DNA of 61,553 nt from Candidatus Parcubacteria bacterium (GTDB taxonomy: Bacteria; Patescibacteriota; Minisyncoccia; Phycocordibacterales; Phycocordibacteraceae). The stretch's first letter is position 1; every line of letters starts with the position of its first letter. The translations under genes were made by a program, and so were the position numbers. A model generated the notes under the pieces. That model was given only the letters and a program-made list of their open reading frames with translations. It did not search any database and was not told the DNA's origin. The stretch covers positions 1 to 61,553 of the forward strand of contig JAKFXG010000002.1 of assembly GCA_021731495.1 (NCBI GenBank), in the 5' to 3' direction. Of the stretch, positions 1 to 61,553 are shown piece after piece.

Positions 1-501
1 AACCAACATTCTAAGAGGTATTTTTCGCTTAACTCTTTCTGGGATGTAATAATTCTGTATATATTTCTGCAACTCTGGATGTATGTTTTCAATGCCAACT
101 AATTCATTAATGGGTTGCTTTTGTAACAAATTGTCATAGTAGATCTTCTTTATACCTTCCACTCCTTCATATACCAAAATCTTTGGTTTACTTGTGGCGG
201 TTCCTAGAATACTTTGCAGTTGAGGTACTAATTTTTGAATTTCATCAAGCTCATACTTTTTTTGGTTTACGTACGCCTGCATGTCTTCTGCCACTATATA
301 TTTTCTTTTACCCTTTACTGTTTCAGTTAACAGACCTTTCTCTAAAAGCTTCGGTAAGATTCCATAGAGTGTTGGCCTTTTTATGGCGGCTTTCTCCGCA
401 AGATTTTTTGGTAAAGACTCCCCTAACTCTAAAGCAGCTACATATATTTGACTTTCAACCTTAGAAAGGCCAGCATTTTCAATAGTTTTTATAATATCCA
501 T
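1..501 (-). CDS. TrmB-like winged-helix transcriptional regulator (C-terminus runs off the window)
   Basis: ATG at 501-499. Hand translation MDIIKTIENAGLSKVESQIYVAALELGESLPKNLAEKAAIKRPTLYGILPKLLEKGLL... stays open to position 1. Missing from the ORF track because it is edge-truncated. Confidence 0.6.
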   Translation of the reverse strand, partial: MDIIKTIENAGLSKVESQIYVAALELGESLPKNLAEKAAIKRPTLYGILPKLLEKGLLTETVKGKRKYIVAEDMQAYVNQKKYELDEIQKLVPQLQSILGTATSKPKILVYEGVEGIKKIYYDNLLQKQPINELVGIENIHPELQKYIQNYYIPERVKRKIPLRMLV

Positions 502-514
502 AAAGTGTCGTTAT

Positions 515-599
515 TTCTGACACCTTACTATATATCTTTCTTGCAGTCTTTACAACATTTATTATAATACAGTAGGTAATAAGACGTATATTCTGACAC
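515..599. promoter_or_regulatory. Divergent promoter/operator region: TTGCAG-16nt-TATAAT (541-568) flanked by two TTCTGACAC direct repeats (515-523, 591-599)
   Basis: Hexamers and repeats read directly. The second repeat lies between the -10 box and the AAGGAGG RBS of the 621 gene. Confidence 0.35.
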
Positions 600-620
600 T
601 TAATAAAGGAGGTTCTTGCG

Positions 621-1211
621 ATGAGTCTCACGAAAATAGGTAAGTTGCTGGGTTTTAACAAGCCTACTGTGCAAAATCAAGAGGAAACGCCGATGGAAAA
701 GGAGACGAGTATCAAGGATCAGGCGAGAAAAATATACTGTGAGATTGAATATGGGGGTGTTGAACCGACTGAAATCAACCCCGTTTGGGTGGAGTGGCTC
801 AATAATAAGGCTACTGAGCACGACCAAGCAGCCGAAAGCATGTCGGGGACGGGAATGTATGACGCCATTCAAGGTCACCACAAAGAAGCTAAAGAGTTGC
901 GACAAGCAGCCTCTCAGGGCACTGTATCCCCTTCAGCCTATTATAAGAAGAACTGGGTGAAGGGTGTTGCGCGCAAGTTGATGGACGTTGACGAAGACAT
1001 AGCAAAGACGACTGCTTACCATCTTCTGTGCTTGAAGAAAGAAATAAAGGAGGCCGAGAGCCTGCTGATGGACAAAAAGGAAATCGACGCCCGAGGAATA
1101 GACTGGGAAGTCGAACAAATTTGTCGAGCTATCAAGTCAAAGAAGGACCTTCAGAGTAAGTTCATAAGTTATATGGAAAAAGTTATGGATCTTAAAAATC
1201 AAGGTCTGTAA
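621..1211 (+). CDS. hypothetical protein (196 aa, charged, no recognised domain)
   Basis: AAGGAGG 7 nt upstream of the ATG; followed by a hairpin plus T-run terminator; AT-richer than the neighbouring genes. Confidence 0.6.
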   Translation: MSLTKIGKLLGFNKPTVQNQEETPMEKETSIKDQARKIYCEIEYGGVEPTEINPVWVEWLNNKATEHDQAAESMSGTGMYDAIQGHHKEAKELRQAASQGTVSPSAYYKKNWVKGVARKLMDVDEDIAKTTAYHLLCLKKEIKEAESLLMDKKEIDARGIDWEVEQICRAIKSKKDLQSKFISYMEKVMDLKNQGL

Positions 1212-1218
1212 TAATTGA

Positions 1219-1259
1219 AGCGAGAGCGGTGGGAACAAACCCCGTCGCTCTCTTTTTTA
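1219..1259 (+). terminator. rho-independent terminator
   Basis: Imperfect stem GAGAGCGG.../...CGTCGCTCTC followed by TTTTTT. Confidence 0.6.
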
Positions 1260-1327
1260 TTACAACCTTTTCGATTCCGGAATCGCCCCATCTTTTCTAA
1301 TTCCAGGAATCGATTCTCACTCAAGAA

Positions 1328-1367
1328 AGAAATCAAAAACCGCCTCTAGAGGCGGTTTTTGATTTCT
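1328..1367. terminator. bidirectional hairpin terminator
   Basis: Near-perfect palindrome AGAAATCAAAAACCGCCTC-TA-GAGGCGGTTTTTGATTTCT with A/T tracts on both sides. Confidence 0.6.
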
Positions 1368-1589
1368 AGTGTTAGGGATTGTTCCGATCAGAATTCTCCC
1401 GCTTCTCTTCCGCTTCCTCAGGTCTCATAACAAGACCTGACTCCGGATCTATTACGTGATATTTTTCCGTGTCACTTAGCTCACGAGATGGATCTTCAGG
1501 ATTGTTCATAGAGTCTATGTATTAGGATAAACCCACTTAAATCATAATTCCTCACACATCCCTGTCAAGAGCAGTATCAAGAGACATAT

Positions 1590-2717
1590 TTATTTTAAAT
1601 ACTTTTTCTTTTTCAGTTTATCCGGCAAGTACGAATTCGTATCGTATGTCTCGTATTCCTTACCGTACTCCAGGTCCTTCATGAGTTTCGTGACGGGGTT
1701 GCGGATCTTTTTAGGAATGGGCAGATTGCCGAATTGCTGCACATCCGCCTGCGCAGCGCGGAGCGCATTGTAGGCGGAGCGGTCTTTCTTTGCCTGTGCC
1801 AGATACGTAACACCGTGGGCGAGGTTGATGGCGCATTCAGGGTAGCCGATAGTCTCGCAGACACGAAAGACCGCATTGGCAACGACGAGCGCCGTCGGTT
1901 GAGCGAGGCCCACGTCCTCGCTCGCAAATACCACCATTCTTCGCGCGATAAAGAGCGGATCTTCCCCCGCTTCTACCATGCGTGCGAGATAGTACAGTGC
2001 CGCATCTGGCTGCGATGCGCGCATACTTTTTATGAACGCGCTGATGGTGTCGTAATGCTCCTCACCCTTTTTGTCGTAGCGCAGGTGCGGTGATTCAAGC
2101 GCCTTGTTGAGTGTCTCCACGGTTACCTCTCCGTACAGAGTCTGTGCGCCCTCGAGCATGCCAAGCGCTTTGCGTGCATCGCCATTTGCGTAGCCAAGCA
2201 GCCAATCAAAGGCATCCTTTTTCACTTTGAGTTTTGTACTCTTAACGATGGAACGAAGCGCTTCCTCGGACAGTGGTTCAAGTACGAATACGCGGCATCG
2301 CGAAAGAAGAGGTGCAATAATTTCGAATGACGGATTTTCAGTCGTTGCGCCGATAATCGTCAGTTCCCCGCTTTCGACATACGGCAAAAGAAAATCCTGC
2401 TGGCTTTTATTAAATCGGTGGATTTCGTCCAGAAAAAGTACTTTTTCTTTCCCACCCGTGTTTGAGAGGATGATCTTCCTGATGTCATCCTTTCCTGCTG
2501 ATACTGCCGAGAGTTCGAACAATTCTGCGTCAAGCGCTCGCGCATAGATGCGCGCGATAGTCGTTTTGCCCGTTCCGGGAGGACCCCAAAGGATGAAAGA
2601 GAACTTATGTTTCTTCTCCACCGCTACCCGGAGCGGTTTCCCTTCTCCCACAAGGTGTTCCTGCCCGACAACTTTGTCGAGCGTATGGGGCCGTATGCGT
2701 GAGGCAAGGGGTTCCAT
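1590..2717 (-). CDS. rarA: replication-associated recombination protein A (AAA+ ATPase RarA/MgsA)
   Basis: Walker [24 protein letters not shown], typical N-terminus MEPLASRIRPHTLDKVVGQEHL. The ORF is open to 2771, but the Met at 2717 fits the family N-terminus. Confidence 0.9.
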   Translation of the reverse strand: MEPLASRIRPHTLDKVVGQEHLVGEGKPLRVAVEKKHKFSFILWGPPGTGKTTIARIYARALDAELFELSAVSAGKDDIRKIILSNTGGKEKVLFLDEIHRFNKSQQDFLLPYVESGELTIIGATTENPSFEIIAPLLSRCRVFVLEPLSEEALRSIVKSTKLKVKKDAFDWLLGYANGDARKALGMLEGAQTLYGEVTVETLNKALESPHLRYDKKGEEHYDTISAFIKSMRASQPDAALYYLARMVEAGEDPLFIARRMVVFASEDVGLAQPTALVVANAVFRVCETIGYPECAINLAHGVTYLAQAKKDRSAYNALRAAQADVQQFGNLPIPKKIRNPVTKLMKDLEYGKEYETYDTNSYLPDKLKKKKYLK

Positions 2718-2814
2718 GCGTCTATGGTACTCCTCCTTGAAATTTTGTGCGGGATATGGAGATACCCACATCCCGCGTCTTACTCTCTTGACGGCTAGTT
2801 TTGATTTCTAAAAC

Positions 2815-3387
2815 CTACGAGCCGCTTTGTATACGCTCCGCCGCAACAAAAGACGTGTAGTTAAACTTCAGGTCCTGGATGCTCTCCTCAAGCACTTCAA
2901 GGCCGTAGAGGTCGGCTGCGGTGCGGGAGGCTATCACCGCCGTTGTGGGCGGGAGTAGCCCGCTCGCTAAATCTCCCGCCGCCTTTGCTGTATCCGCATA
3001 CTCCTCTAGCTCCACACTCGGCCACTTTCGTTTCAGGTACATGCGGCACTGCTTCAGAGCTTGGTCATGTGAGGTAATTGTCGTTATTTGATCTGGATTG
3101 GTTCCTGGCATGACGAGCAGGTTTTGGTGCACATCAATCTCAAATATTTTCTTTATCTGGAACCGATGCTTGGCCATAGCCTGGACCGCTTCGATAACGA
3201 TACCTCCGTTTGAGTTTTCAATGGGAAAGACGCCCAGATCGATGTCCCCCGCTTCAAGAGCTGCCAGTACTGGCTCGGCCGATATCAAGTAGTTGAGTTC
3301 GAGTTTAGTAATGTTCTCTTTCATCGCATATACGCGTGCCGCCTCTTCAGAAAAGCTCCCTTTCCCACCCATAATCCCGATTTTCAT
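2815..3387 (-). CDS. pheA: prephenate dehydratase, catalytic PDT domain only (no ACT domain)
   Basis: GSFSEEAA, PIENSNGG, TSHDQALKQC and IASRTAADLYGLEVL..IQD..N.TSF motifs. Start MKIGIMGG at 3387; about 190 aa. Confidence 0.8.
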   Translation of the reverse strand: MKIGIMGGKGSFSEEAARVYAMKENITKLELNYLISAEPVLAALEAGDIDLGVFPIENSNGGIVIEAVQAMAKHRFQIKKIFEIDVHQNLLVMPGTNPDQITTITSHDQALKQCRMYLKRKWPSVELEEYADTAKAAGDLASGLLPPTTAVIASRTAADLYGLEVLEESIQDLKFNYTSFVAAERIQSGS

Positions 3388-3462
3388 AAAAATGAGTATA
3401 GGCGATAAGCAGGTAAAGTGAAACCCGCGCTTGCCGAAGCAATACGCGGGTCTTTCCACTCA

Positions 3463-3708
3463 TCACCTCTTTCCTCCTTTCTTTCCGAAGAGGGCTTTCA
3501 AAGCCCACGCGAAGAGGAGTGCGATGACCCCAATCTCGAGCAGAGGTCCGGTGAACGGTTCAATCGCCGCCATGAGGCTGGCCAGGAGAGCGTTTACCGC
3601 TCGTCCAAGCCCCTCCGGATTGATGAGTCCATAAAGGACCCCGATTGCGCAGGCGGTTCCGAGGAGTCGCGCCGGCGTGCCAACGAAAAAACGGATCCAC
3701 TGACTCAT
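3463..3708 (-). CDS. small hydrophobic membrane protein, unknown function
   Basis: GGGGAG SD 7 nt before the ATG (MSQWIRFF...); two hydrophobic segments; basic C-tail. Confidence 0.55.
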   Translation of the reverse strand: MSQWIRFFVGTPARLLGTACAIGVLYGLINPEGLGRAVNALLASLMAAIEPFTGPLLEIGVIALLFAWALKALFGKKGGKR

Positions 3709-3828
3709 GGTCTTTCTCCCCAAAAAGGTTAACTTCTAAATTTATTATACATGAACCGTTCTGCCTGTCAAGCCTGTGAGACTTTATTCTCCTATCCCAA
3801 CCATTACGCTCGCTTCGCGAGCTACGTG

Positions 3829-3899
3829 TGCGGGATAGGAGAATCGAACTCCTGCTCTCAGTTTGGAAAACTGACGTTCTACCATTAAACTAATCCCGC
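3829..3899 (-). tRNA. tRNA-Gly (anticodon UCC), no encoded CCA
   Basis: Hand-folded cloverleaf: GCGGGAT acceptor, anticodon arm TCAGT-TTTCCAA-ACTGA, T arm AGGAG-TTCGATT-CTCCT. Confidence 0.9.
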
Positions 3900-3974
3900 T
3901 TCAGGAACGAGAATAGCAGGAAATTGCGGTCCGCGCGATACGCACTGTCTTTCAAAACGATTTCGCGTTAGCGT

Positions 3975-5129
3975 ATGGGAATGAAACGCCTTGCCCCGTA
4001 TCTTGGTGTCATTGTCGCCATCGTATTTACGGTGTCTGCCGTCGCTGTTGCAAACTCGGTAACCATTCGGCTGACTCCTGTTCCAAATACGCCAGTTGCA
4101 TCCTCTACGCTTTCGGTGCGGCCCAATCTCGATGCGCCGCCCATACCGCTACCGAGTTCTGAATTGGCCGCGAACACAGAAAGCGCTTCTCCGGCGCAAG
4201 CGACATCTACCGCGAAGAAGGTGTCGCCCGCGCCCGTGTCGGCTGTTGCTCCTACCCCAGCCCCTATCCCGACCCAGCCTCAACCTTCCGCGGGGAACGC
4301 CGCTGCACTCGATGCTACTGCACTTGCACTACGCGAAGCTCTCGTAAATATCATTTGTTATGCTCCTGCAGGGGGTGTTCTGCGCTCACTTTCTGGAAGC
4401 GGCGTCATCATTGATACGAAGGGCATTATCCTCACCAACGCGCATATTGCTCAAAATTTCCTCCTGGCCGACCGCGGTGTCTCATGCTCTATTCGCGCGG
4501 GTAGTCCGGCTGTGAAAAGGTATGAGGCCGCGCTCATCTTCATTTCATCCGCATGGCTAAACGCGAACGCGAGCGTGCTCACACAATCGGCGCCGAGCGG
4601 CACGGGCGAATATGACTTTGCGCTTCTTGCTATCACAAAGAGCGCGACGGTGACACCGCTCCCTGCCCAATTCCCATTTTTGCCGCTCGCAGAGACACCC
4701 TCTCCTCCCGGCACGCCAGTTGTCATCGGTTCATACGGGGCACAATTCCTCGAGTCGAGCCAGATACAGTCTTCTCTCTTCCCCACGGTTGTTTTCGGTT
4801 CGGTGAAAAATGTATTTACATTTGGGAAGAACACTATCGACGTGCTTGCGCTTGGGGGGTCAGCGGCCGCGCAACAGGGATCTTCCGGTGGCGGCATTGC
4901 TGATGCGAGGGGCATGCTTGTGGGCACTATCACCACAAGCACAATCGAAGGCGCCACCGACACCCGCTCACTCGATGCCATTACCGCCTCCTACATTCGG
5001 GCACAATATGCGAACGAAACCGGAAGCGCTCTCGACGCGCTTCTCGCTAAACCGACGGCTGCTGCCACAGCAGACTTCGCGCCTCAAATGCCTACGCTCG
5101 AGTCGGTTATAACCGCTCATTTACCCTAA
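3975..5129 (+). CDS. membrane-anchored trypsin-like (S1/HtrA-like) serine peptidase
   Basis: N-terminal TM, Pro/Ala-rich linker, GSGVIIDTKGIILTNAHI and GSSGGGI motifs. Confidence 0.75.
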   Translation: MGMKRLAPYLGVIVAIVFTVSAVAVANSVTIRLTPVPNTPVASSTLSVRPNLDAPPIPLPSSELAANTESASPAQATSTAKKVSPAPVSAVAPTPAPIPTQPQPSAGNAAALDATALALREALVNIICYAPAGGVLRSLSGSGVIIDTKGIILTNAHIAQNFLLADRGVSCSIRAGSPAVKRYEAALIFISSAWLNANASVLTQSAPSGTGEYDFALLAITKSATVTPLPAQFPFLPLAETPSPPGTPVVIGSYGAQFLESSQIQSSLFPTVVFGSVKNVFTFGKNTIDVLALGGSAAAQQGSSGGGIADARGMLVGTITTSTIEGATDTRSLDAITASYIRAQYANETGSALDALLAKPTAAATADFAPQMPTLESVITAHLP

Positions 5130-5270
5130 TCCGCAAAGTCGGACTGGCTAGACCCATTTAGGCCGATATGGCTGGCACATTCTGTCAGAAACAAAGTCGG
5201 GGTGCGGAGAATCGGACTCCGTCATCTTAAATTTCTTATGGAAATTTCCACAGAAGTCTCCCAGACTTCT

Positions 5271-5416
5271 GGTCACAACATTTTCTAAACCAACTATTTA
5301 GTCACACTGTCGGGGTGCGGAGAATCGGACTCCGTCATCTTGCTCCCAAAGCAAGCGTACTACCGGTATACGACACCCCGACACTGCGACCAAAAATCTA
5401 AGAAAATGTTGTGACC
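5271..5416. mobile_element. 146-bp unit bounded by perfect 16-bp inverted repeats that carries the intact tRNA-Pro (MITE-like, tentative)
   Basis: GGTCACAACATTTTCT at 5271-5286 is the exact reverse complement of 5401-5416. Confidence 0.4.
5310..5380 (-). tRNA. tRNA-Pro (anticodon UGG), no encoded CCA, T-loop TCCGATT
   Basis: Acceptor CGGGGTG/CACCCCG, anticodon arm CTTGC-TTTGGGA-GCAAG, T arm CGGAG-TCCGATT-CTCCG. Confidence 0.85.
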
Positions 5417-5431
5417 CCAAAGCAAGCGTAC

Positions 5432-5499
5432 TACTGCCAAGCGAGCCGAGCAACAAGTGAATTCCAATTCATTTGTTCGAGGCGAGCGAAGGGAGAAAG
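5432..5499. repeat. about 68-nt hairpin repeat, copy A (TACTGCCAAGCGAG...GGGAGAAAG), inside the D-loop of the broken tRNA-Pro
   Basis: Its first 14 nt are identical to 28501-28514. The central hairpin differs in sequence but still pairs, and the 3' block GAGCG..GG.AGAAAG is shared. Confidence 0.5.
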
Positions 5500-5578
5500 C
5501 TCTGCTTACCGGTATACGACACCCCGACTTTACTTCTGAACCCGCGCATCCCAGCCCATCTGGTCCACCATATCATCA

Positions 5579-5998
5579 TCAGACGATTTGTGGCAGATAG
5601 GAGACACGAGCCGTACCGTCTCGACGACGCATCCACACAAGGATTCCATCCACTTGCCAATCCCCTCCCCAGTTTTTCTCAAGAACATACCACTCCCCTG
5701 TTCGGGCAACCTTTCGCACCTTCGCCTCGTGGAGATTCAATGATGGGTCATAATCGTCATTTGCACTTTTTTCATCACGAAACTCGTCCACAAGTATCGT
5801 CTTAACTTCAACAAAATGAAGGGTGTTCTCCTTCTCCACAATGAGATCGAGTTCACCCGTCTTTCGTGCGATATTGCGATCGCGAACACTGAATCCGTGT
5901 CGCTTAAGGTACTCGGCCGCAATGCTTTCCCCAAGTGCGCCAACCTCTTTTCGGCTCTTAGAAGAAATGTCCACGGCCCGGTCAGTACAAGATGGCAT
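5579..5998 (-). CDS. YraN-family (UPF0102) endonuclease-like protein
   Basis: GALGESIAAEYLKRHGF...ELDLIVEKENTLHFVEVKT is typical of YraN. The start is uncertain (5998 or 6040). Confidence 0.7.
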   Translation of the reverse strand: MPSCTDRAVDISSKSRKEVGALGESIAAEYLKRHGFSVRDRNIARKTGELDLIVEKENTLHFVEVKTILVDEFRDEKSANDDYDPSLNLHEAKVRKVARTGEWYVLEKNWGGDWQVDGILVWMRRRDGTARVSYLPQIV

Positions 5999-6235
5999 TA
6001 CTCCCCGTGTCTGCCTTGTTAGTAAGTTCCACGAACCCATTATTGTTTACGAGTGGAATGCGAGCAAGTCGTATTCTGGAGTTGAAGACACTATGCCATC
6101 TTGTCCTACCGGGCACGGCCTTTAGAAATGCGGCTCATTTGTTAAGTATTTCATAGACTTATCAAAAAGTCTGATGTCCTTTATCCCCAGTACTAACAGG
6201 TTTATCCACTTCCAACACAAAACGAAAAGACACAC

Positions 6236-6261
6236 AAAAACGGCCAAATTTAGCCGTTTTT
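6236..6261. terminator. bidirectional hairpin terminator
   Basis: AAAAACGGC-CAAATTTA-GCCGTTTTT. Confidence 0.5.
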
Positions 6262-6314
6262 GCTCAGTTTTGCATGCTATACTGCCAATCGGTGAAATTT
6301 TAAAGGAAGATCCC

Positions 6315-6500
6315 ATGCTCTGTTCGTTTGAATGTGACTGTCCTTTCGACCCGGAAACACTTGAGCGCTTGAGCGCAAAAATGAAATGCTCCAAGGACAC
6401 GACACAAGTGCTTGAGGTCATCAAAGAAGCAAATAACGCCTCTTTTGGCGGTGGCTGTTGTATACAGGTCTTGAAACTCATCCCACGAGGACTAGTCTAA
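6315..6500 (+). CDS. small Cys-rich hypothetical protein (61 aa)
   Basis: AAGGAAG SD 6 nt before the ATG; the stop codon lies in the loop of the 6486-6510 hairpin; AT-rich; no family recognised. Confidence 0.3.
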   Translation: MLCSFECDCPFDPETLERLSAKMKCSKDTTQVLEVIKEANNASFGGGCCIQVLKLIPRGLV

Positions 6501-6510
6501 CTAGTCCTCG
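6486..6510. terminator. perfect 11-bp hairpin (CGAGGACTAGT-CTA-ACTAGTCCTCG)
   Basis: Read directly; followed by TTTCGTT on the + strand; lies downstream of tRNA-Gly on the - strand. Confidence 0.45.
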
Positions 6511-6528
6511 TTTCGTTCTATAAGTCGG

Positions 6529-6599
6529 TGCGGGCAGGGATAATCGAAATCCCGTCTCATCCTTGGCAAGGACGTGTTCTACCACTGAACCATGCCCGC
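6529..6599 (-). tRNA. tRNA-Gly (anticodon GCC), no encoded CCA
   Basis: GCGGGCA acceptor, anticodon loop TTGCCAA, T arm GGGAT-TTCGATT-ATCCC. Confidence 0.9.
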
Positions 6600-6832
6600 T
6601 TCAGGCGACATGATACCATGCCACCCTTTCATTTTTCCAGTGCCCCAACCAGGATCGCGATTACGCTTATCGAAACTTACAGTTTCAGTACACTTCATTC
6701 AGCAGAATGACTCTTGGAGTACGCGGATTTTCTCTTCGCGCAAACGCTCGATAAAATGCTCGCAAAGTCTTCGATTCCTGGCCGCACGTCCCCCAGACGT
6801 GCTTCGGGGCACATCCTCGCTATGTTCGTATG

Positions 6833-6904
6833 TGCCCCGACCAGGAATCGAACCCAGAATTCGACGTCCGAAGCGTCGCGTGATATCCGTTTCACCATCG
6901 GGGC
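6833..6904 (-). tRNA. tRNA-Arg (anticodon UCG), no encoded CCA
   Basis: GCCCCGA/TCGGGGC acceptor, D arm GTGA-AACGGATA-TCAC, anticodon arm CGACG-CTTCGGA-CGTCG. Confidence 0.85.
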
Positions 6905-6961
6905 TAAAACGACACCTTGTGTCGTTCGCCCGAACATTTCACCTTGCAAAATGTTTTAGGG
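6904..6961 (+). repeat. double-hairpin palindromic element, copy e (intergenic, abuts the tRNA-Arg 5' end)
   Basis: CTAAAAC-[GACAC/GTGTC hairpin]-GTTCGCCCGA-[ACATTT/AAATGT hairpin]-TTTAGGG. Confidence 0.65.
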
Positions 6962-7021
6962 CGTACCTGCATACTACTACTAAGCGAGCCGAGACACGAG
7001 CAATTATGCTACGATTCTCAC

Positions 7022-8485
7022 ATGGAATACCGTATCCCAAGCGAAGTCTCCAAAGTCTCCGAAGGATTACGGAAGGCTGGATTCGAGGCGTACCTTGTTG
7101 GGGGGTGCGTCCGCGACCTCATAATCGGTAGAGAGCCGAAAGATTGGGATCTCACTACAAATGCAACTCCTGAGCAGATCCAAGGCGTATTCCCTGATTC
7201 TTTCTATGAAAATGACTACGGAACTGTCGGCGTAAAGACAGGTTCGGAGGACGGGCGTCTTGCCATTGTTGAAGTAACCCCCTATCGCACGGAGTCTGAG
7301 TACTCTGACAAGCGCCGACCCGACAAAGTAGAGTTCGGTGCTTCCCTTCTGGAAGATCTGGCACGTCGCGACTTCACCATCAATGCTATTGCCCTCGAAG
7401 ACTCTAAAGGACATCTGGTTGACCCGTACGACGGTCAAAAGGACATAAAGGACAAGTTGGTGCGTGCCGTCGGTAATGCCAGCCAGCGGTTCAATGAGGA
7501 CGCTCTACGCATGCTTCGTGCAGTCCGTCTCGTAGCTGAGCTTGAATTCGGTATAGACGGCGACACTGCCACTGCAATAAGCGAAAATAGCAAGCATTTA
7601 GGCCAAGTTTCACGTGAAAGAATACGAGATGAGCTCATAAGGATATTGAATTCGAGTAAGCCGATGGATGCACTCGTCCTGGCTCAGAGGCTTGGAATAC
7701 TAGAATTCATAGCGGCAGACCTTATTCGCGGTATTGGTATTGAGCAAAACCAGGCGCATAGCTTTGACGTTTTCGGACATAATCTCCGCACCATGCAGCA
7801 CGCGGCTGATAAGGAGTGGGATTTTGATATCCGTCTCGCTGGTCTTTACCACGACATTTCAAAGCCGGAGACTCGTCGCTGGTCAGAAGAAAAGAAAGAT
7901 TGGACCTTCCATGGACACGAGGTGGTTGGTTCACGTGTAACGAAAAAGGCCCTTGAGGACCTACATTTTTCACGTGAAACGATAGAAAAGGTAGTAAAAC
8001 TGGTCCGTTGGCACATGTTTTTCTCTGATCCGGAGCAGATTACTCTCTCCGCCGTACGGCGCATGATTACGAACGTCGGTGAGGAAAACATATGGGATCT
8101 ACTTAATCTCCGTATCTGCGACCGTATAGGAACTGGCAGGCCTAAGGAACAGCCCTTCCGCTTCCGCAAATACAAGGCGATGGTTGACCAGGCGCTTCGC
8201 GACCCTATCTCCGTGACCATGCTTAAAACGGATGGAAATAGGATTATGGACAAGTTCCACGTGAAACCTGGACCGAAGATAGGTTGGGCACTCAACGCTC
8301 TCCTCGAGGAAATACTTGATGATTCTGCTAAGAATACCGAGGAATATCTCGATAAAAGAACCAGTGAATTGCTCGCTCTATCAGAAAATGACCTTAAAGT
8401 GCTCGGAGAATCGGGGAAAAAGAAGAGGGAAGAGAAGGAAGATGAGGAAATAAAGCATATAATGGAGAAATATCACGTTTGTTGA
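7022..8485 (+). CDS. cca: CCA-adding tRNA nucleotidyltransferase with HD domain
   Basis: GGCVRDLIIGREPKDWDLTT head-domain motif plus a C-terminal HD region. The Met at 7022 fits the family N-terminus. Confidence 0.85.
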   Translation: MEYRIPSEVSKVSEGLRKAGFEAYLVGGCVRDLIIGREPKDWDLTTNATPEQIQGVFPDSFYENDYGTVGVKTGSEDGRLAIVEVTPYRTESEYSDKRRPDKVEFGASLLEDLARRDFTINAIALEDSKGHLVDPYDGQKDIKDKLVRAVGNASQRFNEDALRMLRAVRLVAELEFGIDGDTATAISENSKHLGQVSRERIRDELIRILNSSKPMDALVLAQRLGILEFIAADLIRGIGIEQNQAHSFDVFGHNLRTMQHAADKEWDFDIRLAGLYHDISKPETRRWSEEKKDWTFHGHEVVGSRVTKKALEDLHFSRETIEKVVKLVRWHMFFSDPEQITLSAVRRMITNVGEENIWDLLNLRICDRIGTGRPKEQPFRFRKYKAMVDQALRDPISVTMLKTDGNRIMDKFHVKPGPKIGWALNALLEEILDDSAKNTEEYLDKRTSELLALSENDLKVLGESGKKKREEKEDEEIKHIMEKYHVC

Positions 8486-8821
8486 GCCGTGTTGATGTTC
8501 CACGTGTAACATTCTGGAAGGTATAAAACAACAAAGCCACCCTAGGGTGGTCAGAGCGAATAAGGAGCAGGGGCGTAAATTGGTGCTCAAACCGGAGAAT
8601 AAGGGCAGCTTTTGTTTCGACTGATATTTTGCATACTGGCACTTCCAAAACAAAGTAATCATACCGAGTGGCTTGTGGAGCGGATACGCCGCAGCGCAGG
8701 CAGATACTCGGAAAGGAAGGCAGAACGCCGGCAGAAAGATCCAATAAAGAACATCCCGTCCTTTAGTGATACTAGTCTACTAAAGGACATTGTAAAGGAC
8801 ACCCTGTGGACAACTTGTCCT

Positions 8822-9634
8822 TTATAAGAACGTTATGGAAAGAGGGCAGTGGTCCGAGCCATAAATGTCAGGGTGGATTTCTGCCTTTTTGATCCGCTTC
8901 ATGAACTCACTTGCGACGAAGAAGTAATCGATACGCCATCCAACGTTTCTATCACGCGCGCGGATCTTCATATCCCAATACGTATATGCGTCCTTAGTCT
9001 GAGGGTGGAAGTGGCGGAATGAGTCCACGTATCCCGCCGCAACGACTTCGTCTATCCACGCCCGCTCTTTCGGCAAAAAGCCTGTATTTTCTTCGTTTTC
9101 TTTCGGTCTTGCGAGGTCGATCTCCTCATGGGCCGTGTTCACATCGCCGCAAAATATGACCGGTTTCTGCTTGCGCAGCTTCTCTGCAAAGGTGAGAAAG
9201 GCATCATAATATCGCAGTTTATAGTCGAGTCGTTCGGGACCCTGGCCACCATTGGGGAAGTAGATGTTCAAGAGCCAGAAGTCTTCAAATTCAGCCCCGA
9301 TGAGCCGACCCTCCTGGTCGAATTCCCTTATACCCAGGCCATAAATGACTTTCAAGGGTTCGACCTTGGAATAAATGGCGACGCCGCTATAACCTTTCCT
9401 TAGTTGCGAGGAAGAAAAGAATGACGAGAACCCAGCAGGGGAGCGCATGGCCTCCGGAATCTGTTCGGGACTCGCTTTAGTCTCCTGGAGGCAGAAAATA
9501 TCGGGCTTGGTGCCCTTCAAAAAAGATTCCCAATAGCCATTATTTGCAAGGGAACGCAGGCCGTTTACATTCCAGGAGACGATCTTCACTGGACTATTGT
9601 AGCGCAGGTCGGGTCTAATTCCGACTTTTCCCAT
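8822..9634 (-). CDS. xth: exodeoxyribonuclease III (AP endonuclease)
   Basis: VKIVSWNVNGLRS, QETK, GDVNTAHEEIDL, SDHCPL motifs. Start taken at the Met at 9634; overlaps the Xer gene stop. Confidence 0.9.
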   Translation of the reverse strand: MGKVGIRPDLRYNSPVKIVSWNVNGLRSLANNGYWESFLKGTKPDIFCLQETKASPEQIPEAMRSPAGFSSFFSSSQLRKGYSGVAIYSKVEPLKVIYGLGIREFDQEGRLIGAEFEDFWLLNIYFPNGGQGPERLDYKLRYYDAFLTFAEKLRKQKPVIFCGDVNTAHEEIDLARPKENEENTGFLPKERAWIDEVVAAGYVDSFRHFHPQTKDAYTYWDMKIRARDRNVGWRIDYFFVASEFMKRIKKAEIHPDIYGSDHCPLSITFL

Positions 9635-10535
9635 GGTACTTCTTATGGATTTCGCGGAGGTGCGAGTCTGTGATGTGCGTGTAAATCTGCGTTGTGTTGA
9701 TAGAGGCATGGCCGAGGAGCTGCTGGACGGAGCGAATATCGGCGCCGTTACTCAGTAAGTCAGTAGCAAACGCATGGCGAAGGGTATGGGGCGTGACCAC
9801 ATTCGTAATACCGGCCCGCGTAACATATGCCTTCAAGTGGCGTTGAACGTCGCGGGGGATGATGCGATGCAATTTATTCGGCCTACCGTCTACAAAGAGA
9901 GCTTCTTCCATATCGTTTCGTGCTTTCAAGTATTCGCGTACGGCTTCTTTGGCAGCAGGGGAGAGGAAGACGACGCGCACCTTCTCACCCTTACCGCGTA
10001 CGGATAGCTCGTCGCGTGAGAGGTCAATGTCAGAATTGAGCGCGCAGAGTTCAGACACACGCAGTCCGGTTGAAAAGAGCATCTCAAGGATAGCGCTGTC
10101 TCGCAGGTACATGCGCTCTTTGTCGGGGTCTTTTGCCTTTTTAAATGCTTCTCGCGGTGCCTGCATGAGGCGCTCAAGTTCGGTAGGGGTGATTAGGTCC
10201 AGCTGTCGCTCAGGAAGCTTCGCAAGCTCTATTTTCTCAGGAGAAATGGCGGGAATATCGCGTTTTCTGAGGAATTTGAGGAAAGCGCGCAGCGCGATCA
10301 TGTAGTAATTCTGGGTCCGGCGCTTCATGGAACCGGCAGCCGTACCCGGCTGCCGGTTGAGCCAGAGCCGGAACTCGCGGACATTCTGCTCAGTGATGTC
10401 ACTCACGTCTTTTATGCCCATCTGCGCGAAATAGCGGGTGAGATACCGGTCGTAGTTTTCAATCGTTTTCACCGCGCGGCCGCGCTCGATCTCAATATGC
10501 TCAAGGAATTGGCGTTTTGCCGTCTCGGCGTTCAT
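9615..10535 (-). CDS. tyrosine site-specific recombinase, XerC/XerD type
   Basis: C-terminal HTLRHAFATDLL...GADIRSVQQLLGHASINTTQIYTH. Start at MNAETAKRQFLEHIEIERG. Confidence 0.9.
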   Translation of the reverse strand: MNAETAKRQFLEHIEIERGRAVKTIENYDRYLTRYFAQMGIKDVSDITEQNVREFRLWLNRQPGTAAGSMKRRTQNYYMIALRAFLKFLRKRDIPAISPEKIELAKLPERQLDLITPTELERLMQAPREAFKKAKDPDKERMYLRDSAILEMLFSTGLRVSELCALNSDIDLSRDELSVRGKGEKVRVVFLSPAAKEAVREYLKARNDMEEALFVDGRPNKLHRIIPRDVQRHLKAYVTRAGITNVVTPHTLRHAFATDLLSNGADIRSVQQLLGHASINTTQIYTHITDSHLREIHKKYHGKSRN

Positions 10536-10699
10536 TAAAAGTAGTTTAACACTGTACTTCGCACAATATTCAATGTTATTGATAGGTATAGTAGTCACGT
10601 GTATGATTAATCTCAGAAGCACCCTGACTCCACTTACGGATAAAGGGTCTCGTTTGTGCCAAACTTAACCCAGTAAATCCTCATTAAGGAGGAGTCATC

Positions 10700-11275
10700 A
10701 TGGTCATCCTTGCTCCCTGGAATCGATCTTCGAGTTCTGTCGTTGCGGAAATCGAGCTCGTCGCGGTTGCAGGTAAGCCGACGAGAGAGTGTTTCATTGG
10801 CCCATTGTGGACATACCGCTCCAGTGATATCGACAGTAAACTTCCCGTTTACCAACCGGAGGCCACCGCCTGCGTCATCAAGACAATTGCTACCTCGCGG
10901 GACCGGTTCCTTAAAGATGTCCTCGCCGTCATCCTCGGTGTCGAAAAGGTGACGGACACTCGGCTCCTGGCTCCGCCCCTCATCGAGCGTGGCCACACCA
11001 TTACCTTGCCACAAGCTGAAAAGTTGGCGGACGAGACCAAGTGCTATAAGAAGGTCGTCATGCCTACCGGTAAGCTTGTTTCTAAGCACAAAACCCTCTT
11101 CTTCGTAGAAACTGGAGATCCAAGAAGCCCAATTGCGATTGGCACAATCATGCCTGGCGCCTATGGGCAGGAAGTGCCAAATTTGAGCGTATATATGGAT
11201 TGGTTCGACTTCGATTTCCCCTGGGTCGCTGGCCACCACCTCTTTGTTCGTAATCTGGACACTTCGAAACTCTGA
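10700..11275 (+). CDS. hypothetical protein (191 aa)
   Basis: AAGGAGG 7 nt upstream of the ATG; C-ending codon usage like the neighbouring genes. Preferred over the antisense 230-aa ORF. Confidence 0.55.
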   Translation: MVILAPWNRSSSSVVAEIELVAVAGKPTRECFIGPLWTYRSSDIDSKLPVYQPEATACVIKTIATSRDRFLKDVLAVILGVEKVTDTRLLAPPLIERGHTITLPQAEKLADETKCYKKVVMPTGKLVSKHKTLFFVETGDPRSPIAIGTIMPGAYGQEVPNLSVYMDWFDFDFPWVAGHHLFVRNLDTSKL

Positions 11276-11312
11276 CCTTTGGTCCCTTGCGTTCTGGCAT
11301 TTCTCACCTAAA

Positions 11313-11341
11313 CCCCTCTCATGCATCGCGCGTGGGAGGGG
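11313..11341 (+). terminator. GC-rich hairpin terminator
   Basis: CCCCTC...GAGGGG stem followed by CTTGTCTTTC. Confidence 0.4.
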
Positions 11342-11373
11342 CTTGTCTTTCGAGAGGTGGGATTACACGAGAC

Positions 11374-11402
11374 TTGCATAAATAAGCAAGACGTGGTAGT
11401 GT
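11374..11402 (+). promoter_or_regulatory. candidate promoter TTGCAT-17-TAGTGT upstream of rpsO
   Basis: Hexamers read directly. They imply a very short leader, so confidence is low. Confidence 0.3.
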
Positions 11403-11412
11403 AGTGGGACTC

Positions 11413-11679
11413 ATGCTTACCACAAAGAAAAAGGCGGCGGTTATGAAAAGTACCGCCCGACACGACATGGACACCGGATCGCCGGATGTGCAGGTCGCGC
11501 TCCTTTCGAAGCAGATCGATGATCTTGCCAAGCATCTCAAGAAAAACCCGAAGGATTTTCATTCCCGCCGCGGTCTTCTCCAGATGGTTGCCGATCGCCG
11601 CATGCATCTGCGTTATCTCGAAACGAATGATAAGCGTCGCTACAACGCGCTTATCAAGAAGCTCGGTTTGAAGAAATAA
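11413..11679 (+). CDS. rpsO: 30S ribosomal protein S15
   Basis: DTGSPDVQVALLS..I..L..HLK.N.KD.HSRRGLL.MV..RR..L.YL is characteristic of S15. Confidence 0.95.
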   Translation: MLTTKKKAAVMKSTARHDMDTGSPDVQVALLSKQIDDLAKHLKKNPKDFHSRRGLLQMVADRRMHLRYLETNDKRRYNALIKKLGLKK

Positions 11680-11799
11680 ATCTTTACACCCTCCTTTTTC
11701 TGATAGTATGAGGGAAGCGGCGGTGCCGCGGAATTTTTAATAATCTTTGGGAATTGTTTTTACTACAAACTACTCCCTATCAACTACTAACTATTTATT

Positions 11800-12312
11800 A
11801 TGGCAGTTATCAAACATCCAGCGCAGCGTGTCGGCGTATTTATCGACACACAAAATCTCTATCACAGCGCCAAGCATCTCTACAAAGCACGTGTTAACTT
11901 CGCAAAAGTTCTCGAAGAGGCCGTCGGCGGACGCATCCTCGTCCGTGCCGTCGCGTACGTCATCTCGACTGAGAGCGGGGAAGAGTCGAATTTCTTTGGA
12001 GCGCTTACCAAGATCGGTATTGAAACAAAGGTAAAAGACCTGCAGATATTCGCCGATGGCGCGAAGAAGGCTGACTGGGACGTCGGAATCGCGATTGACG
12101 CGGTCAAAATGTCGCCGAAGCTCGATACGGTCATCATCGCTTCGGGCGATGGTGACTTCATTCCGCTTATCGAATATCTCGACATGCACGGCATTCAAGT
12201 TGAGGTCATCTCCTTTGGCAAGTCCTCTTCGGCCAAGCTCAAAGAAGCCGCGCATGCCTTCACTGACATGTGTGACGACCCCCACAAGTTCACCATCACT
12301 TCAAGAATCTAA
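11800..12312 (+). CDS. NYN-domain (LabA/DUF88-like) protein
   Basis: VGVFIDTQNLYHSAK...VIIASGDGDFIPLIEYL pattern. Confidence 0.8.
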   Translation: MAVIKHPAQRVGVFIDTQNLYHSAKHLYKARVNFAKVLEEAVGGRILVRAVAYVISTESGEESNFFGALTKIGIETKVKDLQIFADGAKKADWDVGIAIDAVKMSPKLDTVIIASGDGDFIPLIEYLDMHGIQVEVISFGKSSSAKLKEAAHAFTDMCDDPHKFTITSRI

Positions 12313-12332
12313 TACATTTTGCTTTGCAGAAT

Positions 12333-12375
12333 ATGCCACCAAAACGCCCCGCTCTGCGGGGCGTTTTGGTGGCAT
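12333..12375. terminator. perfect 20-bp hairpin with an internal terminator core
   Basis: ATGCCACCAAAACGCCCCGC-TCT-GCGGGGCGTTTTGGTGGCAT. Confidence 0.6.
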
Positions 12376-12407
12376 AACTTGTGGCGCAGGGCATTCGATA
12401 CGTTACT

Positions 12408-13631
12408 ATGGTGGTAATGGATACCAACGCAACGCCAGCAAACGATACTCCGGAGAAAAAATCACCACCTACCGGCAAGCAGGAGCCGGAGAAGTATATC
12501 CGCACATTCGCGGGTGACATGGAGGTGCTGCAAAAAGGAGGTGTTCCCGATCTTGTACCGCTTCAAAAGTCGGCGCCGACAGAAGCCAAAGAACCCGCGG
12601 TTCCGTCCCCCGTAATTCCTGTGCCGCCGTCTTCGCCACCAACTCCAGTTCCGCCGCCGCCCCCTGCTGCAGGGTCACAACCAGCCCCTGTCGCGGTGAA
12701 AGAAGAACCGAAGAGTGTTCCGCTCAAGACCTACGAAGGTGATTTTTCTCAACAAGTGAAAGTAACTCAAGCATCAACTGCCACGATACTTGCGGCTGAG
12801 CAAGATTCAACTCCGCAAGCGGCCCAGGAACCCGGGAAGCCTTCACGGAGCAATCTTCTCTACGTCATTGCAGGTATCGTACTTCTTGTCGCAGGGGGAG
12901 CGGGCGCATATATCGCATACTCGCGTTATCTAGCTATACAAGCGCCGGTCGAGCCGGCCCCCGTCGTATCGGCGCCGATATTTGTCGATGAGCGTGAGCA
13001 ACTTTCAGGACAGGGGCCGGCGCTTCTTTTGGCAATTGAGCAGTCGCTCGCTCGGCCTCTTGCTCAAAATGCTGTTCGACTCCTGTACACGGCAAGCTCG
13101 ACTACCATAGGCGTGTTCTCCACTTCCACGCTTCCTGCGTCGGTGCCCAACATCCTGCTCCGCAATGTGAATGCCGCAGGCAGTATGGCGGGCATCGTGA
13201 ATCGTGACGGTTCTCAGAGTCCTTTCTTTATATTGTCTGTCTCCTCATTCGGGGACACGTTTGCGGGCATGCTTGCATGGGAGCCTTTTATTCTGCGCGA
13301 CCTTGCCAGACTTTTCCCCCCATTCCCAGAACCAGTCATCACTACATCTGTAGCCACCTCGACTATTGCGACCACAACTTCAAAAAGCAAGACAAAGGGA
13401 ACGACGACGGCCACCTCGACTACCGCAACGACGACGCCATCTATTCCTGTGGCCCCGCTCACGTTCCGTGATGAAGTCATCGCGAATCATGACGTGCGTA
13501 TCTATCGCGATGCGGCAGGCCGCAGCATTCTCGTGTACGGCTACTGGAACCAAATAACGCTCGTTATCGCACGCAGTCCGGCGGCGTTTACCGAAATACT
13601 CGAACGGCTTGCAACTTCACGGGCGCAGTGA
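12408..13631 (+). CDS. hypothetical single-pass membrane protein, Pro-rich N-terminal part and Thr/Ser-rich segment
   Basis: Long ORF with the genome's typical codon usage; TM LLYVIAGIVLLVAGGAGAYIAY. Start uncertain (12381 GTG or 12408 ATG). Confidence 0.7.
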   Translation: MVVMDTNATPANDTPEKKSPPTGKQEPEKYIRTFAGDMEVLQKGGVPDLVPLQKSAPTEAKEPAVPSPVIPVPPSSPPTPVPPPPPAAGSQPAPVAVKEEPKSVPLKTYEGDFSQQVKVTQASTATILAAEQDSTPQAAQEPGKPSRSNLLYVIAGIVLLVAGGAGAYIAYSRYLAIQAPVEPAPVVSAPIFVDEREQLSGQGPALLLAIEQSLARPLAQNAVRLLYTASSTTIGVFSTSTLPASVPNILLRNVNAAGSMAGIVNRDGSQSPFFILSVSSFGDTFAGMLAWEPFILRDLARLFPPFPEPVITTSVATSTIATTTSKSKTKGTTTATSTTATTTPSIPVAPLTFRDEVIANHDVRIYRDAAGRSILVYGYWNQITLVIARSPAAFTEILERLATSRAQ

Positions 13632-13655
13632 CCGCGGCCCTGCTATTATCCCTGC

Positions 13656-14003
13656 ATGAAAACTGAACAATTTAAGAAAAGACTCGAAGCGGAAAAGGAA
13701 AAATTGGAGATCGAGATGGGAAGTATCGGCCGCGAGAGCTCTACGGTTCCGGGCGACTGGGAACCTATTCCCTCGGAGACGGGCGTCGAGGCAGACCTCG
13801 CTGACCAAGCCGACGTGACCATGAGCCGCGAGAGTAATACCGCCATTCTTGCGGATCTTGAGGCACGGTACGACACCATCTTATCGGCGCTTTCAAGGGT
13901 AGAGAAGAAAACCTATGGAAAGTGCGAGGTGTGCGGAAAACAAATCGACGAAGCCCGTCTTGAAGCCAATCCTGCCGCGACGACCTGCGTCGAGCATTTC
14001 TAA
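13656..14003 (+). CDS. DksA/TraR-family zinc-finger protein
   Basis: C-terminal CEVCGKQIDEARLEANPAATTCVEH (CxxC...CxxH). Confidence 0.8.
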   Translation: MKTEQFKKRLEAEKEKLEIEMGSIGRESSTVPGDWEPIPSETGVEADLADQADVTMSRESNTAILADLEARYDTILSALSRVEKKTYGKCEVCGKQIDEARLEANPAATTCVEHF

Positions 14004-14079
14004 TACCACACCATGCCTGCCCCATTGGATAACTCTCACCCAGATTTTGGTAGTCGCTCTGTTTTGAGCACATGTCCGC

Positions 14080-15648
14080 ATGACTCAACGCCGAACAACT
14101 GAAGGGTATCCAACGGGGCCTGCCGCCCAGCCGAAACTTGGGTATGCGAAAACGCTCGCGGCCCAGCCAGTCGGCTCAGGTGCAGAACTGGTAAATGTCG
14201 AAGCCGATCTCACGCGCGGACTGCATAATTTTTCGGTTGTTGGTCTTGCAGATAAAGCGGTGGAGGAAGCGCGCGACCGGCTGAGCGCCGCGATACGCCA
14301 CTCCGGGTACAAGTCCCCGAAGCAGCAGAACAAACGTATTGTTCTCTCACTGTCTCCGGCGGATCTGAAAAAAGAGGGCTCGCATTACGATCTTGCACTT
14401 GCACTCGCGTATCTCATCGCCGTTGGCGACGTGCCATCTCCCGAAGAAGACGTGTTGTTCATTGGCGAGCTCTCACTCGACGGGACATTGAGAGCGGTCC
14501 GCGGCGTCCTGCCGCAAGTGCTTGCCGCTAAACGGCACGACATAAAAACAATTTTCGTACCGCCAGGGAATGCGCGTGAAGCGCTCCTCGCCGAAGGCCT
14601 TACGATCTATGCGCCGAAGTCGCTTTCAGAACTGATACTGCATTTGAAAAGAGAGAAACCGTTACCGCGCCAGGTGCGCGATCGGCGCACTCCGGTACCA
14701 CCGCCAGCGCTTGACCTCTCTGACGTGAAAGGGCAGGAGAGTGCGAAACGTGCGCTTGAGATAGCGGCCGCCGGCCGCCACAACATCGTGTTTTACGGTC
14801 CTCCGGGCACCGGCAAGACCATGCTCGCTCGCGCGCTTGCAGGCATTCTCCCGCCACTCACCGATGACGACATGCTTGAAGTAACCGCAATACATTCGAC
14901 CGCGGGGCTGCTCCAAGATGGCGAAGCGGTATATTGGCCGCCGTTTCGCGCGCCGCACCATTCGGTTTCGCATGTCGCGATTGTGGGCGGCGGCGCATTT
15001 CCAAAAGCCGGTGAAGTAACGCTTGCACACAAGGGCGTTCTTTTCCTGGACGAATTTCCGGAGTTTGAGTCGAGAGCGCTCGAAGCGCTGCGACAACCGC
15101 TTGAGGACCGTATAGTTACCGTCTCGCGCGCACGTGCGACCGTTACGTTCCCGGCGGATTGCATGATCGTTGCCGCGATGAATCCTGCGGACACTATTTC
15201 GAGTGATGCGCGCGTTGCACTGCGCGCTGCAGCGAAACAAGCGCGGCGCATCTCGCGGCCCATTGTCGATCGTCTCGATCTCTGGATCGAAGTGCCGCTT
15301 GTCCCACACGACACACTATCGAAACTTTCGAGTGGAGAGTCCTCCGATGATGTGCGCAAGCGCGTCGTTGTGGCGCGCACGCGCGCAGAAAAACGCACCG
15401 GCAAGAAGGGCGCGACGAATGCCGCGCTCACGAGCCGCGAGCTTGATGAAAAAAGCGGCTTCAACGATGTTTCAAAAGAAGCTCTTACGAGCGCCGCCGC
15501 GCGCCTGAACCTTTCCCCACGCAGCTACCATCGCACCATGCGCGTGGCACGCACTATTGCTGACCTCGCCGGTGCTGACGAGGTCACTCCCGCTTTCGTG
15601 CACGAAGCACTTCAGTATCGTCCTCGCGGACTTTTTGGGTTCGAATAG
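14080..15648 (+). CDS. YifB/ComM-family Mg-chelatase-like AAA+ ATPase
   Basis: Lon-like N-domain, then [39 protein letters not shown] and [10 protein letters not shown]. Confidence 0.9.
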
Positions 15649-15827
15649 GCAAAATTTTGCGGACTTACTGGCCTCGGCCAGAACCCCCGTCTGCTTTGCG
15701 GCGGGGATGAATGGCCGAAATTAAATATGCGCGGCAGCGGGAGCCGCATCCTTATCCAGAAAAACACCCTGGTGTCCGTCCGCCAATGCCCCGTCCGCTT
15801 GCGGCGGGGAGGGCGAGACGGATTGTT

Positions 15828-16844
15828 TTACTGCGGAGCGCAGACGGTGCCAACGGGACAATTGCGGAAAGGATTTGCCGCACCGCGAACTTCGAAGTGG
15901 AGGTGCGGGCCGGTCGAGAGGCCAGTTGCGCCGATGTATCCAATGATCTGGCCGGATGATACGGATTGTCCTGGCGAGACGATGGCATTCTTCATGTGCG
16001 AGTAGAGAGTCTGTGTGCCGTTATCGTGCGTGATGACCACATAGTTGCCATAACCACCGTTCCACGCACCGTTGTTGCGTGCAACGATGACGACGCCGTT
16101 TGCGGCAGCATGGATGGGTGTGCCGCGCGGAGCGCCGAAGTCGACACCATTCCATCCATGGATTCCCTGCGTGACCGCGATTCCCGACACAGGATGGCCG
16201 TAGTAGCCCGCTTGCAGAGCGCCGCTACCACCCAGGTACGGCTCGCGGATGGTGGACAGGGCGCGCGAACGCGGCGCGACAGGGACGGCGATTTCACCTC
16301 CCGGGATAATGACAGTTGAACCGACCTTGAGCGGCTCCGCAGGGTCGAGTCTGTTGAATTGCGCTATGTCGTCTGTGTCAGCGTTGTATTTCTTCGCAAG
16401 AGATTTGAGAGTATCACCCCTGACAATGGTGCGTTCGACACCCGAGACGGGCAGAATAACGAGTGTGTTCCCCGGGTGCACGTCGCGCGCGCTCTTGAGG
16501 TTGTTTGCCCACAGTATGGTGTTCACTGAGACATCGAACATGTCTGCGATATCCGAAAGGGTGTCGCCCGCGCGCACTACGTAGACCGAAATACGACCAG
16601 GCTGTGTCGAGCCTGCAACATCGGCGATGGTGCCGGAGGGCCCTGTACTAGCGAGGAGAGCTCTTCCTCCGCTTGTCTGGATGCTGTCGCCGAGACCCTT
16701 GTGCGGATTCGGATCGAAATTAATGGAGGCTTGAAGCACCGGAGTTGAGGAGTCTGGTACAAACGTGTCCATCGCCGCATCTGCTTGTATAGAAAACGGC
16801 CAAAACGCCTGTGCTTTGTTTGGCGTGAAAGCGGCCGCGAACAT
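15828..16844 (-). CDS. LysM-LysM-M23 peptidoglycan metalloendopeptidase
   Basis: Two LysM repeats (YVVRAGDTLSDIA..., IVRGDTLKSLAKKY) and M23 motifs HGWNGVDFGA...GATGLSTGPHLHFEV. The true start may lie upstream (see findings). Confidence 0.9.
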   Translation of the reverse strand: MFAAAFTPNKAQAFWPFSIQADAAMDTFVPDSSTPVLQASINFDPNPHKGLGDSIQTSGGRALLASTGPSGTIADVAGSTQPGRISVYVVRAGDTLSDIADMFDVSVNTILWANNLKSARDVHPGNTLVILPVSGVERTIVRGDTLKSLAKKYNADTDDIAQFNRLDPAEPLKVGSTVIIPGGEIAVPVAPRSRALSTIREPYLGGSGALQAGYYGHPVSGIAVTQGIHGWNGVDFGAPRGTPIHAAANGVVIVARNNGAWNGGYGNYVVITHDNGTQTLYSHMKNAIVSPGQSVSSGQIIGYIGATGLSTGPHLHFEVRGAANPFRNCPVGTVCAPQ

Positions 16845-17114
16845 GATGACCCCGAACCCTGCGACGAATACTATGCACTGTTCGGCGATTCGGTATGTAC
16901 CCGGTCTCGTGTCTTGCGGCAGCGAGTCGGGGGATTTCGGATTTAAATCAATAGAAAAACTAGGGGAATGTGGTGTGTCTGCGAATACAAAAATGGCCTA
17001 AATACCCTGTATATAAGCCATTTCTTGAATACTTTCTTATCAGTCGATACTTGGAGTATAGCCGAGTGGGAACGGGAGTCAATTAACCCGTCCGATAGCT
17101 GTGGAGAGCGGTTT

Positions 17115-19094
17115 GTGCGCTATATTCGAACAGTGAACTACCTCGAAGGATTAAATGATGCGCAGAAACGGGCGGTGCTCGCGGTGGATGGTCCGATATC
17201 GGTTCTTGCCGGTGCCGGAAGCGGGAAAACACGCGTGCTCACGACGCGTATCTATCATCTTGTCCGGACCGGTGTTCCCGCGAACCAAATTCTTGCCGTT
17301 ACCTTCACCAACAAGGCCGCCCGAGAAATGCGCGCCCGGGTCCGCACGATGCTCGGCGAAGATACTTCCTCGGCTGTTCCTTTCATTGCCACTTTTCATG
17401 GTCTCGGACGCGAATTACTGGAAACGTACGGGAAGGTTATGGGCATCCCCCGCTTTTTCAGCGTATACGATCGCGATGATTCGGAAAAAGCGATCAGCGC
17501 GGCGCTCAAGGCGCTTGATGTTGAAGCAAAAGAACTTTCGCCGCGTGCGGTTCTGGGGCGCATCTCGCGCGCAAAAGGGGAGGGAATGAGGGCGAATGAG
17601 TTTTACGAGAAACATACACGCTCGGGATTTGGCGCACGGATCGCCGCGGAGGCCTGGCTTCGTTACGAGAAAACACTCGCCGCAGAGAAGGCGCTCGACT
17701 TCGATGATCTCATCGCCCTTCCGACGCGGATGCTCGAGGAGCATGCTGATATTCGCGCGCTTGCGCAGGAACGCTGGAAATATATTCATATCGATGAGTA
17801 TCAGGATACAAATGAGTTACAAGAAAGACTCACCAGTCTTCTTGCAGAAAAACATAAGAATCTTTTCGTAGTGGGAGACGGCGACCAGTCGATATACGGA
17901 TGGAGAGGGGCGAAGATGGAAAACATTTTGAATTTTGAGAAAAGATACCCAGGATCTCAGACGATTATTCTCGAACGGAATTACCGTTCGACGAAAAATT
18001 TGGTTGATGCGGCAAACGCGGTTATCGAAAAGAACAAAAATCGCAAGGAGAAATACTCAACGACCGAACGCGCCGCGGGCGCGCCTATTGTGGTCCATAT
18101 GGCGCAAAGCGCCGAGGACGAAGCGCGTTGGATTGCACTAAAAATACGGGAGCTGATGAAAAGCGGGGCTACTCCCCTAAACGCGCCGCGAAGCGGCGCG
18201 TCGGGCGAACAGGTAAAACCTGTTTTAGCCGAAGAAATTGCGATATTATTTCGTACGAATTTCCAATCGCGTGCACTTGAGGAAGGATTGCTTCATGCGG
18301 GCGTGCCCTACAAGTTGCTCGGTACGCACTTCTTTGCGCGCAAGGAAGTGAAAGATGTTCTTGCATGGGTGCGACTCGCGATGGACCCTTCACGCGAGGT
18401 GGATAAGCTTCGCGCGGCGGCTTCACCATCGCGGGGTATCGGGAAAGTAACGCTCGGAAAACTTGCCGCGGGGCAGCGCTCTCTCCTGCGTGCGGGCGAG
18501 CTTGCGAAGGTTGAACAGTTTGAAAGTGTTATCGACGAACTTTCTCAGGCCGCACACTCATTAGTACCTTCTGAATTCGTGAAGCTCATCATTGAGAAGA
18601 GCGGCATGCGCCGGGCCCTCCTTGAAGAGGGGAGTGCGGATGACCGTGAGCGTTTCGAGAACGTTGAGGAAATCGCTTCAGTGGCTGCGCGACACGATGC
18701 GGTTGCTGGGCAGGAAGGTATCGCCGCCTTTCTCTCTGAAGCCGCACTGTCGAGCGATCAGGATGAGATGGATCAAGGAGAGAAAACCGGCGTCACTCTC
18801 ATGACCGTTCATGCGGCAAAGGGTCTTGAATTCGGAACGGTTTTCGTGAGCGGTATGGAGGAAGGGCTCTTCCCGCACCAGGGCATGGGTGGAGAGAAAG
18901 ACCGTGACGAAGAAGAGGAGCGTCGATTATTCTACGTGGCGATGACGCGCGCAAAAGAAAGGCTCTTCCTCACACTCGCGCGTATCCGTAAGATTTATGG
19001 CACTGATTATGCGGCAGAACCGTCGTCTTTTCTTGCCGACATCGACGGATCGCTGACGCTCTTCGATGAAACAGAGGGAGAAGAGATCTATTGA
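17115..19094 (+). CDS. UvrD/PcrA/Rep-family ATP-dependent DNA helicase
   Basis: LNDAQKRAV, AGAGSGKT, VTFTNKAAREM, DEYQDTN, VGDGDQSIYGWRGA, TVHAAKGLEF motifs. GTG at 17115 follows GGAGAG. Confidence 0.9.
   Translation: MRYIRTVNYLEGLNDAQKRAVLAVDGPISVLAGAGSGKTRVLTTRIYHLVRTGVPANQILAVTFTNKAAREMRARVRTMLGEDTSSAVPFIATFHGLGRELLETYGKVMGIPRFFSVYDRDDSEKAISAALKALDVEAKELSPRAVLGRISRAKGEGMRANEFYEKHTRSGFGARIAAEAWLRYEKTLAAEKALDFDDLIALPTRMLEEHADIRALAQERWKYIHIDEYQDTNELQERLTSLLAEKHKNLFVVGDGDQSIYGWRGAKMENILNFEKRYPGSQTIILERNYRSTKNLVDAANAVIEKNKNRKEKYSTTERAAGAPIVVHMAQSAEDEARWIALKIRELMKSGATPLNAPRSGASGEQVKPVLAEEIAILFRTNFQSRALEEGLLHAGVPYKLLGTHFFARKEVKDVLAWVRLAMDPSREVDKLRAAASPSRGIGKVTLGKLAAGQRSLLRAGELAKVEQFESVIDELSQAAHSLVPSEFVKLIIEKSGMRRALLEEGSADDRERFENVEEIASVAARHDAVAGQEGIAAFLSEAALSSDQDEMDQGEKTGVTLMTVHAAKGLEFGTVFVSGMEEGLFPHQGMGGEKDRDEEEERRLFYVAMTRAKERLFLTLARIRKIYGTDYAAEPSSFLADIDGSLTLFDETEGEEIY
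18175..18228 (-). repeat. double-hairpin palindromic element, copy c (54 nt, in frame inside the helicase gene)
   Basis: Its reverse complement reads CTAAAAC-[AGGT/ACCT]-GTTCGCCCGA-[CGCGCCGC/GCGGCGCG]-TTTAGGG. Confidence 0.7.
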
Positions 19095-19097
19095 AGA

Positions 19098-19439
19098 TTA
19101 AGCAGCTTCTTCTTCGTTGTGTGGTTTTGGCGGCGGGACATCTTTGATTTTGAGGAGGTCTTTTAACGACTCTTCGATAACCTTTCTTTCCTTTGGTTTA
19201 AGGTCATGCCGACCTTCGTAGTGGTTATCTAAAAAATCTAATGCCATGTCGACGTGCTTATCCTGCATTCCATACTGCAAATCTCGTTTTCTTTCTACAT
19301 GAGAGACAGCAGCCTTCGTCGCCTCGTTAACACGAGCGCGTCCTTGCTCGTTTAAACCGGCAAGATGTTGTAAGTGAGTAAACCTCTCGCGTGCCGGCCC
19401 ATGCTCAAGACTTACTTGTGTAAGTTTGCGGTTGTTCAT
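19098..19439 (-). CDS. hypothetical charged protein (113 aa)
   Basis: Uninterrupted ORF convergent with the helicase and divergent from rsmA. No motif recognised. Confidence 0.45.
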   Translation of the reverse strand: MNNRKLTQVSLEHGPARERFTHLQHLAGLNEQGRARVNEATKAAVSHVERKRDLQYGMQDKHVDMALDFLDNHYEGRHDLKPKERKVIEESLKDLLKIKDVPPPKPHNEEEAA

Positions 19440-19461
19440 ACAACCAGTATTGTACATCGAT

Positions 19462-20313
19462 ATGATGCGCGCCAAAAAATCGCTTGGGCTAAAACCATCA
19501 GTGCATCTGATGGTTCGCCCGACGCGTCGCCGGGCGGCGCGTTTAGGGCAAAACTTTCTCATGCACGCACGTATTGCGGAGCGCATAGCGCTCGTTGCAC
19601 AGCTTGCACCGGATGCAACGGTATTTGAAATCGGTCCGGGAACGGGCATGCTCACGCGAGAACTCCTAAAGCGTGCGGGCAAAGTAATTGCCCTTGAAGC
19701 GGATTACGAACTTTTCGAAAAGTTACGGACTGAATTTTCGTCTGAAATTGCGGACAATCGTCTCGAACTCATGCACGGCGACATACGCACGTTTGATATT
19801 TCGACGCTCCCAAAAGGGTACGTGCTCGTCGCGAACATTCCGTACTATCTCACGGGCGAAATATTCCGCATGTTCCTCGAATCAGAAAATCAGCCGAGTG
19901 CGATGACACTGCTCGTGCAAAAGGAAGTTGCCGAGCGCATCGCTCGCTCCAAAAAAGAAAGTATTCTCTCCCTTTCGGTAAAGGTGTATGGCACACCGAA
20001 GCGCGAATTTGTGGTACCTCGCGGAGCGTTCAGGCCGGCACCAAATGTGGATTCCGCGGTGCTGACCGTCCGTAATATTTCACGAAATAATTTCGCATCC
20101 CGTAGCGAAGAAGAACGATTTTTCGCGCTGATACATGCAGGATTTGCGCATAAACGGAAGTTCGTGCGCACAAACCTTATTGATGCTGGATTGATTCCGG
20201 CTAAAACCGCCGGAGGCGATTCGCCCGACGCGCCATTGAATGGCGCGTTTAGGGAGAAAGCGCGTGCCGAGGATGTCCCACTCTCCACATGGCTTATTCT
20301 TTGTCGTCTCTAA
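19462..20313 (+). CDS. rsmA: 16S rRNA (adenine1518/1519-N6)-dimethyltransferase
   Basis: LGQNFL, EIGPGTGMLT and NIPYY motifs. Carries two repeat-element insertions. Confidence 0.9.
   Translation: MMRAKKSLGLKPSVHLMVRPTRRRAARLGQNFLMHARIAERIALVAQLAPDATVFEIGPGTGMLTRELLKRAGKVIALEADYELFEKLRTEFSSEIADNRLELMHGDIRTFDISTLPKGYVLVANIPYYLTGEIFRMFLESENQPSAMTLLVQKEVAERIARSKKESILSLSVKVYGTPKREFVVPRGAFRPAPNVDSAVLTVRNISRNNFASRSEEERFFALIHAGFAHKRKFVRTNLIDAGLIPAKTAGGDSPDAPLNGAFREKARAEDVPLSTWLILCRL
19489..19548 (+). repeat. double-hairpin palindromic element, copy a (60 nt, in frame in the rsmA N-terminus)
   Basis: CTAAAAC-[CATCAG/CTGATG]-GTTCGCCCGA-[CGCGTCGC/GCGGCGCG]-TTTAGGG. Deleting it joins KSLG to QNFL. Confidence 0.75.
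20201..20254 (+). repeat. double-hairpin palindromic element, copy b (54 nt, in frame in the rsmA C-terminus)
   Basis: CTAAAAC-[CGCC/GGCG]-ATTCGCCCGA-[CGCGCCAT/ATGGCGCG]-TTTAGGG. Confidence 0.7.
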
Positions 20314-20379
20314 TGCACATGTACACGTAGATAGTCCCTATCTCCCGGCAGTGCGACTGTTATACTTGAGAGCGATACC

Positions 20380-21420
20380 ATGGGGGAAGGAATATTTAAA
20401 AATTGGCGGGTTTTAGTCTCAACACTCTTTTCGGTGGTACTTGTTGTCGGCGCATTCGTGCTTGCACGCGGTATTGAATCGCCTCCTATCGCGCAAGCGT
20501 CAGCCGAGGCCGCACTTTTGGGCGCGATTGCAGTGAAAGATTCTGACGCGGACGGCCTCCCCGACTGGGAGGAGGGACTTTATGGTACCGACCCGCGTAT
20601 TACCGACACGTCAAAACTCGGCATGACCGATGGTCAGGCAGTCGCCCGCGGCCTCATCGTGCCGAGGGCCATCGCCAATATCTCCGTCGCGACCTCATCG
20701 CCCAGTACGCCGCTTATTGTAGATAGCTCACTGCCGCCTGCGCCCGCGGAAGGTACGCTCACGGCCGCCTTTGCGAAGAATTTCTTCACCATGTACCTCT
20801 CTATGAAGGAGTTGAAAGGGGGCGCGGATCTCACTGAAGCCGACATGCAGGAGGTCGCGAGCCAGGCTCTCAGCACTCTTTCGGAAGCCATCACCATCGC
20901 GCCTGATTTCAAATCCGCAAAAGATCTCAAAATCTCTGGTTCAGGAGCGGAGGCTCTCAAAGAGTTCGCGGTGAACGCAGAAGCAATACTTCTGAAGAAT
21001 AAGAGCAGTGCTTCAAAAAGCGAACTGCTCTACTTACAAGATGCGGTTCAGAACAACGATGCTACAGGGCTTCCGCACATAGACTCGATCGCCAGGGCGT
21101 ATCGGGATTCCGCGGTCGGGCTCGCCGTACTTCCTGTGCCGCAGGAACTTGCATCAGCCAACCTTGCACTCATTAATGCGCTCATGCGTGTGAGCCAGAT
21201 CTCCGGCGACTTCGTGCAAGTGAACACTGATCCTCTCGTGACCATATTGGCTCTTCAGCAGTATTCGCCGGCGGTGCTTGCGCTCGGCACCGCGTTTAAA
21301 GACATTGGAGAAGTCTACAAAACCGCCGGCATATCGCTTGCCGCAGGAACGCCGGGCGCGTCTTTCGTGAATCTCATTACCGATGTCGCAGACAAGCAGG
21401 CAGCTGCTAAGAAACTATGA
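20380..21420 (+). CDS. hypothetical membrane-anchored extracytoplasmic protein
   Basis: N-terminal TM WRVLVSTLFSVVLVVGAFVLA; a DSDADGLPDWEEGLYGTDP (thrombospondin type 3-like) motif. Confidence 0.7.
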   Translation: MGEGIFKNWRVLVSTLFSVVLVVGAFVLARGIESPPIAQASAEAALLGAIAVKDSDADGLPDWEEGLYGTDPRITDTSKLGMTDGQAVARGLIVPRAIANISVATSSPSTPLIVDSSLPPAPAEGTLTAAFAKNFFTMYLSMKELKGGADLTEADMQEVASQALSTLSEAITIAPDFKSAKDLKISGSGAEALKEFAVNAEAILLKNKSSASKSELLYLQDAVQNNDATGLPHIDSIARAYRDSAVGLAVLPVPQELASANLALINALMRVSQISGDFVQVNTDPLVTILALQQYSPAVLALGTAFKDIGEVYKTAGISLAAGTPGASFVNLITDVADKQAAAKKL

Positions 21421-23135
21421 CCACGCGACCTTTTGCCGCGGCACTCGCAGTAGTTCTTACGATCTCCTTCGCCGTACCAGCCGCATTTTTCGTGGCGCCA
21501 CCGAAGGCGCAGGCCATATCGGTAGAAGTGGTTGGCGATATTTCCTTTCCCTCGAACATCAAGACGATGATAGAGAGCACCATCACCGCTATTAAAAGCA
21601 CTTTGTCGGCTGCGCTCGACGTCACGAACACCGCGGCAACCGTGGCGATGGAAATCAATGAATACATTCTTCAACCCCTTGCCTTCGTTCTTTCGGGAAA
21701 TCTACTGCGACTCATTACCGCTGGCGTCATAGCATTCGTCATCGGCAAGACGAACGGGACAGGTGTTCCTCAATTCGTCACTGACGTCGCATTGTCTCTC
21801 CGGACGGTCAGCGACTCGCGGGCGCTCATGTTTCTCAATCAGTACGGCCGGTATTCGAATTCTCCCTTTGCCGGGGCCATATCCTCTTCTCTGCGCAACA
21901 ATTACCTCAGTAAGACGAGTCTTGCCGGATTCTGGGCCGCCAATATGAATACGCTTGCGCGGTCGTCGCCAAATGTGAATGCGTACCTTAATGGCAATTG
22001 GTCGCAGGGTGGCGTGGCCGCATGGTTCGCACTCACAACTCAGACTCAGAATAATCCCTACTCGCTCCACCAGAATTCGCAGGAACGACTCGCTAGTCTC
22101 ATCGGCCCGGGTATCGGAGGCGCCACGGGAGCGCGCATCGCGGAACTTGGCTGGGGGAATGGTTTCACTTCGTGGTGCGGTAGTATCGGTGCCTCATATA
22201 CTCCGGGAGTAAGTGGGTCGGGTGTTAACCCTGGAGACCCTTGTATCGATAAAGATGGTAACCCGGGCATAATTAGGACGCCCGGCTCGGTCATCGTCGC
22301 GGCTCTCAATAAAGTCCTCGGGGGAGAACAGGATCAAGTGGTCCGAATGGGTAATGTAGGTCCCGAGATCACGGGAATCCTGAGGAACATCGGGACCGTT
22401 ATGCAGACGGTTAATTTTGCGTCCTCAATCCTCGGTGGCCCCGGCTCAGGCGGCCTTCTCGGTGCCGGACAGCCGTATGGATCAAACCAAAATTCACGAC
22501 TCATGCAGTATCAGGCTACACCAAGCCTTGGTGTCACCAACTCCACTGTATTTAAAAATTCGGCAACACTGCACGTGTCCGGCCCGGACATGCTACTTCG
22601 TGTGGCCGAGTACGAGGCGTCGTGGAACACGATCAGAGCCGCGGCAAACGGAGCATCTGTTTCAGTTACGAGTCTCATGAATTCGTGTACCGCCGCCGCC
22701 AATTCCGGATCAGACAATCAGGCCTTTATAGACGCGAGCGCCGCACAAGCAGCCGCTGCGCAAGTTGCGCTCTCGACGCACATCGCTCCCGTGCTCGCTC
22801 AAGCGGCAGCCGCGAGCACGACGATCGCGAATGCGCGTGCGGAGGTCCAAAGAATCCAGACCAATCTCACTTCCGGAAGTAACACGGCAAATGGCACCTA
22901 CGCGACTGATATACAAATACTTCAGACCCTGTCTCCGACCGCACTTGACGTCGCAAATATCTACCAAGAAGCACAAGCTTTCGGCACGGCCGCCGCAAGT
23001 CCCAGCGGGTCGCTCGTAGTTTCAGGAGGGTCAATCATTGACCGGATGAGTCTCCTCAGTACGAATGCAGCGGCACTGAAACCGGTCTGTCTCGAGTCTA
23101 CATATAGAAGCTCGAATCGGAGCGAGAGAGATTAA
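21417..23135 (+). CDS. hypothetical secreted protein (572 aa)
   Basis: Signal peptide ending AQA; start overlaps the upstream stop (ATGA); Ala-rich coiled C-terminal third. Confidence 0.7.
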   Translation: MTTRPFAAALAVVLTISFAVPAAFFVAPPKAQAISVEVVGDISFPSNIKTMIESTITAIKSTLSAALDVTNTAATVAMEINEYILQPLAFVLSGNLLRLITAGVIAFVIGKTNGTGVPQFVTDVALSLRTVSDSRALMFLNQYGRYSNSPFAGAISSSLRNNYLSKTSLAGFWAANMNTLARSSPNVNAYLNGNWSQGGVAAWFALTTQTQNNPYSLHQNSQERLASLIGPGIGGATGARIAELGWGNGFTSWCGSIGASYTPGVSGSGVNPGDPCIDKDGNPGIIRTPGSVIVAALNKVLGGEQDQVVRMGNVGPEITGILRNIGTVMQTVNFASSILGGPGSGGLLGAGQPYGSNQNSRLMQYQATPSLGVTNSTVFKNSATLHVSGPDMLLRVAEYEASWNTIRAAANGASVSVTSLMNSCTAAANSGSDNQAFIDASAAQAAAAQVALSTHIAPVLAQAAAASTTIANARAEVQRIQTNLTSGSNTANGTYATDIQILQTLSPTALDVANIYQEAQAFGTAAASPSGSLVVSGGSIIDRMSLLSTNAAALKPVCLESTYRSSNRSERD

Positions 23136-23140
23136 CCACT

Positions 23141-25510
23141 ATGCGCCGCTTTCTTACCGCACCACTCATCGCTCTCGCGCTTCTTATAAGTGCGACGGGC
23201 GCGTACGCGTCTGTCGCGCTTGCGCAAACTGCCGCCGATGCCGCTACTAACGCCGCTATTGATTCTGCCCAAGCCCAACAAGCCGATGCCGCCGCCCGAG
23301 CCGCCATGGAAGCAGGTGAGACCCAAGATAATGCCGAATGGGCCGCCAGGACCATCGGTCCGGAACCCAACAAGACCGTGACCGAACCGAAAGAGACCAA
23401 AGACGAGGCCTTTGGATATGTCATGACCAAGATCATGAGCCTGTTTGCGTGGCTTCTTGGCGTTGCGATAATTACGCTCGACTATGCAGTGTATTACACC
23501 GTAGTCACCATGGGTGACTTCGTGAAGGATCTTTCAGCCGTTGGTATCACCTGGCGCATATTGCGAGACATCGGGAACATTATGCTGATATTCGGCTTCC
23601 TTGCCGTCGGCATCACCACCATCCTGAACGTGGATTGGTATGGAGGGGGGAAGAAGATGCTGCCGATGCTTCTCATCTCTGCTGTCTTCCTGAATTTCTC
23701 GCTCTTCATATCCGAAGCGGTTATCGATACGGGCAATCTCTTCGCGACGCAGTTCTACACGCAGATCAAGGGGGGCAGTATTCCATCAAGCCCCTCAGTG
23801 TCTCAGGAGGCGATTGAAACCGAGGGCATCTCGAACAAGATCATGGGACAATTGGGACTTCAGACCATCTACACCGCAGGTAGGGTTAACACAGAGGTCT
23901 TCAAAGCCGGAAATACATGGCTCATCGGCTTTATGGGTATTTTGCTTTTCATGACCGCCGCATTCGTGATGTTCTCTCTCGCATTCATACTCATCGCGCG
24001 TTTCGTCATACTTATCTTCCTCATTATTCTCGCACCGATCGGTTTTGCGGGCCTCGCGGTTCCTAAACTGTCGAGCACAGCGAGTAAGTGGTGGAGCACT
24101 CTTTTTGAGCAGACCATCACCGCACCGGTCTTGTTTTTGATGCTCTATATTGCGCTTGCGATCATTACGGATGTATCGTTTCTCAGCGGAATCTGCTCCT
24201 CTTCTTCCGGAACGACCTGTTCGAAAGACTGGACAGGATTTGTGAATAACAACGACTTGTCCGGTTTCTCGAGCATGCTGCTCTCCTTCCTTGTGGCAAT
24301 GGGGCTCCTTCTTGCCGTCACCGTTTTCGCGAAAAAATTATCCGCCTTCGGTGCTGGCATGGCAACAAAAGTTGCCGGTGCACTTTCGTTTGGTGCAGTT
24401 TCGCTTGGGGGTAGAGCAACACTTGGTATGACCGGTAACTTATTGGCCAACAAGCGCATGCAAAGTTGGGCTCGGAGCAGTAGTGGTAAGTGGGGAAGTC
24501 AGTATCTGGCGAGAGCTGGAGTGTTCGCGGGTAAGGGACTCCGGAGCTCAACGTATGATGTGCGCAATATGCCGGGCGCAACTGCTGGTCTGGGGGCTCT
24601 TGGTATTGATGCTGGAAAGGGGGCAACCATTACAGCGAAACAAGCACATGACGCTCAGTACGGTGTGAAGCCGATCAAAGAATACTTCAAACATTCGGCA
24701 GAAGAACGCGAACAAGCCGGGCGCGAAATTGATTTCAAAGATGCGCAGGCAGACTTTGCGGCAGGTAGAATTACTCGAGCTGCTTACGACTCAATCGTTG
24801 CACCTGTACTTTCGAAAATGTCGACAAAGCAGCTTGAAGAACTTGGTGGCATTAAGAAGGGTGTGGATGCTCTCGTGGATAATCTTTCACCACAGCAGTT
24901 TGAATCACTTATGAAGAGCGATAAGTTGAGTGAAGCGGAAAAGGACAAGATAAAGGAAGCACGGTATAGAACTCTTTCTAACGCTGTTGCCACTGGCAAT
25001 ATTCCGGATATCAAGAAGGCAATTAACTCCTTTAGTAAGGGGGAACTTGAAGCAATGCCTGCCGACTTGCTCACTCATCAGAATCCTGCAACGGGCCAAA
25101 GACTTATTCTTGAACAACTTTCGGACAAACAAAGAGAAACCATAATTGAAAGTAAGGAGCGTACGGCTGCAGAGAAAGATTTGGTACGCAAATCCAGCCC
25201 AGGTGGAAGTGTCGAGGACATATTTAATACTGCCGGTGGCGGTGCGGCAGGCGCGGCTGCGGTGGCGTGGAGTCCGAATTTCGCGCGTCTTACTGTTCCG
25301 CAACTTGCAAAACTCCATAAAGACATTTTGCTACAACCAGCAGTCGCAGAAAAACTTACAACTGCAACTCTTATAGAGCTCCAAGAGCAAAAGAAACTCA
25401 CGCCCGCAGAGATGATTGCCATCGGCAACCATATCCGTGGGTCGGTAATAGCAAATCAAAAAACCAAAGATTATGTAACTACAGGCCCTGGGGCTGCTCT
25501 ATGGGCATAA
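23141..25510 (+). CDS. polytopic membrane protein with a large soluble C-terminal domain (tentatively TrbL/VirB6-like)
   Basis: Signal peptide, about 7-8 hydrophobic segments between residues about 95 and 440, then about 330 hydrophilic residues. The family assignment rests on architecture only. Confidence 0.7.
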   Translation: MRRFLTAPLIALALLISATGAYASVALAQTAADAATNAAIDSAQAQQADAAARAAMEAGETQDNAEWAARTIGPEPNKTVTEPKETKDEAFGYVMTKIMSLFAWLLGVAIITLDYAVYYTVVTMGDFVKDLSAVGITWRILRDIGNIMLIFGFLAVGITTILNVDWYGGGKKMLPMLLISAVFLNFSLFISEAVIDTGNLFATQFYTQIKGGSIPSSPSVSQEAIETEGISNKIMGQLGLQTIYTAGRVNTEVFKAGNTWLIGFMGILLFMTAAFVMFSLAFILIARFVILIFLIILAPIGFAGLAVPKLSSTASKWWSTLFEQTITAPVLFLMLYIALAIITDVSFLSGICSSSSGTTCSKDWTGFVNNNDLSGFSSMLLSFLVAMGLLLAVTVFAKKLSAFGAGMATKVAGALSFGAVSLGGRATLGMTGNLLANKRMQSWARSSSGKWGSQYLARAGVFAGKGLRSSTYDVRNMPGATAGLGALGIDAGKGATITAKQAHDAQYGVKPIKEYFKHSAEEREQAGREIDFKDAQADFAAGRITRAAYDSIVAPVLSKMSTKQLEELGGIKKGVDALVDNLSPQQFESLMKSDKLSEAEKDKIKEARYRTLSNAVATGNIPDIKKAINSFSKGELEAMPADLLTHQNPATGQRLILEQLSDKQRETIIESKERTAAEKDLVRKSSPGGSVEDIFNTAGGGAAGAAAVAWSPNFARLTVPQLAKLHKDILLQPAVAEKLTTATLIELQEQKKLTPAEMIAIGNHIRGSVIANQKTKDYVTTGPGAALWA

Positions 25511-25514
25511 ATAT

Positions 25515-26504
25515 ATGGACGATACTATTACAAAAGAACAGGTGTTGAATGCCTACAATAATGCGCCAGATTTCGTTCGCGCCGCATTCAACGACGAAGT
25601 AACGACCCAGGTAGTTGTGGGGTTAAAGGCGAAATTCCAACTTCACATCGATATGGCCGGCATCCTTGCTAAGGAAGTGGGATACTTGCTTCTCGGTGTT
25701 ATCGATCCAGATACGTTTGCAAAACGCCTCAAGACTAGTGGTTTTTCTGAACAGATGGTTACAGAAATTATGGCCGAGCTCAATCAAAAAGTATTTGTTC
25801 CCCTGCGAACAAAAATGAGACGTGAGGGAGTAGAGACGGGCCAGACACCCGCTCCTGTCGCAAAGGTTCCACAACAGAGACCGATGGCGCCGCCGCCAAC
25901 TCCCACGGTAGGGGGAGTCTCCTCCTATTCTCCGCCTTTGCAGTCCCCGCGATATTCATACCCAGAGAATCCAATGCCTACCCAACCCCAGTATCAATCT
26001 ATTTCTAAGATCGCACCCTTGCCGCCGAAAAATGTGCTCCCACGCCCACCTTCACTTCCAGCTGTAGGAGGGTCACGCCCGGTTTCGGGACAAGTTCCAA
26101 AGCCAATGGACGCGAGCAGAATGCTCGAAGACCATGAGGAGCCGCATATCGAATTCAATAAAACACCTCCTGCGCCTGGTGTTCCTGTACGGGAGAAAAG
26201 AGTGGAAACGCCGCTCGGACAAGCATTGCGAACGGTGATGCCCTCAGTGCCTCCCACAAATCTTCCGGGCGTCATGCCAAAAAGTATCGCTCCCGGCGCT
26301 CGATACTCCTCATATACGGTCACCCCAAAGGCCAGCCCGGTTACTCCACCCATTCCCCCGAAACCAATTCCTCCCGTTACCCCTCCTGCTCCCCTAAACG
26401 CTTCGCCACGCGAGGCACCGGGCGAACATTATGCAAAGCAGAATGTTGTAGCCGCCAAACCCTATTCGGCCGACCCCTACCGCGAACCAATTGATGAAAA
26501 ATAG
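25515..26504 (+). CDS. hypothetical protein, about 100-aa N-domain then a long Pro-rich tail
   Basis: ORF tightly linked to the upstream gene. Carries repeat copy d near its C-terminus. Confidence 0.65.
   Translation: MDDTITKEQVLNAYNNAPDFVRAAFNDEVTTQVVVGLKAKFQLHIDMAGILAKEVGYLLLGVIDPDTFAKRLKTSGFSEQMVTEIMAELNQKVFVPLRTKMRREGVETGQTPAPVAKVPQQRPMAPPPTPTVGGVSSYSPPLQSPRYSYPENPMPTQPQYQSISKIAPLPPKNVLPRPPSLPAVGGSRPVSGQVPKPMDASRMLEDHEEPHIEFNKTPPAPGVPVREKRVETPLGQALRTVMPSVPPTNLPGVMPKSIAPGARYSSYTVTPKASPVTPPIPPKPIPPVTPPAPLNASPREAPGEHYAKQNVVAAKPYSADPYREPIDEK
26392..26451 (-). repeat. double-hairpin palindromic element, copy d (60 nt, in frame, diverged)
   Basis: Its reverse complement reads CTACAAC-[ATT/AAT hairpin]-GTTCGCCCGG-[GCCTCG/CGAAGC]-GTTTAGGG. 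Confidence 0.55.
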
Positions 26505-26589
26505 CGGATACGTTGTGTTTGACATAACATGTTTATTATAATATAGTCCGATTAGGTAACCTGTTCTCGCTGCGCAGAGAGGCGCCCAA

Positions 26590-26895
26590 ATGAAAAATTC
26601 AGAGAAAATTCTAATAACACTAAAATGTTCCGTGCAGCCAGTTCTCGATAAATATTGGGGTTTTGTCATTAAACAAAACCGGATTGGTGACAGAATAGAA
26701 GCTGCGTTTAGAAAAGCAACTTCCAAAGAAGACGGATTCTATTGGGGGATGTCCGACTTAGCCGAGGAACTTAAATTCCTTTCGTCCTGTGCTGCCTCGG
26801 AGGGTAAAGAGGAAATGTCTACGGATTTTGCCAACATCGCTGAAGAATGCGACAACGAATTTCACATCATAGTCAAACACCCTGAAGACGATTAG
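26590..26895 (+). CDS. hypothetical protein (101 aa) in an AT-richer spacer
   Basis: GAGAGG SD; followed by hairpins at 26893-26912 and 26939-26980. Confidence 0.45.
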   Translation: MKNSEKILITLKCSVQPVLDKYWGFVIKQNRIGDRIEAAFRKATSKEDGFYWGMSDLAEELKFLSSCAASEGKEEMSTDFANIAEECDNEFHIIVKHPEDD

Positions 26896-26938
26896 GGCAT
26901 GATTTGCCCTATCCTTGTCTTGCGAAAATGCAAACACA

Positions 26939-26980
26939 ACCGCCCCCTTAGAGACCCTTTATTGGTTCTGAAGGGGCGGT
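26939..26980 (+). terminator. rho-independent terminator
   Basis: ACCGCCCCCTT...AAGGGGCGGT followed by TTCTGTTT. Confidence 0.55.
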
Positions 26981-27149
26981 TTCTGTTTCCCTTCAATGGT
27001 TCGAACATTCTCTGTCCAGGTGATCTCCTAAATGGCGTTATTTTAATAGTGTCAAAATGAGCACTCATAGACGGGACTCAAATTCTGTTCGTAATTTTTT
27101 AAACTCAATTGACTGGCTTCACCCCTCAGTAAGAGCACTCTACAGATAG

Positions 27150-27178
27150 TTGCATTATCTGCGTTATTCCTTTATATT
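27150..27178 (+). promoter_or_regulatory. candidate str-operon promoter TTGCAT-17-TATATT
   Basis: Hexamers read directly, 33 nt upstream of the rpsL ATG. Confidence 0.5.
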
Positions 27179-27210
27179 GTTGCTGACCCTCTCGGGTCTT
27201 CTTTTTCTAA

Positions 27211-27624
27211 ATGGCTACCATCAATCAACTCTCAAAGAGAGGACGAAAGAACAAGTCACGCAAGACGACCGTGCCTGCTTTGGCGCGTGGTTTTAATGCA
27301 CTCAAGAATCGCCCGACGTTCTACCCATCGCCCTTCAAGCGCGGTGTGTGTACCAAGGTGACCACGAAGACCCCGAGAAAGCCAAACTCCGCTATCCGTA
27401 AGATCGCCCGTGTTCGCCTCACCAATGGCATGGAAGTCACTGCCTACATTCCGGGTGAAGGACACAACCTCCAGGAACACTCAGTCGTGATGCTTCGCGG
27501 CGGTCGTGTAAAGGACATCGGCGTTCAGTACACCATCGTGCGCGGCAAGCTCGACACCGCCGGCCTCGAGAAGCGTCGCTCGTCTCGTTCCCGCTATGGC
27601 GCGAAGCGCCCTTCGGCTAAATAA
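27211..27624 (+). CDS. rpsL: 30S ribosomal protein S12
   Basis: MATINQL...[39 protein letters not shown]. Confidence 0.97.
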
Positions 27625-27626
27625 CT

Positions 27627-28091
27627 ATGCGTCGTCCCCTTAAAAAGAAGCGAACTTGGCGTCCGGACCTCAAATACGGTTCGGAGACTCTCACGCGTTT
27701 CATCAATGCAGTCATGTGGGACGGAAAGAAGGACACGGCTCGTGCAGTCGTCTACGATGCTCTCGCTATCATCAAAGAAGGTGGAGCAGACCCGCTTGAG
27801 ACATTTGAATCGGCTCTCCGTAACGTGTCTCCTTTGATGGAAGTCCGCTCCCGCCGCGTCGGTGGTGCAAACTACCAGGTTCCCCGTGAAGTTCCGCAGA
27901 CACGCCGTCTCGCACTTTCATTCCGCTGGCTCATCAATGCGGCTCGCGCAAAGAAGGGCAAGCCGATGGCGGACAAGCTCGCTGCCGAATTCCTTCTTGC
28001 CGCAAAGAACGAAGGCGACGCTATCAAAAAGAAGGACGAGATGCACCGCATGGCGGATGCTAACAAGGCTTTTGCTCACTTCGCGTGGTAG
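27627..28091 (+). CDS. rpsG: 30S ribosomal protein S7
   Basis: S7 family sequence (..VEVRSRRVGGANYQVP..); follows rpsL. Confidence 0.97.
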   Translation: MRRPLKKKRTWRPDLKYGSETLTRFINAVMWDGKKDTARAVVYDALAIIKEGGADPLETFESALRNVSPLMEVRSRRVGGANYQVPREVPQTRRLALSFRWLINAARAKKGKPMADKLAAEFLLAAKNEGDAIKKKDEMHRMADANKAFAHFAW

Positions 28092-28111
28092 TAGTTTAAA
28101 GAATATAGAAT

Positions 28112-28145
28112 AAAAACCTGCGCCCTTTTGGCGCAGGTTTTGTGT
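28112..28145 (+). terminator. rho-independent terminator after rpsG
   Basis: CCTGCGCC-CTTTT-GGCGCAGG followed by TTTTGTGTT. Confidence 0.7.
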
Positions 28146-28195
28146 TATGGTCATATGTGGTTGGTCCTTAGTTTTTCAAGGGTAAGAATGTGGGG

Positions 28196-28458
28196 CTGAG
28201 TCCTCAGAACCCAATCTTGCGAAGACAATGGACGTGCGCATGGAGTGCAGTAACGCGTGGGAACTTACTCGGTACTTTCGATGGCCCACGACGGACCAGC
28301 TAGTTGGCGAGGCAATGGCTCACCAAGGCGATGACCTGTAGGAGGTGTTCTCCGCAAAGTCTCCCTGTACATGTTTGGCTTGCAGCCGCAGTCTACTCAT
28401 GACTCTTCACCAACCGCTTTCAAAAGCCCCTCCGTTTTATGGTCGGGCTTTCTTTTTT
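28196..28458 (+). ncRNA. candidate non-coding RNA with two 16S rRNA 5'-domain-like blocks (mimic or relic)
   Basis: 28243-28264 GAGTGCAGTAACGCGTGGGAAC and 28280-28335 GATGGCCCACGACGGACCAGCTAGTTGGCGAGGCAATGGCTCACCAAGGCGATGAC. Possible TTGGTC-17-AAGAAT promoter at 28161-28189 and a terminator at 28423-28458. Confidence 0.4.
28423..28458 (+). terminator. hairpin plus T-run
   Basis: AAAGCCC...GGGCTTT followed by CTTTTTT. Confidence 0.45.
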
Positions 28459-28500
28459 CCGCAGTTTCCGCTATTCTCTACCTAACGCCACGGCGCCTTT

Positions 28501-28567
28501 TACTGCCAAGCGAGTGAGTGAAAAAGAAATTCCCATTTCGTTTTTCCGAACGAGCGCTGGTAGAAAG
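28501..28567. repeat. about 67-nt hairpin repeat, copy C (TACTGCCAAGCGAG...GGTAGAAAG), in the fusA 5' region
   Basis: Shares 14 identical 5' nt and a similar 3' block with 5432-5499. The central hairpin is of different sequence. Confidence 0.5.
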
Positions 28568-28599
28568 ATGCCGGAGGCAGCTTATTTTTTATCTAATTT

Positions 28600-30747
28600 A
28601 TGAATCGAGATTACCCTCTAGAAAAGGTTAGAAACTTTGGAATTATCGCCAACATCGACGCGGGGAAGACGACTACGTCTGAGCGCGTGCTTTTCTATAC
28701 GGGTAGCCAACACAAGATCGGCGAAGTGCACGAGGGCGAAACGACGACCGACTGGATGGAGCAGGAGCGTGAGCGCGGCATCACTATCACTGCGGCGGCA
28801 ATCACCTGTTTCTGGACGAAGACTGGAGAGCCAGATAAGAAAGACACGGCAAAGAAGTTCCGTTTCAACGTTATCGACACGCCGGGACACATCGACTTCA
28901 CTGCGGAGGTGAAGCGCTCCATGCGCGTGCTCGACGGGGCTGTTGTCGTCTTCGACGGTGTTGCAGGCGTCGAGCCGCAGTCCGAGACCAACTGGCGCTA
29001 TGCCGACGAGGCAAAGGTGCCGCGCATCTGTTTCATCAATAAGCTCGATCGTACGGGAGCATCTTTTGAACACTCCTACGCAAGCATCCTCGACCGACTC
29101 TCGCCGAAAGCTATTCGCATGCAGATTCCTATCGGCGAAGAGTCTGCTCATGAGGGATCCATCGATCTTCTCACCATGAAGGCGTACTCGTTCTCCGGGA
29201 ACATGGGTGAAGAGGTGACGACAGGCGAAATCCCGGAGGCCCTCCTTGAGGATGCAAAAAAATATCGTGCAGAACTCATCGAACGCATTGTGGAACAAGA
29301 CGATGCCGCGATGAGTGCGTATCTCGACGGTAAGGAGCCAAGCGTCGAAGAGCTAAAGGCAATTTTGCGCAAGGCGGTTATTGGGAACGAAATATTCCCA
29401 GTCTATTGCGGAAGCGCGCTCAAGAATAAAGGCGTACAGCTCGTGCTCGATGCCGTTGTTGACTACCTTCCTTCACCACTTGATCTTCCGCCTGCTACCG
29501 GAAGGAACCCGAAGACGAGTGAACCTATCGAGCGTCATGCATCGGACGATGAACCGTTCTGCGCGCTCGCTTTCAAACTCCAAACCGACCCGTTCGTCGG
29601 CGCACTGACCTTCTTCCGTGTTTATTCAGGCACACTCACTGCCGGCTCATACGTTTACAACTCAACCACCGGCACCAAGGAGCGCGTCGGCCGTATCGTG
29701 CGCCTGCAGGCTGACAAGCGCGAAGAAGTCGCGAAGGTATTTACAGGCGAAATCGCTGCTGCTGTGGGTCTCAAGGATACGAAAACGTCCCACACACTTT
29801 GTGATGAGGCGAACCCAATCACGCTAGAAGAAATTAAATTCCCTGAGCCGGTGGTATCGCTTCGCATCGAGCCGAAGACCAAGGCTGACCAAGAGAAGAT
29901 GGGTGTCGCACTCCGCAAACTTTCGGACGAGGACCCGACCTTCCGCATCAAGACCGACGAAGAGACCGGCGAGACCATCATTTCCGGCATGGGCGAACTG
30001 CATCTCGAAATCCTCGTTGACCGCATGAAGCGCGAATTCGGCGTCGTCGCAGATGTGGGCAAGCCGCAAGTGGCGTACCGCGAAACGATTCTCAGCTCCG
30101 CAGAGGCAGAAGGAAAGTACATCAAGCAGACCGGTGGTCGCGGCCAGTACGGTCATGTGAAGATCAAGATGAAGAAGATGGAACCAGTCGATCCGGAAAA
30201 GAAAGTTTCAAAAAATATTACACGCGAAGACCATTTCGAGTTCATCAACAACATCAAAGGAGGCGTCGTTCCGCAGGAATACATCCCGGCGGTGGAGAAG
30301 GGTATGCGCGAAGCTATGGGACGAGGACATCTCGCCGGGTTCCCAATGGTTGATATCTCTATCGACCTCTACGACGGCTCGTACCACGACGTGGACTCTT
30401 CGGAAATCGCCTTTAAGATCGCAGCGTCGATGGCGTTTAAGGAAGCGGCTCAAAAAGCGAAGCCGGTTATCCTTGAGCCGATCATGCGCGTCGAGGTCAT
30501 CGTGCCGGATCAGTTCATGGGCGACATCACCGGCAATCTTTCCGGCAAGCGCGCACAGATAGAAGGTATGGAGGAGCGCGGTATGAATAAAGTCGTGCAC
30601 GCCAAGGTGCCACTTTCTGAAATGTTCGGTTATACCACCACGCTCCGCTCCATGACCGAAGGCCGCGGAAGCATGACAATGGAATTCGACCACTACGATA
30701 CGGTCCCGAAGAATGTGGCAGACGATATCATCGCGAGCCGAAAGTAA
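28600..30747 (+). CDS. fusA: elongation factor G
   Basis: [28 protein letters not shown], full-length EF-G. Confidence 0.97.
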
Positions 30748-30756
30748 TAGTATTTT

Positions 30757-30794
30757 ATAAAGACGCCGCCGCATTTCTGCGGCGGCGTCTTTAT
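30757..30794 (+). terminator. perfect 17-bp hairpin terminator after fusA
   Basis: ATAAAGACGCCGCCGCA-TTTC-TGCGGCGGCGTCTTTAT. Confidence 0.75.
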
Positions 30795-30809
30795 TGTCCC
30801 CGTAGAGAG

Positions 30810-30838
30810 TTGCATTTCCCAACAGGCTTGCGTATAGT
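30810..30838 (+). promoter_or_regulatory. candidate tuf promoter TTGCAT-17-TATAGT
   Basis: Hexamers read directly. They imply a structured 5' UTR of about 150 nt. Confidence 0.5.
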
Positions 30839-30914
30839 GCTTCTAACGCATCTTGGCGTCGCTCTTTGGCTTGTCTGCTTTTGTGAGTCGGCAAGCTATT
30901 GAGTTTGTTCCGAC

Positions 30915-30954
30915 TCACCCCAGTACCACAACCTCGGTTGGCTACGGGGCAAGC
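30915..30954. repeat. left arm of the inverted repeat bracketing tuf-rpsJ (CCCCAGT...ACGGGGCAAGC hairpin family)
   Basis: Matches the reverse complement of 32614-32662 with one mismatch and a 9-nt loop indel. Confidence 0.7.
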
Positions 30955-30996
30955 GTCGGATATTCGTGATTAATTATTAACGTTATCCGATTTACT

Positions 30997-32196
30997 ATGG
31001 CAGAATTTAATCGAAGCAAGCCGCACATGAACGTGGGCACCATCGGTCACGTGGACCATGGAAAGACGACTCTCACCGCAGGTATCCTGCATGTTCTCTC
31101 GATGCTCACCGGCGAGGGCTACAGCGCCCGCGTTGAAGGCGTCGATAAGATCGACAGTGCACCTGAGGAAAAGGCGCGCGGTATTACTATTGCGCTCCAC
31201 CACTCGGAGTACGAGTCACCAAACCGTCACTACGCGCACATTGATGCGCCAGGACACGCTGACTACATCAAGAACATGATCACGGGCGCCGCCCAAATGG
31301 ACGGAGCCGTACTTGTGGTTGCCGCAACTGATGGTGTGATGCCTCAGACACGTGAGCACATCCTCCTTGCAAAGCAGGTGGGTCTCAAGAAGCTCATCGT
31401 TTTCCTTAACAAGGTAGACATGGTTGCCGAGGCTGACCTCATCGACCTCGTCGAAGAGGAAATCCGCGAGCTTCTGACCAAGCAGGGCTACGATGGTGCC
31501 GCTACGCCGATTATCCGCGGTTCGGGCCTTAAGGCTCTTGAATCAAAGGATGTCAGCGACGAGTGGGCACAGAAGGTTAAGAGCCTTGTTGACACGATGG
31601 ACACATACTTCGACCAGCCTGAGCGCGAAGTATCGAAGCCGTTCCTCATGCCTATCGAAGACATCTTCTCGATCGAAGGTCGTGGCACCGTGGTCACTGG
31701 CCGTATCGAGCGCGGTGTTGTGAAGGTAGGTGAAGAAGTTGAGATCGTCGGTATTAAGGCGACCGTCAAGACGACCGTCACCGGTATCGAAATGTTCAAC
31801 AAACAGCTCCAGGAAGGTATGGCGGGCGACAACGCCGGCATTTTGCTCCGCGGTACGAAGAAAGAAGACGTGCATCGCGGCCAGGTCCTCGCAAAGAGCG
31901 GCTCGGTCACTCCGCACACCGACTTCGAAGCCGAGGTCTACATTCTCGGCAAGGATGAAGGCGGTCGCCACACGCCATTCTTCTCGGGTTACAAGCCGCA
32001 GTTCTACATCCGCACAACGGACGTCACCGGTGAAGTAACGCTCGCAGAAGGAAAGGAAATGGTCATGCCAGGAGACACGGTCACTTTCAAGGTGAAGCTC
32101 GTTGCTCCGGTTGCGCTCGAAGCACAACAGCGCTTCGCCATTCGCGAAGGAGGTAAGACGGTCGGTGCCGGTGTCGTGACGAAGATCACTGCGTAA
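30997..32196 (+). CDS. tuf: elongation factor Tu
   Basis: [31 protein letters not shown]. Confidence 0.98.
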
Positions 32197-32221
32197 TACC
32201 GACTTCGGAATTACTACTCAT

Positions 32222-32611
32222 ATGGCTACAGCGACAACAGCAAAACCTAAAGCGAAGAGCGCCCCAAAGCGTGCCGCGAAAAAGGTCGCAGCCCCGGCTC
32301 CTGTGGAGCATAAGCTCCGCATCCGTGTCCGCGCCTATGAGCACAAGATTCTCGATCTCTCGGTGAAGCAGATCATGGATACTGCAGCCCGCTTTGATGC
32401 CGTCGTTGTCGGCCCTGTGCCGCTTCCGACTGAGATCAAGCGCTGGACCGTGAACCGTTCGACGTTCGTCCACAAAGACGCTCGCGAGCAGTTCGAGATG
32501 CGCATCCATAAGCGTCTCATCGACATCCTCAACCCCTCGCCGAAGGTCATCGAGGCCCTTACCAATCTGAACCTGCCAAGTGGTGTCACGATTGACGTGA
32601 AGATGGTATAG
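32222..32611 (+). CDS. rpsJ: 30S ribosomal protein S10 with a Lys/Ala-rich N-terminal extension
   Basis: KLRIRVRAYEHKILD...GPVPLPT... core, preceded by about 28 extra residues. Confidence 0.95.
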   Translation: MATATTAKPKAKSAPKRAAKKVAAPAPVEHKLRIRVRAYEHKILDLSVKQIMDTAARFDAVVVGPVPLPTEIKRWTVNRSTFVHKDAREQFEMRIHKRLIDILNPSPKVIEALTNLNLPSGVTIDVKMV

Positions 32612-32613
32612 AT

Positions 32614-32662
32614 GCTTGCCCCGTAGCCAACCGAGCAAAGCGAGGTTGTGGTACCGGGGTGA
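32614..32662. repeat. right arm of the inverted repeat bracketing tuf-rpsJ (GCTTGCCCCGT...CCGGGG)
   Basis: Begins 3 nt after the rpsJ stop; reverse complement of 30915-30954. Confidence 0.7.
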
Positions 32663-32687
32663 AAATGGTTTAAAAAAGACAGCCAAG

Positions 32688-32723
32688 AAACACAAAACCG
32701 CCCTGAAGGGCGGTTTTGTGTTT
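32688..32723 (+). terminator. rho-independent terminator
   Basis: AAACACAAAACCGCCC-TGAA-GGGCGGTTTTGTGTTT. Confidence 0.75.
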
Positions 32724-32769
32724 CCCATTAAATTTTGGTAGTGTCCACCGCAGGAAGGGAAGGTGTTCC

Positions 32770-32994
32770 ATGCAATGGTCTAGAAAAAATCTCAACAATT
32801 ATCTACATGCACGACTGAGGCGGACCAACTCCCGCCTCAGAGAGCTTGAAGAGCAAAGAAAAGCCTGGAGTGCGATGGAGTTTGCAGAAAATGCCTTCGC
32901 AGATTTCTATAAACACAATTTCGATTTTCTCTCTGGAGAACGGGAAAGGCTTGTGAACAGACTCAATCTTTCTAAGGAGCAAGCAGAATCCTAA
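32770..32994 (+). CDS. small hypothetical coiled-coil protein (74 aa)
   Basis: GGAAGGGAAGG purine tract before the ATG; AT-richer island. Confidence 0.4.
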   Translation: MQWSRKNLNNYLHARLRRTNSRLRELEEQRKAWSAMEFAENAFADFYKHNFDFLSGERERLVNRLNLSKEQAES

Positions 32995-33016
32995 ACAAAA
33001 TTGAGTGCTATCGAAT

Positions 33017-33045
33017 AGGCCCCGGACGGAAACGTCTCGGGGCCT
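33017..33045. terminator. bidirectional terminator between convergent genes
   Basis: AGGCCCCGGACG-GAAA-CGTCTCGGGGCCT followed by TGTTGCGTTTTT. Confidence 0.65.
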
Positions 33046-33065
33046 TGTTGCGTTTTTAGAGTGGG

Positions 33066-33845
33066 TCACTCTGTTTTAAACAGTTTTGTGGGGATGTCCA
33101 TTCTTCTACCCGAATCGTGCATAAACTTGAACAGTGAGTTTAAAAGAGCCACAACGTCTTTATTTCCAATAACGACACCAATTTCATCCTGCCAATTCGC
33201 AAGCATTGCGTGATTGCCAATGATATATAGGTCGCTCAAATACCGTAGATATTCCTCCGGTACTACCGACGTATGTGCCAATCGCCCAGCAAAGCTCTTG
33301 AACCACTCGCGTCCGTAGACACCACTCAACCGTCCTACGAAATTCTCCTCCAGAACTCCTTGGACGATAATGCCACGCTGCTTGATGAGTTCGTTTATTT
33401 TAATTGTTTCCTGTAGACCCATTTTCTCCATTGCCGCCAGAGCCGAGATTGTCGGTTGCACGCCGGTAAATCGTCCGTTACGTGGCAGAGATTCCAGTAG
33501 TGCCCGAAGTGTTCGTGTAAGATCGTCCGCACCACGAATGAGTGTGAAGCCGGGAACTGACATATCAGCTACAGATACACCAAGAGATTTTGTACTCGCA
33601 AGAATACTACGTTCGATGCTACCTTGTGGAGCCCGTCTCCATACTAAACGTTTGCCTTGTGTATGCGACTCAGCAAGGCCACGCCTGGCTAGAGCATCAA
33701 GAGTACGCAATAAAGTCGTTCTTGGTAAGCGTGTTTTGCGTACAAGCTGGGCGGGAAGGTTTGCCTGATCAACAGAGAGGGAAGAAAAAGCCTTTTTCTC
33801 AGCCTGTGTCAGACTAAAGATATTGGGCTTATCTTTCGTGTTCAT
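33066..33845 (-). CDS. TrmB/MarR-like winged-helix regulator with a C-terminal domain
   Basis: N-terminal wHTH pattern LPAQLVRKTRLPRTTLLRTLDALARRGL. Same architecture as the gene at 1-501. Confidence 0.6.
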   Translation of the reverse strand: MNTKDKPNIFSLTQAEKKAFSSLSVDQANLPAQLVRKTRLPRTTLLRTLDALARRGLAESHTQGKRLVWRRAPQGSIERSILASTKSLGVSVADMSVPGFTLIRGADDLTRTLRALLESLPRNGRFTGVQPTISALAAMEKMGLQETIKINELIKQRGIIVQGVLEENFVGRLSGVYGREWFKSFAGRLAHTSVVPEEYLRYLSDLYIIGNHAMLANWQDEIGVVIGNKDVVALLNSLFKFMHDSGRRMDIPTKLFKTE

Positions 33846-34024
33846 GTTCTGGCACTCTAACAAATAACCGGATTTCGGTCAAATATTACCACTTATACAT
33901 CCTTTACTTTAAAGATATTTTGTTGTTCCCACATAATGTCGTGATATTTTTTGAAAACGCAAAGTAGAGCGAGTAGAGTTATTCGCGGAGTTCCCCCTAA
34001 CCCGTTAATTAGGAGAGTTGAGAT

Positions 34025-34690
34025 ATGGACAACCCTAAAAAATCAGAGAAAGAGCTTCAGCTTGAGCAGATACTCCGGGCACTTGAGAAAAAGCCGGAAT
34101 TGCCTGAGCAGTTCCAACCCGAACCCGGTGCATTTCTGCACCTCGTAAAGGAGGCGTGGGGTGGCGAGATCGGGCGTGACGGCCGTAGAGGATTCCTGAG
34201 CGAAGAGAAACTTGCTGGGAAAATTCAGGAACGAGTCAACCATCCGTATACACGGAACCAATGGCAGACTATGTTCGGAGGAGGGAGGAGAGCATATCGG
34301 ACTATCTGGAAACAGGCTATACCGCGTGACGTTGCGAAGGGGTTTCTCGAAATTGCGTTCGCTTACTGGTCGGTGGGGCCCAACGGCTCATCTAGGCCAT
34401 TCGTCACTTCACCATCAATAAACATCGCGCAGGCCATTGAAAATGCCTGTGAAGCGATGTTTGGAAGCGGTCCGGCAGTAGTTTGCCGAAGCGTTTTAGA
34501 GCCCGGCGGGATTGATAAAAATGAGAACCTGTGTCCTCTTCTTAAAAAGTTGGTTGAGGACAATAACCAGCCGATATCTCTTCAGGATATCGAGTTTTCG
34601 ATGGAGATGCGTTTTCATCGGATGAAAAATATATCAGCCCCGATGCTACAGCAAATGCTTATGCACCGCAGGATAACGAGTGCTAAATAA
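34025..34690 (+). CDS. hypothetical protein (221 aa)
   Basis: AGGAGAG SD; divergent from the regulator; terminator follows. Confidence 0.55.
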   Translation: MDNPKKSEKELQLEQILRALEKKPELPEQFQPEPGAFLHLVKEAWGGEIGRDGRRGFLSEEKLAGKIQERVNHPYTRNQWQTMFGGGRRAYRTIWKQAIPRDVAKGFLEIAFAYWSVGPNGSSRPFVTSPSINIAQAIENACEAMFGSGPAVVCRSVLEPGGIDKNENLCPLLKKLVEDNNQPISLQDIEFSMEMRFHRMKNISAPMLQQMLMHRRITSAK

Positions 34691-34704
34691 AAATTGCGAT
34701 GATT

Positions 34705-34732
34705 AAAAGCCCGACCAAAGTCGGGCTTTTTC
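34705..34732 (+). terminator. rho-independent terminator
   Basis: AAAAGCCCGA-CCAAAG-TCGGGCTTTTT. Confidence 0.75.
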
Positions 34733-34874
34733 TTGCATCTTTTAGATGGGTCGTGTAGAGTGCTCGTAAAGCTAAGAACGGTGCCTAGCACTGGTCCAAT
34801 GGCAACTCGCGCAACGCGATTTGCTGTTGCGCGATTTGCTTTTGAAAATCTTTGATTTTCACCCAACAAAAGAC

Positions 34875-35495
34875 ATGAAATTCATCCTCGCCACAAAAAT
34901 AGGAATGACCCGTATCTTCGGGGAAGATGGCCGCGCTCGTGCGGGGACTATTCTCTCTGCCGACCCGGTGACGGTGACGCAGGTGAAGACGAAGGAAGGC
35001 AAGGACGCCTACTCTGCCGTGCAGGTTGGCCAGGGCGTTCGTAAGACGAAGAACATTTCCAAGCCGGTGTTGGGGCACACAAAAGGGAAGGGTTATGAGG
35101 CTGTTCGTGAGTTTCGTACTGATGAGGCCGCAGAAGTAGGTAGCACGATCGACGCGTCGACATTTGCCGTCGGTGACACCGTGCGCGTCTCCGGCCTTAC
35201 CAAGGGTAAGGGCTTTGCCGGCGTCGTGAAGCGCCATGGTTTCCACGGAGGTCCACGCAGTCACGGTCAGAAGCACACCGAGCGCTCTCCGGGTTCTATC
35301 GGTGGATCCGGCGGTCGTGCCGGCGGTCGTGTTGCAAAGGGTATGCGCATGGCAGGTCGTATGGGCACCGATCGTGTGACCGTGATGAATCTTAAGGTTC
35401 TTGCCGTTGATGTTGCCGCAGGCGAGATCATTGTCTCTGGCGCAGTACCCGGCCGCCGCGGAACCCTGCTCGAGGTTGTGTCTTCACCCCGTTAG
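34875..35495 (+). CDS. rplC: 50S ribosomal protein L3
   Basis: MKFILATKIGMTRIF...; GKGFAGVVKRHGF motif. Confidence 0.96.
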   Translation: MKFILATKIGMTRIFGEDGRARAGTILSADPVTVTQVKTKEGKDAYSAVQVGQGVRKTKNISKPVLGHTKGKGYEAVREFRTDEAAEVGSTIDASTFAVGDTVRVSGLTKGKGFAGVVKRHGFHGGPRSHGQKHTERSPGSIGGSGGRAGGRVAKGMRMAGRMGTDRVTVMNLKVLAVDVAAGEIIVSGAVPGRRGTLLEVVSSPR

Positions 35496-35502
35496 ATAAC
35501 TT

Positions 35503-36339
35503 ATGACAAACAACCGAAAAACAGAAAATAACGCTAGTGATATCCGCAAAAGCAAAGCGGGTGTCGCTACAGTATCTAATGGGGCAAGTAATTTGAATAC
35601 TATGGCTACTGCAAAGAAAACAGCAAAGACAAAGAAAGAATACGTCCCGATCGAAGCGGATATCTTTTCTATGGAAGGGAAGAAGGTTGGTGCCATTACA
35701 CTCCCGGAGAGCATTTTCGGTGCACCGTGGCGTACTGATCTCGTGCACCAGGTGACCACGGCTATGCAGGCGAACCTTCGCCAGAATCGCGCCCACACCA
35801 AGGACCGGGCTGAAGTTTCTGGCGGCGGCAAGAAGCCGTGGAAGCAGAAGGGCACCGGTCAGGCGCGTCACGGCTCAAGCCGCTCACCGATCTGGCGCCA
35901 CGGCGGTATCACATTTGGTCCTCGCAACGAACGCGACTATAGCGAGAAGATCAACCGCAAGATGCGTGTCGGCGCTCTTCTTTCGGTACTCTCTCGAAAG
36001 GCGAAAGACGGTGAGATTATCCTTGTGGATTCATTTACCTTTGCCACACCAAAGACAGCGACCGCGAAGGCTGCGATTACGGCACTCGCCAAGGGTGCAG
36101 GCGCAGAGCGGCTCACGACCAAAAAGAAGAATGCCGCGCTCATTGCACTCTCTGCATACGATGCGAATGCGATAAAGAGCTTCAAAAATTTTGGAAATGT
36201 CACGACAGAGGAGTTGCGCAACCTCAATCCAGTCGATGTGATGGCGCACAAGTACCTCATCATTGAGAAGCCCGAGGCATCGTTTGCCGCGCTCGTGGCC
36301 CGCGCCGTGCCTACCGGCAGGCAGGCAAAGTCTAAATAA
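35503..36339 (+). CDS. rplD: 50S ribosomal protein L4 (long N-terminal extension or later start at 35602)
   Basis: GGGKKPWKQKGTGQARHGS motif; position after rplC. Confidence 0.93.
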   Translation: MTNNRKTENNASDIRKSKAGVATVSNGASNLNTMATAKKTAKTKKEYVPIEADIFSMEGKKVGAITLPESIFGAPWRTDLVHQVTTAMQANLRQNRAHTKDRAEVSGGGKKPWKQKGTGQARHGSSRSPIWRHGGITFGPRNERDYSEKINRKMRVGALLSVLSRKAKDGEIILVDSFTFATPKTATAKAAITALAKGAGAERLTTKKKNAALIALSAYDANAIKSFKNFGNVTTEELRNLNPVDVMAHKYLIIEKPEASFAALVARAVPTGRQAKSK

Positions 36340-36345
36340 ATCATT

Positions 36346-36720
36346 ATGGCTATTTTCGGCAAGTCTCAGAAGACAAAGAAAGAAAAGAAGGACAAGGTCG
36401 TCCTGAAGCATCGCGCCCGTACTGCGGCGACGGTAAATGGTACTGCACATGAGATCATTCGCGCACCATGGTTTTCTGAAAAGGCACTCATCATGACCGA
36501 GAAGGGGGTCTATACGTTCGATGTTTCTACGCGTGCAACGAAGGCTGCGGTCGCGGGTGCCATCAAAGAGATCTACAATGTCGAACCTCGCAAGATCCGT
36601 ATTGTGAACCTCCCTGCGAAGCGCAAGATGATGCGCACGAAACGCGGAATCGGTACCCGCGCTGCTCGCCGCAAGGCCTACGTATACCTGAACGCCGGAG
36701 ATACGATCCAGTTTGCGTAA
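36346..36720 (+). CDS. rplW: 50S ribosomal protein L23 (basic N-terminal extension)
   Basis: IIRAPWFSEKA...YTFDV...ATK..V..A....Y.V. Confidence 0.95.
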   Translation: MAIFGKSQKTKKEKKDKVVLKHRARTAATVNGTAHEIIRAPWFSEKALIMTEKGVYTFDVSTRATKAAVAGAIKEIYNVEPRKIRIVNLPAKRKMMRTKRGIGTRAARRKAYVYLNAGDTIQFA

Positions 36721-36729
36721 TATTTTCGT

Positions 36730-37578
36730 ATGAAAACATATAAACCAACATCAAAAAGCCGCCGCCACATGACTACGCTCCCATTCAAGGAGCTCCTTTC
36801 GGGCGACGCGCCGCACAAGCCTTTGATGAAGAAAAAGAAGCGCCAGGGCGGTCGAAATGCCTTTGGCCGCATCACGACGCGCCACCAGGGCGGCGGGCAT
36901 AAGCGCCGTCTGCGCGATGTAGACTTCTCCTACGATAAGAAGGATATTCCGGCCAGGATCGAGACCGTCGAGTATGATCCTTTCCGCTCTGCCTTCATCG
37001 GACTTGCGCTGTATCGCGATGGCGCACGTCGCTACGTCATTCTGCCGAAAGAAGTGAAAGTTGGAACCACATTCATCGTCTCTGCAGATGCACCTCTTAC
37101 GGCAGGGAACCGTCTTCCGCTTGGAAAGATTCCTGTCGGTACCTTTATCTACAATATTGAGATCTCTCCCGGCTCAGGTGCCAGTCTTGTCCGCTCAGCA
37201 GGCAACTTTGCAGAAGTAGTCGCGCATGACGCAGGGTATGCGCAGATAAAGCTTCCTTCGACTGAAATACGCAAGATTTCCGACCTTTCATGGGCTTCTA
37301 TCGGAGCTGTCGGCAATGAAGAATATAATCTCGTCGTCATCGGCAAAGCCGGCCGCAGTCGTTGGATGGGTATCCGACCGACCGTTCGTGGTACGGCAAT
37401 GAACCCTGTCGACCATCCACACGGTGGCGGTGAGGGCAAGCAGGGTCGCGGCCTGCGTCGTGCGAAGACAAAATGGGGCAAACCGTCCGGCAAAGGTCAG
37501 AAGACGAGGACTCCAAAAAAATACTCAAACGTATTTATTGTTAGCCGTCGGAAAGTAGGGAAAAAGAGAAAGGGTTAG
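36730..37578 (+). CDS. rplB: 50S ribosomal protein L2
   Basis: GRNAFGRITTRHQGGGHKRRLR...MNPVDHPHGGGEG. Confidence 0.97.
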   Translation: MKTYKPTSKSRRHMTTLPFKELLSGDAPHKPLMKKKKRQGGRNAFGRITTRHQGGGHKRRLRDVDFSYDKKDIPARIETVEYDPFRSAFIGLALYRDGARRYVILPKEVKVGTTFIVSADAPLTAGNRLPLGKIPVGTFIYNIEISPGSGASLVRSAGNFAEVVAHDAGYAQIKLPSTEIRKISDLSWASIGAVGNEEYNLVVIGKAGRSRWMGIRPTVRGTAMNPVDHPHGGGEGKQGRGLRRAKTKWGKPSGKGQKTRTPKKYSNVFIVSRRKVGKKRKG

Positions 37579-37616
37579 GCAAGCATGCCCCGTCACTCGT
37601 CCGCGAGTGTCTGGGG
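37579..37616. repeat. GCATGCCCCGT...CTGGGG hairpin immediately after rplB (same family as 32614 and 50443)
   Basis: GGCAAGCATGCCCCGTCACTCG-TCCG-CGAGTGTCTGGGG. Confidence 0.5.
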
Positions 37617-37638
37617 AAGAGAAAGGGCTAATTCAAGG

Positions 37639-37680
37639 AAAACAGAAAACCCGCCGGCTAGCCGGCGGGTTTTCTGTTTT
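37639..37680 (+). terminator. strong terminator inside the S10 operon (rplB|rpsS)
   Basis: Perfect AAAACAGAAAACCCGCCGGC/GCCGGCGGGTTTTCTGTTTT. Confidence 0.75.
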
Positions 37681-37791
37681 GGGCCTGAAAATGCCATATG
37701 GCACCTAGGTATATTACATTGTAATCAATACCGTATTTGTCAAGGTTCTGAAACGGCCTAGGATTTATGAGGGTGTTTCGGAACGGTACAT

Positions 37792-37820
37792 TTGACTCCG
37801 CAGAGCCGTTCCTGTATCTT
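37792..37820 (+). promoter_or_regulatory. candidate promoter TTGACT-17-TATCTT upstream of rpsS
   Basis: Hexamers read directly, 38 nt before the rpsS ATG. Confidence 0.45.
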
Positions 37821-37857
37821 TCCTATATCCCGCTGCGCGGGCTTTTCATTACTTTAC

Positions 37858-38208
37858 ATGCCACGCTCACTTAAGAAAGGACCCTTCGTGGACGCTAAAC
37901 TCCTGAAGAAGGTTATCGACAAGAAACCGGCCTCAACCGGGGTGATAAACACGTGGGCGCGCCGCAGCCAAATAAGTCCGGAAATGATCGGTTTTACCTT
38001 TGGCGTACATAATGGCAAGCAGCATCTCGAAGTGCTTGTTTCCGAAGAGATGGTGGGGCATCGCCTTGGCGAATTCTCGCCCACTAAGAAGTTCCTGCGT
38101 CACGGCGGCAAAATGCAGAAGGAAATGGAGCAGAAGAAACAGGAGGCTGAGATCGCTTCCGCAAAAGCTGCTAAAGCGCCTGCCGTCGCCGCTCCCGCTA
38201 AGAAATAA
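37858..38208 (+). CDS. rpsS: 30S ribosomal protein S19 with a Lys/Ala-rich C-terminal extension
   Basis: [12 protein letters not shown]...GHRLGEF.PT core plus about 25 extra residues. Confidence 0.95.
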
Positions 38209-38211
38209 TAT

Positions 38212-38532
38212 ATGGCATACGCAACTCTCGAGAGTCATAATCAGACGCCGCGCAAAATGCGCCTCGTTGCTAATCTTGTCAAAGGCAAGAAGGTGTCAGC
38301 GGCACTCGAGTCGCTCCAGTTCCTTCCTCTCCGTGCAGCAGAACCGATTGCAAAGCTCATCAAGAGCGCCGCTGCCAATGCGAAAGAGAAGGGTGAAGAC
38401 GTGGACGCTTTGAAAGTGCGGTCGATCGTCGTCGAGAGCGCCGGAGTGCTGAAGCGCTACATGCCGCGCGCATTCGGTCGTGCCTCAGCTATTCGTCGTC
38501 GCAAGAGCCGGGTAAAAGTAACGCTCGCATAA
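38212..38532 (+). CDS. rplV: 50S ribosomal protein L22
   Basis: Family sequence and operon position. Confidence 0.95.
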   Translation: MAYATLESHNQTPRKMRLVANLVKGKKVSAALESLQFLPLRAAEPIAKLIKSAAANAKEKGEDVDALKVRSIVVESAGVLKRYMPRAFGRASAIRRRKSRVKVTLA

Positions 38533-38538
38533 ATTTAC

Positions 38539-39249
38539 ATGACACACACCGTACATCCTTATGCACATCGTCTCGGCATCATCCGGGATTGGAAGAGCCG
38601 TTGGTTCTCCGCCGATAAGAACGTCTACCGCGAGAACATCAAAGTGGATGAGACTATTCGTCGTTTCCTAAAAAAGCGTCTGCGCGGCACCTACACGAGC
38701 GGTATTGAGATCGAACGTTCAGCAAGCGAGCTGCGTATCATCCTCTCGACCGCCCGCCCGGGCCTCGTCATTGGTCGTTCCGGTGAGAATGCGGTAAAGC
38801 TGCGCAAAGAGCTCACTGACGTTGTGCAGAAGGCTACCGGGCACGCGCTCCCGGCCGGCAAGCAGGTGAAGTTCGACATCGTCGAGGTACGCCAGCCGGA
38901 AACGGATGCAGCAGTCGTCGCCTACATGATTGCTGAAGGACTCGAGAAACGCACGCCATTCCGCCGCGTATTGAAGTCGACGGTCGAGAAAGTCATCGCC
39001 GTACGCGAAGTCGAAGGCGTACGTATCGCACTTTCAGGAAGGCTTGGAGGTGCGGAAATGAGCCGTAAGGAAGAGGTTAAGAAGGGTCGTATTCCTCTCC
39101 AGACATTCCGTGCGGATATCGATTTTGCACACGAGCAGGCATACTTGCCCTACGGTGTCCTTGGAATCAAGGTGTGGATCTATCGCGGCAATGTGTACCA
39201 AGACAAAAAGACACCGGTGCGCATGCCAGAGAGCGCTCCTCGTGGCTAA
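38539..39249 (+). CDS. rpsC: 30S ribosomal protein S3
   Basis: HPYAHRLGIIRDWKSRWF...; KH and C-terminal domains. Confidence 0.97.
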   Translation: MTHTVHPYAHRLGIIRDWKSRWFSADKNVYRENIKVDETIRRFLKKRLRGTYTSGIEIERSASELRIILSTARPGLVIGRSGENAVKLRKELTDVVQKATGHALPAGKQVKFDIVEVRQPETDAAVVAYMIAEGLEKRTPFRRVLKSTVEKVIAVREVEGVRIALSGRLGGAEMSRKEEVKKGRIPLQTFRADIDFAHEQAYLPYGVLGIKVWIYRGNVYQDKKTPVRMPESAPRG

Positions 39250-39258
39250 TATTTCTGT

Positions 39259-39681
39259 ATGTTGTTTCCTAAAAAAGTAAAACATCGCAAGTGGCAGACG
39301 CAGCGTCTCTCCGAAAAGCGTCTTACACGTCCTGACACGCGCGGTATCACCGTAGCGTTCGGCTCCTTCGCGCTTAAGGCGCTCACCCCGGCGCGCGTGA
39401 CGAGCAATCAGATCGAAGCGGCGCGTAAAGTGCTCACCCGCGCAACAGCCAAGACGGGTAAGCTCTGGATCCGCATCTTTCCTGATCGTCCGGTGACTAT
39501 GAAGCCTGCGGAAGTGGGCATGGGTAGCGGTAAGGGCGATCCGAAGCATTATGTTTTCCAGGTTCGTCCGGGGCGCATACTTTTCGAGATGGATGGTGTC
39601 CCTGAGGCTATCGCCCGGGCGCATTTGCGCCAGGCAGGTATGAAATTGCCGGTCAAGACAACGATCGTCACGCGCGGCTAA
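39259..39681 (+). CDS. rplP: 50S ribosomal protein L16
   Basis: [11 protein letters not shown]...GSGKG.P..YV..V.PG. Confidence 0.97.
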
Positions 39682-39703
39682 TCATTGCTTTTTTCTAATT
39701 TGT

Positions 39704-39913
39704 ATGGCAAAAAAAGATATCATGACGACCAAAACTGACCAGGAGCTTTCGAAGCTCCTCGCTGAAACGCGCGCCGAGCTCCGTACTGAGCGTTTTTCGG
39801 CTGCCGGCGCGCGCGCTAAAGACTCGAATGCCCCCCGGAAGCATCGCGCGCAGATCGCCCGCGTGCTTACCGAGCAGCACGCCCGTTCACTCCGTGCACA
39901 GCCGACCGCTTAA
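39704..39913 (+). CDS. rpmC: 50S ribosomal protein L29
   Basis: Short helical protein in the canonical position. Confidence 0.9.
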   Translation: MAKKDIMTTKTDQELSKLLAETRAELRTERFSAAGARAKDSNAPRKHRAQIARVLTEQHARSLRAQPTA

Positions 39914-39919
39914 TATCAT

Positions 39920-40195
39920 ATGGAACAGAAAACTATTCGTCCCCAATCATTCGTCGGCGTCGTCATAAAGACGGCAATGAAAGACACGGCAACGGTCAAA
40001 GTTGATCGGTACGTGAAGAATGCGAAGTACAAGAAGTACTTCGTGCGTTCAAAGAAGTATCTTGCGCATGATCCGGGCAATACGGCTCAGGTGGGTGACA
40101 AGGTGACTATCGTCGCGACCCGACCGATCTCGAAATTGAAGCATTTCGCGATAGATCCTACGAAGACGGTTTCGGCAGAGAGCGAGAAAAACTAA
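39920..40195 (+). CDS. rpsQ: 30S ribosomal protein S17
   Basis: GVVIKTAMKDTATVKVDRYVKNAKYKKY...HD. Confidence 0.95.
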   Translation: MEQKTIRPQSFVGVVIKTAMKDTATVKVDRYVKNAKYKKYFVRSKKYLAHDPGNTAQVGDKVTIVATRPISKLKHFAIDPTKTVSAESEKN

Positions 40196-40196
40196 T

Positions 40197-40574
40197 ATGT
40201 TGCAACCTCAATCCATCGTTTCGGTAGCAGACAATTCCGGCGGACAAATCGCCCGGATTTTCAAAGTGCTTGGAGGCTCTAAGCGCCGCTATGCGGAGAT
40301 TGGGGACGTGGTTGTGGTGTCCATTCAGACTGCTGCGCCGCGCAAGGCCGTAAAGAAAAAGGATATCTTTCGCGCCGTTGTCGTGCGACAGGTGAAGCCG
40401 TTCGGCCGCAAAGACGGCTCGTACATTCGCTTTGATGAGAATGCGGTCGTGCTCATCGAGAAACAGGGTAAGGAAATGGCTCCGAAAGGAAACCGCATTT
40501 TCGGTCCGGTACCACGCGAACTTTCCGAACTCGGGTGGCATTCTATCGTTTCGCTCGCTCCAGAAGTCGTTTAA
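40197..40574 (+). CDS. rplN: 50S ribosomal protein L14
   Basis: MLQPQSIVSVADNSGG.... Confidence 0.97.
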   Translation: MLQPQSIVSVADNSGGQIARIFKVLGGSKRRYAEIGDVVVVSIQTAAPRKAVKKKDIFRAVVVRQVKPFGRKDGSYIRFDENAVVLIEKQGKEMAPKGNRIFGPVPRELSELGWHSIVSLAPEVV

Positions 40575-40584
40575 TTATTTTTAT

Positions 40585-40821
40585 ATGCACGTAAAAAAAG
40601 GAGACAAGGTACAAATCATCGCAGGAAAGGACAAAGGAAAGTCCGGCGTGATTGTTCGCGCATTGCCGAAAGAAAATGCAGTAGTTATTGACGGTATCGC
40701 GCTCTACAAGCGTCACCTGAAAGGAGGACAGGGGAAGGTGGGGCAGATTGTTGAACGTCCACGACCAATTGATGCGTCAAACGTTAAGCGTCTAGAATCA
40801 GCTAAGGGCGTAAAGAAATAA
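40585..40821 (+). CDS. rplX: 50S ribosomal protein L24
   Basis: MHVKKGDKVQIIAGKDKGKSG. Confidence 0.93.
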   Translation: MHVKKGDKVQIIAGKDKGKSGVIVRALPKENAVVIDGIALYKRHLKGGQGKVGQIVERPRPIDASNVKRLESAKGVKK

Positions 40822-40828
40822 TTGCAAT

Positions 40829-41380
40829 ATGTCTATCACCAAACAACTCCAGCAATCTGCCTATCTCGCGCTCGCGGAAATGTTCGGCTACACGAGTTCC
40901 ATGCAGGGCCCACGCATTCAGAAAGTCATCGTCTCTTCCGGTGTGGGTAAGAAGCGTGACAAAAAGCAGCTTGAGATCATTCAGGACCGTCTTGCGAAGA
41001 TCACGGGACAGAAGTCGGCTCCGCGTCCTGCTCGTCTCTCCATCGCGTCTTTCAAAGTACGCGAGGGGGATACGGTCGGTCTCCAGGTGACGCTCCGCGG
41101 TGCTCGGATGTATGACTTCCTCGATAAGCTCGTGCATATTGCACTCCCTCGTACACGCGACTTCCGCGGCCTCAAAGCTTCGGCAATCGACGACATGGGG
41201 AACCTCACTATCGGTATCAAGGAAAACACTATCTTCCCGGAGACCTCGGATGAGGATCTCAAGGACGTTTTTGGCTTTGCTGTTACCATCGTGACGACCG
41301 CAAAAGGGAAGGCCGAGGCCGAGGCTTTCTTCCGTCACCTCGGGTTCCCGCTTATCGTTGACGCGAGCGTAAAACGCTGA
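40829..41380 (+). CDS. rplE: 50S ribosomal protein L5
   Basis: Family sequence and operon position. Confidence 0.96.
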   Translation: MSITKQLQQSAYLALAEMFGYTSSMQGPRIQKVIVSSGVGKKRDKKQLEIIQDRLAKITGQKSAPRPARLSIASFKVREGDTVGLQVTLRGARMYDFLDKLVHIALPRTRDFRGLKASAIDDMGNLTIGIKENTIFPETSDEDLKDVFGFAVTIVTTAKGKAEAEAFFRHLGFPLIVDASVKR

Positions 41381-41420
41381 TATTCTCTGACTACGCTCTT
41401 CGAGGCTTTATTTTTTTCTC

Positions 41421-41690
41421 ATGGCAAAGAAATCCCAGCTGGCGCGATACGCCAAAAAGCTCAAACTTGTTAAGAAGTACGCAGTAAAGCGTGCGGCTTT
41501 GAAGTTGGCTGGTGATTCCGAAGGCCTCCAAGCGCTCCCGAGAAACTCTTCGCCGGTGCGCCTTAAGAACCGTTGTGCGATCACTGGTCGCTCACGCGGG
41601 TATATGCGCACCTTCGGCCTCTCGCGCATTCAGTTTCGTGAACTCGCCCTCGAGGGAAAGATCCCTGGAGTAAAGAAAGCATCATGGTAA
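41421..41690 (+). CDS. rpsN: 30S ribosomal protein S14 (89 aa, no Cys zinc motif)
   Basis: ...[35 protein letters not shown]. Confidence 0.95.
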
Positions 41691-42088
41691 GCGACCGCGT
41701 CGGCGATTTTATCATTCGTCTTCAGAACGCCGCTCGTATCGGCAAGGCTGAAGTGTTGGTGCCGTACTCAGTACATATCACTGCCATTGCGAAAAAATTG
41801 AAGGAACTTGGTTTTGTATCTGCTGTTGAGGTCAAGGCGAAAGGGGAGAGCGAGGTGAAAAAGGATGTCGCCGTGACGCTTGCCTATGATGAACATGGTC
41901 AGCCGAAGTTGCGCGGAGTGAAGCGCATCAGCAAACCAGGCCGTCGGCTCTATCTTCCATACACCGAGGCTCACCGCGTGAAGGGCGGCACGGGCGCGCG
42001 TCTTATTTCGTCTTCGACGGGTATCATTTCCGATAGAGAGGCCCGCAAGAATCACACGGGCGGTGAGAATCTTTTTGAGATTTGGTAA
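41684..42088 (+). CDS. rpsH: 30S ribosomal protein S8
   Basis: [13 protein letters not shown]...; overlaps the rpsN stop. Confidence 0.96.
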
Positions 42089-42098
42089 ATACATAGTT

Positions 42099-42629
42099 AT
42101 GAGTCGTCTTGCAAAGAAACCAATAGCCGTAGGAAAGACCGATGTCTCGGTGGCTGGCGGTGTGCTCACGGTGAAAGGTCCGAAGGGGACACTTACGAAG
42201 CGTGTGCATCCACTGGTAGATATCGCCGTCGATGCAACAGGCGTCATGATCACTCCGAAAGATCGCTCACGTCTTGCGAAGGCGCTCACCGGAACTTTTG
42301 CATCACACGTGAAGAATATGGTCCAGGGTGTTGAGACTCCGTACATGAAAAAACTTATCCTTGAAGGCGTCGGCTACAAGATGGAAGTCAAAGGGAAGGA
42401 CGTCGTTCTTACAGTTGGTTTCTCTCACACTGTGCCGCTTGCGATACCGGAAGACGTTACCGCAACTGCCGAGAAAAACGTCATGAAACTTGAGAGTGTA
42501 AACAAGGAGTCAGTCGGACAGTTCGCCGCGAACGTTCGTCGTGTGAAGCCGCCAGAGCCCTACCTTGGAAAGGGTATTCACTACGAGGGAGAAGTTGTCC
42601 GTCGCAAGCAGGGTAAGAAGGCCGTCTAA
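42099..42629 (+). CDS. rplF: 50S ribosomal protein L6
   Basis: MSRLAKKPIAV...; start at the internal Met of the track ORF. Confidence 0.95.
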   Translation: MSRLAKKPIAVGKTDVSVAGGVLTVKGPKGTLTKRVHPLVDIAVDATGVMITPKDRSRLAKALTGTFASHVKNMVQGVETPYMKKLILEGVGYKMEVKGKDVVLTVGFSHTVPLAIPEDVTATAEKNVMKLESVNKESVGQFAANVRRVKPPEPYLGKGIHYEGEVVRRKQGKKAV

Positions 42630-42632
42630 TAT

Positions 42633-42983
42633 ATGAATCACAAACCTACATCAACCAGCGAACTCCGTAAGCGCCGCCATGCGCGCGTTCGTGCGCTCGT
42701 GAAAGGCACTCCGGAGCGTCCACGCCTTGCGGTCTTTCGAAGTAATCGATTTGTATCGGCACAGCTTATTGACGACGTAGCAGGGAAGACGGTGGCTGCG
42801 TCGCACGGTCGTGAGTTCAAAGGCTCACAATCAGTGCAGGCCACGTCGGTGGGTACTGCAATTGCAGAAAAAGCAAAGACGGCTGGCATCACCACAATCG
42901 TTTTTGACCGTGGCGGCTACCGCTACATCGGACAGGTCAAAGCACTTGCGGACGCTGCGCGTGCGGGGGGTCTCACTTTTTAA
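42633..42983 (+). CDS. rplR: 50S ribosomal protein L18
   Basis: [18 protein letters not shown]....FDRGGY.Y.G.V.A.A.AAR..GL.F. Confidence 0.96.
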
Positions 42984-42989
42984 TACTTT

Positions 42990-43616
42990 ATGGATACATC
43001 GATGGAACAGGAGACGACACAAGAAATAGAAGGAGCACCGGCACTTGAGGTCGCTGAAACGACGCCGGTTGAGGCTGCACCCGCCGCAGCGGTAGCTCCA
43101 TCTGCAACTCGTACCGGCGGCCGTGGAGCACTTCGCGGTCGCGCCCCACGGGCAGGTGGCCGCGCTCGTCCGCCGCGCGAGCGTGGAGAGTTTGAGCAAG
43201 TGACCATCGACGCGCGCCGCGTGGCCCGTGTTATGGCAGGCGGTCGCCGCTTTAACTTCAGTCTTGTTGTGGTCATTGGCGATCGAAAAGGTCGTGTGGG
43301 AGTTGGTCTTGGGAAGGGTCTCGACACTGCGCTTGCGATAGACAAAGCGACACGAGATGCAAAGAAACATTTGTTTATCGTCCCGCGCACCGCTTCAGGT
43401 TCCATCCCACACCAGGTTTCTATGAAATATTCCTCGTCCACGGTCGAGATAATCCCCTCAAAGGGCCGCGGTCTTGTCGCCGGCTCAGCGATGCGCACGG
43501 TGCTCGACCTCGCGGGCGTCACCGATGTTGTGACGAAGATACATTCTCGTTCCAAGAACAAGCTCACCATCGCGCGCGCAACAGTCGCCGCTTTAAGGAA
43601 ACTCCGCGCGAAATAA
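42990..43616 (+). CDS. rpsE: 30S ribosomal protein S5 with an acidic/Ala-Arg-rich N-terminal extension
   Basis: RRFNFSLVVVIGDRKGRVGVGLGKG core. Confidence 0.96.
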   Translation: MDTSMEQETTQEIEGAPALEVAETTPVEAAPAAAVAPSATRTGGRGALRGRAPRAGGRARPPRERGEFEQVTIDARRVARVMAGGRRFNFSLVVVIGDRKGRVGVGLGKGLDTALAIDKATRDAKKHLFIVPRTASGSIPHQVSMKYSSSTVEIIPSKGRGLVAGSAMRTVLDLAGVTDVVTKIHSRSKNKLTIARATVAALRKLRAK

Positions 43617-43627
43617 TCATACTGGGT

Positions 43628-44080
43628 ATGCAACTCCACTCATTTTCACCTCGCACCAAGAATAGGAAAAATCCGCCCGTGGGGCGGGGCGGAAAGCGCG
43701 GCAAGACTTCCGGTCGCGGCGGTAAAGGGCAGACGGCGCGCGCCGGACACAAGATACGCCCGGAGGTTCGCGACCTCATTAAGAAACTCCCGAAGCTTCG
43801 CGGTCACGGAAAGAATCGCGCACGGAGCGTTCGAACCAACCGCATTGCCGTGTCCGCGGTGAACCTCTCTGCGCTCGAAGCGGCCTACAAGGCGGGCGAG
43901 ACCGTCTCGCCCGCAACGCTGCTTGCGAAGGGTCTTGTGCGCCGCGCGAAAGGGCGCGCGCCGGCTGTGAAGATTCTCGGTGCGGGATCGCTCACGAAGG
44001 CACTCGTCGTCGAAGGGTGTACACTTTCTGCATCTGCTCTCGCGGCACTCACCGCGGCTGGAGGTACAAACCATGCTTAA
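43628..44080 (+). CDS. rplO: 50S ribosomal protein L15 (directly follows rpsE; no L30 gene)
   Basis: GRGGKRGKTSGRGGKGQTARAG. Confidence 0.96.
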   Translation: MQLHSFSPRTKNRKNPPVGRGGKRGKTSGRGGKGQTARAGHKIRPEVRDLIKKLPKLRGHGKNRARSVRTNRIAVSAVNLSALEAAYKAGETVSPATLLAKGLVRRAKGRAPAVKILGAGSLTKALVVEGCTLSASALAALTAAGGTNHA

Positions 44081-45347
44081 TTCTCTCATTCGCAAACTCA
44101 AACTTGCTTTCGGCGATCCTGAAATCCGTTTTCGTATTTTCTTTGTCATCGCGGCGCTCGTGCTTTTCCGTTTTCTCGCGGCAATTCCGATTCCGGGCGT
44201 CGATAAGAATGCGCTTGCCGCCTTCTTTTCAGACAACCAATTCTTCGGTCTCCTGAATATCTTCTCGGGCGGCGGCCTTTCACAGCTTTCGATCGTGATG
44301 CTCGGCGTAGGTCCCTACATCACTGCCTCGATCATCATGCAGCTCGGCACCATTATTTTCCCGCAGGTGAAGCAGGCGTACTTTGAGGAGGGAGAAGCCG
44401 GCCGCGCGAAGTTCATCGAGTGGAGCCGTCTGCTCACCATTCCGATGGCCGTTCTGCAAGCCGTCGCCTTTCTATTCTTGCTTGAGGGCCAAGGCGTCAT
44501 TTCGCATCTTGGCACCATGGCGCTTATTGCGAACATCGCACTCGTCACGGCCGGCTCTCTGCTCCTCATGTGGCTTGGCGAGCTGGTGACCGAATTTGGC
44601 ATCGGCAACGGGGTGTCGCTCATTATTCTCGCGGGAATCCTCGCAACCGTGCCTGGAAGTATCTCGCAAGCCATCTTTGCCGCTACTGCCGCAAATATTC
44701 CTGCGTACCTTGCATTTACCGTTCTCGGACTTGCGATGATTTACGCGGTGGTAGTCGTCTCCGATGCCGAGCGCTCGATACCGATTGCCTATGCGCGCGC
44801 CGTGCGCGGAGCGGCGCTTTCCAAAGGCGCAGCGACCTATCTTCCAATCCGGCTTCTCCAGGCAGGCGTGATACCGATTATTTTCGCGCTCTCGCTCCTG
44901 CTTCTGCCGCAAATGGCGCTTTCAGCGCTCGCGGCGCTGGAATTGTCATTCGCATCAAGCGCGGCGCTCTGGTACACCGCATTCCTCTCCAATCCATGGA
45001 ACTACGGCGCAGTGTATTTCTTACTTGTCGTGCTTTTCACATACTTCTACACCGCAGTTACTTTCGAGCCGCATCGTGTCGCGGAGAATCTCCAAAAGTC
45101 GGGAGCCTTCGTTCCTGGAGTACGTCCCGGTCGTGAGACGGAAGAGTACATCGGCAAGGTCGTGAATCGCGTTACGCTTCCCGGGGCTGCCTTCCTTGGT
45201 CTTATCGCCGTTTCGCCGTCGATCATTCAAGGACTCACCGGCGTTACGACGCTCGTACTCGGCGGTACCGCGCTCCTCATCGCCGTCCAGGTTGCACTCG
45301 ACCTCGCTCGTAAGATCGACGCGCAAGTTTCTCTTCGCGAATACTAA
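44073..45347 (+). CDS. secY: preprotein translocase subunit SecY
   Basis: 10-TM SecY sequence; start MLNSLIRKLK overlaps the rplO stop. Confidence 0.96.
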   Translation: MLNSLIRKLKLAFGDPEIRFRIFFVIAALVLFRFLAAIPIPGVDKNALAAFFSDNQFFGLLNIFSGGGLSQLSIVMLGVGPYITASIIMQLGTIIFPQVKQAYFEEGEAGRAKFIEWSRLLTIPMAVLQAVAFLFLLEGQGVISHLGTMALIANIALVTAGSLLLMWLGELVTEFGIGNGVSLIILAGILATVPGSISQAIFAATAANIPAYLAFTVLGLAMIYAVVVVSDAERSIPIAYARAVRGAALSKGAATYLPIRLLQAGVIPIIFALSLLLLPQMALSALAALELSFASSAALWYTAFLSNPWNYGAVYFLLVVLFTYFYTAVTFEPHRVAENLQKSGAFVPGVRPGRETEEYIGKVVNRVTLPGAAFLGLIAVSPSIIQGLTGVTTLVLGGTALLIAVQVALDLARKIDAQVSLREY

Positions 45348-45366
45348 AAGGTGGTAGAGTAATTGG

Positions 45367-45933
45367 ATGGAAACACGGACTATTTTCTTCGTCGGGAAGC
45401 CGGGGTGCGGAAAGGGAACACAAGCGAAATTGCTTTCAGAGAAAACTGGTTGGGCGGTCATATCGGCGGGCAAGCAGTTCCGGGCAATAGCCGCCGAAGA
45501 CACTCCCGTCGGGCGGAAAGTAAAGTCTGAAATGGACGCCGGACTTTTGGCACCGCACTGGTTCGCGATGTACCTCTACCAAAAAGCTCTCTTCTCACTC
45601 CCCGATGACACGAGCGTTATCTTCGACGGATTTAATCGCAAGGTGCCCGAGGCGGAACTTATCATCGAATCCCTCTCATGGCTTACGCGGCCGTTTTCTG
45701 TTTTGTATTTGCACGTATCCGACGATGAGGTTCGCCGTCGTCTTGCCGGCCGTAAAGAGACCGATGGTCGCGCCGATGATGCCGTTGTCGACGAACGCTT
45801 ACATGAGTACTACGAGCATACGGCCCCCGCAATCGAGCTGTTTCGGAATGCCGGCGCGCTCACCGAGATACACGGCGAACAGCCACCTGAGAAAATCGCT
45901 GCCGACATCCGCACAGCGCTCAATGTACAATGA
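45367..45933 (+). CDS. adk: adenylate kinase
   Basis: GKPGCGKGTQA P-loop; position after secY. Confidence 0.93.
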   Translation: METRTIFFVGKPGCGKGTQAKLLSEKTGWAVISAGKQFRAIAAEDTPVGRKVKSEMDAGLLAPHWFAMYLYQKALFSLPDDTSVIFDGFNRKVPEAELIIESLSWLTRPFSVLYLHVSDDEVRRRLAGRKETDGRADDAVVDERLHEYYEHTAPAIELFRNAGALTEIHGEQPPEKIAADIRTALNVQ

Positions 45934-46694
45934 CGATACAGAACGATACTGAGCGGGCGAACCTCATCGAAGCGGGGAGGCGTCTTGCGGCCGTGCTTGA
46001 AGCGCTTCGCATGAAAGTAGCTCCCGGCGTGACTTCCGAAGAACTTGATGATTTGGCGGAACAGCTCATACGCGGCGGAGGCGACGAACCATCGTTCCTC
46101 GGCTACACACCCGAGGGCGCGCATCGGGCATATCCGGCAGCGCTTTGCGTCTCGATAAACGACGAAGTGGTCCATGGCATTCCGAACGAATCGGTAAAGA
46201 CCTTGAAAGAGGGCGATATCGTCGGCCTCGATCTCGGACTTACCCACAAGGGCATCGTGGTTGATGCGGCTATCACGGTACCGGTTGGCCAAGTGGACGA
46301 GGAATCAAAGAGACTCCTTGCCGCGACCGAGCAATCACTCATGGCGGGAGTCAGGGCCGCCGTGCCGGGGAAACACATCGGGGACATCTCGCACGCTATT
46401 CAGGAGGAAATTGAGCATGCGGGCTTTAAGGTGGTGAAAGAACTTGGCGGGCATGGTGTGGGCGATGTTGTCCACGAGGAGCCGTTCATTCCCAATTACG
46501 GGCGCGTGGGTGAAGGGGCAATACTTTCCGAAGGGATGGTGCTGGCGCTTGAACCCATTTCCTCGGCCGGTAAGGCGGCGGTCACCCTCGCACCCGACGG
46601 CTACACGTATCGGACCAAGGACGGCTCCAGGAGCGCCCACTTTGAGCACACCATCTTGATAGAAAAGGATGGAGCGCGTATCATAACCGGATAA
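45930..46694 (+). CDS. map: type I methionine aminopeptidase
   Basis: ..VVHGIP......GDIV.LD......G...D...T..VG and GHG.G...HE.P motifs. Confidence 0.95.
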   Translation: MTIQNDTERANLIEAGRRLAAVLEALRMKVAPGVTSEELDDLAEQLIRGGGDEPSFLGYTPEGAHRAYPAALCVSINDEVVHGIPNESVKTLKEGDIVGLDLGLTHKGIVVDAAITVPVGQVDEESKRLLAATEQSLMAGVRAAVPGKHIGDISHAIQEEIEHAGFKVVKELGGHGVGDVVHEEPFIPNYGRVGEGAILSEGMVLALEPISSAGKAAVTLAPDGYTYRTKDGSRSAHFEHTILIEKDGARIITG

Positions 46695-46739
46695 CCGCAA
46701 CCCAGGCGTCCGCCATCTGGCGGATTAATTTTTAAAACT

Positions 46740-47345
46740 ATGGCCCATCCAAAAACTGAACGAACACTCGTCATCGTAAAGCCCGACGGCATCCAGCGCG
46801 CCCTTATCGGCGAGATCATGAAGCGATATGAACGAACCGGCCTCAAGCTTGTCGCACTCAAAATGCTCGTCCCGACCGAAGAGATGATTGAAGAGCACTA
46901 CCTACTCGATCCGAACTGGAAGAAGAATGTCGGCGAGAAAGCAATCGCGAGCTATGTGAAAAAAGGGGAGACGCCTCCTTCAAATGATCCTATTGAACTT
47001 GCCGATCTGATTGTTGCACGCCTAAAGAAATACATGACCAGCGGGCCGGTCATCGCGATGGTATGGGAAGGCGCCCACTCGGTTGAATTAGTGCGCAAAG
47101 TCACGGGCGGTACCGAGCCGAGAAGCGCCGGCGTCGGTACTATTCGCGGCGATTTCGTTCTTGATTCCTACCAGATGGCGGACTCTGCCGACCGTGCGAT
47201 TCGCAATCTCATCCATGCGTCGGGTACCGTTCCAGAGGCAGAGATGGAGATTCCGCACTGGTTTGCGAAAGAAGAGATCATCAGTTATCGCGTGCCGCAC
47301 GAAGCGACGCTCTACGACGTTGATTTGAATAATATCCTCGGATAA
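46740..47345 (+). CDS. ndk: nucleoside-diphosphate kinase (long form with an internal insertion)
   Basis: ERTLVIVKPDGIQRALIGEIMKRYE..GLKLVALKM, TIRGDF, NLIHAS. Confidence 0.85.
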   Translation: MAHPKTERTLVIVKPDGIQRALIGEIMKRYERTGLKLVALKMLVPTEEMIEEHYLLDPNWKKNVGEKAIASYVKKGETPPSNDPIELADLIVARLKKYMTSGPVIAMVWEGAHSVELVRKVTGGTEPRSAGVGTIRGDFVLDSYQMADSADRAIRNLIHASGTVPEAEMEIPHWFAKEEIISYRVPHEATLYDVDLNNILG

Positions 47346-47382
47346 AACCAAAAGCCCCGCTAGAAGCGGGGCTTTTGGTTTT
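47344..47382 (+). terminator. rho-independent terminator after ndk
   Basis: AAAACCAAAAGCCCCGC-TAGAA-GCGGGGCTTTTGGTTTT. Confidence 0.8.
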
Positions 47383-47420
47383 CCACATGCATTTATCAAA
47401 AATCGGGTATACTTTCACAT

Positions 47421-47597
47421 GGAGCTGTTCCTAAAAACGCAACTTGCCTAATGCAAGGGGTTTCGGAGTCGTCAGTGGCAATGTGAGCGATATTCGTTCC
47501 TACGCTACTGCGCAGGAACCCCACCTGGAAAATAAAGTTGCATTAGGGAATGGCTCCACGAAAAAACCGCTCTGTAGAGAGCGGTTTTTTCGTGGAG
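47421..47597 (+). promoter_or_regulatory. structured leader (multi-stem) ending in a 20-bp terminator hairpin (47554-47597); candidate riboswitch or attenuator
   Basis: P1 47421-47431/47547-47557 (11 bp), 47439-47445/47535-47541, hairpin 47496-47519. The terminator CTCCACGAAAAAACCGCTCT-GTAG-AGAGCGGTTTTTTCGTGGAG ends 20 nt before the ATG. Confidence 0.45.
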
Positions 47598-47617
47598 TGC
47601 CGTGGTACATTTTATGC

Positions 47618-49030
47618 ATGTCATTGCGATTAAGTTTTTATGGCGGAGCAGGGAAGGTGACCGGATCAAATTTTCTTATTGAAGGGGCAAATGGAAAAGT
47701 CCTTGTCGACTGCGGCATCGAACAAGGCGCTGACTTTTGTGAAGAATGCGTGTATGGGCCGTTCCCGTACGACGTGAAGGCGATCGACGCGCTTGTCGTC
47801 ACGCATGCGCATCTCGATCACGTCGGCCGTATTCCAAAGCTCGTGCGGGACGGTTTTCGCGGAAAGATTTACATGACACCGGCGACGCGCGACCTCGCCG
47901 AACTCATCATGCGCGACTCGGTCGGCATCCTGAGCGAAGAGGCCTCTCGTCGAGATATTGCGCCACTCTACGGGGAGAAAGATGTTGATGCAACTTCCTC
48001 ACTCATCGAAACGCTTGAGTATCATACCGAAAAAGAAATTCCTGCCTGCCGGCAGGCAGGGCCCACGGGACTCTCAGTGTATCTCCGCAACACCGGCCAC
48101 ATCCTCGGCTCGGCGAGTGTGCGCATCAAGGATGAGGAGGGCGTTGCCGTTGCGCTCACGGGCGACATCGGCAACTCTCCTTCGCCACTACTGCCTGACT
48201 GGGAACCAGTGACCGACGCGGATGCACTTGTTATGGAGAGCGTGTATGGCGACCGAAATCACCCGAGCCAGCAGGCTCGCACCGAGATCTTGGCCGAGGT
48301 ATTGAAGCGCGCAATAGCAAAAGGCGGCGCTATTCTCATTCCCGCCTTCTCGCTTGAGCGCACACAACTGATGCTCTATGAACTCTCAAACTTTTTTTCC
48401 GCAGGGACGCTCCCAAAGATCCCCGTGTTTCTGGACTCGCCGCTTGCCATCAAGGTGACCACCGTCTACGAGAAGTGGGGTCCAACGTACTTTAAGCCCG
48501 AAACCGAGGATGAGATGAAGCGAGAGGAAAGTATTTTTGAATTTCCGTTTTTGAAACAGACCCCTTCGCGCGAGGAGTCGATGTCGATAGAGAAGGTGCC
48601 GGGCCCGAAGATCATCATCGCCGGTGCAGGCATGAGTCACGGCGGCCGTATCGGTCACTGGGAGACGCGCCACCTGCCCGATCCCTCATCCACGCTCATT
48701 ATCGTCGGGTACCAGGCTCCCGGGACGCCCGGGCGGCGTATGATGGAGGGAGCATCGAGCGTGCGGCTCGGCGGCAATGAGATAAAAATTAAGGCCAAGG
48801 TCGAGAATCTCACGGGATGGTCCGCACATGCCGACCGCGATGAATTGCTCAAATTTGCGCACGCATCACTGCCGCGCCCAAAAGCCATTTTCACTGCCAT
48901 CGGTGAGCCTTCAGCTGAACGTTTCCTTGCTCAGCGCATCCACGACTACCTCGGCGCGCGCGCCATCGTTCCCGAGTCAGGGCAGACCTGGGAGATTACC
49001 AAGGATTCAGTCAAACAAGTTCCGGTTTAG
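47618..49030 (+). CDS. MBL-fold beta-CASP ribonuclease (CPSF/RNase J-related)
   Basis: MSLRLSFYGGAGKVTGSNFLIE, HAHLDHVGRIP, beta-CASP region, C-terminal SAHAD. Confidence 0.85.
   Translation: MSLRLSFYGGAGKVTGSNFLIEGANGKVLVDCGIEQGADFCEECVYGPFPYDVKAIDALVVTHAHLDHVGRIPKLVRDGFRGKIYMTPATRDLAELIMRDSVGILSEEASRRDIAPLYGEKDVDATSSLIETLEYHTEKEIPACRQAGPTGLSVYLRNTGHILGSASVRIKDEEGVAVALTGDIGNSPSPLLPDWEPVTDADALVMESVYGDRNHPSQQARTEILAEVLKRAIAKGGAILIPAFSLERTQLMLYELSNFFSAGTLPKIPVFLDSPLAIKVTTVYEKWGPTYFKPETEDEMKREESIFEFPFLKQTPSREESMSIEKVPGPKIIIAGAGMSHGGRIGHWETRHLPDPSSTLIIVGYQAPGTPGRRMMEGASSVRLGGNEIKIKAKVENLTGWSAHADRDELLKFAHASLPRPKAIFTAIGEPSAERFLAQRIHDYLGARAIVPESGQTWEITKDSVKQVPV
48961..49011 (+). repeat. 51-bp direct repeat, copy 1 (3' end of the beta-CASP gene)
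   Basis: Identical to 49770-49820. Confidence 0.9.
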
Positions 49031-49091
49031 CTAGCGGTAGTGTACCGCCGCTCCTATCAAATGTTGACTACGACCGTGGTACACTTTTGAT

Positions 49092-49673
49092 ATGGGAATC
49101 GTAGAGTCGGAAGCGAGGAAGAAGCGTGTGTATACCAACGTGCAACAAGCATTGCTTGTTACGGTCGCACTCACTGGTGTGGCTCTTGTTGCAGCCATAG
49201 CGCCGAATACGCCCGCGGCGTTGGCTAAATTACCGAGTGTAAAAAGAGCACAACTGCGATATCAATACAGAACGGCACTTGGAAGGCTCGCCGCAAAAGG
49301 ACACATCGTCTTTGAAAAACGCGACGGGAAACAGTATGCCAGGATTACCGAGTCGGGTCGCAAGGTTCTCGTGTTCGAGCAAGAGAAAGTGAAGTTCAGC
49401 GTCACTAGAAAAAGACGATGGAACGGGAGATGGCGAGTGGTCATTTTCGACATACCTGAACGCCGTCGCCGGACACGAGATCGACTCAGGAATCTGATGC
49501 TAGAGACAGGTTTTGTGCGGCTCCAGGATAGCGTCTGGGTCTTCCCTTACGACTGCGAGGATTTCATTTCTTTAGTAAAAGCGGAGTTAAAAATCGGTTC
49601 GGCCATCTTGTACATGGTTGTTGAACACATAGAAAATGATACGCATCTGCGTGCCCACTTCGGTCTGAAATAA
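49092..49673 (+). CDS. PaaX-like protein (hydrophobic N-segment, winged helix, Cas2-fold-like WRVVIFDIPE...LQDSVWVFP domain)
   Basis: The W.GRWRVVIFDIPERRRRTRDRLRNLMLETGFVRLQDSVWVFP pattern is typical of the PaaX central domain. Confidence 0.65.
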   Translation: MGIVESEARKKRVYTNVQQALLVTVALTGVALVAAIAPNTPAALAKLPSVKRAQLRYQYRTALGRLAAKGHIVFEKRDGKQYARITESGRKVLVFEQEKVKFSVTRKRRWNGRWRVVIFDIPERRRRTRDRLRNLMLETGFVRLQDSVWVFPYDCEDFISLVKAELKIGSAILYMVVEHIENDTHLRAHFGLK

Positions 49674-49769
49674 GTCTCGGATACCAGCGCGAGCATATCA
49701 AAAGTTATATACGACCGTTGTATTAATTTGATATCTTCCATTATCTTGTGGTACACAGATGAAAGCCAA

Positions 49770-49833
49770 CGCCATCGTTCCCGAGTCAGGGCAGACCTGG
49801 GAGATTACCAAGGATTCAGTGAAAAAGATTTAA
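49770..49833 (+). pseudogene. 51-bp direct repeat, copy 2, forming an orphan 3' fragment of the beta-CASP gene (AIVPESGQTWEITKDSVKKI*)
   Basis: Identical 51 nt, then a diverged tail with its own stop and terminator. Confidence 0.7.
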
Positions 49834-49867
49834 AACAAAAACCACTCCTTTCGGAGCGGTTTTTGTT
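49832..49867. terminator. bidirectional terminator (beta-CASP fragment / rplT)
   Basis: AAAACAAAAACCACTCC-TTTC-GGAGCGGTTTTTGTT. Confidence 0.7.
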
Positions 49868-50213
49868 AGACGACTTGCTTAGCGATGCGGGCGAAAACTT
49901 CAGGATGTTCGGAAGCAAACTCTGCGAGGACTTTACGGTCGAGCGCAAAACCGGTCTTCTTCAGCTTTGCGATGAACGTACTGTAGGACTTGTGACCATT
50001 GTCGCGGACAGCGGCGTTGAGGCGCACGATCCAAAGCTGACGGAAATCGGTCTTCTTGTCACGACGGTGGGCGAAGGCGTAGCGGCCTGCGCGCATGAGC
50101 GCCTCGTGTGCGTAACGCTCCTTCTTAGAGCGGATGCCTCGGTAGCCCTTGGCCCTCTCGAGGACATTCTTGCGGCGTTTCTGCGCCATAACTCCACCTT
50201 TGATTCGTGTCAT
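49866..50213 (-). CDS. rplT: 50S ribosomal protein L20
   Basis: MTRIKGGVMAQKRRKNVLERAKGYRG.... Confidence 0.96.
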   Translation of the reverse strand: MTRIKGGVMAQKRRKNVLERAKGYRGIRSKKERYAHEALMRAGRYAFAHRRDKKTDFRQLWIVRLNAAVRDNGHKSYSTFIAKLKKTGFALDRKVLAEFASEHPEVFARIAKQVV

Positions 50214-50241
50214 ACAGAAATAATTAAAAACATTAATTAAA

Positions 50242-50433
50242 TTATGCGCCTGTGCCGGGAAGGAAACGGCGGCGAACCTTTATGGTCAGGTTGAGTGCAA
50301 CGGGGCGGCGCTTGCCGCTTCTCTCGGAACCGCTCTGCTTTGCGTTGAAATGGTTTTGACCCTTCGCACGCGCCATGAGCTTCCCGTTGCGGGTAACTCG
50401 TATTCGTTTTGAGTAAGATTTGTTTGTTTTCAT
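50242..50433 (-). CDS. rpmI: 50S ribosomal protein L35
   Basis: MKTNKSYSKRIRVTRNGKLMARAKGQNHF. Confidence 0.93.
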   Translation of the reverse strand: MKTNKSYSKRIRVTRNGKLMARAKGQNHFNAKQSGSERSGKRRPVALNLTIKVRRRFLPGTGA

Positions 50434-50442
50434 GGTTTGTTT

Positions 50443-50486
50443 GCTTGCCCCGTTAGAAGTTGAGTCTGCGAGACTTTCTAACTGGG
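50443..50486. repeat. GCTTGCCCCGT...CTGGGG hairpin filling the infC-rpmI spacer
   Basis: In mRNA sense: CCCCAGUUAGAAAGUCUCGCAGACUCAACUUCUAACGGGGCAAGC, ending 9 nt before the rpmI AUG. Confidence 0.55.
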
Positions 50487-50490
50487 GTTT

Positions 50491-51048
50491 TCATGTGGTT
50501 GGTTTCTGTTCTTTCTCGCGTTTCGCCTGGGCGATGAGATCACGCTCAATGACGCCTGCAAAGCCCTTCGGGCTTCTCGTAACCGGCTCAGCGACCTTGT
50601 AGGCATAAGGAATGAGCTTGAGGAACCTCTCGAGGCGTTCCTTGAGGAATTTCTCCTCCATGCTCTTATAGCGGCCTTTTAGGAAGAGCTCAGCGCGTAC
50701 CCGGTGGCCCTCCGCGAGCCATTCAGCGGCCTTTTTAGCCTTCAATTCCATATCATGGTCGCCGGTGCCTACCTTGATCTGGACCTCCTTGGTCTCGGAT
50801 ACCTTGACCTTAGCCTTTGCTACCTTTTCCTTCTTGCTACGCTCGTATTCGAATTTACCATAATCCATGATCTTCGCAATGGGAGGGACGGCCGAGGGCG
50901 AGATCTCGATCAAATCGAGCCCGGCGGCTTTCGCTGCCGCAAGAGCGTCGGCAAGAGAGAGGACTCCGAGGTTGCTTCCATCCGCACTAATAACGCGCAA
51001 TTCTTGCGCGCGGATCTCGTTATTTAAGCGGAGTCGGTCGGTAGCCAC
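50491..51048 (-). CDS. infC: translation initiation factor IF-3 (GTG start)
   Basis: LNNEIRAQELRVISADGSNLGV....AL..A...GLDL.E. Confidence 0.95.
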   Translation of the reverse strand: MATDRLRLNNEIRAQELRVISADGSNLGVLSLADALAAAKAAGLDLIEISPSAVPPIAKIMDYGKFEYERSKKEKVAKAKVKVSETKEVQIKVGTGDHDMELKAKKAAEWLAEGHRVRAELFLKGRYKSMEEKFLKERLERFLKLIPYAYKVAEPVTRSPKGFAGVIERDLIAQAKREKEQKPTT

Positions 51049-51099
51049 TGGAAGTGCCGTAAGTGTAGCATAAAAATCACGAAGTACGCAATGCAGTGT

Positions 51100-52014
51100 T
51101 CATTTAGAGATCTGACTTGGGGTTGAGAGAATGATTTCTGCCTTATTCTTATATAAAGAAATTTCCCCCGAGAGAGTGATAACCGTTCCTTCGTAATGGG
51201 AGGGGTCGCCGAATCTCTTCACATCGTCGGCGAAGATGACGCCGGCAAACGGACAGGTCTTATAGTCCTTGCAAAAGTCGAGAAAGACAGTCCCGCTCTT
51301 AGACGTATAGGCGTCGATGAGCATGCCGCGCACGGAGGCCACTTGTCCTATGTGCCGAGGAGCTTCCGTGTAGTCTATTGTCCCAACTGAAACGGGCGCG
51401 GCCGCTCCTGCGGCCGCGCTGTTGCCTCGGTAGGCGTCAAAAAGTTTCTTCAAAATGTCCTCATACGTTCGGCGGAGCGTTTCGTCGGTGCCTATTTCGA
51501 GGATTTCGTCATTTATGGTTGTCGCTGAATTAGTCCAGTTGTAACTGCCATGCGCATATGCTGAATCGGTGACGATCGCTTTGATGTGCATGATGCCGTT
51601 GCCGCTCGCATGCTTCTCAGTTACCATGGGGATGCCGGCTCCGATAAGCTTCGCGATGATGGGGGCGCTGTAACTGCCCGCGGCCTGGCCGGAATCCACT
51701 ATGCCGCGCACATCCACTCCGCGTTTCTTCGCCGCAACGAGCGCATCGGCAATGCTGTGAATCGTAAATGTATACATCGCGAAGTAAATATGACTCCGCG
51801 CCGCTTCGATGAGCGCGATGACTTCTTTATCGGTCTGTTTCTGGTCGAGACTGTATACCACGCGTATCGAGTCGGTCGGCGGCGCCGAGACGGTCTGCGC
51901 GGGGATGTCTATGCTCGTGCCCGCCGCTTCGCTGTCGCCCGCCGCATATCCCACGCCGCCCGCCGCGAGCGCGAGTACCGCTGCGACTAATGCACGGATC
52001 ATTTTCTGGCTCAT
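51100..52014 (-). CDS. membrane-anchored or secreted PLD-family (HKD, Nuc-like) nuclease with a C-terminal OB-fold-like domain
   Basis: The MHIKAIVTD....GSYNWTNSA HKD motif, an N-terminal TM, and a C-terminal beta-rich about 90 aa. Start uncertain (52014, 52050 or 52089). Confidence 0.75.
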   Translation of the reverse strand: MSQKMIRALVAAVLALAAGGVGYAAGDSEAAGTSIDIPAQTVSAPPTDSIRVVYSLDQKQTDKEVIALIEAARSHIYFAMYTFTIHSIADALVAAKKRGVDVRGIVDSGQAAGSYSAPIIAKLIGAGIPMVTEKHASGNGIMHIKAIVTDSAYAHGSYNWTNSATTINDEILEIGTDETLRRTYEDILKKLFDAYRGNSAAAGAAAPVSVGTIDYTEAPRHIGQVASVRGMLIDAYTSKSGTVFLDFCKDYKTCPFAGVIFADDVKRFGDPSHYEGTVITLSGEISLYKNKAEIILSTPSQISK

Positions 52015-52134
52015 TGGTTTAGTATACCCCTTACCACGTTTTTCCATCATCGTAAAAATACTGCGAGCTAAAGATACAAGGTGCATCAATAAATTCGAAA
52101 GTGGTAAGGGGTATACTGCACCGGCGACGCTTGG

Positions 52135-52743
52135 CTAATCCGATTTCGAGGCGGGCTCACGTAGCCCGTTCTTTTGCGCTCGGTACGCGAGGAGGTTGTA
52201 CCGACCGATAAAGAAAAGCACGAGAAGGAAGAGTGCGACCATACCCCAACGTGCGGGGCCAATCCAATCAGAGGTGACGTCGCCAAACCAGTACGAGAGG
52301 GAAAAAAGAATAGTTCCCAGGAGCAGACCTCCGGCAATCGCTTTAGGCACGAACGCAGAGAGAGGAAAACGGAAAAAACCGCTCGCTATATACGTAGTGA
52401 ATCGCAATCCGGGTACAAAGTGACCCGAAAAAATTATCACCGCATAGCGATCCTGAAGCCACGAACGGAAGGACGCAGTGAAGTCGTGATCGATATAATG
52501 CGCAAGTCGCTTATGAGTACGGGCGAGAAAGCCGATGGAGTAAAGTGTGGAGTCTCCGAGCATGATGCCGACATACAGAGAGAGAAGTGCGAGCGGAATG
52601 GAAATAAAACCATCTGCCGCGAGTACCCCGACGATGATTGTGGTCAGGTCCTCAAAAACAAAGGCACAAAGAATAATCGCGAGCGATAAAAGCATCACGT
52701 TATTCACAGAACCGTCGATGAGCTGAGAAAGGAAAGGGAGCAT
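52135..52743 (-). CDS. DedA/VTT-family membrane protein
   Basis: ..LGDSTLYSIGFLAR....IIFSGHFVPGLRFTTYIASG pattern. The track ORF's extra 137 codons overlap the VKOR gene on the other strand. Confidence 0.75.
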   Translation of the reverse strand: MLPFLSQLIDGSVNNVMLLSLAIILCAFVFEDLTTIIVGVLAADGFISIPLALLSLYVGIMLGDSTLYSIGFLARTHKRLAHYIDHDFTASFRSWLQDRYAVIIFSGHFVPGLRFTTYIASGFFRFPLSAFVPKAIAGGLLLGTILFSLSYWFGDVTSDWIGPARWGMVALFLLVLFFIGRYNLLAYRAQKNGLREPASKSD

Positions 52744-52833
52744 ACAATGAGCTCTTTCAGAGTAACAGATTTTCTTGGGGAGGGCTTGCTGCTCCATTTG
52801 CACTGAGGCGGCACAGCGCGTATCCTGAACGGT

Positions 52834-53370
52834 ATGAAACGAGTGGGTGTCGTACTCATCCTCGTGCTTGCCTTTTTCGGGCTGGCAGACTCCATATACC
52901 TCACCCAACATGCCGTAAACGGTACTCCGCTTCTCTGCGATATCCAAAATCTGTCGGGGTGCAATGTCGTCGCGCTGAGTCAATATTCGTATGTCTTTGG
53001 CATACCACTTGCCGAATTCGGGGTCCTGTTCTACGGCATCGTATTTGTCCTTGCCGCTCTTGAAATCGTCATTTTCGATCAGCTCTTGCGCCGCGTACTG
53101 CAGGCCGTCTCGTTTGCCGGCGTCATCTTTTCGCTCTACTTTATGTCGGTTCAACTGTTCGTAATACAGGCATTCTGTATCTATTGTTTGATATCGACAC
53201 TCATTGCGTTTCTTATTTTCATTCTCGCGAGTTTTATTGAACCTATACGCAGAGGCAGAGATACTAATCCGCAGCTGTCAGCCAGCGTCGCTCCTCGGCA
53301 ACCTGATGCAGGGTCTACGTCAGGATTTCCAAACGGAAGCGGAAGTCTCCCTATGCCACCCACACCCTAG
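52834..53370 (+). CDS. vitamin K epoxide reductase (VKOR) family protein
   Basis: ADSIYLTQH...LLCD...LSGCNVV..S.Y...FGIPLA loop cysteines and the CIYC active-site motif. Confidence 0.75.
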   Translation: MKRVGVVLILVLAFFGLADSIYLTQHAVNGTPLLCDIQNLSGCNVVALSQYSYVFGIPLAEFGVLFYGIVFVLAALEIVIFDQLLRRVLQAVSFAGVIFSLYFMSVQLFVIQAFCIYCLISTLIAFLIFILASFIEPIRRGRDTNPQLSASVAPRQPDAGSTSGFPNGSGSLPMPPTP

Positions 53371-53372
53371 CT

Positions 53373-54542
53373 ATGCAACGCACAATCCTCGCTGTGTTCA
53401 CCTTCTTTTTTCTTCTGCCGACGAGTGTTCTTGCCGCACAAGGCCCGGCATCTTTTTCAGCAGCGCGCTCGCTTCTTGTTGCGAGTTCTTCACCTGGGAA
53501 CGCGTATGCGGCGGGCGTTTCGGTCGTCGTTACCGCTCCGGTAGCAGGGGACCTCTCAATAGTGGGAGGTTCGGTTATCGCTGCCGCACCGGTACGTGGC
53601 GACACGCTTCTTCTTGCAGGCTCAATAAGCTCGCGCGCCCGTATGACGGGCGATCTCCGGGCGCTCGGCGGGCGTATACACATTGAAGAGCCGGTGCTGG
53701 GTGACTTGGTCGCTCTTGGCATCTCAGTGCATGATTCCGGCCGTGTTGCAGGAAGCGTCTTTATTGCCGCAGCGGACGTTACGTTGACAGATGGCGCCTC
53801 GGGCCCGGTTACCATTTATGGGAACAATGTCTCGCTCGCAGGGGATTTCGCGGGTGACATCAAAGTCACCGCAAGCGGTCACCTGACGCTTGCGGCGAGC
53901 ACCACGATACGCGGGAAACTTATCTATGAAGCGCCCGAAGCTGCTGCAATACCTGCGTCTGCGACGATAGTCGGCGGCGTCGAGTACACGAGCGCCTCCT
54001 ATCTGCCGGATGCCGGTACGTCGCGCATTCTCGCGCTCGTGAGCATCGGGTTCTTCCTCTTCGCGCGCATTCTCGGGGCTCTCATCCTTGCCGGCCTTCT
54101 GGCCGGCCTCTTCCCGAGGCTTGCGGAATCAATCGCCGAGCGTGCACATACGAAACGTCCTCGTAGTATTTTGCTTTCCATGCTGCTCGGCTTTGCCATA
54201 CTCGTCGCCACGCCAGTTTTGCTCATTCTCCTCTCGCTTACGTTTGTCGGCATCGGTCTCGCGCTTCTGCTTTTCATTGCCTATATCCTCCTGGTGCTTC
54301 TCGCTGGTGTCTATGCCGGCATCCTTCTCGGGAGTATTTTTGCGCGCCGTTTTTTCGGTCGCGAGACGGTACTCTGGCACGACGGCGTACTTGGCATGCT
54401 TGCGCTCTCGCTCGTCACTCTCGTTCCGGTGATTGGTCTTTTCGTGGCCTTTCTTCTCACCGCCTTTTCGGCGGGCGTGCTCCTGCAACTCTTTTTTCAA
54501 TTCGCTTTCCCTCACGACGACCACACGCCTGAAATGCTATAA
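53373..54542 (+). CDS. hypothetical protein: signal peptide, repetitive beta-helix-like (bactofilin-like) region, four C-terminal TM segments
   Basis: Repeats of the ..GD..V.G.SV.. type followed by hydrophobic segments. Confidence 0.65.
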   Translation: MQRTILAVFTFFFLLPTSVLAAQGPASFSAARSLLVASSSPGNAYAAGVSVVVTAPVAGDLSIVGGSVIAAAPVRGDTLLLAGSISSRARMTGDLRALGGRIHIEEPVLGDLVALGISVHDSGRVAGSVFIAAADVTLTDGASGPVTIYGNNVSLAGDFAGDIKVTASGHLTLAASTTIRGKLIYEAPEAAAIPASATIVGGVEYTSASYLPDAGTSRILALVSIGFFLFARILGALILAGLLAGLFPRLAESIAERAHTKRPRSILLSMLLGFAILVATPVLLILLSLTFVGIGLALLLFIAYILLVLLAGVYAGILLGSIFARRFFGRETVLWHDGVLGMLALSLVTLVPVIGLFVAFLLTAFSAGVLLQLFFQFAFPHDDHTPEML

Positions 54543-54550
54543 TTGCACGA

Positions 54551-55024
54551 ATGGAAGTACCCAAGATTCATTCACCAGCACCCGATTTCACGCTCCCTGA
54601 TCAAGACGGGGAAAATCACGCACTCTCCGACTACAAGGGGAAGTGGGTGCTGCTTTATTTCTACCCAAAGGACGACACCCCAGGGTGCACCATCGAAGCC
54701 TGCGCCATCCGCGACCAGTTCAAGGATTTTAAGAGTATCGGTGCGGTCGTGCTCGGGGTCTCAACCGACAGCGTTGCGAGTCACAAGAAATTCGCGACTG
54801 CCTACGAGCTGCCGTTTACGCTGCTTGCCGACGTGAACAAAGAAGTTGTGGGAATGTATGGCGTTTTCGGCGAGAAAAAGTTCATGGGGAAAACCTACAT
54901 GGGTACAAGCCGTACCTCGTTCCTCATCAATCCTGCGGGGAACATCGCCAAAGTGTACGAAAAAGTGAAGCCGGAGAAGCACGCCGCTGAAGTCATTGCG
55001 GATTTGCGAGCGTTTGCTCAATGA
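54551..55024 (+). CDS. bcp: thiol peroxidase / peroxiredoxin Bcp
   Basis: FTLPDQDGENHALSDYKGKWVLLYFYPKDDTPGCT. Confidence 0.93.
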   Translation: MEVPKIHSPAPDFTLPDQDGENHALSDYKGKWVLLYFYPKDDTPGCTIEACAIRDQFKDFKSIGAVVLGVSTDSVASHKKFATAYELPFTLLADVNKEVVGMYGVFGEKKFMGKTYMGTSRTSFLINPAGNIAKVYEKVKPEKHAAEVIADLRAFAQ

Positions 55025-55689
55025 TTTCTACAAAACAGAAAGAGCGTGTATTGCGCGCGCGGAAGATACTTTCGTATCTGAAGAAAACATATCCGGCGCC
55101 AAAGAGCGAACTGATACACGAAACGCCGATGCAGTTTCTTGCTTCGGTAATCCTTTCGGCGCAGTGCACGGACAAGACCGTAAACCGGGTAACAGAGAAG
55201 TTGTGGAAGAAATACAAAACCGCAGAGGATTTTGCGAAAGCGAATCCGGCAACGTTCACAAAAGAGATCTCATCGGTTACCTTTTTCCGTAATAAAGCGA
55301 AAGCGATTATCGGCGCGGCAAAGATCATTCAAACGCGGCACAAGGGAACCGTGCCGCGCACCGAAAAAGAGCTTGTCGCCCTGCCCGGTATCGGTTATAA
55401 GACGGCGCACGTTATTCTCGGCGAACTCTACGGCGTATGGGAGGGTATCGCGACCGATACGCACGTGAAGCGTTTCGCAAAGCGTTTCGACCTGACTGAC
55501 CAGAACGACCTCACGAAAATATCAAAAGACTTGGAGGCACTCATTCCAAAAAAAGACTGGAAATACATAAACAATGGCCTGGTGCTCTACGGCCGGTACG
55601 CGTGTCCTGCACGCCCGCATGATTGTGCCACACACCCGCTCACAAAACTCTGGCCGCCTGCCGCGCTGCGCTGGCCGAAAGCGAAATAA
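55021..55689 (+). CDS. nth: endonuclease III-like HhH-GPD glycosylase (only 2 of the 4 Fe-S cysteines)
   Basis: SAQCTD..VN, LPGIGYKTAHVILGE, D.HV.R. The C-terminus is CPARPHDC, with no further Cys. Confidence 0.85.
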   Translation: MISTKQKERVLRARKILSYLKKTYPAPKSELIHETPMQFLASVILSAQCTDKTVNRVTEKLWKKYKTAEDFAKANPATFTKEISSVTFFRNKAKAIIGAAKIIQTRHKGTVPRTEKELVALPGIGYKTAHVILGELYGVWEGIATDTHVKRFAKRFDLTDQNDLTKISKDLEALIPKKDWKYINNGLVLYGRYACPARPHDCATHPLTKLWPPAALRWPKAK

Positions 55690-55696
55690 AAGCATT

Positions 55697-55720
55697 GGGT
55701 CCCGCACGTTTGCGGGACCC
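55697..55720. terminator. bidirectional hairpin
   Basis: GGGTCCCGCA-CGTT-TGCGGGACCC. Confidence 0.6.
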
Positions 55721-55727
55721 GGGTATA

Positions 55728-56000
55728 TCAAGGCCGATTGTGATCCTTGAGTTCATTGATCGTGTAAAGGCGCGCCGCCCAGAGACATCCTTGGATAAAT
55801 CCGAGCCAGCGAAAGACCTTATCCATTCTCCCTTCATGGATAAAAGTAGTCATTTGGTCAAGCATCCCATGACAGTGGGGAAGTGCTTGCTCCCCCGAAC
55901 AGAGATATTCCTCATGAGGAAAGTCGATCTTGCCGATTTTTTGCTCCTCAAACCTTTTTCGATAGAGGTCGATAACGCCCAGCATCTTCTCCGGAGTCAT
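55728..56000 (-). CDS. hypothetical protein (90 aa)
   Basis: Clean ORF convergent with nth. No motif recognised. Confidence 0.45.
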   Translation of the reverse strand: MTPEKMLGVIDLYRKRFEEQKIGKIDFPHEEYLCSGEQALPHCHGMLDQMTTFIHEGRMDKVFRWLGFIQGCLWAARLYTINELKDHNRP

Positions 56001-56129
56001 GGTGACATCCTTCTGTGGTTCTAGTTCCCAGTCACAACCCTATTCAAAAGAGGTTGAGAAGTCAACTTCGTTTTTACAATGTTAATGACTTTTGTACCTT
56101 AATCTCTTTCCATCGAATATTGGGGTAGG

Positions 56130-56939
56130 ATGGCAAGAATGATGACCCCCGCAGAATTTAGGGTACTCGTGTGGCGCTACTACCGAACACACGGGCGGCA
56201 TGACTTGCCTTGGCGGCAAACGCATAACCCATACTGCGTACTTGTCTCAGAAATAATGCTCCAGCAAACGCAAGTGGATCGGGTGATACCGTTTTATAAA
56301 AAGTTCACACGGAAATTTCCAACAGCCAGAAAGCTTGCGCAAGCCCCATTGTCTGAAGTCCTGAAAAGCTGGCAGGGCCTCGGCTACAATCGACGGGCTA
56401 AGCAGCTCAGGGCTGCCGCCCAAGCGCTCACTGAAAGAAAATATCGAACAGTCACCGAACTTGAGGAGTTACCGGGTGTCGGACCATACACGGCGCGCGC
56501 GGTCGCCGCATTTGCAGACAACCAAGATGTGATTTTTATTGAGACAAATATCCGCACGGCGATTATTCACCATTTCCTTCCGAAGAAGAAGAAAGTCTCG
56601 GACAAGGACATTGAGAATGTACTTCTACGGGTCCTCCCGAAGGGGAAGTCGAGAGATTGGTACAGCGCGCTTATGGACTACGGTGCGTATTTGAAACGTT
56701 CGGGTATTTCACACAATGCAAGGAGTAAGGGGTACGTGAAGCAGTCGAAATTCTCTGGGTCTCTACGAGAAGCGCGTGGCGCTCTTCTGCGCGAACTCAC
56801 CCAGGGAACCGTGCCGCGGGCACTCCTCTTGAACCTTCTTGGTGCCTCGCGGCGCGCACAAGTTCTCACGGCGCTTGATGCTCTCCTCGCTGAGGGATTG
56901 GTATGTGTGAAAAAGGGTCATGTCGCACTCGCCAACTAA
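56130..56939 (+). CDS. MutY-like HhH-GPD adenine glycosylase, short form without an Fe-S cysteine cluster
   Basis: DLPWRQTHNPYCVLVSEIMLQQTQV.RV...Y..F and LPGVGPYTARAVAAFA. Confidence 0.75.
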   Translation: MARMMTPAEFRVLVWRYYRTHGRHDLPWRQTHNPYCVLVSEIMLQQTQVDRVIPFYKKFTRKFPTARKLAQAPLSEVLKSWQGLGYNRRAKQLRAAAQALTERKYRTVTELEELPGVGPYTARAVAAFADNQDVIFIETNIRTAIIHHFLPKKKKVSDKDIENVLLRVLPKGKSRDWYSALMDYGAYLKRSGISHNARSKGYVKQSKFSGSLREARGALLRELTQGTVPRALLLNLLGASRRAQVLTALDALLAEGLVCVKKGHVALAN

Positions 56940-58105
56940 CGAAAATCTCTTATGCGCAAGGTTGTCGCGACGCCAGCGATAGCGATGAATCCGCCGGTGA
57001 GCAGGAAAAATAGCTGATAGGTGCCGAAATACAGAATGAGGCTGCCGACTACCGGCGCGATCAAGTTTGCAACCGGCCAGACGCCTCGGAAAAAGCTTAT
57101 TGACGTGATGTCTTGTTCGGATACTCGACGGAAAAAGTGGGCTGTGGTCATGCTCTCAATGAGAGCCGTGCCTACGCGAGAGCCGATAAGTATGAGAAGA
57201 ATGAGGACAAGCGGGGAAGACGGCGAAAGAAAGCTGAGAGAAACAACCGCCCCGCCTGCAATAAGAAATCCTGCGAGCATCAGTTCTTTGTCGCCGAGGA
57301 ATCGGTCTGCGATCCATCCGGCAGGATATTCGACAAGCACGTAGGGTATGAGCATGATCGAGAACATCCATCCGAGGGTCGCCCATGGTATGTCGAGCAT
57401 GGTGTGGAGGTAGAAGGGAACGTATAGCGGCGCCCAGATGTAAAAGAGGTAGAGGATAAGATGTCCGAACGTGACCGCTGCGAAATCGCGGTCCTGCAGG
57501 ATACAGGCCATTGTGTCCCGGATGTGGGAGACTTTCGGTGCCGCTCCCTTTGGGAGATTTTGCGAAGTGAGAAGGATAATAAGCGGTATCGTCGCCGCGG
57601 CGGCGGCGAGGAAGACGCGGCCAAAGGCGTCTGAATGTGCCAAGAGCGCACCCATGAGGAGCGGTGCGGCGAGGGTGGCAATATTCCATCCCGTGAGAAA
57701 AGTTGTGCGCACGCGGCCCGCTCCGTCTTCAGTCCCAGTCGCTTCGAGAAGTATATCGAGCCCGTAGGAAAGAAACGACTGGAGCGAAATGGTGACAGCG
57801 ATAAGGAGTATGCTCGCTAGAGCGCCTGGAGCCGCCGCGAGCGCGAGCAGGGCGAGCATTTCTGCGATGGCAAATCCAAGCGCGAGTCGTTGTGCGCCGT
57901 ATCGTGCGACGATCCGTGGGAGGTAGGGGAAAAGAATGACGCCGACAGCTGCTCCTCCTGCAATAACGAGACCGGTGTACGCCACCGGCATGAAGGATGA
58001 GAGGTAGGGAAGTAGGATGTAAGCGACCAGGGCGGCGAACATCGAGAAAAAGAAATTCCCGAAAAAAAGGATAACGCGCGGAGACATTGTCTTCGAGCAT
58101 AGCAT
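56936..58105 (-). CDS. MFS transporter
   Basis: About 12 hydrophobic segments. Start uncertain (58087, 58105 or 58126). Confidence 0.8.
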   Translation of the reverse strand: MLCSKTMSPRVILFFGNFFFSMFAALVAYILLPYLSSFMPVAYTGLVIAGGAAVGVILFPYLPRIVARYGAQRLALGFAIAEMLALLALAAAPGALASILLIAVTISLQSFLSYGLDILLEATGTEDGAGRVRTTFLTGWNIATLAAPLLMGALLAHSDAFGRVFLAAAAATIPLIILLTSQNLPKGAAPKVSHIRDTMACILQDRDFAAVTFGHLILYLFYIWAPLYVPFYLHTMLDIPWATLGWMFSIMLIPYVLVEYPAGWIADRFLGDKELMLAGFLIAGGAVVSLSFLSPSSPLVLILLILIGSRVGTALIESMTTAHFFRRVSEQDITSISFFRGVWPVANLIAPVVGSLILYFGTYQLFFLLTGGFIAIAGVATTLRIRDFR

Positions 58106-58111
58106 ACGAAA

Positions 58112-58140
58112 AACGCGGTCCGTCAAAGACGAACCGCGTT
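58112..58140 (-). terminator. hairpin plus U-run downstream of the phosphatase gene
   Basis: - strand AACGCGGT...ACCGCGTT followed by TTTTCG. It abuts the MFS start, so it may act as an attenuator. Confidence 0.4.
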
Positions 58141-58143
58141 GAA

Positions 58144-58761
58144 CTAATGGTTGTGCTGTTCGATGCGAATCATATGCGCTTCTGAGGCAGGCGAGTCAGG
58201 TGCGAGTAGCAGAAGTTCAGAATTGCCAAAGTGGAATTGTGTGAGAAGGTCTATCCATGGGAGATCGTAATACGCAGCATAGAGCATTTTGCCGAAATCG
58301 CCGTGGGTCACAAGGAGCACCGACCCATCAAGGTGCCATTTCTGAACCTCATCCAGAACTTGTTTTGCGCGCTTGATGAGTTGCGGGAACGTTTCGGCAC
58401 CTTCCGGCGATAGGAAGTACGTGATGGTATCTGTTTTTATGATGGCGGGGGCACAGAGCTTCTCAATGTCATCTACCGGCTTGCCAGTCATCGTTCCGAA
58501 ATCGCGTTCGATTAGGCCCTCGATGACTCGCGGTGCCGGAAGACTGAGAGTCTTTGTGATCGCACAAGCGGTATCGTACGCGCGCATGAGCGGCGACGAA
58601 TACACTGCATCAAACGTGAGGCCATGGTCCCTGATCCCCTCGGCGAGCTCAAGAGCTTGGCGCATACCGAGTTCGGTCAATGGTAAATCCCGATGGCCGT
58701 TGAGGATGCCAGCAGTATTGTCCGCATTTTGCCCATGTCGGGCCACATAGATTTTCGTCAT
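58144..58761 (-). CDS. histidine phosphatase family protein (GpmB/cofactor-dependent PGM-like)
   Basis: IYVARHGQNADN..G...G..D.PLTELG..QA. Confidence 0.85.
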   Translation of the reverse strand: MTKIYVARHGQNADNTAGILNGHRDLPLTELGMRQALELAEGIRDHGLTFDAVYSSPLMRAYDTACAITKTLSLPAPRVIEGLIERDFGTMTGKPVDDIEKLCAPAIIKTDTITYFLSPEGAETFPQLIKRAKQVLDEVQKWHLDGSVLLVTHGDFGKMLYAAYYDLPWIDLLTQFHFGNSELLLLAPDSPASEAHMIRIEQHNH

Positions 58762-58813
58762 AGATGTCTTCCCATCGAAATAGTTTCGTTCTGACCCGAG
58801 ACTACCATAAAAC

Positions 58814-58845
58814 GATCACGGCGGCACTCTCGTGCCGCCGTGATC
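58814..58845 (-). terminator. terminator after rnj
   Basis: GATCACGGCGGCAC-TCTC-GTGCCGCCGTGATC followed by GTTTTA on the - strand. Confidence 0.65.
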
Positions 58846-58859
58846 TCGCCCATTTCAAT

Positions 58860-60785
58860 TTACATTCCAATCAAGACCGGAATGACCATCGGAGCTTTGT
58901 TGGTGTGAGCGAAGAGGAATCCGGCCATCACGTCGGTCAGATTGTTCTTCACATAGTCGAGATCGATCGGGTTCATATTGCGCGTCGAGTCCTCAACGGT
59001 CTTTTTGATGAGGACTCGTGCCTCATTGAGTAGATTCTGCGACTCGCGCAGGTAGATGAAACCGCGGCTGATGATATCAGGAGACTTACGCAGTTTTCCG
59101 GTCTTCAAGTTCACGCTCGCGATAATGACGAACATGCCGTCTTTCGCAAGTGACTGGCGATCGCGGATGACCACCTCCTGAATGTCGCCGATCATAAATC
59201 CGTCGACGATCATTGGCGAGGACGGAACCTTTTGTTTGTGCACGTTCATCCGCTCGCCGTCTTCGATATCGATAACAGTACCGTTGTCCGGGATGATGAT
59301 ATTTTCGCGAAGGAAGCCGGATTGTTCAACGGCTTTTGCGTGGCATGCAGTCATTGAGCGATACCCGTACGCCGGCATGAAGAATTTTGCGTTCACTTGC
59401 TTGTTGATCCAGACGAGCTCGCCGGTATTGCCGTGGCCGGTCGAGTGGACGTCAGAGGAGCGGTAGTGAATGAGCGAGACGTTGTGGCGATACAAATTGT
59501 CCTTCAATTTCTGTACGGCGATCTCGTTGCCGGGAATGACCGATGACGAGAGCACGATGGTATCGCGCTCGGTAAGGGTAATGTACTTGTGCTGCCTCGT
59601 TGCGATGCGCATGAGCGCGGCGAACTCTTCTCCCTGTGCACCAGTCGAAAGGATGACGATTTTGTCCGGCGGATAGTTGCCGATGTCTTGTGCGGGGATG
59701 AGCGTGTTTTTATCGATCGTGATAAGGCCGGCTTTTTCCGCTATCTCGAGGTTGTTCTTGATGGAACGTCCTTCCGTTACGATTTTCTTTCCGAGCTTCT
59801 CCGCGGTCTCAATGATGTGGATCATGCGCTCGAACTGGGAAGCGAACGTGCCGATGATGAGCCGCCCGGGCACTGTCTTAATGATGTCTTCCAGGGTTTG
59901 AATGACACGCTTTTCGGGGATGGAGAAGCCGTCCTTCTCGGCGTTTGTTGAGTCGGCGATGAAAAAGATGTTCTTATCTTTGGCAAGTGCTCCCCAGGTT
60001 TTCTGCTCGCGCTCGCTTGGGATACCGTCGTCATGGTCGAGCTTCAAGTCGCCGGTGATGACGACGTTGCCTTGCGGGGTCTCTATCGAGACACCCATCG
60101 AGTCGGGAATCGAGTGCGTGACGGGGAAAAATTTCACCCGTGTCGAACCGATGACCACGGACTGCCCAACTTCAACCGTAATCATTTCCGATTTCGGAAC
60201 ATCCGGATACTCCTCCTGGCGGCGCTGGATCATAACGGACGTTAGATTTTGCGTGTAGATAGGCGGCGTGCCGAAGCGCGGCATCACAAAAGGGATGCCG
60301 CCGATGTGATCGAGGTGTCCGTGCGTGATGATGACGCCCTTCACGCGAGCCGCGTTCTTCTCAAGGTATCGGGTATTGGGGAGGATGTAGTCGACTCCCG
60401 GAGACGAAGCTTCGGAGACGAATTGGAATCCCGCGTCAAAAACGAGAATGTCGCCAGTCGCGCCTATTTCAACGGCGGTCATGTTGCGGCCCACTTCCTC
60501 GACACCGCCAAGCGGAATAATGCGGACCGAAGTCGGTCCGACCGGTTCAGGGAAGTAGTCGACGGCACGGTTTACGCGTGTTGGCTGAGCCGTCGGGCGG
60601 CGCAGTATCCGCTGAATGCGGCGTGAGGCCCCTCCGGGACGCGGACCTCCGCGGTCGCTTGATCGATTCCCGCGGTTGAAACGTCTCCCCGGGCGGTCGG
60701 AGCGTGGTCGTGCTTCATGTGCAGGACTTGGTTGTGTCTCGGGTGCACGTCCCGGAGCTGGCGCAGGCGCTGGAGCTGGATTCAT
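58860..60785 (-). CDS. rnj: ribonuclease J with an Arg/Pro-rich N-terminal extension
   Basis: IIPLGGVEEVGRNMTAVE, ITHGHLDHIGGIPF, beta-CASP and C-terminal domain. Confidence 0.92.
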   Translation of the reverse strand: MNPAPAPAPAPGRAPETQPSPAHEARPRSDRPGRRFNRGNRSSDRGGPRPGGASRRIQRILRRPTAQPTRVNRAVDYFPEPVGPTSVRIIPLGGVEEVGRNMTAVEIGATGDILVFDAGFQFVSEASSPGVDYILPNTRYLEKNAARVKGVIITHGHLDHIGGIPFVMPRFGTPPIYTQNLTSVMIQRRQEEYPDVPKSEMITVEVGQSVVIGSTRVKFFPVTHSIPDSMGVSIETPQGNVVITGDLKLDHDDGIPSEREQKTWGALAKDKNIFFIADSTNAEKDGFSIPEKRVIQTLEDIIKTVPGRLIIGTFASQFERMIHIIETAEKLGKKIVTEGRSIKNNLEIAEKAGLITIDKNTLIPAQDIGNYPPDKIVILSTGAQGEEFAALMRIATRQHKYITLTERDTIVLSSSVIPGNEIAVQKLKDNLYRHNVSLIHYRSSDVHSTGHGNTGELVWINKQVNAKFFMPAYGYRSMTACHAKAVEQSGFLRENIIIPDNGTVIDIEDGERMNVHKQKVPSSPMIVDGFMIGDIQEVVIRDRQSLAKDGMFVIIASVNLKTGKLRKSPDIISRGFIYLRESQNLLNEARVLIKKTVEDSTRNMNPIDLDYVKNNLTDVMAGFLFAHTNKAPMVIPVLIGM

Positions 60786-60857
60786 AATTGATTGATTAGG
60801 TAGTCGGGTAAGATTGTTAAATTGAAACTGAAACCCGTACGAAAATAATGAGCAATG

Positions 60858-61553
60858 TTAGCGGGCGAAGAACGGCCAGACCGCGTCGGTCTTTCGATAC
60901 CACGATGCGACTGTCGCGAAGCGATCTGCGGGGGTAATGATCTGCGGAAGAACGATGCCGCGGAGATCATGGGGTACGGCGTAAGTGAAACTTGGCGCAT
61001 AAATGAATGCGGCCGGGTAGTCTGCGGCTATGAGGTTCTCGATCTTCTGGAGATCCGCGGCACGGGTCCCTTTGTCGGCGGAACTACGTGCGTTCTCAAG
61101 AAGCGCGTCAACGGTCTTATTTGCGTACATCGCGATATTGAGACCCGGATCGTTCCGCTCCTGCGAATCCCAGAATGCATAGAGATCCTGGTCTCGGCCT
61201 ATCACCATGCCGTAGAGGAGCGCTTCGTACTTGCGCGGGCGGATGACGTTTTGCGAAAGGTCGCCCGGCTCGTAGAGTTCGACGTCAACCGGGATGCCGA
61301 GTCGCTCCCAATTCGTCTTAACCGCACTCGCGACGTTTTTCAACTCAGGCACATTCGAGGTGCGTATGGTGATGCGGTCGAGTGTTTGCTTTGCGGAGGC
61401 GTTCTTCCATGCGCGGAGAGCTCCATCATAGGTCCATCCGGATGCCTTGAGCACTTCTGCCGCCGCCGCTATCGAGTTTTCCGATTGGGGGACTGCGACT
61501 GCTGAATACCTTTCCCCGGCGGCACAGGACCCATAATCGGGGTCGCGTAACCG
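60858..61553 (-). CDS. ABC transporter substrate-binding protein, family 5 (peptide/nickel type), C-terminal part only
   Basis: The frame stays open to the window edge (no stop between 61454 and 61553). The pattern fits the family (..AEVLKASGW...). Confidence 0.7.
   Translation of the reverse strand, partial: RLRDPDYGSCAAGERYSAVAVPQSENSIAAAAEVLKASGWTYDGALRAWKNASAKQTLDRITIRTSNVPELKNVASAVKTNWERLGIPVDVELYEPGDLSQNVIRPRKYEALLYGMVIGRDQDLYAFWDSQERNDPGLNIAMYANKTVDALLENARSSADKGTRAADLQKIENLIAADYPAAFIYAPSFTYAVPHDLRGIVLPQIITPADRFATVASWYRKTDAVWPFFAR

Follow-up and report, generated by a model that had tools for sequence, protein, structure and literature searches.

The window analyzed here (i.e., the whole 61,553-nucleotide stretch of contig JAKFXG010000002.1 from a Candidatus Parcubacteria bacterium, assembly GCA_021731495.1) encodes the 16S rRNA dimethyltransferase RsmA at positions 19462 to 20313 of the forward strand. 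The Pfam RrnaAD match of this protein (E = 8e-41) spans residues 27 to 239, exactly between two inserted copies of a short double-hairpin element. The founding copy (19487 to 19548, forward; 80.4 bits) lies in frame in the N-terminal region of rsmA and encodes LKPSVHLMVRPTRRRAARLG. It consists of a GG dinucleotide (19487 to 19488), the left terminal repeat CTAAAAC (19489 to 19495), hairpin 1 (19493 to 19515), the center GCCC (19517 to 19520), hairpin 2 (19522 to 19542), TTTAG (19542 to 19546), and a second GG (19547 to 19548). The second rsmA copy (20199 to 20254, forward; 54 nt; 56.2 bits) is located in the C-terminal linker and is read as AKTAGGDSPDAPLNGAFR.

Two other genes in the window are interrupted in the same manner, in antisense. 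A UvrD/PcrA-type helicase gene (16968 to 19094, forward; Pfam UvrD-helicase and UvrD_C), whose translation probably begins downstream of 16968 and whose relatives are 657 to 664 amino acids long, carries a 54-nt copy read as PLNAPRSGASGEQVKPVLA (18175 to 18230, reverse; 67.1 bits). A proline-rich ORF without a Pfam match (25515 to 26504, forward) carries a 60-nt copy near its C terminus (26392 to 26453, reverse; 74.1 bits), read as PLNASPREAPGEHYAKQNVVA and bearing the variant block CTACAAC. A fifth, intergenic copy (6902 to 6961, forward; 43 bits) abuts the 5' end of tRNA-Arg(tcg) (6832 to 6904, reverse), which is regenerated by the element end: the final G of the inverted GTTTTAG is G1 of the tRNA, and the CC dinucleotide is tRNA nucleotides 2 and 3.

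A first-pass annotation of this DNA had reported these five copies, and all five were found at the positions given. The pattern CTAAAAC-N-TTCGCCCG-N-TTTAGGG had four exact matches in the window versus none in 100 dinucleotide-preserving shuffles, and the fifth copy, at 26392 to 26453, departed from it by CTACAAC alone. The motif TTCGCCCGR occurred five times in the window, each time within a copy. From CTA to GGG, the intragenic copies measured 60, 54, 54, and 60 nt, all multiples of 3 as claimed, and the intergenic copy measured 58 nt. Three combinations of frame and orientation are used in reading the intragenic copies, also as claimed (LKP..LG, AKT..SPD..FRE, and, twice, PLNA..SGE..VLA). 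The layout of conserved blocks stood as described; to it we add the GG left of each copy, which is part of the logic of the element. The statement that hairpin 1 is always closed by AAC...GTT requires one exception, as an A lies opposite the closing C of AAC in the copy starting at 20201; the orthologue of this copy in the related locus L124 keeps the C-G closing pair. A sixth, decayed intergenic copy was detected at 12307 to 12370 (forward; 30.6 bits, E = 7e-07), between an NYN-domain gene and the following ORF. Its hairpins are intact, and its conserved blocks are mutated to CTAATAC, ATGCCACC, and TTTTGGT. The density of the element in the window is approximately one copy per 10 kb. The locus is represented in the sequencing runs SRR10388085 and SRR10388072.

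Distribution, anatomy, and center-flank correspondence

The family extends well beyond the five members first proposed. A pattern scan matched at least 119 genome stretches, almost all of them Patescibacteria MAGs, a covariance model added 15 further diverged copies, and 27 metagenome loci carried variant centers, so that the family is Patescibacteria-wide. Near-identical copies were present at different loci of one MAG. The viral collection yielded a single match, on which ground a phage origin was rejected. Most copies are intergenic, and about 28% are intragenic; the host genes include the essential genes rsmA, uvrD, pheS, and nusA. Both orientations occur within and between genes, and orientation relative to transcription is random. 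In agreement with the first-pass annotation, which knew of no such family in CPR genomes, our literature search found no paper describing one and none linking palindromic, MITE, or REP elements with CPR.

The element is 43 to 70 nt long and has the general form XY-[CTAAAAC-hp1-GTTCG]-Y'X'-[CGAAC-hp2-GTTTTAG]-XY, where XY is GG in the window (in detail, XY-[C-TAA-AAC-stem-loop-stem-GTT-C-G]-Y'X'-[C-G-AAC-stem-loop-stem-GTT-TTA-G]-XY). A 7-bp terminal inverted repeat (CTAAAAC/GTTTTAG) thus has the same dinucleotide on either side, complementary to the center of the element. Conservation is confined to the approximately 20 nucleotides at the feet of the hairpins, which are kept across distant lineages, and the stems are free in sequence; in the large copy sets, the conserved blocks are partly imposed by the search patterns. 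Flanking sequence is rich in T to the left and in A to the right, and in tandem chains neighboring copies share one dinucleotide.

Covariation of the stems, already noted in the first pass, was massive: 97.3% of stem cells were paired (62.6% in shuffles), and two-sided changes numbered 721 (212 in shuffles). The changes are Watson-Crick only, however, with G·T pairs at about 31 of 2,118 (about 1.5%) and one-sided changes almost absent. Selected RNA helices normally use G·U pairs. Predicted folds of four copies were much more stable than those of shuffles (z = -2.5 to -4.8), and the reverse strand folded equally well. The stems are therefore DNA palindromes, for which covariation alone does not indicate RNA structure.

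The central dinucleotide was the reverse complement of both flanks in all consensus copies and in 19 of the 27 variant-center loci. In these 19 loci, obtained in a targeted metagenome scan for mutated centers, the matching flanks were GC, GA, or GT; for GGCC, the correspondence held in 11 of 11. Where it failed, both flanks mostly still show the ancestral GG (or GC). Variants in which center and flanks covary were found in L079, L095, and L010. This match between center and flanks points to a previously undescribed, base-pairing-guided choice of insertion site.

Insertion into genes and at tRNA and tmRNA 5' ends

Comparison with relatives revealed both filled and empty sites. Deletion of 19489 to 19548 from rsmA yields K-S-L-G-Q-N-F-L, as the first-pass annotation had predicted and as found in most of the 120 closest RsmA homologues; the 20 inserted residues are absent from most of these homologues and are lineage-specific. 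The same junction was matched at the nucleotide level in three syntenic relatives. The first rsmA site is empty in L123, L124, and L125 (CTC-GGG-CAG), and the helicase site is empty in L124 and L125 (AAG-CCC-GAA), with a 9-nt footprint in L126. Close relatives of RsmA and UvrD thus have empty sites with a single GG or CC, and at three sites the difference between filled and empty orthologues is the element plus one dinucleotide. As read from these alignments, the element is shown to enter at a single XY dinucleotide, which is afterwards present on both sides. Among relatives that are 70 to 85% identical, the second RsmA site occurs empty or with a copy in either sense or antisense. Some copies have decayed in place (the L126 copy at site 2 and the copy at 12307 in the window). 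The second rsmA copy is identical to its L124 orthologue at 51 of 54 positions (94%), versus 70% for the rest of the coding sequence, a difference that could mean a function at the level of the host rather than pure selfishness.

The reading frame was open through the element in 23 of 53 copies whose length was a multiple of 3, versus 3 of 32 and 0 of 33 in the other two length classes (3 of 65 together; p = 3e-7). For copies that were not multiples of 3, long ORFs were restored by deletion at a frequency no higher than with control deletions of length L+1 or L-1, on which basis intron-like or other RNA excision was rejected. Copies inside genes are thus almost always multiples of 3, and deleting the others restores no ORF, which argues for read-through and against splicing. 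Those that survive within genes are stop-free as well as multiples of 3, and we infer that they are translated, adding 15 to 23 residues. At least three frames and both orientations are used, and selection on the peptide was rejected as the reason for conservation.

A second class of sites is formed by tRNA and tmRNA genes, the ends of which are abutted by 34 of 170 copies, versus about 0.4 expected by rough arithmetic. Either orientation of the element presents the same hairpin-GTTTTAG directly upstream of the gene. At these junctions, insertion has taken place at the first dinucleotide of the gene, and the 5' end is restored by the gene-side XY, sometimes with the terminal G. In the sampled loci, 10 of 12 tmRNA genes carry an element, in a sample that is biased toward elements. 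The same tRNA species and tmRNA genes were found both with and without it. Decayed older copies lie just upstream of intact tmRNA-adjacent copies, an accumulation typical of a hot spot of repeated insertion.

Relationship to known repeats and mode of mobility

We consider it probable that the family is a mobile DNA element of miniature size, non-coding and non-autonomous, built as a doublet of inverted REP-like hairpin units and comparable to a BIME or REPIN. Its behavior in genes is that of the Rickettsia palindromic elements (RPEs), as the first-pass annotation had suggested: RPEs are likewise short palindromic repeats that lie in frame in protein genes, including essential ones, are read through to add a peptide segment, also occur between genes and beside RNA genes, and vary in presence among relatives. 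RPEs are approximately 100 to 150 bp long, form families defined by sequence similarity, and are, to our knowledge, confined to Rickettsia. By that size and host range, the present element, at 43 to 70 nt and in Patescibacteria, is set apart, as it is by its roughly 20 conserved foot nucleotides, free stems, and center-matching dinucleotide flank. With MITEs (Correia/NEMIS, RUP, ERIC, and others), it shares small size, multiple non-coding copies, terminal inverted repeats, a short flanking direct repeat, the lack of a transposase gene, and presence/absence polymorphism. Classical MITE copies, however, are alike from end to end and can be traced to an identifiable IS, whereas the internal sequence of this element is unconserved, no parent IS was found in the loci examined, and the element itself dictates its 2-nt flank.

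The closest architectural parallel is with REPs and BIMEs. REP units are 30- to 40-nt hairpins with a required irregularity near the stem, for which a single-stranded substrate, exposed for example by transcription, has been proposed; BIMEs are inverted pairs of REPs in which a tetranucleotide at the foot of the hairpin is conserved, and they are cut on both strands and amplified in tandem (PMC3333891). The element likewise has hairpin units with a conserved 5'-foot tetranucleotide (GTAG in REPs and TAAA here) and an irregularity near the stem, inverse unit pairs with a short linker so that each strand carries one unit in each sense, and tandem arrays. A REP-type unit, NNN-TA(N)A-stem-TC-N'N'N', was recognized on both strands, with 169 units inside full elements. 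The tetranucleotide nevertheless is TAAA (variants TACA and TAGA) and not of the GTAG type, and its units are joined by a 2-nt "guide" that can pair with the flanks. REPs are also extragenic, with stems conserved per species, whereas the element enters ORFs and tRNA starts and has hypervariable stems; RAYT genes are always flanked by their REPs, and in the loci examined none was flanked by the element.

Guiding by base pairing has a precedent in IS608, whose cleavage and target sites are read by pairing with guides beside hairpins and whose target can be reprogrammed through the guide (PMC3201880, PMC5934647). IS200/IS605 elements such as IS608 have subterminal hairpins that are recognized as single-stranded DNA structures, and a guide-type pairing is suggested for our element by covariation, with the GC, GA, and GT subfamilies resembling natural reprogramming. 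IS608 differs in being strand specific, with asymmetric ends, a 4-nt target on the left only, and no terminal inverted repeat; the present element is two-fold pseudo-symmetric, with a 7-bp terminal inverted repeat, one center serving both ends, and the same dinucleotide on both sides. IS607 has GG at its termini and an invariant GG target without true duplication, consistent with exchange over a 2-bp core (PMC6188088), and our element also has GG at termini and target with no duplication beyond it. IS607, on the other hand, has multiple subterminal direct repeats, encodes TnpA with or without TnpB, and lacks terminal inverted repeats, the hairpins, and the center-flank complementarity.

The element probably moves in the form of folded single-stranded DNA, through an enzyme acting in trans. 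In this mechanism, the central dinucleotide on each strand would pair with the flanking dinucleotide, closing a hairpin that would present the cleavage or joining point to a structure-specific enzyme and would also set the target dinucleotide. The logic would be that of guide/cleavage-site pairing in IS200/IS605 and of the way in which RAYT-type Y1 (HUH) transposases process REP/BIME. Among 901 clustered ORFs from about 150 loci, no mobilizing enzyme was convincingly linked to the element. Four loci (L031, L042, L049, and L127) had Y1_Tnp/REP_Tyr_transpos-like genes, not significantly more than the approximately 1.5 expected by rough arithmetic; their REP_Tyr_transpos scores were below the NCBIfam cutoff, and they were flanked by genome-specific hairpins of their own, without the motif of the element. 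Other recurrent neighbors were smpB, whose recurrence is explained by the association with tmRNA, XerC-like recombinases and a putative LAGLIDADG-like HTH family (4 loci each), and an unannotated ORF cluster present in 14 loci, which adjoins smpB in many of them. Within the window, a XerC/D-like recombinase, a YraN/UPF0102 protein, the NYN-domain protein, and an Exo_endo_phos protein were considered as partners and rejected, none being specific. A search for a full-length autonomous version sharing these ends, among the ORFs between copies (L010, L047, L079, and L023) and the solo half-units, yielded none; it turned up housekeeping genes, a small ORF with GIY-YIG-like motifs (by eye), and 1.5-mer chains only.

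The main competitor to single-stranded movement is mobility as double-stranded DNA, by a serine recombinase or a transposase and a circular intermediate. Joined ends (GTTTTAG-XY-CTAAAAC) would then constitute a palindromic site for crossover around a 2-bp core, which could recombine with whatever XY serves as target, in the manner of IS607 at GG (PMC6188088), and this would fit the single XY of empty sites and its presence on both sides of filled ones, the preference for element ends and their look-alikes, the sharing of one XY by tandem copies, the T-rich left and A-rich right flanks, and the center GTTCG-CC-CGAAC, which also resembles a palindromic site around a 2-bp core. We regard this route as unlikely, though not negligible. 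It does not predict the center-flank complementarity and leaves unexplained why hairpin potential is retained while stem sequence and length are free; free length argues against duplex recombination because variable spacing would change the duplex geometry. IS607 moreover has no terminal inverted repeats, and no serine recombinase recurred near copies in the approximately 150 loci. Less probable again is a host-selected cis element that is maintained by selection and only occasionally copied elsewhere, such as a module that acts at tRNA/tmRNA genes as leader, insulator, or processing signal, or a REP-like site recognized by a nucleoid or topology protein. The exact placement of 34 of 170 copies at tRNA/tmRNA ends with the same upstream hairpin-GTTTTAG in either orientation, the high (if sampling-biased) occupancy of tmRNA genes, the conservation of foot nucleotides in distant lineages, and the 94% identity of the orthologous rsmA copies would all be expected of such an element. 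The existence of the same tRNA species and tmRNA genes without it, the decayed copies upstream of intact ones at tmRNA genes, the interruption of coding sequences at unrelated places with occasional decay in place, and the random orientation relative to transcription are not.

We give little credence to a structured RNA (i.e., a small ribozyme, a family of small RNA genes, or a mini-intron that is excised from the mRNA), even though fold stability exceeds that of shuffles and compensatory stem changes are abundant. The scarcity of G·U and of one-sided changes, the equal folding of the opposite strand, the occurrence of both orientations in genes, and the in-frame, stop-free state of intragenic copies, together with the failure of out-of-frame deletions to restore ORFs, speak against it, as does Rfam, which returned tRNAs alone at gathering thresholds and nothing at E <= 10 over positions 18100 to 20400. 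Archaeal bulge-helix-bulge motifs, kink-turns, and known ribozymes were likewise rejected; by inspection, both 3-nt bulges are on the same strand of a 4-bp helix, and there was no Rfam hit. An integron attC site was considered unlikely as well, since only the AAC/GTT triplets resemble R boxes, and the rest of RYYYAAC/GTTRRRY is unmatched. Chance palindromes, convergent terminators, or assembly artifacts can practically be dismissed. Hairpin 2 followed by TTT, and reverse-strand hairpin 1 followed by TTTT, do resemble intrinsic terminators, but terminators are not expected inside essential ORFs or to obey the center-flank rule; chance is opposed by the shuffles (0 of 100), and artifact is opposed by hundreds of copies in independent assemblies.

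Within the preferred reading of a mobile hairpin doublet, we tentatively raise a more specific possibility, that of a minimal self-guided transposon. In the folded single strand, a 2-nt central guide would pair with both junction dinucleotides and so program the cut-and-paste reaction of an enzyme. That enzyme would be Patescibacteria-wide, and GG, GC, GA, and GT would represent naturally reprogrammed lineages. The first dinucleotide of tRNA and tmRNA genes would be the preferred landing site, and copies inside genes might be kept by selection at the nucleotide level. If true, this would be a mobile-element logic that has not yet been described, in which the architecture of REP/BIME, guiding as in IS608, and tolerance in proteins as seen for RPEs come together.

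The center-flank rule provides a simple testable hypothesis of nucleic acid-guided site choice with two guide bases only, and a handle for finding the responsible enzyme via co-occurrence profiling. Together with the covariance model, it may be used for masking inserts in CPR gene calls and as a source of strain-level markers. Some of the lineage-specific insertions in proteins that make annotation and alignment difficult are also explained by the element. The genomes of CPR/Patescibacteria have been viewed as streamlined and short of mobile DNA; an element that enters essential genes and the starts of tRNA and tmRNA genes, and is present at about one copy per 10 kb in the window, changes that picture.

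Copies in the window and distribution of the family

Five copies of a double-hairpin repeat were recovered where the first-pass annotation had placed them, and their alignment fits the architecture that it described. The composite pattern CTAAAAC-N(8-24)-TTCGCCCG-N(14-28)-TTTAGGG had four exact matches in the window, versus none in 100 dinucleotide-preserving shuffles, the control that the annotation had named; the sole departure was CTACAAC in copy 26392-26453(-). All five occurrences of TTCGCCCGR in the window fell within copies. A covariance model, built from seven copies of equal length, scored the five at 43 to 80 bits and detected a sixth, decayed intergenic copy (12307-12370(+); 30.6 bits) between an NYN-domain gene (11800-12312) and the ORF that follows. 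Hairpin 1 of the decayed copy resembles that of copy 26392, and a terminator may now be formed by its hairpin 2, which is GC-rich and precedes TTTT.

In the rRNA methyltransferase gene rsmA (19462-20313), the copies at 19489 (site 1) and 20201 (site 2) are in sense orientation, with predicted peptides LKPSVHLMVRPTRRRAARLG and AKTAGGDSPDAPLNGAFR, respectively. Antisense copies lie in a UvrD/PcrA helicase gene (16968-19094; copy 18175, PLNAPRSGASGEQVKPVLA) and a proline-rich ORF (25515-26504; copy 26392, PLNASPREAPGEHYAKQNVVA). The remaining copy (6902-6961) abuts the 5' end of tRNA-Arg(tcg), a gene on the opposite strand. The region 3' of rsmA (20380-26504(+)) holds four successive large ORFs (346, 572, 789, and 329 aa), none with a Pfam match, whose order is kept in the related stretches L001 and L126.

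The search for further copies proposed in the annotation was made with the exact pattern against species-representative genomes and matched at least 119 stretches (approximately 3 expected by chance, by our estimate). According to the labels deposited with the metagenome-assembled genomes (MAGs), nearly all listed matches belong to Paceibacterota/Parcubacteria (Nomura-, Kaiser-, Vogel-, and Zambryskiibacteria, Minisyncoccia), Patescibacteria, or "Saccharibacteria"; among the matches listed, one was labeled Gracilibacteria, and two short contigs were labeled Micrarchaeota and Elusimicrobia. A viral collection yielded one match. Larger copy sets were gathered with consensus patterns, and the covariance model added 15 copies with diverged blocks within those loci. 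No Rfam family matched the element, and no description of such an element was found in the literature searched.

Palindromic stems and the centre-flank rule

In 128 copies, both hairpins had a median stem of 8 to 9 bp and a loop of 3 to 4 nt, versus stems of 0 to 1 bp in shuffled segments. In the model alignment, 97.3% of cells were paired (shuffled, 62.6%), two-sided changes numbered 721 (shuffled, 212), and the covariation score was 0.678 (shuffled, 0.144; reached in 0 of 500 shuffles). G·T pairs were few (approximately 31 of 2,118), one-sided changes were nearly nil, and the opposite strand folded equally well. The two hairpins of copies in one MAG had 4-nt loops in either orientation (AGTA or TACT), each independently of the other. 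The stem covariation reported in the annotation is abundant, but these features of the sequences point to Watson-Crick DNA palindromes, not to an RNA helix under selection. Templated correction may uphold the perfection of the palindromes.

Read inward from its outer end, on its own strand, each half of the element forms a unit NNN-TA(N)A-[stem-loop]-TC-N'N'N'. Diverged copies gave the first sign that the apparently invariant blocks covary (GCC...GGCC...GGC in stretch L079; GGT...ACCC...GGG in L095 and L010), and the closing pairs AAC/GTT covary too (TAAAGC..GCTC, TAAATC..GATC). A metagenome scan was confined to elements with mutated centres (GTTC-G[AGT]CC-GAAC). Both flanks were as predicted in 11 of 11 elements with centre GGCC (GC/GC), in 6 of 11 with GTCC (GA/GA; one flank in 2, neither in 3), and in 2 of 5 with GACC (GT/GT; neither in 3), that is, in 19 of 27 overall, with one flank in 2 and neither in 6. 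Most failures retained the ancestral GG (or GC) at both flanks, as expected after recent point mutation of the centre. Judged from these sequences, the rule is XY-[CTAAAAC-hp1-GTTCG]-Y'X'-[CGAAC-hp2-GTTTTAG]-XY, with the centre complementary to the flanks. Hence, the dinucleotide at the flanks does not represent an arbitrary duplication of the target; the element centre either specifies it or is inherited together with it.

Copies can also be linked into chains in which neighbours have one dinucleotide in common, as GG-unit-CC-unit-GG-unit-CC (L064 and L105) or as full tandems (L102 and L113). Structural variants (L050:3780-3868, L010:2048-2115, L028:2871-2932, and L077:3668-3737) comprise one three-hairpin copy and nested copies, in which hairpin 2 encloses a second CC-TAGA-AC...GT-TC-GG module.

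Insertion into protein-coding genes and beside RNA genes

Comparison with the 120 closest RsmA homologues (70 to 85% identity) bore out the expectation that the 20-residue N-terminal segment is an insert: most carry an uninterrupted KKS-LGQNFL. The insert is common to a few homologues, namely P0007, checked at the DNA level, and three others with a matching ...TRRKAAR-LG tail. Site 2 is likewise empty in most homologues, with a sense copy (AKTA.GGSPDAP..AFRE) in at least five and an antisense copy (PLNA..SGEQ..PVLA) in at least four. The Pfam RrnaAD match (residues 27 to 239) is the exact stretch between the two inserts.

Alignment of the syntenic loci of four relatives resolved the insertion points. 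Site 1 reads CTC-GGG-CAG when empty and CTT-GGG[element]GGG-CAA when filled. At site 2, the closest relative with an empty site, L123, has TTT-CCA-GAA, and the window minus its insert reads ATT-CCG-GAG (I-P-E); the sense insertion point is the GG of CC-GG-AG. The antisense copy in L125 entered the proline codon at its CC, 1 to 2 nt from the sense point, so site 2 was filled independently in both orientations. The uvrD site is empty in L124 and L125 (AAG-CCC-GAA). In L126 (approximately 4200-4300), the site orthologous to window 18175-18230 holds an in-frame footprint of 9 nt, ATTTTAGCT (residues ILA); this footprint is similar to the element end and resembles what an internal deletion from one terminal repeat to the other would leave.

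Elements were more conserved than the rsmA coding sequence outside them: 51 of 54 positions (94%) versus 502 of 716 (70%) for site 2 between the window and L124, and 78% (site 1) and 80% (site 2) versus 65% between the window and L126, where the centre of the site 2 copy has decayed. Intact copies are therefore either constrained at the nucleotide level or renewed through re-insertion or conversion. A 194-aa antisense ORF (19098-19682(-)) overlaps the rsmA start and the founding copy (19489-19548(+)); in relatives, the interval from uvrD to rsmA contains a called gene of 113 to 120 aa on the same strand as this ORF, and the founding insert may thus also fall near or within the 5' region of that gene.

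The reading frame was open for at least 150 nt on both sides of 23 of 53 copies whose length is a multiple of 3, compared with 3 of 32 and 0 of 33 copies with remainders of 1 and 2 (Fisher test, P = 3e-7). The frame containing GGC-TAA (or CCC-TAA on the other strand) was never used internally. Intragenic copies, which made up 37 of 132 under a cruder gene call, appear to be read through rather than removed. The TAA of the element itself terminates the upstream gene in approximately 11 of 37 tandem-gene contexts. Intergenic copies in the 132-copy set showed no strong bias by convergent, divergent, or tandem context or by orientation. Removal of intragenic copies was also considered and rejected; deleting the other length classes restored long ORFs no more often than did L+1/L-1 controls. 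Recurrent host sites include RsmA between LG and QNFL (filled in L113 too), PheS after DTFW (three sense copies and one antisense copy four residues downstream), and a tRNA-binding domain (twice).

The element shows an unusual preference for tRNA and tmRNA genes, at their first dinucleotide. Over all loci, 34 of 170 elements lay within 0 to 2 nt of the end of such a gene (approximately 0.4 expected, by our rough arithmetic), at 22 tRNA 5' ends, 7 tmRNA 5' ends, and 5 tRNA 3' ends (L034, L035, L110, L121, and L152). ORF clustering placed smpB in 13 of approximately 150 element loci. By ARAGORN and Rfam, the element end coincides exactly with the tmRNA 5' end in L003, L008, L026, L036, L062, L079, L097, L100, and L129; L149 has a decayed copy there, and the tmRNA genes of L018 and L070 have no element. 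Several tmRNA-adjacent copies have an older decayed copy directly upstream, a hallmark of recurrent insertion at a single position. The flanking dinucleotide coincides with the gene's first two nucleotides (GG, CC, or GC) or, in five cases including the window tRNA-Arg, nucleotides 2 and 3, with the element's terminal G as G1. The gene-side XY copy, sometimes with this G, thus rebuilds the 5' end and makes insertion harmless. Genomes differ in whether a given tRNA species, e.g., tRNA-Glu GGCCCTAT, is accompanied by the element. The enrichment may reflect targeting or selection; targeting could be directed to whichever G/C dinucleotide first follows a T-rich leader or to single-stranded DNA at highly transcribed genes. 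In L079 (3889-5163), approximately 1.15 kb bracketed by GC-type and GG-type elements separates smpB from the tmRNA gene, an interval nearly absent from other genomes; a small ORF with GIY-YIG-like motifs (by eye) closes this stretch, and its last codons run into the element.

Possible mechanism and standing of the element

These observations show a DNA-level, dinucleotide-specific, polymorphic insertion element with conserved hairpin-foot nucleotides and a centre complementary to its flanks. It would act as folded single-stranded DNA, in which the centre pairs with a different flank on each strand, the left on one and the right on the other; such pairing would close each hairpin and offer the junction to a trans-acting, structure-specific enzyme. 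This scheme has its nearest parallels in IS608, whose guides beside hairpins read cleavage and target sites by base pairing and are reprogrammable (PMC3201880, PMC5934647), and REP/BIME with RAYT transposases, in which inverted hairpin pairs have a conserved foot tetranucleotide and both strands are cleaved, with tandem amplification (PMC3333891). The main rival is a serine recombinase exchanging over a 2-bp core, as IS607 does at GG (PMC6188088). Such an enzyme accounts for the repeated dinucleotide and for preferred targets that resemble element ends but leaves the centre-flank rule and the free stem sequence unexplained.

RAYT-like Y1 genes occur in four loci (Pfam Y1_Tnp; NCBIfam REP_Tyr_transpos under its cutoff), flanked by their own genome-specific hairpins. 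In L031 (5759-6496) and L042 (1398-2134), one perfect hairpin, e.g., CCATAGGTCAGACCTATGG, lies on both sides of the gene and also in frame within it (HRSDLW and YRGLTSV, respectively); such hairpins constitute another type of in-frame palindromic repeat of CPR genomes, simpler than the double-hairpin element. XerC/D-like genes were found in 4 of approximately 150 element-centred loci, not clearly above chance; the window encodes an XerC/D-type tyrosine recombinase at 9615-10622(-). A recurrent protein family of approximately 230 aa, characterized by the motif "LYWAEGSK" and an HTH_23 domain at the N terminus (L086:5011-5715 and 6238-6987, L028:280-987, L062:4176-4841, and L152:1684-2430), has no Pfam match beyond the HTH and, by eye, may be a LAGLIDADG-type homing endonuclease; in L062, the gene adjoins a tRNA gene.

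The interpretation in the first-pass annotation was upheld and extended. We infer the translation of the inserts and the enzymology of the element. The finding is real, and the element is best filed among palindromic repeats and MITEs, resembling Rickettsia palindromic elements in behavior, BIME/REPIN in architecture, and IS608 in apparent guide logic. The family is Patescibacteria-wide, and its centre-flank rule is previously undescribed.

Follow-up and report, generated by a model that had tools for sequence, protein, structure and literature searches.

A short two-hairpin repeat, probably inserted as DNA, in rsmA and other genes of Patescibacteria

Close to the end of rsmA, in the 61,553 nucleotides of Candidatus Parcubacteria DNA analysed here (the window), lie 54 nt that resemble a segment at the start of the same gene, and the locus raises the question of whether such sequence is native to the gene or was inserted into it, and, if inserted, by what kind of element. 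The genomes of CPR/Patescibacteria are tiny and gene-dense and are usually regarded as containing little mobile DNA, a view that would be contradicted by a repeat of 50-60 nt that has repeatedly entered core housekeeping genes without destroying them. We consider it probable that a small palindromic repeat, itself non-autonomous, was inserted at the DNA level to give the 54 nt, and that its family is specific to the Patescibacteria (CPR).

Copies of the repeat in the window and the inserts in RsmA

A covariance model trained on copies from other genomes and then run on the window recovers five clear copies and one weak relative in 61.5 kb. Copies A to D score 57-78 bits, with E from 2e-14 to 3e-20, and scores of this order, such as that of copy C, lie far beyond chance. 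The exact shared blocks GCTAAAAC, TTCGCCCGACGCG and GGCGCGTTTAGGG co-occur at copies of the element only. The copies, the component parts of copy C and the two principal host genes are as follows.

6902-6962, plus strand: copy E, 39.1 bits, E=2.7e-9; 59 nt between flanks, not a multiple of three (3n)
12307-12371, plus strand: weak relative, 20.9 bits, E=4e-4; after an ORF with an NYN domain
16968-19094, plus strand: UvrD/PcrA-like helicase gene (Pfam), host of copy A; start codon uncertain
18174-18230, minus strand: copy A, 77.9 bits; antisense in the helicase gene, translation PLNAPRSGASGEQVKPVLA
19462-20313, plus strand: rsmA, 16S rRNA dimethyladenosine transferase, 283 aa; Pfam RrnaAD, E=7.9e-41, residues 27-239
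19487-19549, plus strand: copy B, 68.0 bits; RsmA N-terminus, same strand as copy C
20199-20255, plus strand: copy C, 71.3 bits, E=2e-18; within rsmA
20199-20200: GG of copy C
20201-20204: CTAA of copy C
20205-20221: hairpin 1 of copy C, AACCGCC-GGA-GGCGATT, with one C.A mismatch
20222-20227: linker of copy C, CGCCCG
20228-20248: hairpin 2 of copy C, ACGCGCCAT-TGA-ATGGCGCGT
20249-20252: TTAG of copy C
20253-20254: GG of copy C
26391-26453, minus strand: copy D, 57.0 bits; antisense in a proline-rich ORF (25515-26504), translation PLNASPREAPGEHYAKQNVVA

The core of copy C (20201-20254, CTAAAACCGCCGGAGGCGATTCGCCCGACGCGCCATTGAATGGCGCGTTTAGGG) lies inside the rsmA ORF, and its in-frame translation, AKTAGGDSPDAPLNGAFR, is placed in the loop joining the last two helices of RsmA. 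An earlier note on this DNA had described the segment as a second rsmA copy on the same strand as the N-terminal one but read one frame off, and this is borne out by copy B, which uses the other open sense frame and is translated as LKPSVHLMVRPTRRRAARLG. Removal of the 54 nt does leave att ccg gag aaa gcg in frame, as had been claimed, with the caveat that GG on either side lets the junction slide by two bases. Copy B amounts to a net gain of 60 nt that splits the N-terminal KKSLGQNFL motif between KKSLG and QNFL; its 3' end, TTA GGG, re-creates Leu-Gly ahead of QNFL, and the conserved N-terminal motif of RsmA is thereby kept.

That both segments are insertions, as the earlier note proposed, agrees with the comparison of orthologous N- and C-termini. 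Among the 120 orthologues closest to this RsmA (70-89% identity), about 100 carry neither insert: their N-terminus reads KKSLGQNFL and their C-terminal loop AGLPAGDIPEKARAED. One homologue, P0001, is identical to the RsmA of the window. Since the closest orthologues are without both inserts, the segment is not a protein feature conserved in homologues that lack the nucleotide motif, and comparison of the alleles supports copy C as a real extra piece of DNA in rsmA, introduced by insertion of the element. Solved RsmA/KsgA structures align to residues 27-241, between the two inserts, and in an AlphaFold2 model of mean pLDDT 88 the inserts are low-confidence and mostly coil (~51 for residues 10-29, ~64 around 250-260). 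The 20-residue (N-terminal) and 18-residue (C-terminal) stretches, for which the earlier note had suggested a structural check for surface loops, both lie outside the conserved catalytic core, and the model predicts that they are flexible.

For two insertions in one gene, either a high density of elements or a local hotspot had been suggested, and each suggestion holds in part. There are 5-6 copies per 61.5 kb, and the three inside 2.1 kb represent modest clustering (scan-statistic p ~0.03); as for a hotspot, it is the C-terminal loop of RsmA that has been filled recurrently, in sense and antisense, across lineages.

L021 and L031 also carry an element at the site of copy A, and L032 has the empty allele there. 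Copy D is more diverged than copies A-C and has orthologous copies in L020 and L012. Copy E belongs to an A+T-richer subtype in which hairpin 2 is flanked by GAAC...GTTTTAGGG; it adjoins the 5' end of a tRNA-Arg (6832-6904, minus strand) and that of the ORF for a CCA-adding enzyme, and it is probably untranslated. Family membership of the weak relative at 12307-12371 is uncertain: its hairpin 1 is like that of copy D, and a perfect terminator-like palindrome of 21 nt makes up its 3' half.

Anatomy and distribution of the repeat family

Alignment of 30 and then 39 copies gives the consensus GG/CTAA-(AAC-hairpin1-GTT)-CGCCCG-(RAC-hairpin2-GTT)-T(T)AG/GG, with a length of 43-70 nt. The element consists of two side-by-side hairpins with loops mostly of 3 nt; the letters of its 25-nt core are invariant, and the stem tips vary from copy to copy with pairing kept. 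RNAalifold detects compensatory changes in 8 of 19 pairs, and in a model-based alignment pairing holds in 98% of stem cells and double changes occur in 12 of the 19 pairs, a level of pairing and covariation that none of 500 shuffles reached; when the pairing partner is slid by 1-3 columns, pairing falls to 33-47%. In the A+T-richer subtype the ends are perfect (CTAAAAC/GTTTTAG) and the centre reads GTTCG-CC-CGAAC, which makes the element nearly two-fold symmetric. Stem mismatches of the G.T and A.C kinds, considered as an indication of the strand of function, fall mostly at loop-closing positions, and the mid-stem counts are very small.

Searched against Rfam (Rfam 15) at the gathering threshold, the whole window yields four tRNAs only, and the interval 18100-20350 has no match even at E<=10, ribozyme and intron families included. 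None of the structures that might be thought similar (attC, dif, T-arm, hammerhead, twister or pistol) fits the conserved core by resemblance, with Rfam as the formal search. The idea that the hairpin tips act as guides to their own flanks was also rejected: a signal of z ~4 against cross-locus shuffles was lost against same-locus distal controls (p=0.12), and the outliers in this matching test were adjacent tandem copies.

An exact pattern for the right half of the element has 29 matches in species-representative genomes, and 28 are in Patescibacteria/CPR assemblies, among them Kaiserbacteria, Paceibacterota, Parcubacteria, Nomurabacteria and others; the lone match outside CPR, in Seleniivibrio, is without the left half and looks like chance. 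The left-half pattern alone matches at least 120 metagenome contigs, and when the covariance model was run on 100 left-half-matching contigs, nearly all contained a full-length element. Many loci have two or three copies within a few kb, and the element is present in independent assemblies from NCBI, JGI, ENA and Logan. Viral contigs in IMG/VR gave 0 matches, so that carriage by phage is unsupported. Full-text literature of incomplete coverage describes no such element in CPR/Patescibacteria, and the two-hairpin repeat is apparently previously undescribed.

Target sites, reading frame and history

Filled alleles were compared at the DNA level with real empty alleles at three sites. At the RsmA N-terminus, the empty CTC GGG CAG AAC corresponds to the filled CTT GG[G CTA AAA ... 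TTA GG]G CAA AAC; at UvrD site 2, the empty alleles AAG GGT, ACC GGC, ACG GGC and AGA GGA correspond to AAG [GCT AAA ... TCT AGG] GGC; and at UvrD site A, where the element is inverted, AAG CCC GAA corresponds to C[CC CTA AAC ... TTA GCC] GAA. In 3/3 empty sites GG, or CC for the inverted element, is found exactly at the junction, and the net gain per insertion at these three sites is the core plus one GG.

The C-terminal loop of RsmA has a more complex record. A sense element occupies it in five lineages, the window's at ATT CCG^GAG, and an antisense element occupies it in at least five other lineages at ATT CCC^GAG, which is the same Pro-Glu junction, 1-2 bases away; in P0010 a sense element sits four codons upstream in the loop. 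The hairpin tips of the sense, antisense and P0010 copies are unrelated, so that the three placements are separate insertions, and the same loop is, judged from its tips, one that has been hit at least three times independently. The antisense copy of L008 and L029 differs very little from the UvrD copy ~2 kb upstream, a likeness that suggests short-range movement. In-situ inversion was considered for the sense and antisense copies at the same site and discarded, given that their tips are unrelated and that the antisense copy resembles the UvrD copy instead.

Long ORFs contain about half of all copies, and there the length of the element is constrained. Within open spans of at least 150 aa, 36/38 copies in the genome sample are 3n, the two exceptions being next to a tmRNA gene and a tRNA gene, respectively, and so are 31/33 copies in the metagenome sample, which was picked by the left half without reference to the right half. 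In spans of less than 100 aa in the metagenome sample, by comparison, 16/58 copies are 3n (length classes 26/16/16), and the pooled contrast is between 67/71 coding copies that are 3n and stop-free and these 16/58 non-coding copies. In each orientation one frame of the core is closed by a stop codon, which leaves four open frames. Copies in the genome sample mainly use sense-0 (AKTAxGGSPDA...AFRG) and antisense-1 (PLNAPRSGASGEQ..PVLA), and those in the metagenome sample sense-0 and sense-2 ((W/G)LKP..ARP..GLG); frame and orientation therefore set the peptide, whether AKTA..SPDA..FR, PLNAP..SGE..VLA or LKP..RP..LG. Because the 3n rule is confined to intragenic copies, we infer from the frame statistics that the element is read through and translated with its host protein, rather than spliced, bypassed or removed from the DNA ahead of expression. 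If copy C is translated, peptides such as LIPAKTAGGDSPDAPLNGAFREK are to be expected.

The host genes encode RsmA, UvrD and FtsK-like, DnaG-like, ArgRS-like, PheS-like, peptide deformylase-like (Def), GyrA-like and other core proteins, identities that were read by eye from motifs, with RsmA and UvrD alone confirmed by Pfam. Beyond protein genes, one copy lies within a tmRNA gene and another adjoins the 5' end of that gene. Both orientations relative to the host gene occur, even at the same RsmA site. In P0013 and P0110 the start codons fall inside the element.

Orthologous copies of the element are 77-100% identical, against 65-80% for the flanking coding DNA. Four-fold sites within elements are identical in 10/11, 11/11, 10/11, 8/9 and 13/13 cases (52/55), against 35-55% elsewhere in the same genes. 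Sliding comparisons limit the raised identity to the element plus at most ~30-60 nt on one side, and since it is raised essentially within the element only, a long recombination tract around orthologous copies was rejected. Where orthologues differ, the differences tend to preserve the stems: hairpin 1 in UvrD is AGGT/ACCT, AGGC/GCCT or AGAC/GTCT in three genomes, hairpin 2 in ArgRS has changed from T-A to G-C, Def has several double changes, and the RsmA stems are also compensatory. A selfish insert in decay should be conserved far less than this. The pattern would fit an element that either arrived recently by horizontal transfer or is under selection as nucleic acid, and the latter is not predicted by a purely selfish model.

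At the C-terminal site of RsmA there are indications of such an arrival. The five carriers of the sense insert (P0001, P0003, P0004, P0007 and P0011) have 71-79% mutual identity over the RsmA core, and the nearest relatives of P0001 and P0004, which are 89-90% identical, are empty at this site. All five share the hairpin-2 tip CCATTGAATGG, which is found nowhere else in 1.04 Mb of related DNA, and all five are without the four codons (PAGE) found just upstream in empty alleles; on the sequences compared, GLPAGEIPEK cannot be recovered from GL-IP-[element]-EK by simple loss. In the 57 nt that precede copy C, identity between the window's rsmA and L030, its sister over the gene as a whole, drops from 84% to 70%, and that between L154 and L155 from 83% to 67%, while the identity of the window's rsmA to the carriers L032 and L156 rises from 69% to 82% and from 70% to 79%, respectively. 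This is suggestive, at one site with one short tract and five carriers, of the filled rsmA allele and a short flank having moved between lineages by recombination. Transfer of filled alleles would explain why elements look younger than the genes surrounding them.

Competing explanations and comparison with known systems

In the mechanism that we propose, the element lands at GG (CC when inverted) and would thereby add its core and one GG. Insertions would reach genes, intergenic DNA and the tmRNA gene, with protein genes retaining only copies that are 3n and stop-free, and the retained intragenic copies would be transcribed and translated as a loop in the host protein. New sites would be gained by transposition, often nearby, and the filled allele would also pass between related lineages as a short recombination tract. 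A bolder version of this explanation, which we put forward only tentatively, is an undescribed, phylum-wide CPR mobile element that colonises essential genes in frame, targets GG and passes from lineage to lineage by replacing empty alleles in a homing-like manner, with a new hairpin recombinase or a host-adopted signal behind it; were it true, the element would be a CPR counterpart of REP/RAYT or RPE with a mechanism of its own.

Several features of the repeat would also be expected if the host maintained it as a structured element, like REP/BIME, that served as a protein-binding site or as an mRNA or replication signal under nucleic-acid selection. Coding copies would then reflect the scarcity of intergenic space in CPR, and the reading is compatible with a mobile origin. 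We nonetheless think it rather unlikely. It would account for the invariant core across very different CPR lineages, for the 52/55 four-fold sites kept in orthologues whose flanking four-fold sites are saturated, and for raised identity that is essentially element-only, the adjacent 30 nt being slightly up, but this conservation can be explained equally well by a recent horizontal spread of the filled allele. Similarly, it would account for compensatory stem changes between orthologues in UvrD, ArgRS, Def and RsmA, but quasi-palindrome template switching can restore stems in the absence of selection. Host maintenance also sits uneasily with the patchy presence of the element among lineages 89-90% identical in RsmA, and with its occurrence in both orientations and at inconsistent positions relative to genes.

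A compact, strongly structured and covarying motif might instead be removed at the RNA level, as a mini-intron, as an RNA that cleaves or ligates itself, or as a segment bypassed in translation ('byp'-like) and so absent from the protein, any of which would make inserts in essential genes harmless. Such removal would, however, lift the need to be 3n and stop-free that 67/71 coding copies obey, as against 16/58 non-coding ones, and with the element in both orientations relative to the host gene, the failure to match Rfam ribozymes or introns even at E<=10, and behaviour at the DNA level that includes a copy within the tmRNA gene, we hold this to be very improbable. We give almost no credence to the remaining possibility, in which the 54 nt encode a loop native to the protein in this lineage, or arose as an artefact of assembly, and simply resemble the N-terminal segment. 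The C-terminal loop of RsmA does vary in length in other orthologues (P0005, P0022 and P0120), but the same motif is found in four frames, in both orientations and in unrelated proteins, yielding unrelated peptides, which contradicts a native loop, and its presence in independent assemblies from four sources contradicts an artefact.

The family has practical consequences. For annotation and phylogenomics, inserts of 16-22 residues go unrecognised in marker genes and wrong start codons occur there too, P0013 and P0110 being examples, and in protein evolution the family offers a ready supply of new surface loops. No described family cleanly accommodates an element that targets GG and has two hairpins conserved in structure, which is of interest for transposition biology, and the covariance model provides a handle for finding the mobilising enzyme by phylogenetic profiling.

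Two known systems offer leads to that enzyme. IS607 has GG at both termini and an invariant (G)GG target with no further duplication (PMC6188088), and the junctions at our three empty-allele sites match this rule of GG ends and GG target. Unlike the CPR element, whose ends are inverted (CTAAAAC/GTTT(T)AG) and which is nearly two-fold symmetric, IS607 has no terminal inverted repeats and carries several subterminal direct repeats over longer ends (PMC6188088), and the ~1 Mb of flanks around the copies of the CPR element showed no serine recombinase gene. An IS607-type serine transposase is thus a lead only, by analogy of ends and target. Palindrome-associated elements derived from IS200/IS605 resemble ours in being very small, in carrying hairpins close to both ends and in causing no classical target duplication, but their insertion is 3' of a fixed target of 4-5 nt and their hairpins are conserved in sequence, whereas the CPR element shows only GG and has variable hairpins. 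In contrast to the strand-specific orientation of IS200/IS605, both orientations of the CPR element are found within 8 kb, and flank conservation is limited to GG. By analogy again, hairpins whose structure is kept and whose sequence varies might point to a hairpin-recognising single-strand enzyme (HUH/Y1, RAYT-like), and this too is a lead only. Crude searches of ~1 Mb of flanking CPR DNA found no transposase gene, no longer relative and no solo left end other than chance or degenerate ones; a regular expression for serine-recombinase catalytic motifs had no match in these flanks, and phmmer searches of 5212 ORFs from them gave no match to IS200/IS608 TnpA or gamma-delta resolvase.

Small repeats tolerated within ORFs have other precedents. 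The intragenic MITEs (Correia, ERIC and the Coxiella QMITE) are likewise tolerated, but are longer, with true TIRs and variable target duplications. Mitochondrial byps, at 27-55 nt, are inserts of comparable size that also form hairpins; they are skipped by the ribosome and, unlike the CPR element, need not be 3n. In behaviour our element is closest to the RPEs, palindromic repeats in and between genes of Rickettsia that encode in-frame extra peptides in unrelated housekeeping proteins (review PMC10969869); in both cases palindromic repeats occur in frame within ORFs, and in intergenic DNA, of a small-genome bacterium. However, RPEs are ~100-150 bp long, are found in Rickettsia and encode one conserved peptide per family, compared with 43-70 nt and up to four frames for the CPR element, and their descriptions set them apart from a repeat with two short tandem hairpins, an invariant core, variable tips and GG targets.

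In architecture the closest analogues are the REPIN doublets of the REP/REPIN-RAYT system, which are short imperfect palindromes, rich in G+C, that have a conserved head, are arranged as a near two-fold doublet and number tens to hundreds per genome, and recognition of a hairpin by its structure, in the style of RAYT, would explain the covariation. Yet REPs are extragenic and have a GTAG or CGTC head, whereas the CPR element has the heads CTAA-AAC and CGCCCG-RAC, lacks GTAG and is intragenic in about half of cases; the crude searches of the flanks also turned up no RAYT gene; and the arms of a REPIN pair with each other, whereas each unit of the CPR element folds on itself. By size, head motif or location, the CPR element belongs to neither the RPE nor the REP family. 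The complement of the CGTC head, GACG, is present at the foot of hairpin 2 in the CPR element, but on its 3' side and on the opposite strand.

Element copies in and beside RNA genes

Structured RNA genes are also entered by the element, since one copy (5049-5108, minus strand) lies within the 3' pseudoknot region of a tmRNA gene on L001, one of the contigs from other genomes or metagenomes, where a second copy (5384-5444, minus strand) adjoins the 5' GGGG end of the same gene.

L001 4923-5386, minus strand: tmRNA gene (Rfam RF00023, 79 bits)

The fifth copy in the window likewise touches an RNA gene, sharing three bases with the 5' end of tRNA-Arg. It also covers the start annotated for the CCA-adding enzyme ORF; this ORF probably begins further downstream in reality.

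6902-6962, plus strand: fifth element copy, 59 nt, not a multiple of three, of an A+T-richer subtype
6832-6904, minus strand: tRNA-Arg
6917-8485: CCA-adding enzyme ORF

Automatic annotation of marker genes is distorted by the element, as in two of the closest RsmA homologues (P0013 and P0110) the start codon chosen by the gene caller falls within the N-terminal element (MVRPTRRKAARLGQNFL...).

Non-coding copies and variant architectures

A non-coding copy of 56 nt, with GAAA or CCGA as the tetraloop of hairpin 1, is kept in several genomes (loci L005 2073-2130, L009 3043-3100, L052, L087 and L090). At the first two of these it stands directly downstream of a TATAGT box, and at L005 it is flanked on either side by divergent genes; this copy may form part of a 5' leader.

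A copy within UvrD holds a nested palindromic insertion of 30 nt in the loop of hairpin 2, and to judge from its sequence, which is still a multiple of three in length, it would still be translated. A one-hairpin variant begins at 3849 (plus strand) of locus L135 and reads GGCTAAAAC-hairpin-GTTTTAGTCC, and tandem or directly adjacent copies occur at L068, L072, L074, L078 and L081.

L021 4647-4733, minus strand: UvrD element copy with nested insertion

Within the window, a weak relative comprises a perfect, terminator-like palindrome of 21 nt, 3' of an NYN-domain ORF, and, upstream of this, a hairpin similar to hairpin 1 of the diverged copy D; it may represent a decayed or co-opted element.

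12307-12371, plus strand: weak element relative (20.9 bits)

Other repeats and a recombinase in the window

Inverted repeats of about 45 nt (30915-30957 and 32611-32662; 90-96% complementary) enclose the EF-Tu gene (30997-32196) and an unassigned minus-strand ORF of 180 aa, and no tRNA or Rfam match falls at this place. A direct repeat of 55 nt, 98% identical, lies at the end of a beta-CASP/RMMBL RNase ORF (repeat 48961-49015; ORF 47444-49030) and recurs near the start of ORF 49728-50240 (49770-49824); an additional inverted repeat is found at 49055-49094 and 49694-49733. The window also encodes a tyrosine recombinase, probably the housekeeping XerC/D.

9615-10622, minus strand: Xer-like tyrosine recombinase (Phage_integrase, E=1.4e-41, with an N-terminal SAM-like domain)

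Follow-up and report, generated by a model that had tools for sequence, protein, structure and literature searches.

The rpsG-fusA spacer

The DNA analysed here, referred to throughout as the window, is a stretch of 61,553 nucleotides from a Kaiserbacteria-type CPR genome. The genes that frame the feature under study are as follows.

27211-27624: rpsL
27627-28091: rpsG
Between rpsG and fusA: spacer of 508 nt
28600-30747: fusA
30997-32196: tuf
39920-40195: rpsQ, within the S10-spc cluster

The rpsL and rpsG genes are separated by 2 nt in this genome. The longer rpsG-fusA spacer harbors a 16S-like element, upstream of and on the same strand as fusA-tuf-rpsJ...rpsQ; a terminator (T2) and a promoter-like motif lie between the element and fusA, and rpsQ is located 11.5 kb downstream. 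The element is part of a unit of about 290 nt (estimates range from about 260 to 300 nt), delimited by the rpsG terminator (T1) and the second terminator, T2. The original prediction had noted the lack of a convincing ORF in this region and, indeed, no reading frame in the unit exceeds 48 amino acids. The rpsG neighbourhoods of 80 related species were compared with that of the window; two of them, contig JACQBN010000018.1 (L036) and contig DAIDIW010000001.1 (L042), are referred to repeatedly below. No rRNA genes were found in the window or in the loci of the relatives compared.

Fragments of 16S rRNA are a classical cause of mis-assembly in metagenomes, and a chimera or contamination by 16S reads would be a trivial explanation for such an element. 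The S7 protein and the entire rpsG-fusA spacer are, however, also present in a second NCBI assembly, GCA_021733385.1, and in two Logan assemblies that were built independently from different runs. The 508-nt spacer is 100% identical in all three, which therefore argues against an assembly chimera. The fragment also carries internal deletions that no genuine 16S read would have. An assembly artefact is very unlikely as the origin of the element, and we consider the chance of a chimera or of contaminating reads to be practically negligible.

A trimmed subdomain of 16S rRNA

The original prediction described two collinear blocks resembling the 5' domain of 16S rRNA, and both are found on reading the sequence, at 28243-28264 (block 1) and 28280-28335 (block 2). 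It named a search with the bacterial SSU model as the check, the absence of a match counting against it. The Rfam model SSU_rRNA_bacteria (RF00177) matches positions 28246-28356 of the + strand over model positions 106-311, with a score of 39.8 bits (E 4.6e-10) when a 601-nt stretch was scanned and 45.5 bits (E 6.5e-10) when the whole window was scanned. The resemblance is thus far beyond chance (E ~5e-10), the alignment confirms that the blocks are collinear and in sense orientation, and the match is the sole rRNA-like one in the window. Both scores fall below the RF00177 gathering score of 50, which is to be expected of a fragment; the match covers model positions 106-311 of 1533. The element is therefore a fragment derived from the bacterial SSU family and does not have the status of a 16S gene. 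The parts of the core are listed below.

28246-28356, + strand: mini-16S core, delimited by the RF00177 match, model R1 and pair counts
28246-28248 (UGC) with 28354-28356 (GCA), + strand: closing helix of 3 bp, from the SSU alignment
After the 5' strand of the closing helix, + strand: AGUAAC junction, from the SSU alignment
28256-28261 with 28285-28290, + strand: proximal h7 stem, from the SSU alignment
28262-28284, + strand: 23-nt replacement of h8-h10, containing a small hairpin
28291-28339, + strand: complete h11
28341-28353, + strand: shortened h12-like hairpin, GGAG-GUGUU-CUCC

Judged from sequence and predicted pairing, we regard descent from a 16S rRNA gene as established, the core corresponding to a self-contained h7/h11/h12 junction (E. 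coli positions ~106-311). The replacement of helices 8-10 is as originally described, but the replacing segment is 23 nt in length rather than about 15 nt. A covariance model constructed from the window and L036 copies (model R1) gives the window core a score of 112.8 bits, the window copy itself having been used in building the model. The window core shows some defects: a closing helix of no more than 3 bp, a single C-A mismatch in the basal part of h11, and a loop substitution (GGCAAUGG) in which it departs from all other copies.

The enclosing unit

The core is embedded in a larger folded unit, the features of which are listed here in order.

28112-28145, + strand: T1, the rpsG terminator hairpin AAAACCTGCGCC / GGCGCAGGTTTT with a T-rich tail, from the hairpin scan
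28159-28165 (extendable to 28157-28165), + strand: 5' strand of the outer helix P1, GGUUGGU, paired with 28409-28415 in the minimum-free-energy fold
28166-28245, + strand: 5' arm of the unit with local hairpins (e.g., CCUUAG...CAAGG at 28166-28181), from the fold
28377-28387, + strand: small hairpin GGCU-UGC-AGCC, at the position of the H69-like hairpin of L036 and without the H69-like loop
28409-28415 (extendable to 28417), + strand: 3' strand of P1, ACCAACC
28423-28458, + strand: T2, hairpin AAAGCCC...GGGCUUU (28423-28451) and T-run to 28458, from the fold
28449-28477, + strand: fusA promoter-like motif, TTTCTT - 17 nt - TATTCT, outside the RNA unit, the position of which it fixes

Both bounding hairpins of the original prediction are present. 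T1 was recovered by the hairpin scan, and an equivalent hairpin directly 3' of rpsG occurs in relatives as well. T2 is seen in the fold; a simple terminator scan did not list it, owing to its long loop. A GC-rich hairpin followed by TTTT occupies the T2 position in L036, L042 and a further relative, L096, such that the unit possesses its own intrinsic terminator in all four species, including that of the window. The T-run of T2 overlaps the -35 of the fusA promoter-like motif. This arrangement is common, as most relatives with a gap of more than 100 nt exhibit TTGCTTTTT-N15-GCTATTCT / CGTATCTT, followed by AACGCCNNGGCGCTTTTATTTTT-ATG, upstream of fusA: the T-run of a terminator overlaps TTGCTT, TATTCT or TATCTT follows about 17 nt further on, and then the leader AACGCCNNGGCGCTTTTATTTTT. 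The 16S-like element is invariably situated upstream of the fusA promoter-like motif.

The TTGGTC-17-AAGAAT promoter proposed in the original prediction was not supported. A consensus scan of the window region for a promoter of the unit returned 0 sites, and the comparative data place TTGGTC within the paired 5' strand of P1. Extended -10-like motifs are found upstream of the unit in L036 (TGTTATACT), L096 (TGCTATAGT) and the window (TGGTCATAT); that of the window is poor, and a mere 2 nt separate it from the core P1 strand at 28159, while the extended strand follows it directly. Relative to shuffled sequences, the folds of the L036, L042 and L096 units are better (z-scores of -3.6, -3.6 and -2.2, respectively); the z-score is -1.5 for the window unit and +0.6 for the window core alone.

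Several other candidate features were considered and rejected. The 5' arm (28166-28245) was not rRNA-like in any test, and neither L036 nor E. coli rRNA resembles it significantly; within it, 28200-28245 can be aligned by eye as a degenerate 16S 5' end (h1-h6), without statistical support. An 8-nt direct repeat around the unit (TTATGGTC) is too short to be significant as a target-site duplication. Many relatives have a TAGCAC/TACCAC motif 5' of the fusA promoter. It is not a shared 3' motif of the RNA but belongs to small antisense genes that have inserted into the spacer, the extended -10 of which (TGCTAnnnT on the reverse strand) it represents. The likeness of the 5' GGYUGGUCC to Y RNA is superficial, as the region 28050-28650 contains no match to Y RNA or YrlA at E values up to 10, and no Ro/Rsr gene was seen nearby.

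A homologous unit in a related species

The SSU model matches a sequence in the corresponding spacer of L036 (S7 81% identical) with the same boundaries, 106-311, and a score of 43.3 bits. The two copies share states that differ from those of the SSU consensus. The closing helix, GUG/CAC in the consensus, is UGC/GCA in both, all three pairs being changed and still complementary, and UAGCC in the consensus is UAGG in both. The tips of h7-h10 and of h12 have been lost in both copies, with different endpoints, and the stumps are re-closed as hairpins. P1 is GGCUGGU / ACCAGCC in L036 and GGUUGGU / ACCAACC in the window, a compensatory change from U-A to C-G; its position also corresponds, the distance from its start to the core being 87 and 96 nt and that from the core to its 3' strand about 50 nt. 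Both units terminate in a hairpin and T-run that abut the fusA promoter. The shared boundaries, derived states, P1 and T2 therefore indicate that the units, of about 260-350 nt, are homologous as wholes.

The degree of conservation can be gauged from the neighbouring genes. Four-fold degenerate sites are 29% (rpsG) and 38% (fusA) identical between the window and L036, i.e., saturated. Over the same divergence, h11 is identical at 40 of 49 positions (82%) and the 5' junction block TGCAGTAACRCGTGGGAA at 17 of 18 (94%), and no pair has changed among the six of the proximal h7 and the ten of the distal h11; the stretches between the paired segments are barely alignable. The conservation is thus above the neutral level (82-94% for the core versus 29-38% for four-fold sites, with orthology inferred from the derived states and flanks). 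Nor does the element decay without regard to structure, as the trimmed tips of h7, h12 and H68 are closed by hairpins in every copy. Since neutral sites are saturated and the core is conserved, a shared neutral relic is unlikely. The patchwork of conserved and unalignable stretches appears to be the product of selection on a structured RNA, and independent recent capture, or gene conversion from a genuine 16S gene, is unlikely in view of the shared derived states and flanks.

The original prediction had also proposed that conservation and covariation be sought in relatives. The L036 homologue and the compensatory change in P1 are of this kind; the homologue is confined to one of the 80 species, and covariation inside the core is not significant, as with two sequences there are 2 double changes, a value reached by 123 of 500 shuffles.

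Distribution and 23S-like modules in the same slot

In a search with model R1, the homologous 16S-like unit was found in 1 of the 80 related species, i.e., in 2 of 81 when the window is included. It is absent from relatives with 94% identical S7, and the nearest EF-G relative (L094, 93% identical) possesses a 176-nt spacer without the element. A protein-cluster search for closer relatives listed none with S7 closer than 93.5%. A metagenome scan with the 18-mer TGCAGTAACRCGTGGGAA returned 8 loci, all of them chance matches (R1 scores of 13 bits or less and no SSU match). The element is missing in about 78 of the 80 related species and is therefore accessory rather than a conserved component of the control of the str operon.

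The spacer itself is a hypervariable insertion hotspot. Its length ranges from 39 to 3140 nt across the related species, and in many of them it contains unrelated small genes, often on the opposite strand. Other rRNA-like modules occur in the same slot. In L036, a near-canonical 23S H69 hairpin, GGCCGUAACGAUAACGGUCCUAA (GGCCGTAACGATAACGGTCCTAA), follows the 16S-like core and precedes the 3' strand of P1. The L042 spacer contains a 23S H68-H69-like stretch (LSU model positions 1859-1998, 30.4 bits, E 1.4e-7), followed by a terminator and the fusA promoter. Two relatives of L042 with 92-93% identical EF-G (L096 and L097) retain the H68-H69-like unit at about 70% identity, versus 53-57% at four-fold sites. 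The H69-like stem differs between L042 and L096 by compensatory changes (GACAG/CUGUC to GGCUG/CAGCC), and its loop drifts from the canonical sequence. In L093, the EF-G of which is 95.7% identical to that of L042, the unit has been replaced by two small genes. These observations thus define a small, patchy family of terminator-bounded units composed of rRNA-derived modules, the window copy being the most reduced.

Counterparts in phages

The same module recurs in phages. A scan of IMG/VR with the h11 variant yielded one viral contig (L098), which carries an isolated h11 hairpin on a closing helix with a second hairpin adjoining. A more general h11 20-mer matched 79 viral contigs in IMG/VR, none of which contains a 16S gene or more than 400 nt of 16S similarity. 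Among these, 75 belong to a single family of enterobacterial temperate phages of about 48 kb, in which the module consists of GCUGG, h11, a hairpin and CCAGC, has a longer stem and is located in the pL leader in sense orientation. One variant (L175) has a compensated closing helix, ACUGG/CCAGU. In the related phage HK639, the corresponding leader contains an annotated putL-like antiterminator RNA. The trimmed 106-311 architecture of the window is found in Streptomyces phage Omar (record L157) and in viral contig L132, each with the closing helix, the AGUAAC junction, a shortened h7, h11 and h12; in Omar, an untranslated region of 1.3 kb that precedes the first genes harbors the module, which has the same orientation as these genes. 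Isolated h11-like hairpins are also present in cultured phages of Yersinia, Shewanella, Klebsiella/Escherichia (Jedunavirus), Moraxella and Streptomyces. The h11-like hairpin of Escherichia phage ZCEC13 is flanked by tail genes and is encoded on the opposite strand.

As controls, two universal 16S 20-mers matched 3 and 5 viral contigs, and canonical H69 matched 1. Counted by contigs, h11 is over-represented; counted by independent contexts, of which IMG/VR offers about five, it is only modestly in excess. There is also a qualitative contrast with the controls, in that the h11 matches are isolated hairpins and not rRNA genes.

An alignment of 22 sequences, fitted to the model, was assembled from the window, L036, Omar, L132 and members of the phage family, 17 of the rows being from that one family. 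In these model-fitted sequences, the closing and h12-like helices show double changes at every pair, with 95-96% pairing, and at the base of h11 four of the six pairs covary. In the distal h11, by contrast, all ten pairs keep their pair type, with two single-sequence departures only. The observed pairing values were reached in 0 of 500 shuffles, again with 17 rows from one family. One subdomain has been retained repeatedly, its h11 is invariant and the support helices covary freely, which points to h11 as a recognition element. No entry for the phage h11 element was found in Rfam 15, and the literature search gave no relevant description of h11 or of rRNA-fragment RNA in phages or CPR.

Possible function and alternative explanations

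The original prediction left two options, a decayed rRNA relic or a transcribed mimic of a protein-binding surface. The relic is disfavoured by the saturated four-fold sites, the closed helices, P1 and the phage counterparts, and the mimic accounts better for the data. We therefore tentatively favour, with close to even confidence, a selected rRNA-derived RNA module that would serve as a functional mimic rather than a dead relic, with uS17 as its most likely partner. Of the proteins proposed initially (S17, S20 and S12), S12 and S20 gained no specific support. To our knowledge, uS17 has no extraribosomal role. What makes it the leading candidate is that h7 and h11 form part of its binding domain (PMC5591316); it is a primary binder that recognizes, independently, a helix junction in the 5' domain (PMC5591316; PMC10931766), and it is mentioned in PMC10931766 solely as such. 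The element resembles the rRNA site of uS17 in structure, as expected of an rRNA-mimic leader.

The module would have been copied from a 16S gene, its helix tips trimmed and its closing helix rebuilt, and would since have been retained in a P1-enclosed unit, the intrinsic terminator of which immediately precedes the fusA promoter. Selection would maintain it without decay, the working part being the sequence-invariant distal h11 hairpin on its junction. The unit is presumably transcribed; the RNA would then represent a free copy of the ribosomal site for a primary binder of the 5' domain, for which uS17 is the candidate. In one mode, a separate small RNA might titrate the protein in trans; in the other, protein binding to the nascent RNA might influence termination at T2. 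A regulatory decoy inside the str operon, as suggested in the original prediction, is a consequence that we infer. Some observations sit less comfortably with the favoured explanation, i.e., the patchy occurrence (2 of 81) in a hypervariable slot and the fact that the window copy is the weakest and has lost the H69-like loop. The H69-like modules of L036 and L042 are also left unexplained by uS17.

In view of the phage context, a put-like mode of action, exerted on RNA polymerase, is a serious rival, even if we consider it unlikely. According to this explanation, the nascent module would act in cis on RNA polymerase, directly or via a recruited factor, and its effect would be processive antitermination through T2 and later terminators into fusA-tuf-S10-spc rather than titration. 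The put RNAs are two-hairpin RNAs of similar size, and the placement of the module of h11 and second hairpin in the pL leader of the enterobacterial phages, where their relative HK639 bears its putL-like RNA, is what such an action would lead one to expect, as is the long untranslated region that precedes the first genes of Omar. The window module, too, stands directly upstream of T2 and then of a very long cluster of translation genes. However, the module resembles no known antiterminator RNA in sequence or in Rfam searches, and the ZCEC13 hairpin, opposite in strand and between tail genes, also counts against this explanation. At the window locus, the conserved fusA promoter downstream of T2 implies that read-through is not needed for fusA expression, and T1, upstream of the module, would stop most rpsG transcripts before they reach it.

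A non-functional relic in an insertion hotspot, derived either from captured rRNA DNA or from a decayed operon and remaining rRNA-like through recent capture or conversion, is in our estimate similarly improbable. The routes of capture that come into question are illegitimate recombination and retro-insertion of an abundant, protein-protected rRNA fragment. The patchy distribution and the hypervariable slot are what one would expect of such a remnant, as are the small defects of the window copy and the absence of the unit from L093 despite its close relationship to L042. Moreover, the succession of 16S-like and 23S H69-like segments in L036 is that of an rRNA operon; with only 23S H68-H69 in L042 and L096 and no H69 loop in the window, the mix of 16S- and 23S-like pieces across species looks like differential loss. 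A relic would nevertheless hardly keep its core 82-94% identical past the saturation of neutral sites, with the remainder barely alignable save for paired segments, nor would its trimmed helices always be re-closed. Further arguments against it are the closing helix, changed at all three pairs yet complementary and common to both genomes, the covariation in P1 and in the H69-like stem of L042 and L096, and the recurrence in phages of this specific subdomain and not of other rRNA segments. In addition, CPR genomes are generally streamlined, with a single rRNA copy (PMC9297842). Fragmented rRNAs exist in organelles (PMC10948144), and the boundaries of the element, which enclose a self-contained structural subdomain, could suit a separate piece of a fragmented 16S rRNA, built into the ribosome in place of a region missing from the main 16S gene. 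This is highly improbable, as h8-h10 and the tip of h12 have been lost or exchanged for unrelated sequence, the element occurs in no more than 2 of 81 related species, and the L036 copy is fused with a 23S-like hairpin in one folded unit.

Relation to known RNAs and implications

Control of the str operon is known in E. coli, where uS7 binds the rpsL-rpsG spacer (PMC10931766). The autoregulatory leaders of ribosomal-protein operons (e.g., those for uS7, uS8, uS15 and uL4) are similarly extraribosomal RNAs that present a protein-binding site of rRNA (PMC10931766), and the element likewise resides in a str/S10/spc neighbourhood, where free protein and expression could be linked. Such leaders, however, mimic a small motif with little homology to rRNA, whereas the element comprises about 110 nt of recognisable 16S sequence; they are located in the 5' UTR or an intercistronic region at the gene of their partner, whereas the element is 11.5 kb from rpsQ, the presumed partner gene. 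The site mimicked by the uS7 leader belongs to the 3' domain and lies in the rpsL-rpsG spacer, in contrast to the element, which mimics the 5' domain in a genome where that spacer measures 2 nt. The element also differs from these leaders in being terminator-bounded, like a separate unit, and in its occurrence in very few species.

The put and putL-like RNAs of HK022 and HK639 also consist of at least two hairpins that share a stem; they are encoded shortly after an early promoter and before terminators, and the phage h11 module is found in the corresponding pL leader. Unlike the element, put RNAs are not derived from rRNA and have no sequence similarity to it; the likeness is here positional only. 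With rRNA pseudogenes and decayed operons the element shares rRNA descent, truncation and patchiness, as well as the order of 16S-like before 23S-like sequence in L036; it is set apart from them by its conserved core, re-closed tips, new closing helices and recurrence in phages. Mimicry of other ligands is well represented among bacterial RNAs, YrlA (a bacterial Y RNA) being a tRNA mimic, 6S RNA a mimic of the open promoter, and CsrB and RsmZ protein sponges. These, too, are stable non-coding RNAs that imitate the natural ligand of a protein, and a stem joining the 5' and 3' ends encloses the module. The element differs in that it mimics rRNA, and it has no Rfam match to those families.

The element is unusual among rRNA-mimicking RNAs, as a recognisable, trimmed piece of 16S rRNA with counterparts in phage leaders. 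Known regulatory RNAs that mimic rRNA are short convergent motifs; here, a whole 16S folding unit seems to have been lifted, trimmed and kept. On a practical level, an isolated h11-like hairpin on a viral or CPR contig should not be taken as evidence of 16S contamination. If the favoured interpretation is true, it would reveal that a fragment of an rRNA gene can evolve directly into a regulatory or decoy RNA, a new RNA partner for uS17 or for RNA polymerase, and, in the early leaders of phages related to put-type antitermination lineages, an RNA element that was found neither in Rfam 15 nor in the literature searched. A broader proposal, possible yet held with distinctly less confidence, is that h7/h11/h12, or at the least h11 with a closing stem, forms a portable module copied repeatedly from rRNA genes in CPR, actinophages and enterobacterial temperate phages; placed in leaders or sRNA-like units, it would recruit a uS17-like assembly protein or act on RNA polymerase, thereby controlling transcription or the availability of ribosomal proteins. 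If so, it would constitute a previously undescribed class of rRNA-derived riboregulators, common to cells and viruses.

The rpsG-fusA spacer and other genes of the window

The spacer between rpsG and fusA is a hypervariable hotspot, ranging from 39 to 3140 nt in the related-species neighbourhoods (L004-L083). Unrelated small genes are found in these spacers, among them a PIN-like toxin gene (L011) and ispG (L036); many run antisense, each from an extended -10 promoter of its own. The following features of the window were recorded.

Features in the fusA leader and elsewhere in the window
28449-28599: fusA promoter-like motif and downstream hairpin, occupying the final 90 nt 5' of fusA in most of L004-L083
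28500-28578: imperfect palindrome, roughly 80 nt long (CCAAGCGAGYGAG ... CGAGCGCTGG), inserted in the fusA leader hairpin
25515-26504: 329-aa proline-rich protein, upstream of rpsL
3829-6904, minus strand: cluster of four tRNA genes

The fusA promoter-like motif, TTGCTT-N17-TATTCT/TATCTT, is kept in the window and in most of these relatives, and is followed about 15-20 nt upstream of the start codon by a small covarying GC hairpin with a U-run (AACGCCNNGGCGCTTTTATTTTT), which is terminator-like and lies within the 5' UTR. The palindrome, present once in the window, resembles a mobile element of the small palindromic type. It recurs in the same orientation in L024, L031 and L069; by eye, it is reversed and immediately 3' of rpsG in L005, L008, L012 and L044, and has a similar counterpart just past rpsG in L010 and L035. 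The proline-rich protein has no match in Pfam, and relatives encode a homologue at the equivalent position. No rRNA genes were found across the whole window.

16S-like modules in phages

The trimmed architecture of the 16S-like core, spanning SSU model positions 106-311, was also identified in two viral contigs from IMG/VR.

Phage copies of the trimmed 16S subdomain
L157:10062-10191, minus strand: the Streptomyces phage Omar record NC_054662.1, there at approximately 48600-48730
L132:13499-13601, minus strand

As in the window, both comprise a closing helix, an AGUAAC junction, a short h7, h11 and h12, and in both the h12 loop CCUGAGAGGG is native. In Omar, the copy lies within a 1.3-kb untranslated region 5' of the first genes.

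Within a single family of enterobacterial temperate phages (about 48 kb), 75 IMG/VR contigs carry an isolated 16S h11-like hairpin and a second hairpin on a closing helix (among L098 and L102-L179; for example, L103:3968-4059). The module, for which Rfam contains no matching family, is located in the pL leader, at the place that a putL-like antiterminator RNA occupies in the related phage HK639. Its carrier stem, GGAAUGUUUUGG / CCAAAGCAUUUC, is common to the related contig L101, but the insert differs.

23S-like modules in the rpsG-fusA spacer

In relatives, 23S-like elements are located in the same spacer.

23S-like elements
L042:4700-4829; L096 and L097, approximately 497-580: H68-H69-like unit (other Kaiserbacteria)
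L036:7479-7501: near-canonical H69 hairpin, GGCCGTAACGATAACGGTCCTAA

Each H68-H69-like unit has a terminator 3' of it; between species the H69-like stem shows covariation, and the loop is drifting. In L036 the H69 hairpin is joined 3' of the 16S-like core, both within one folded unit, a predicted 16S/23S mosaic RNA.
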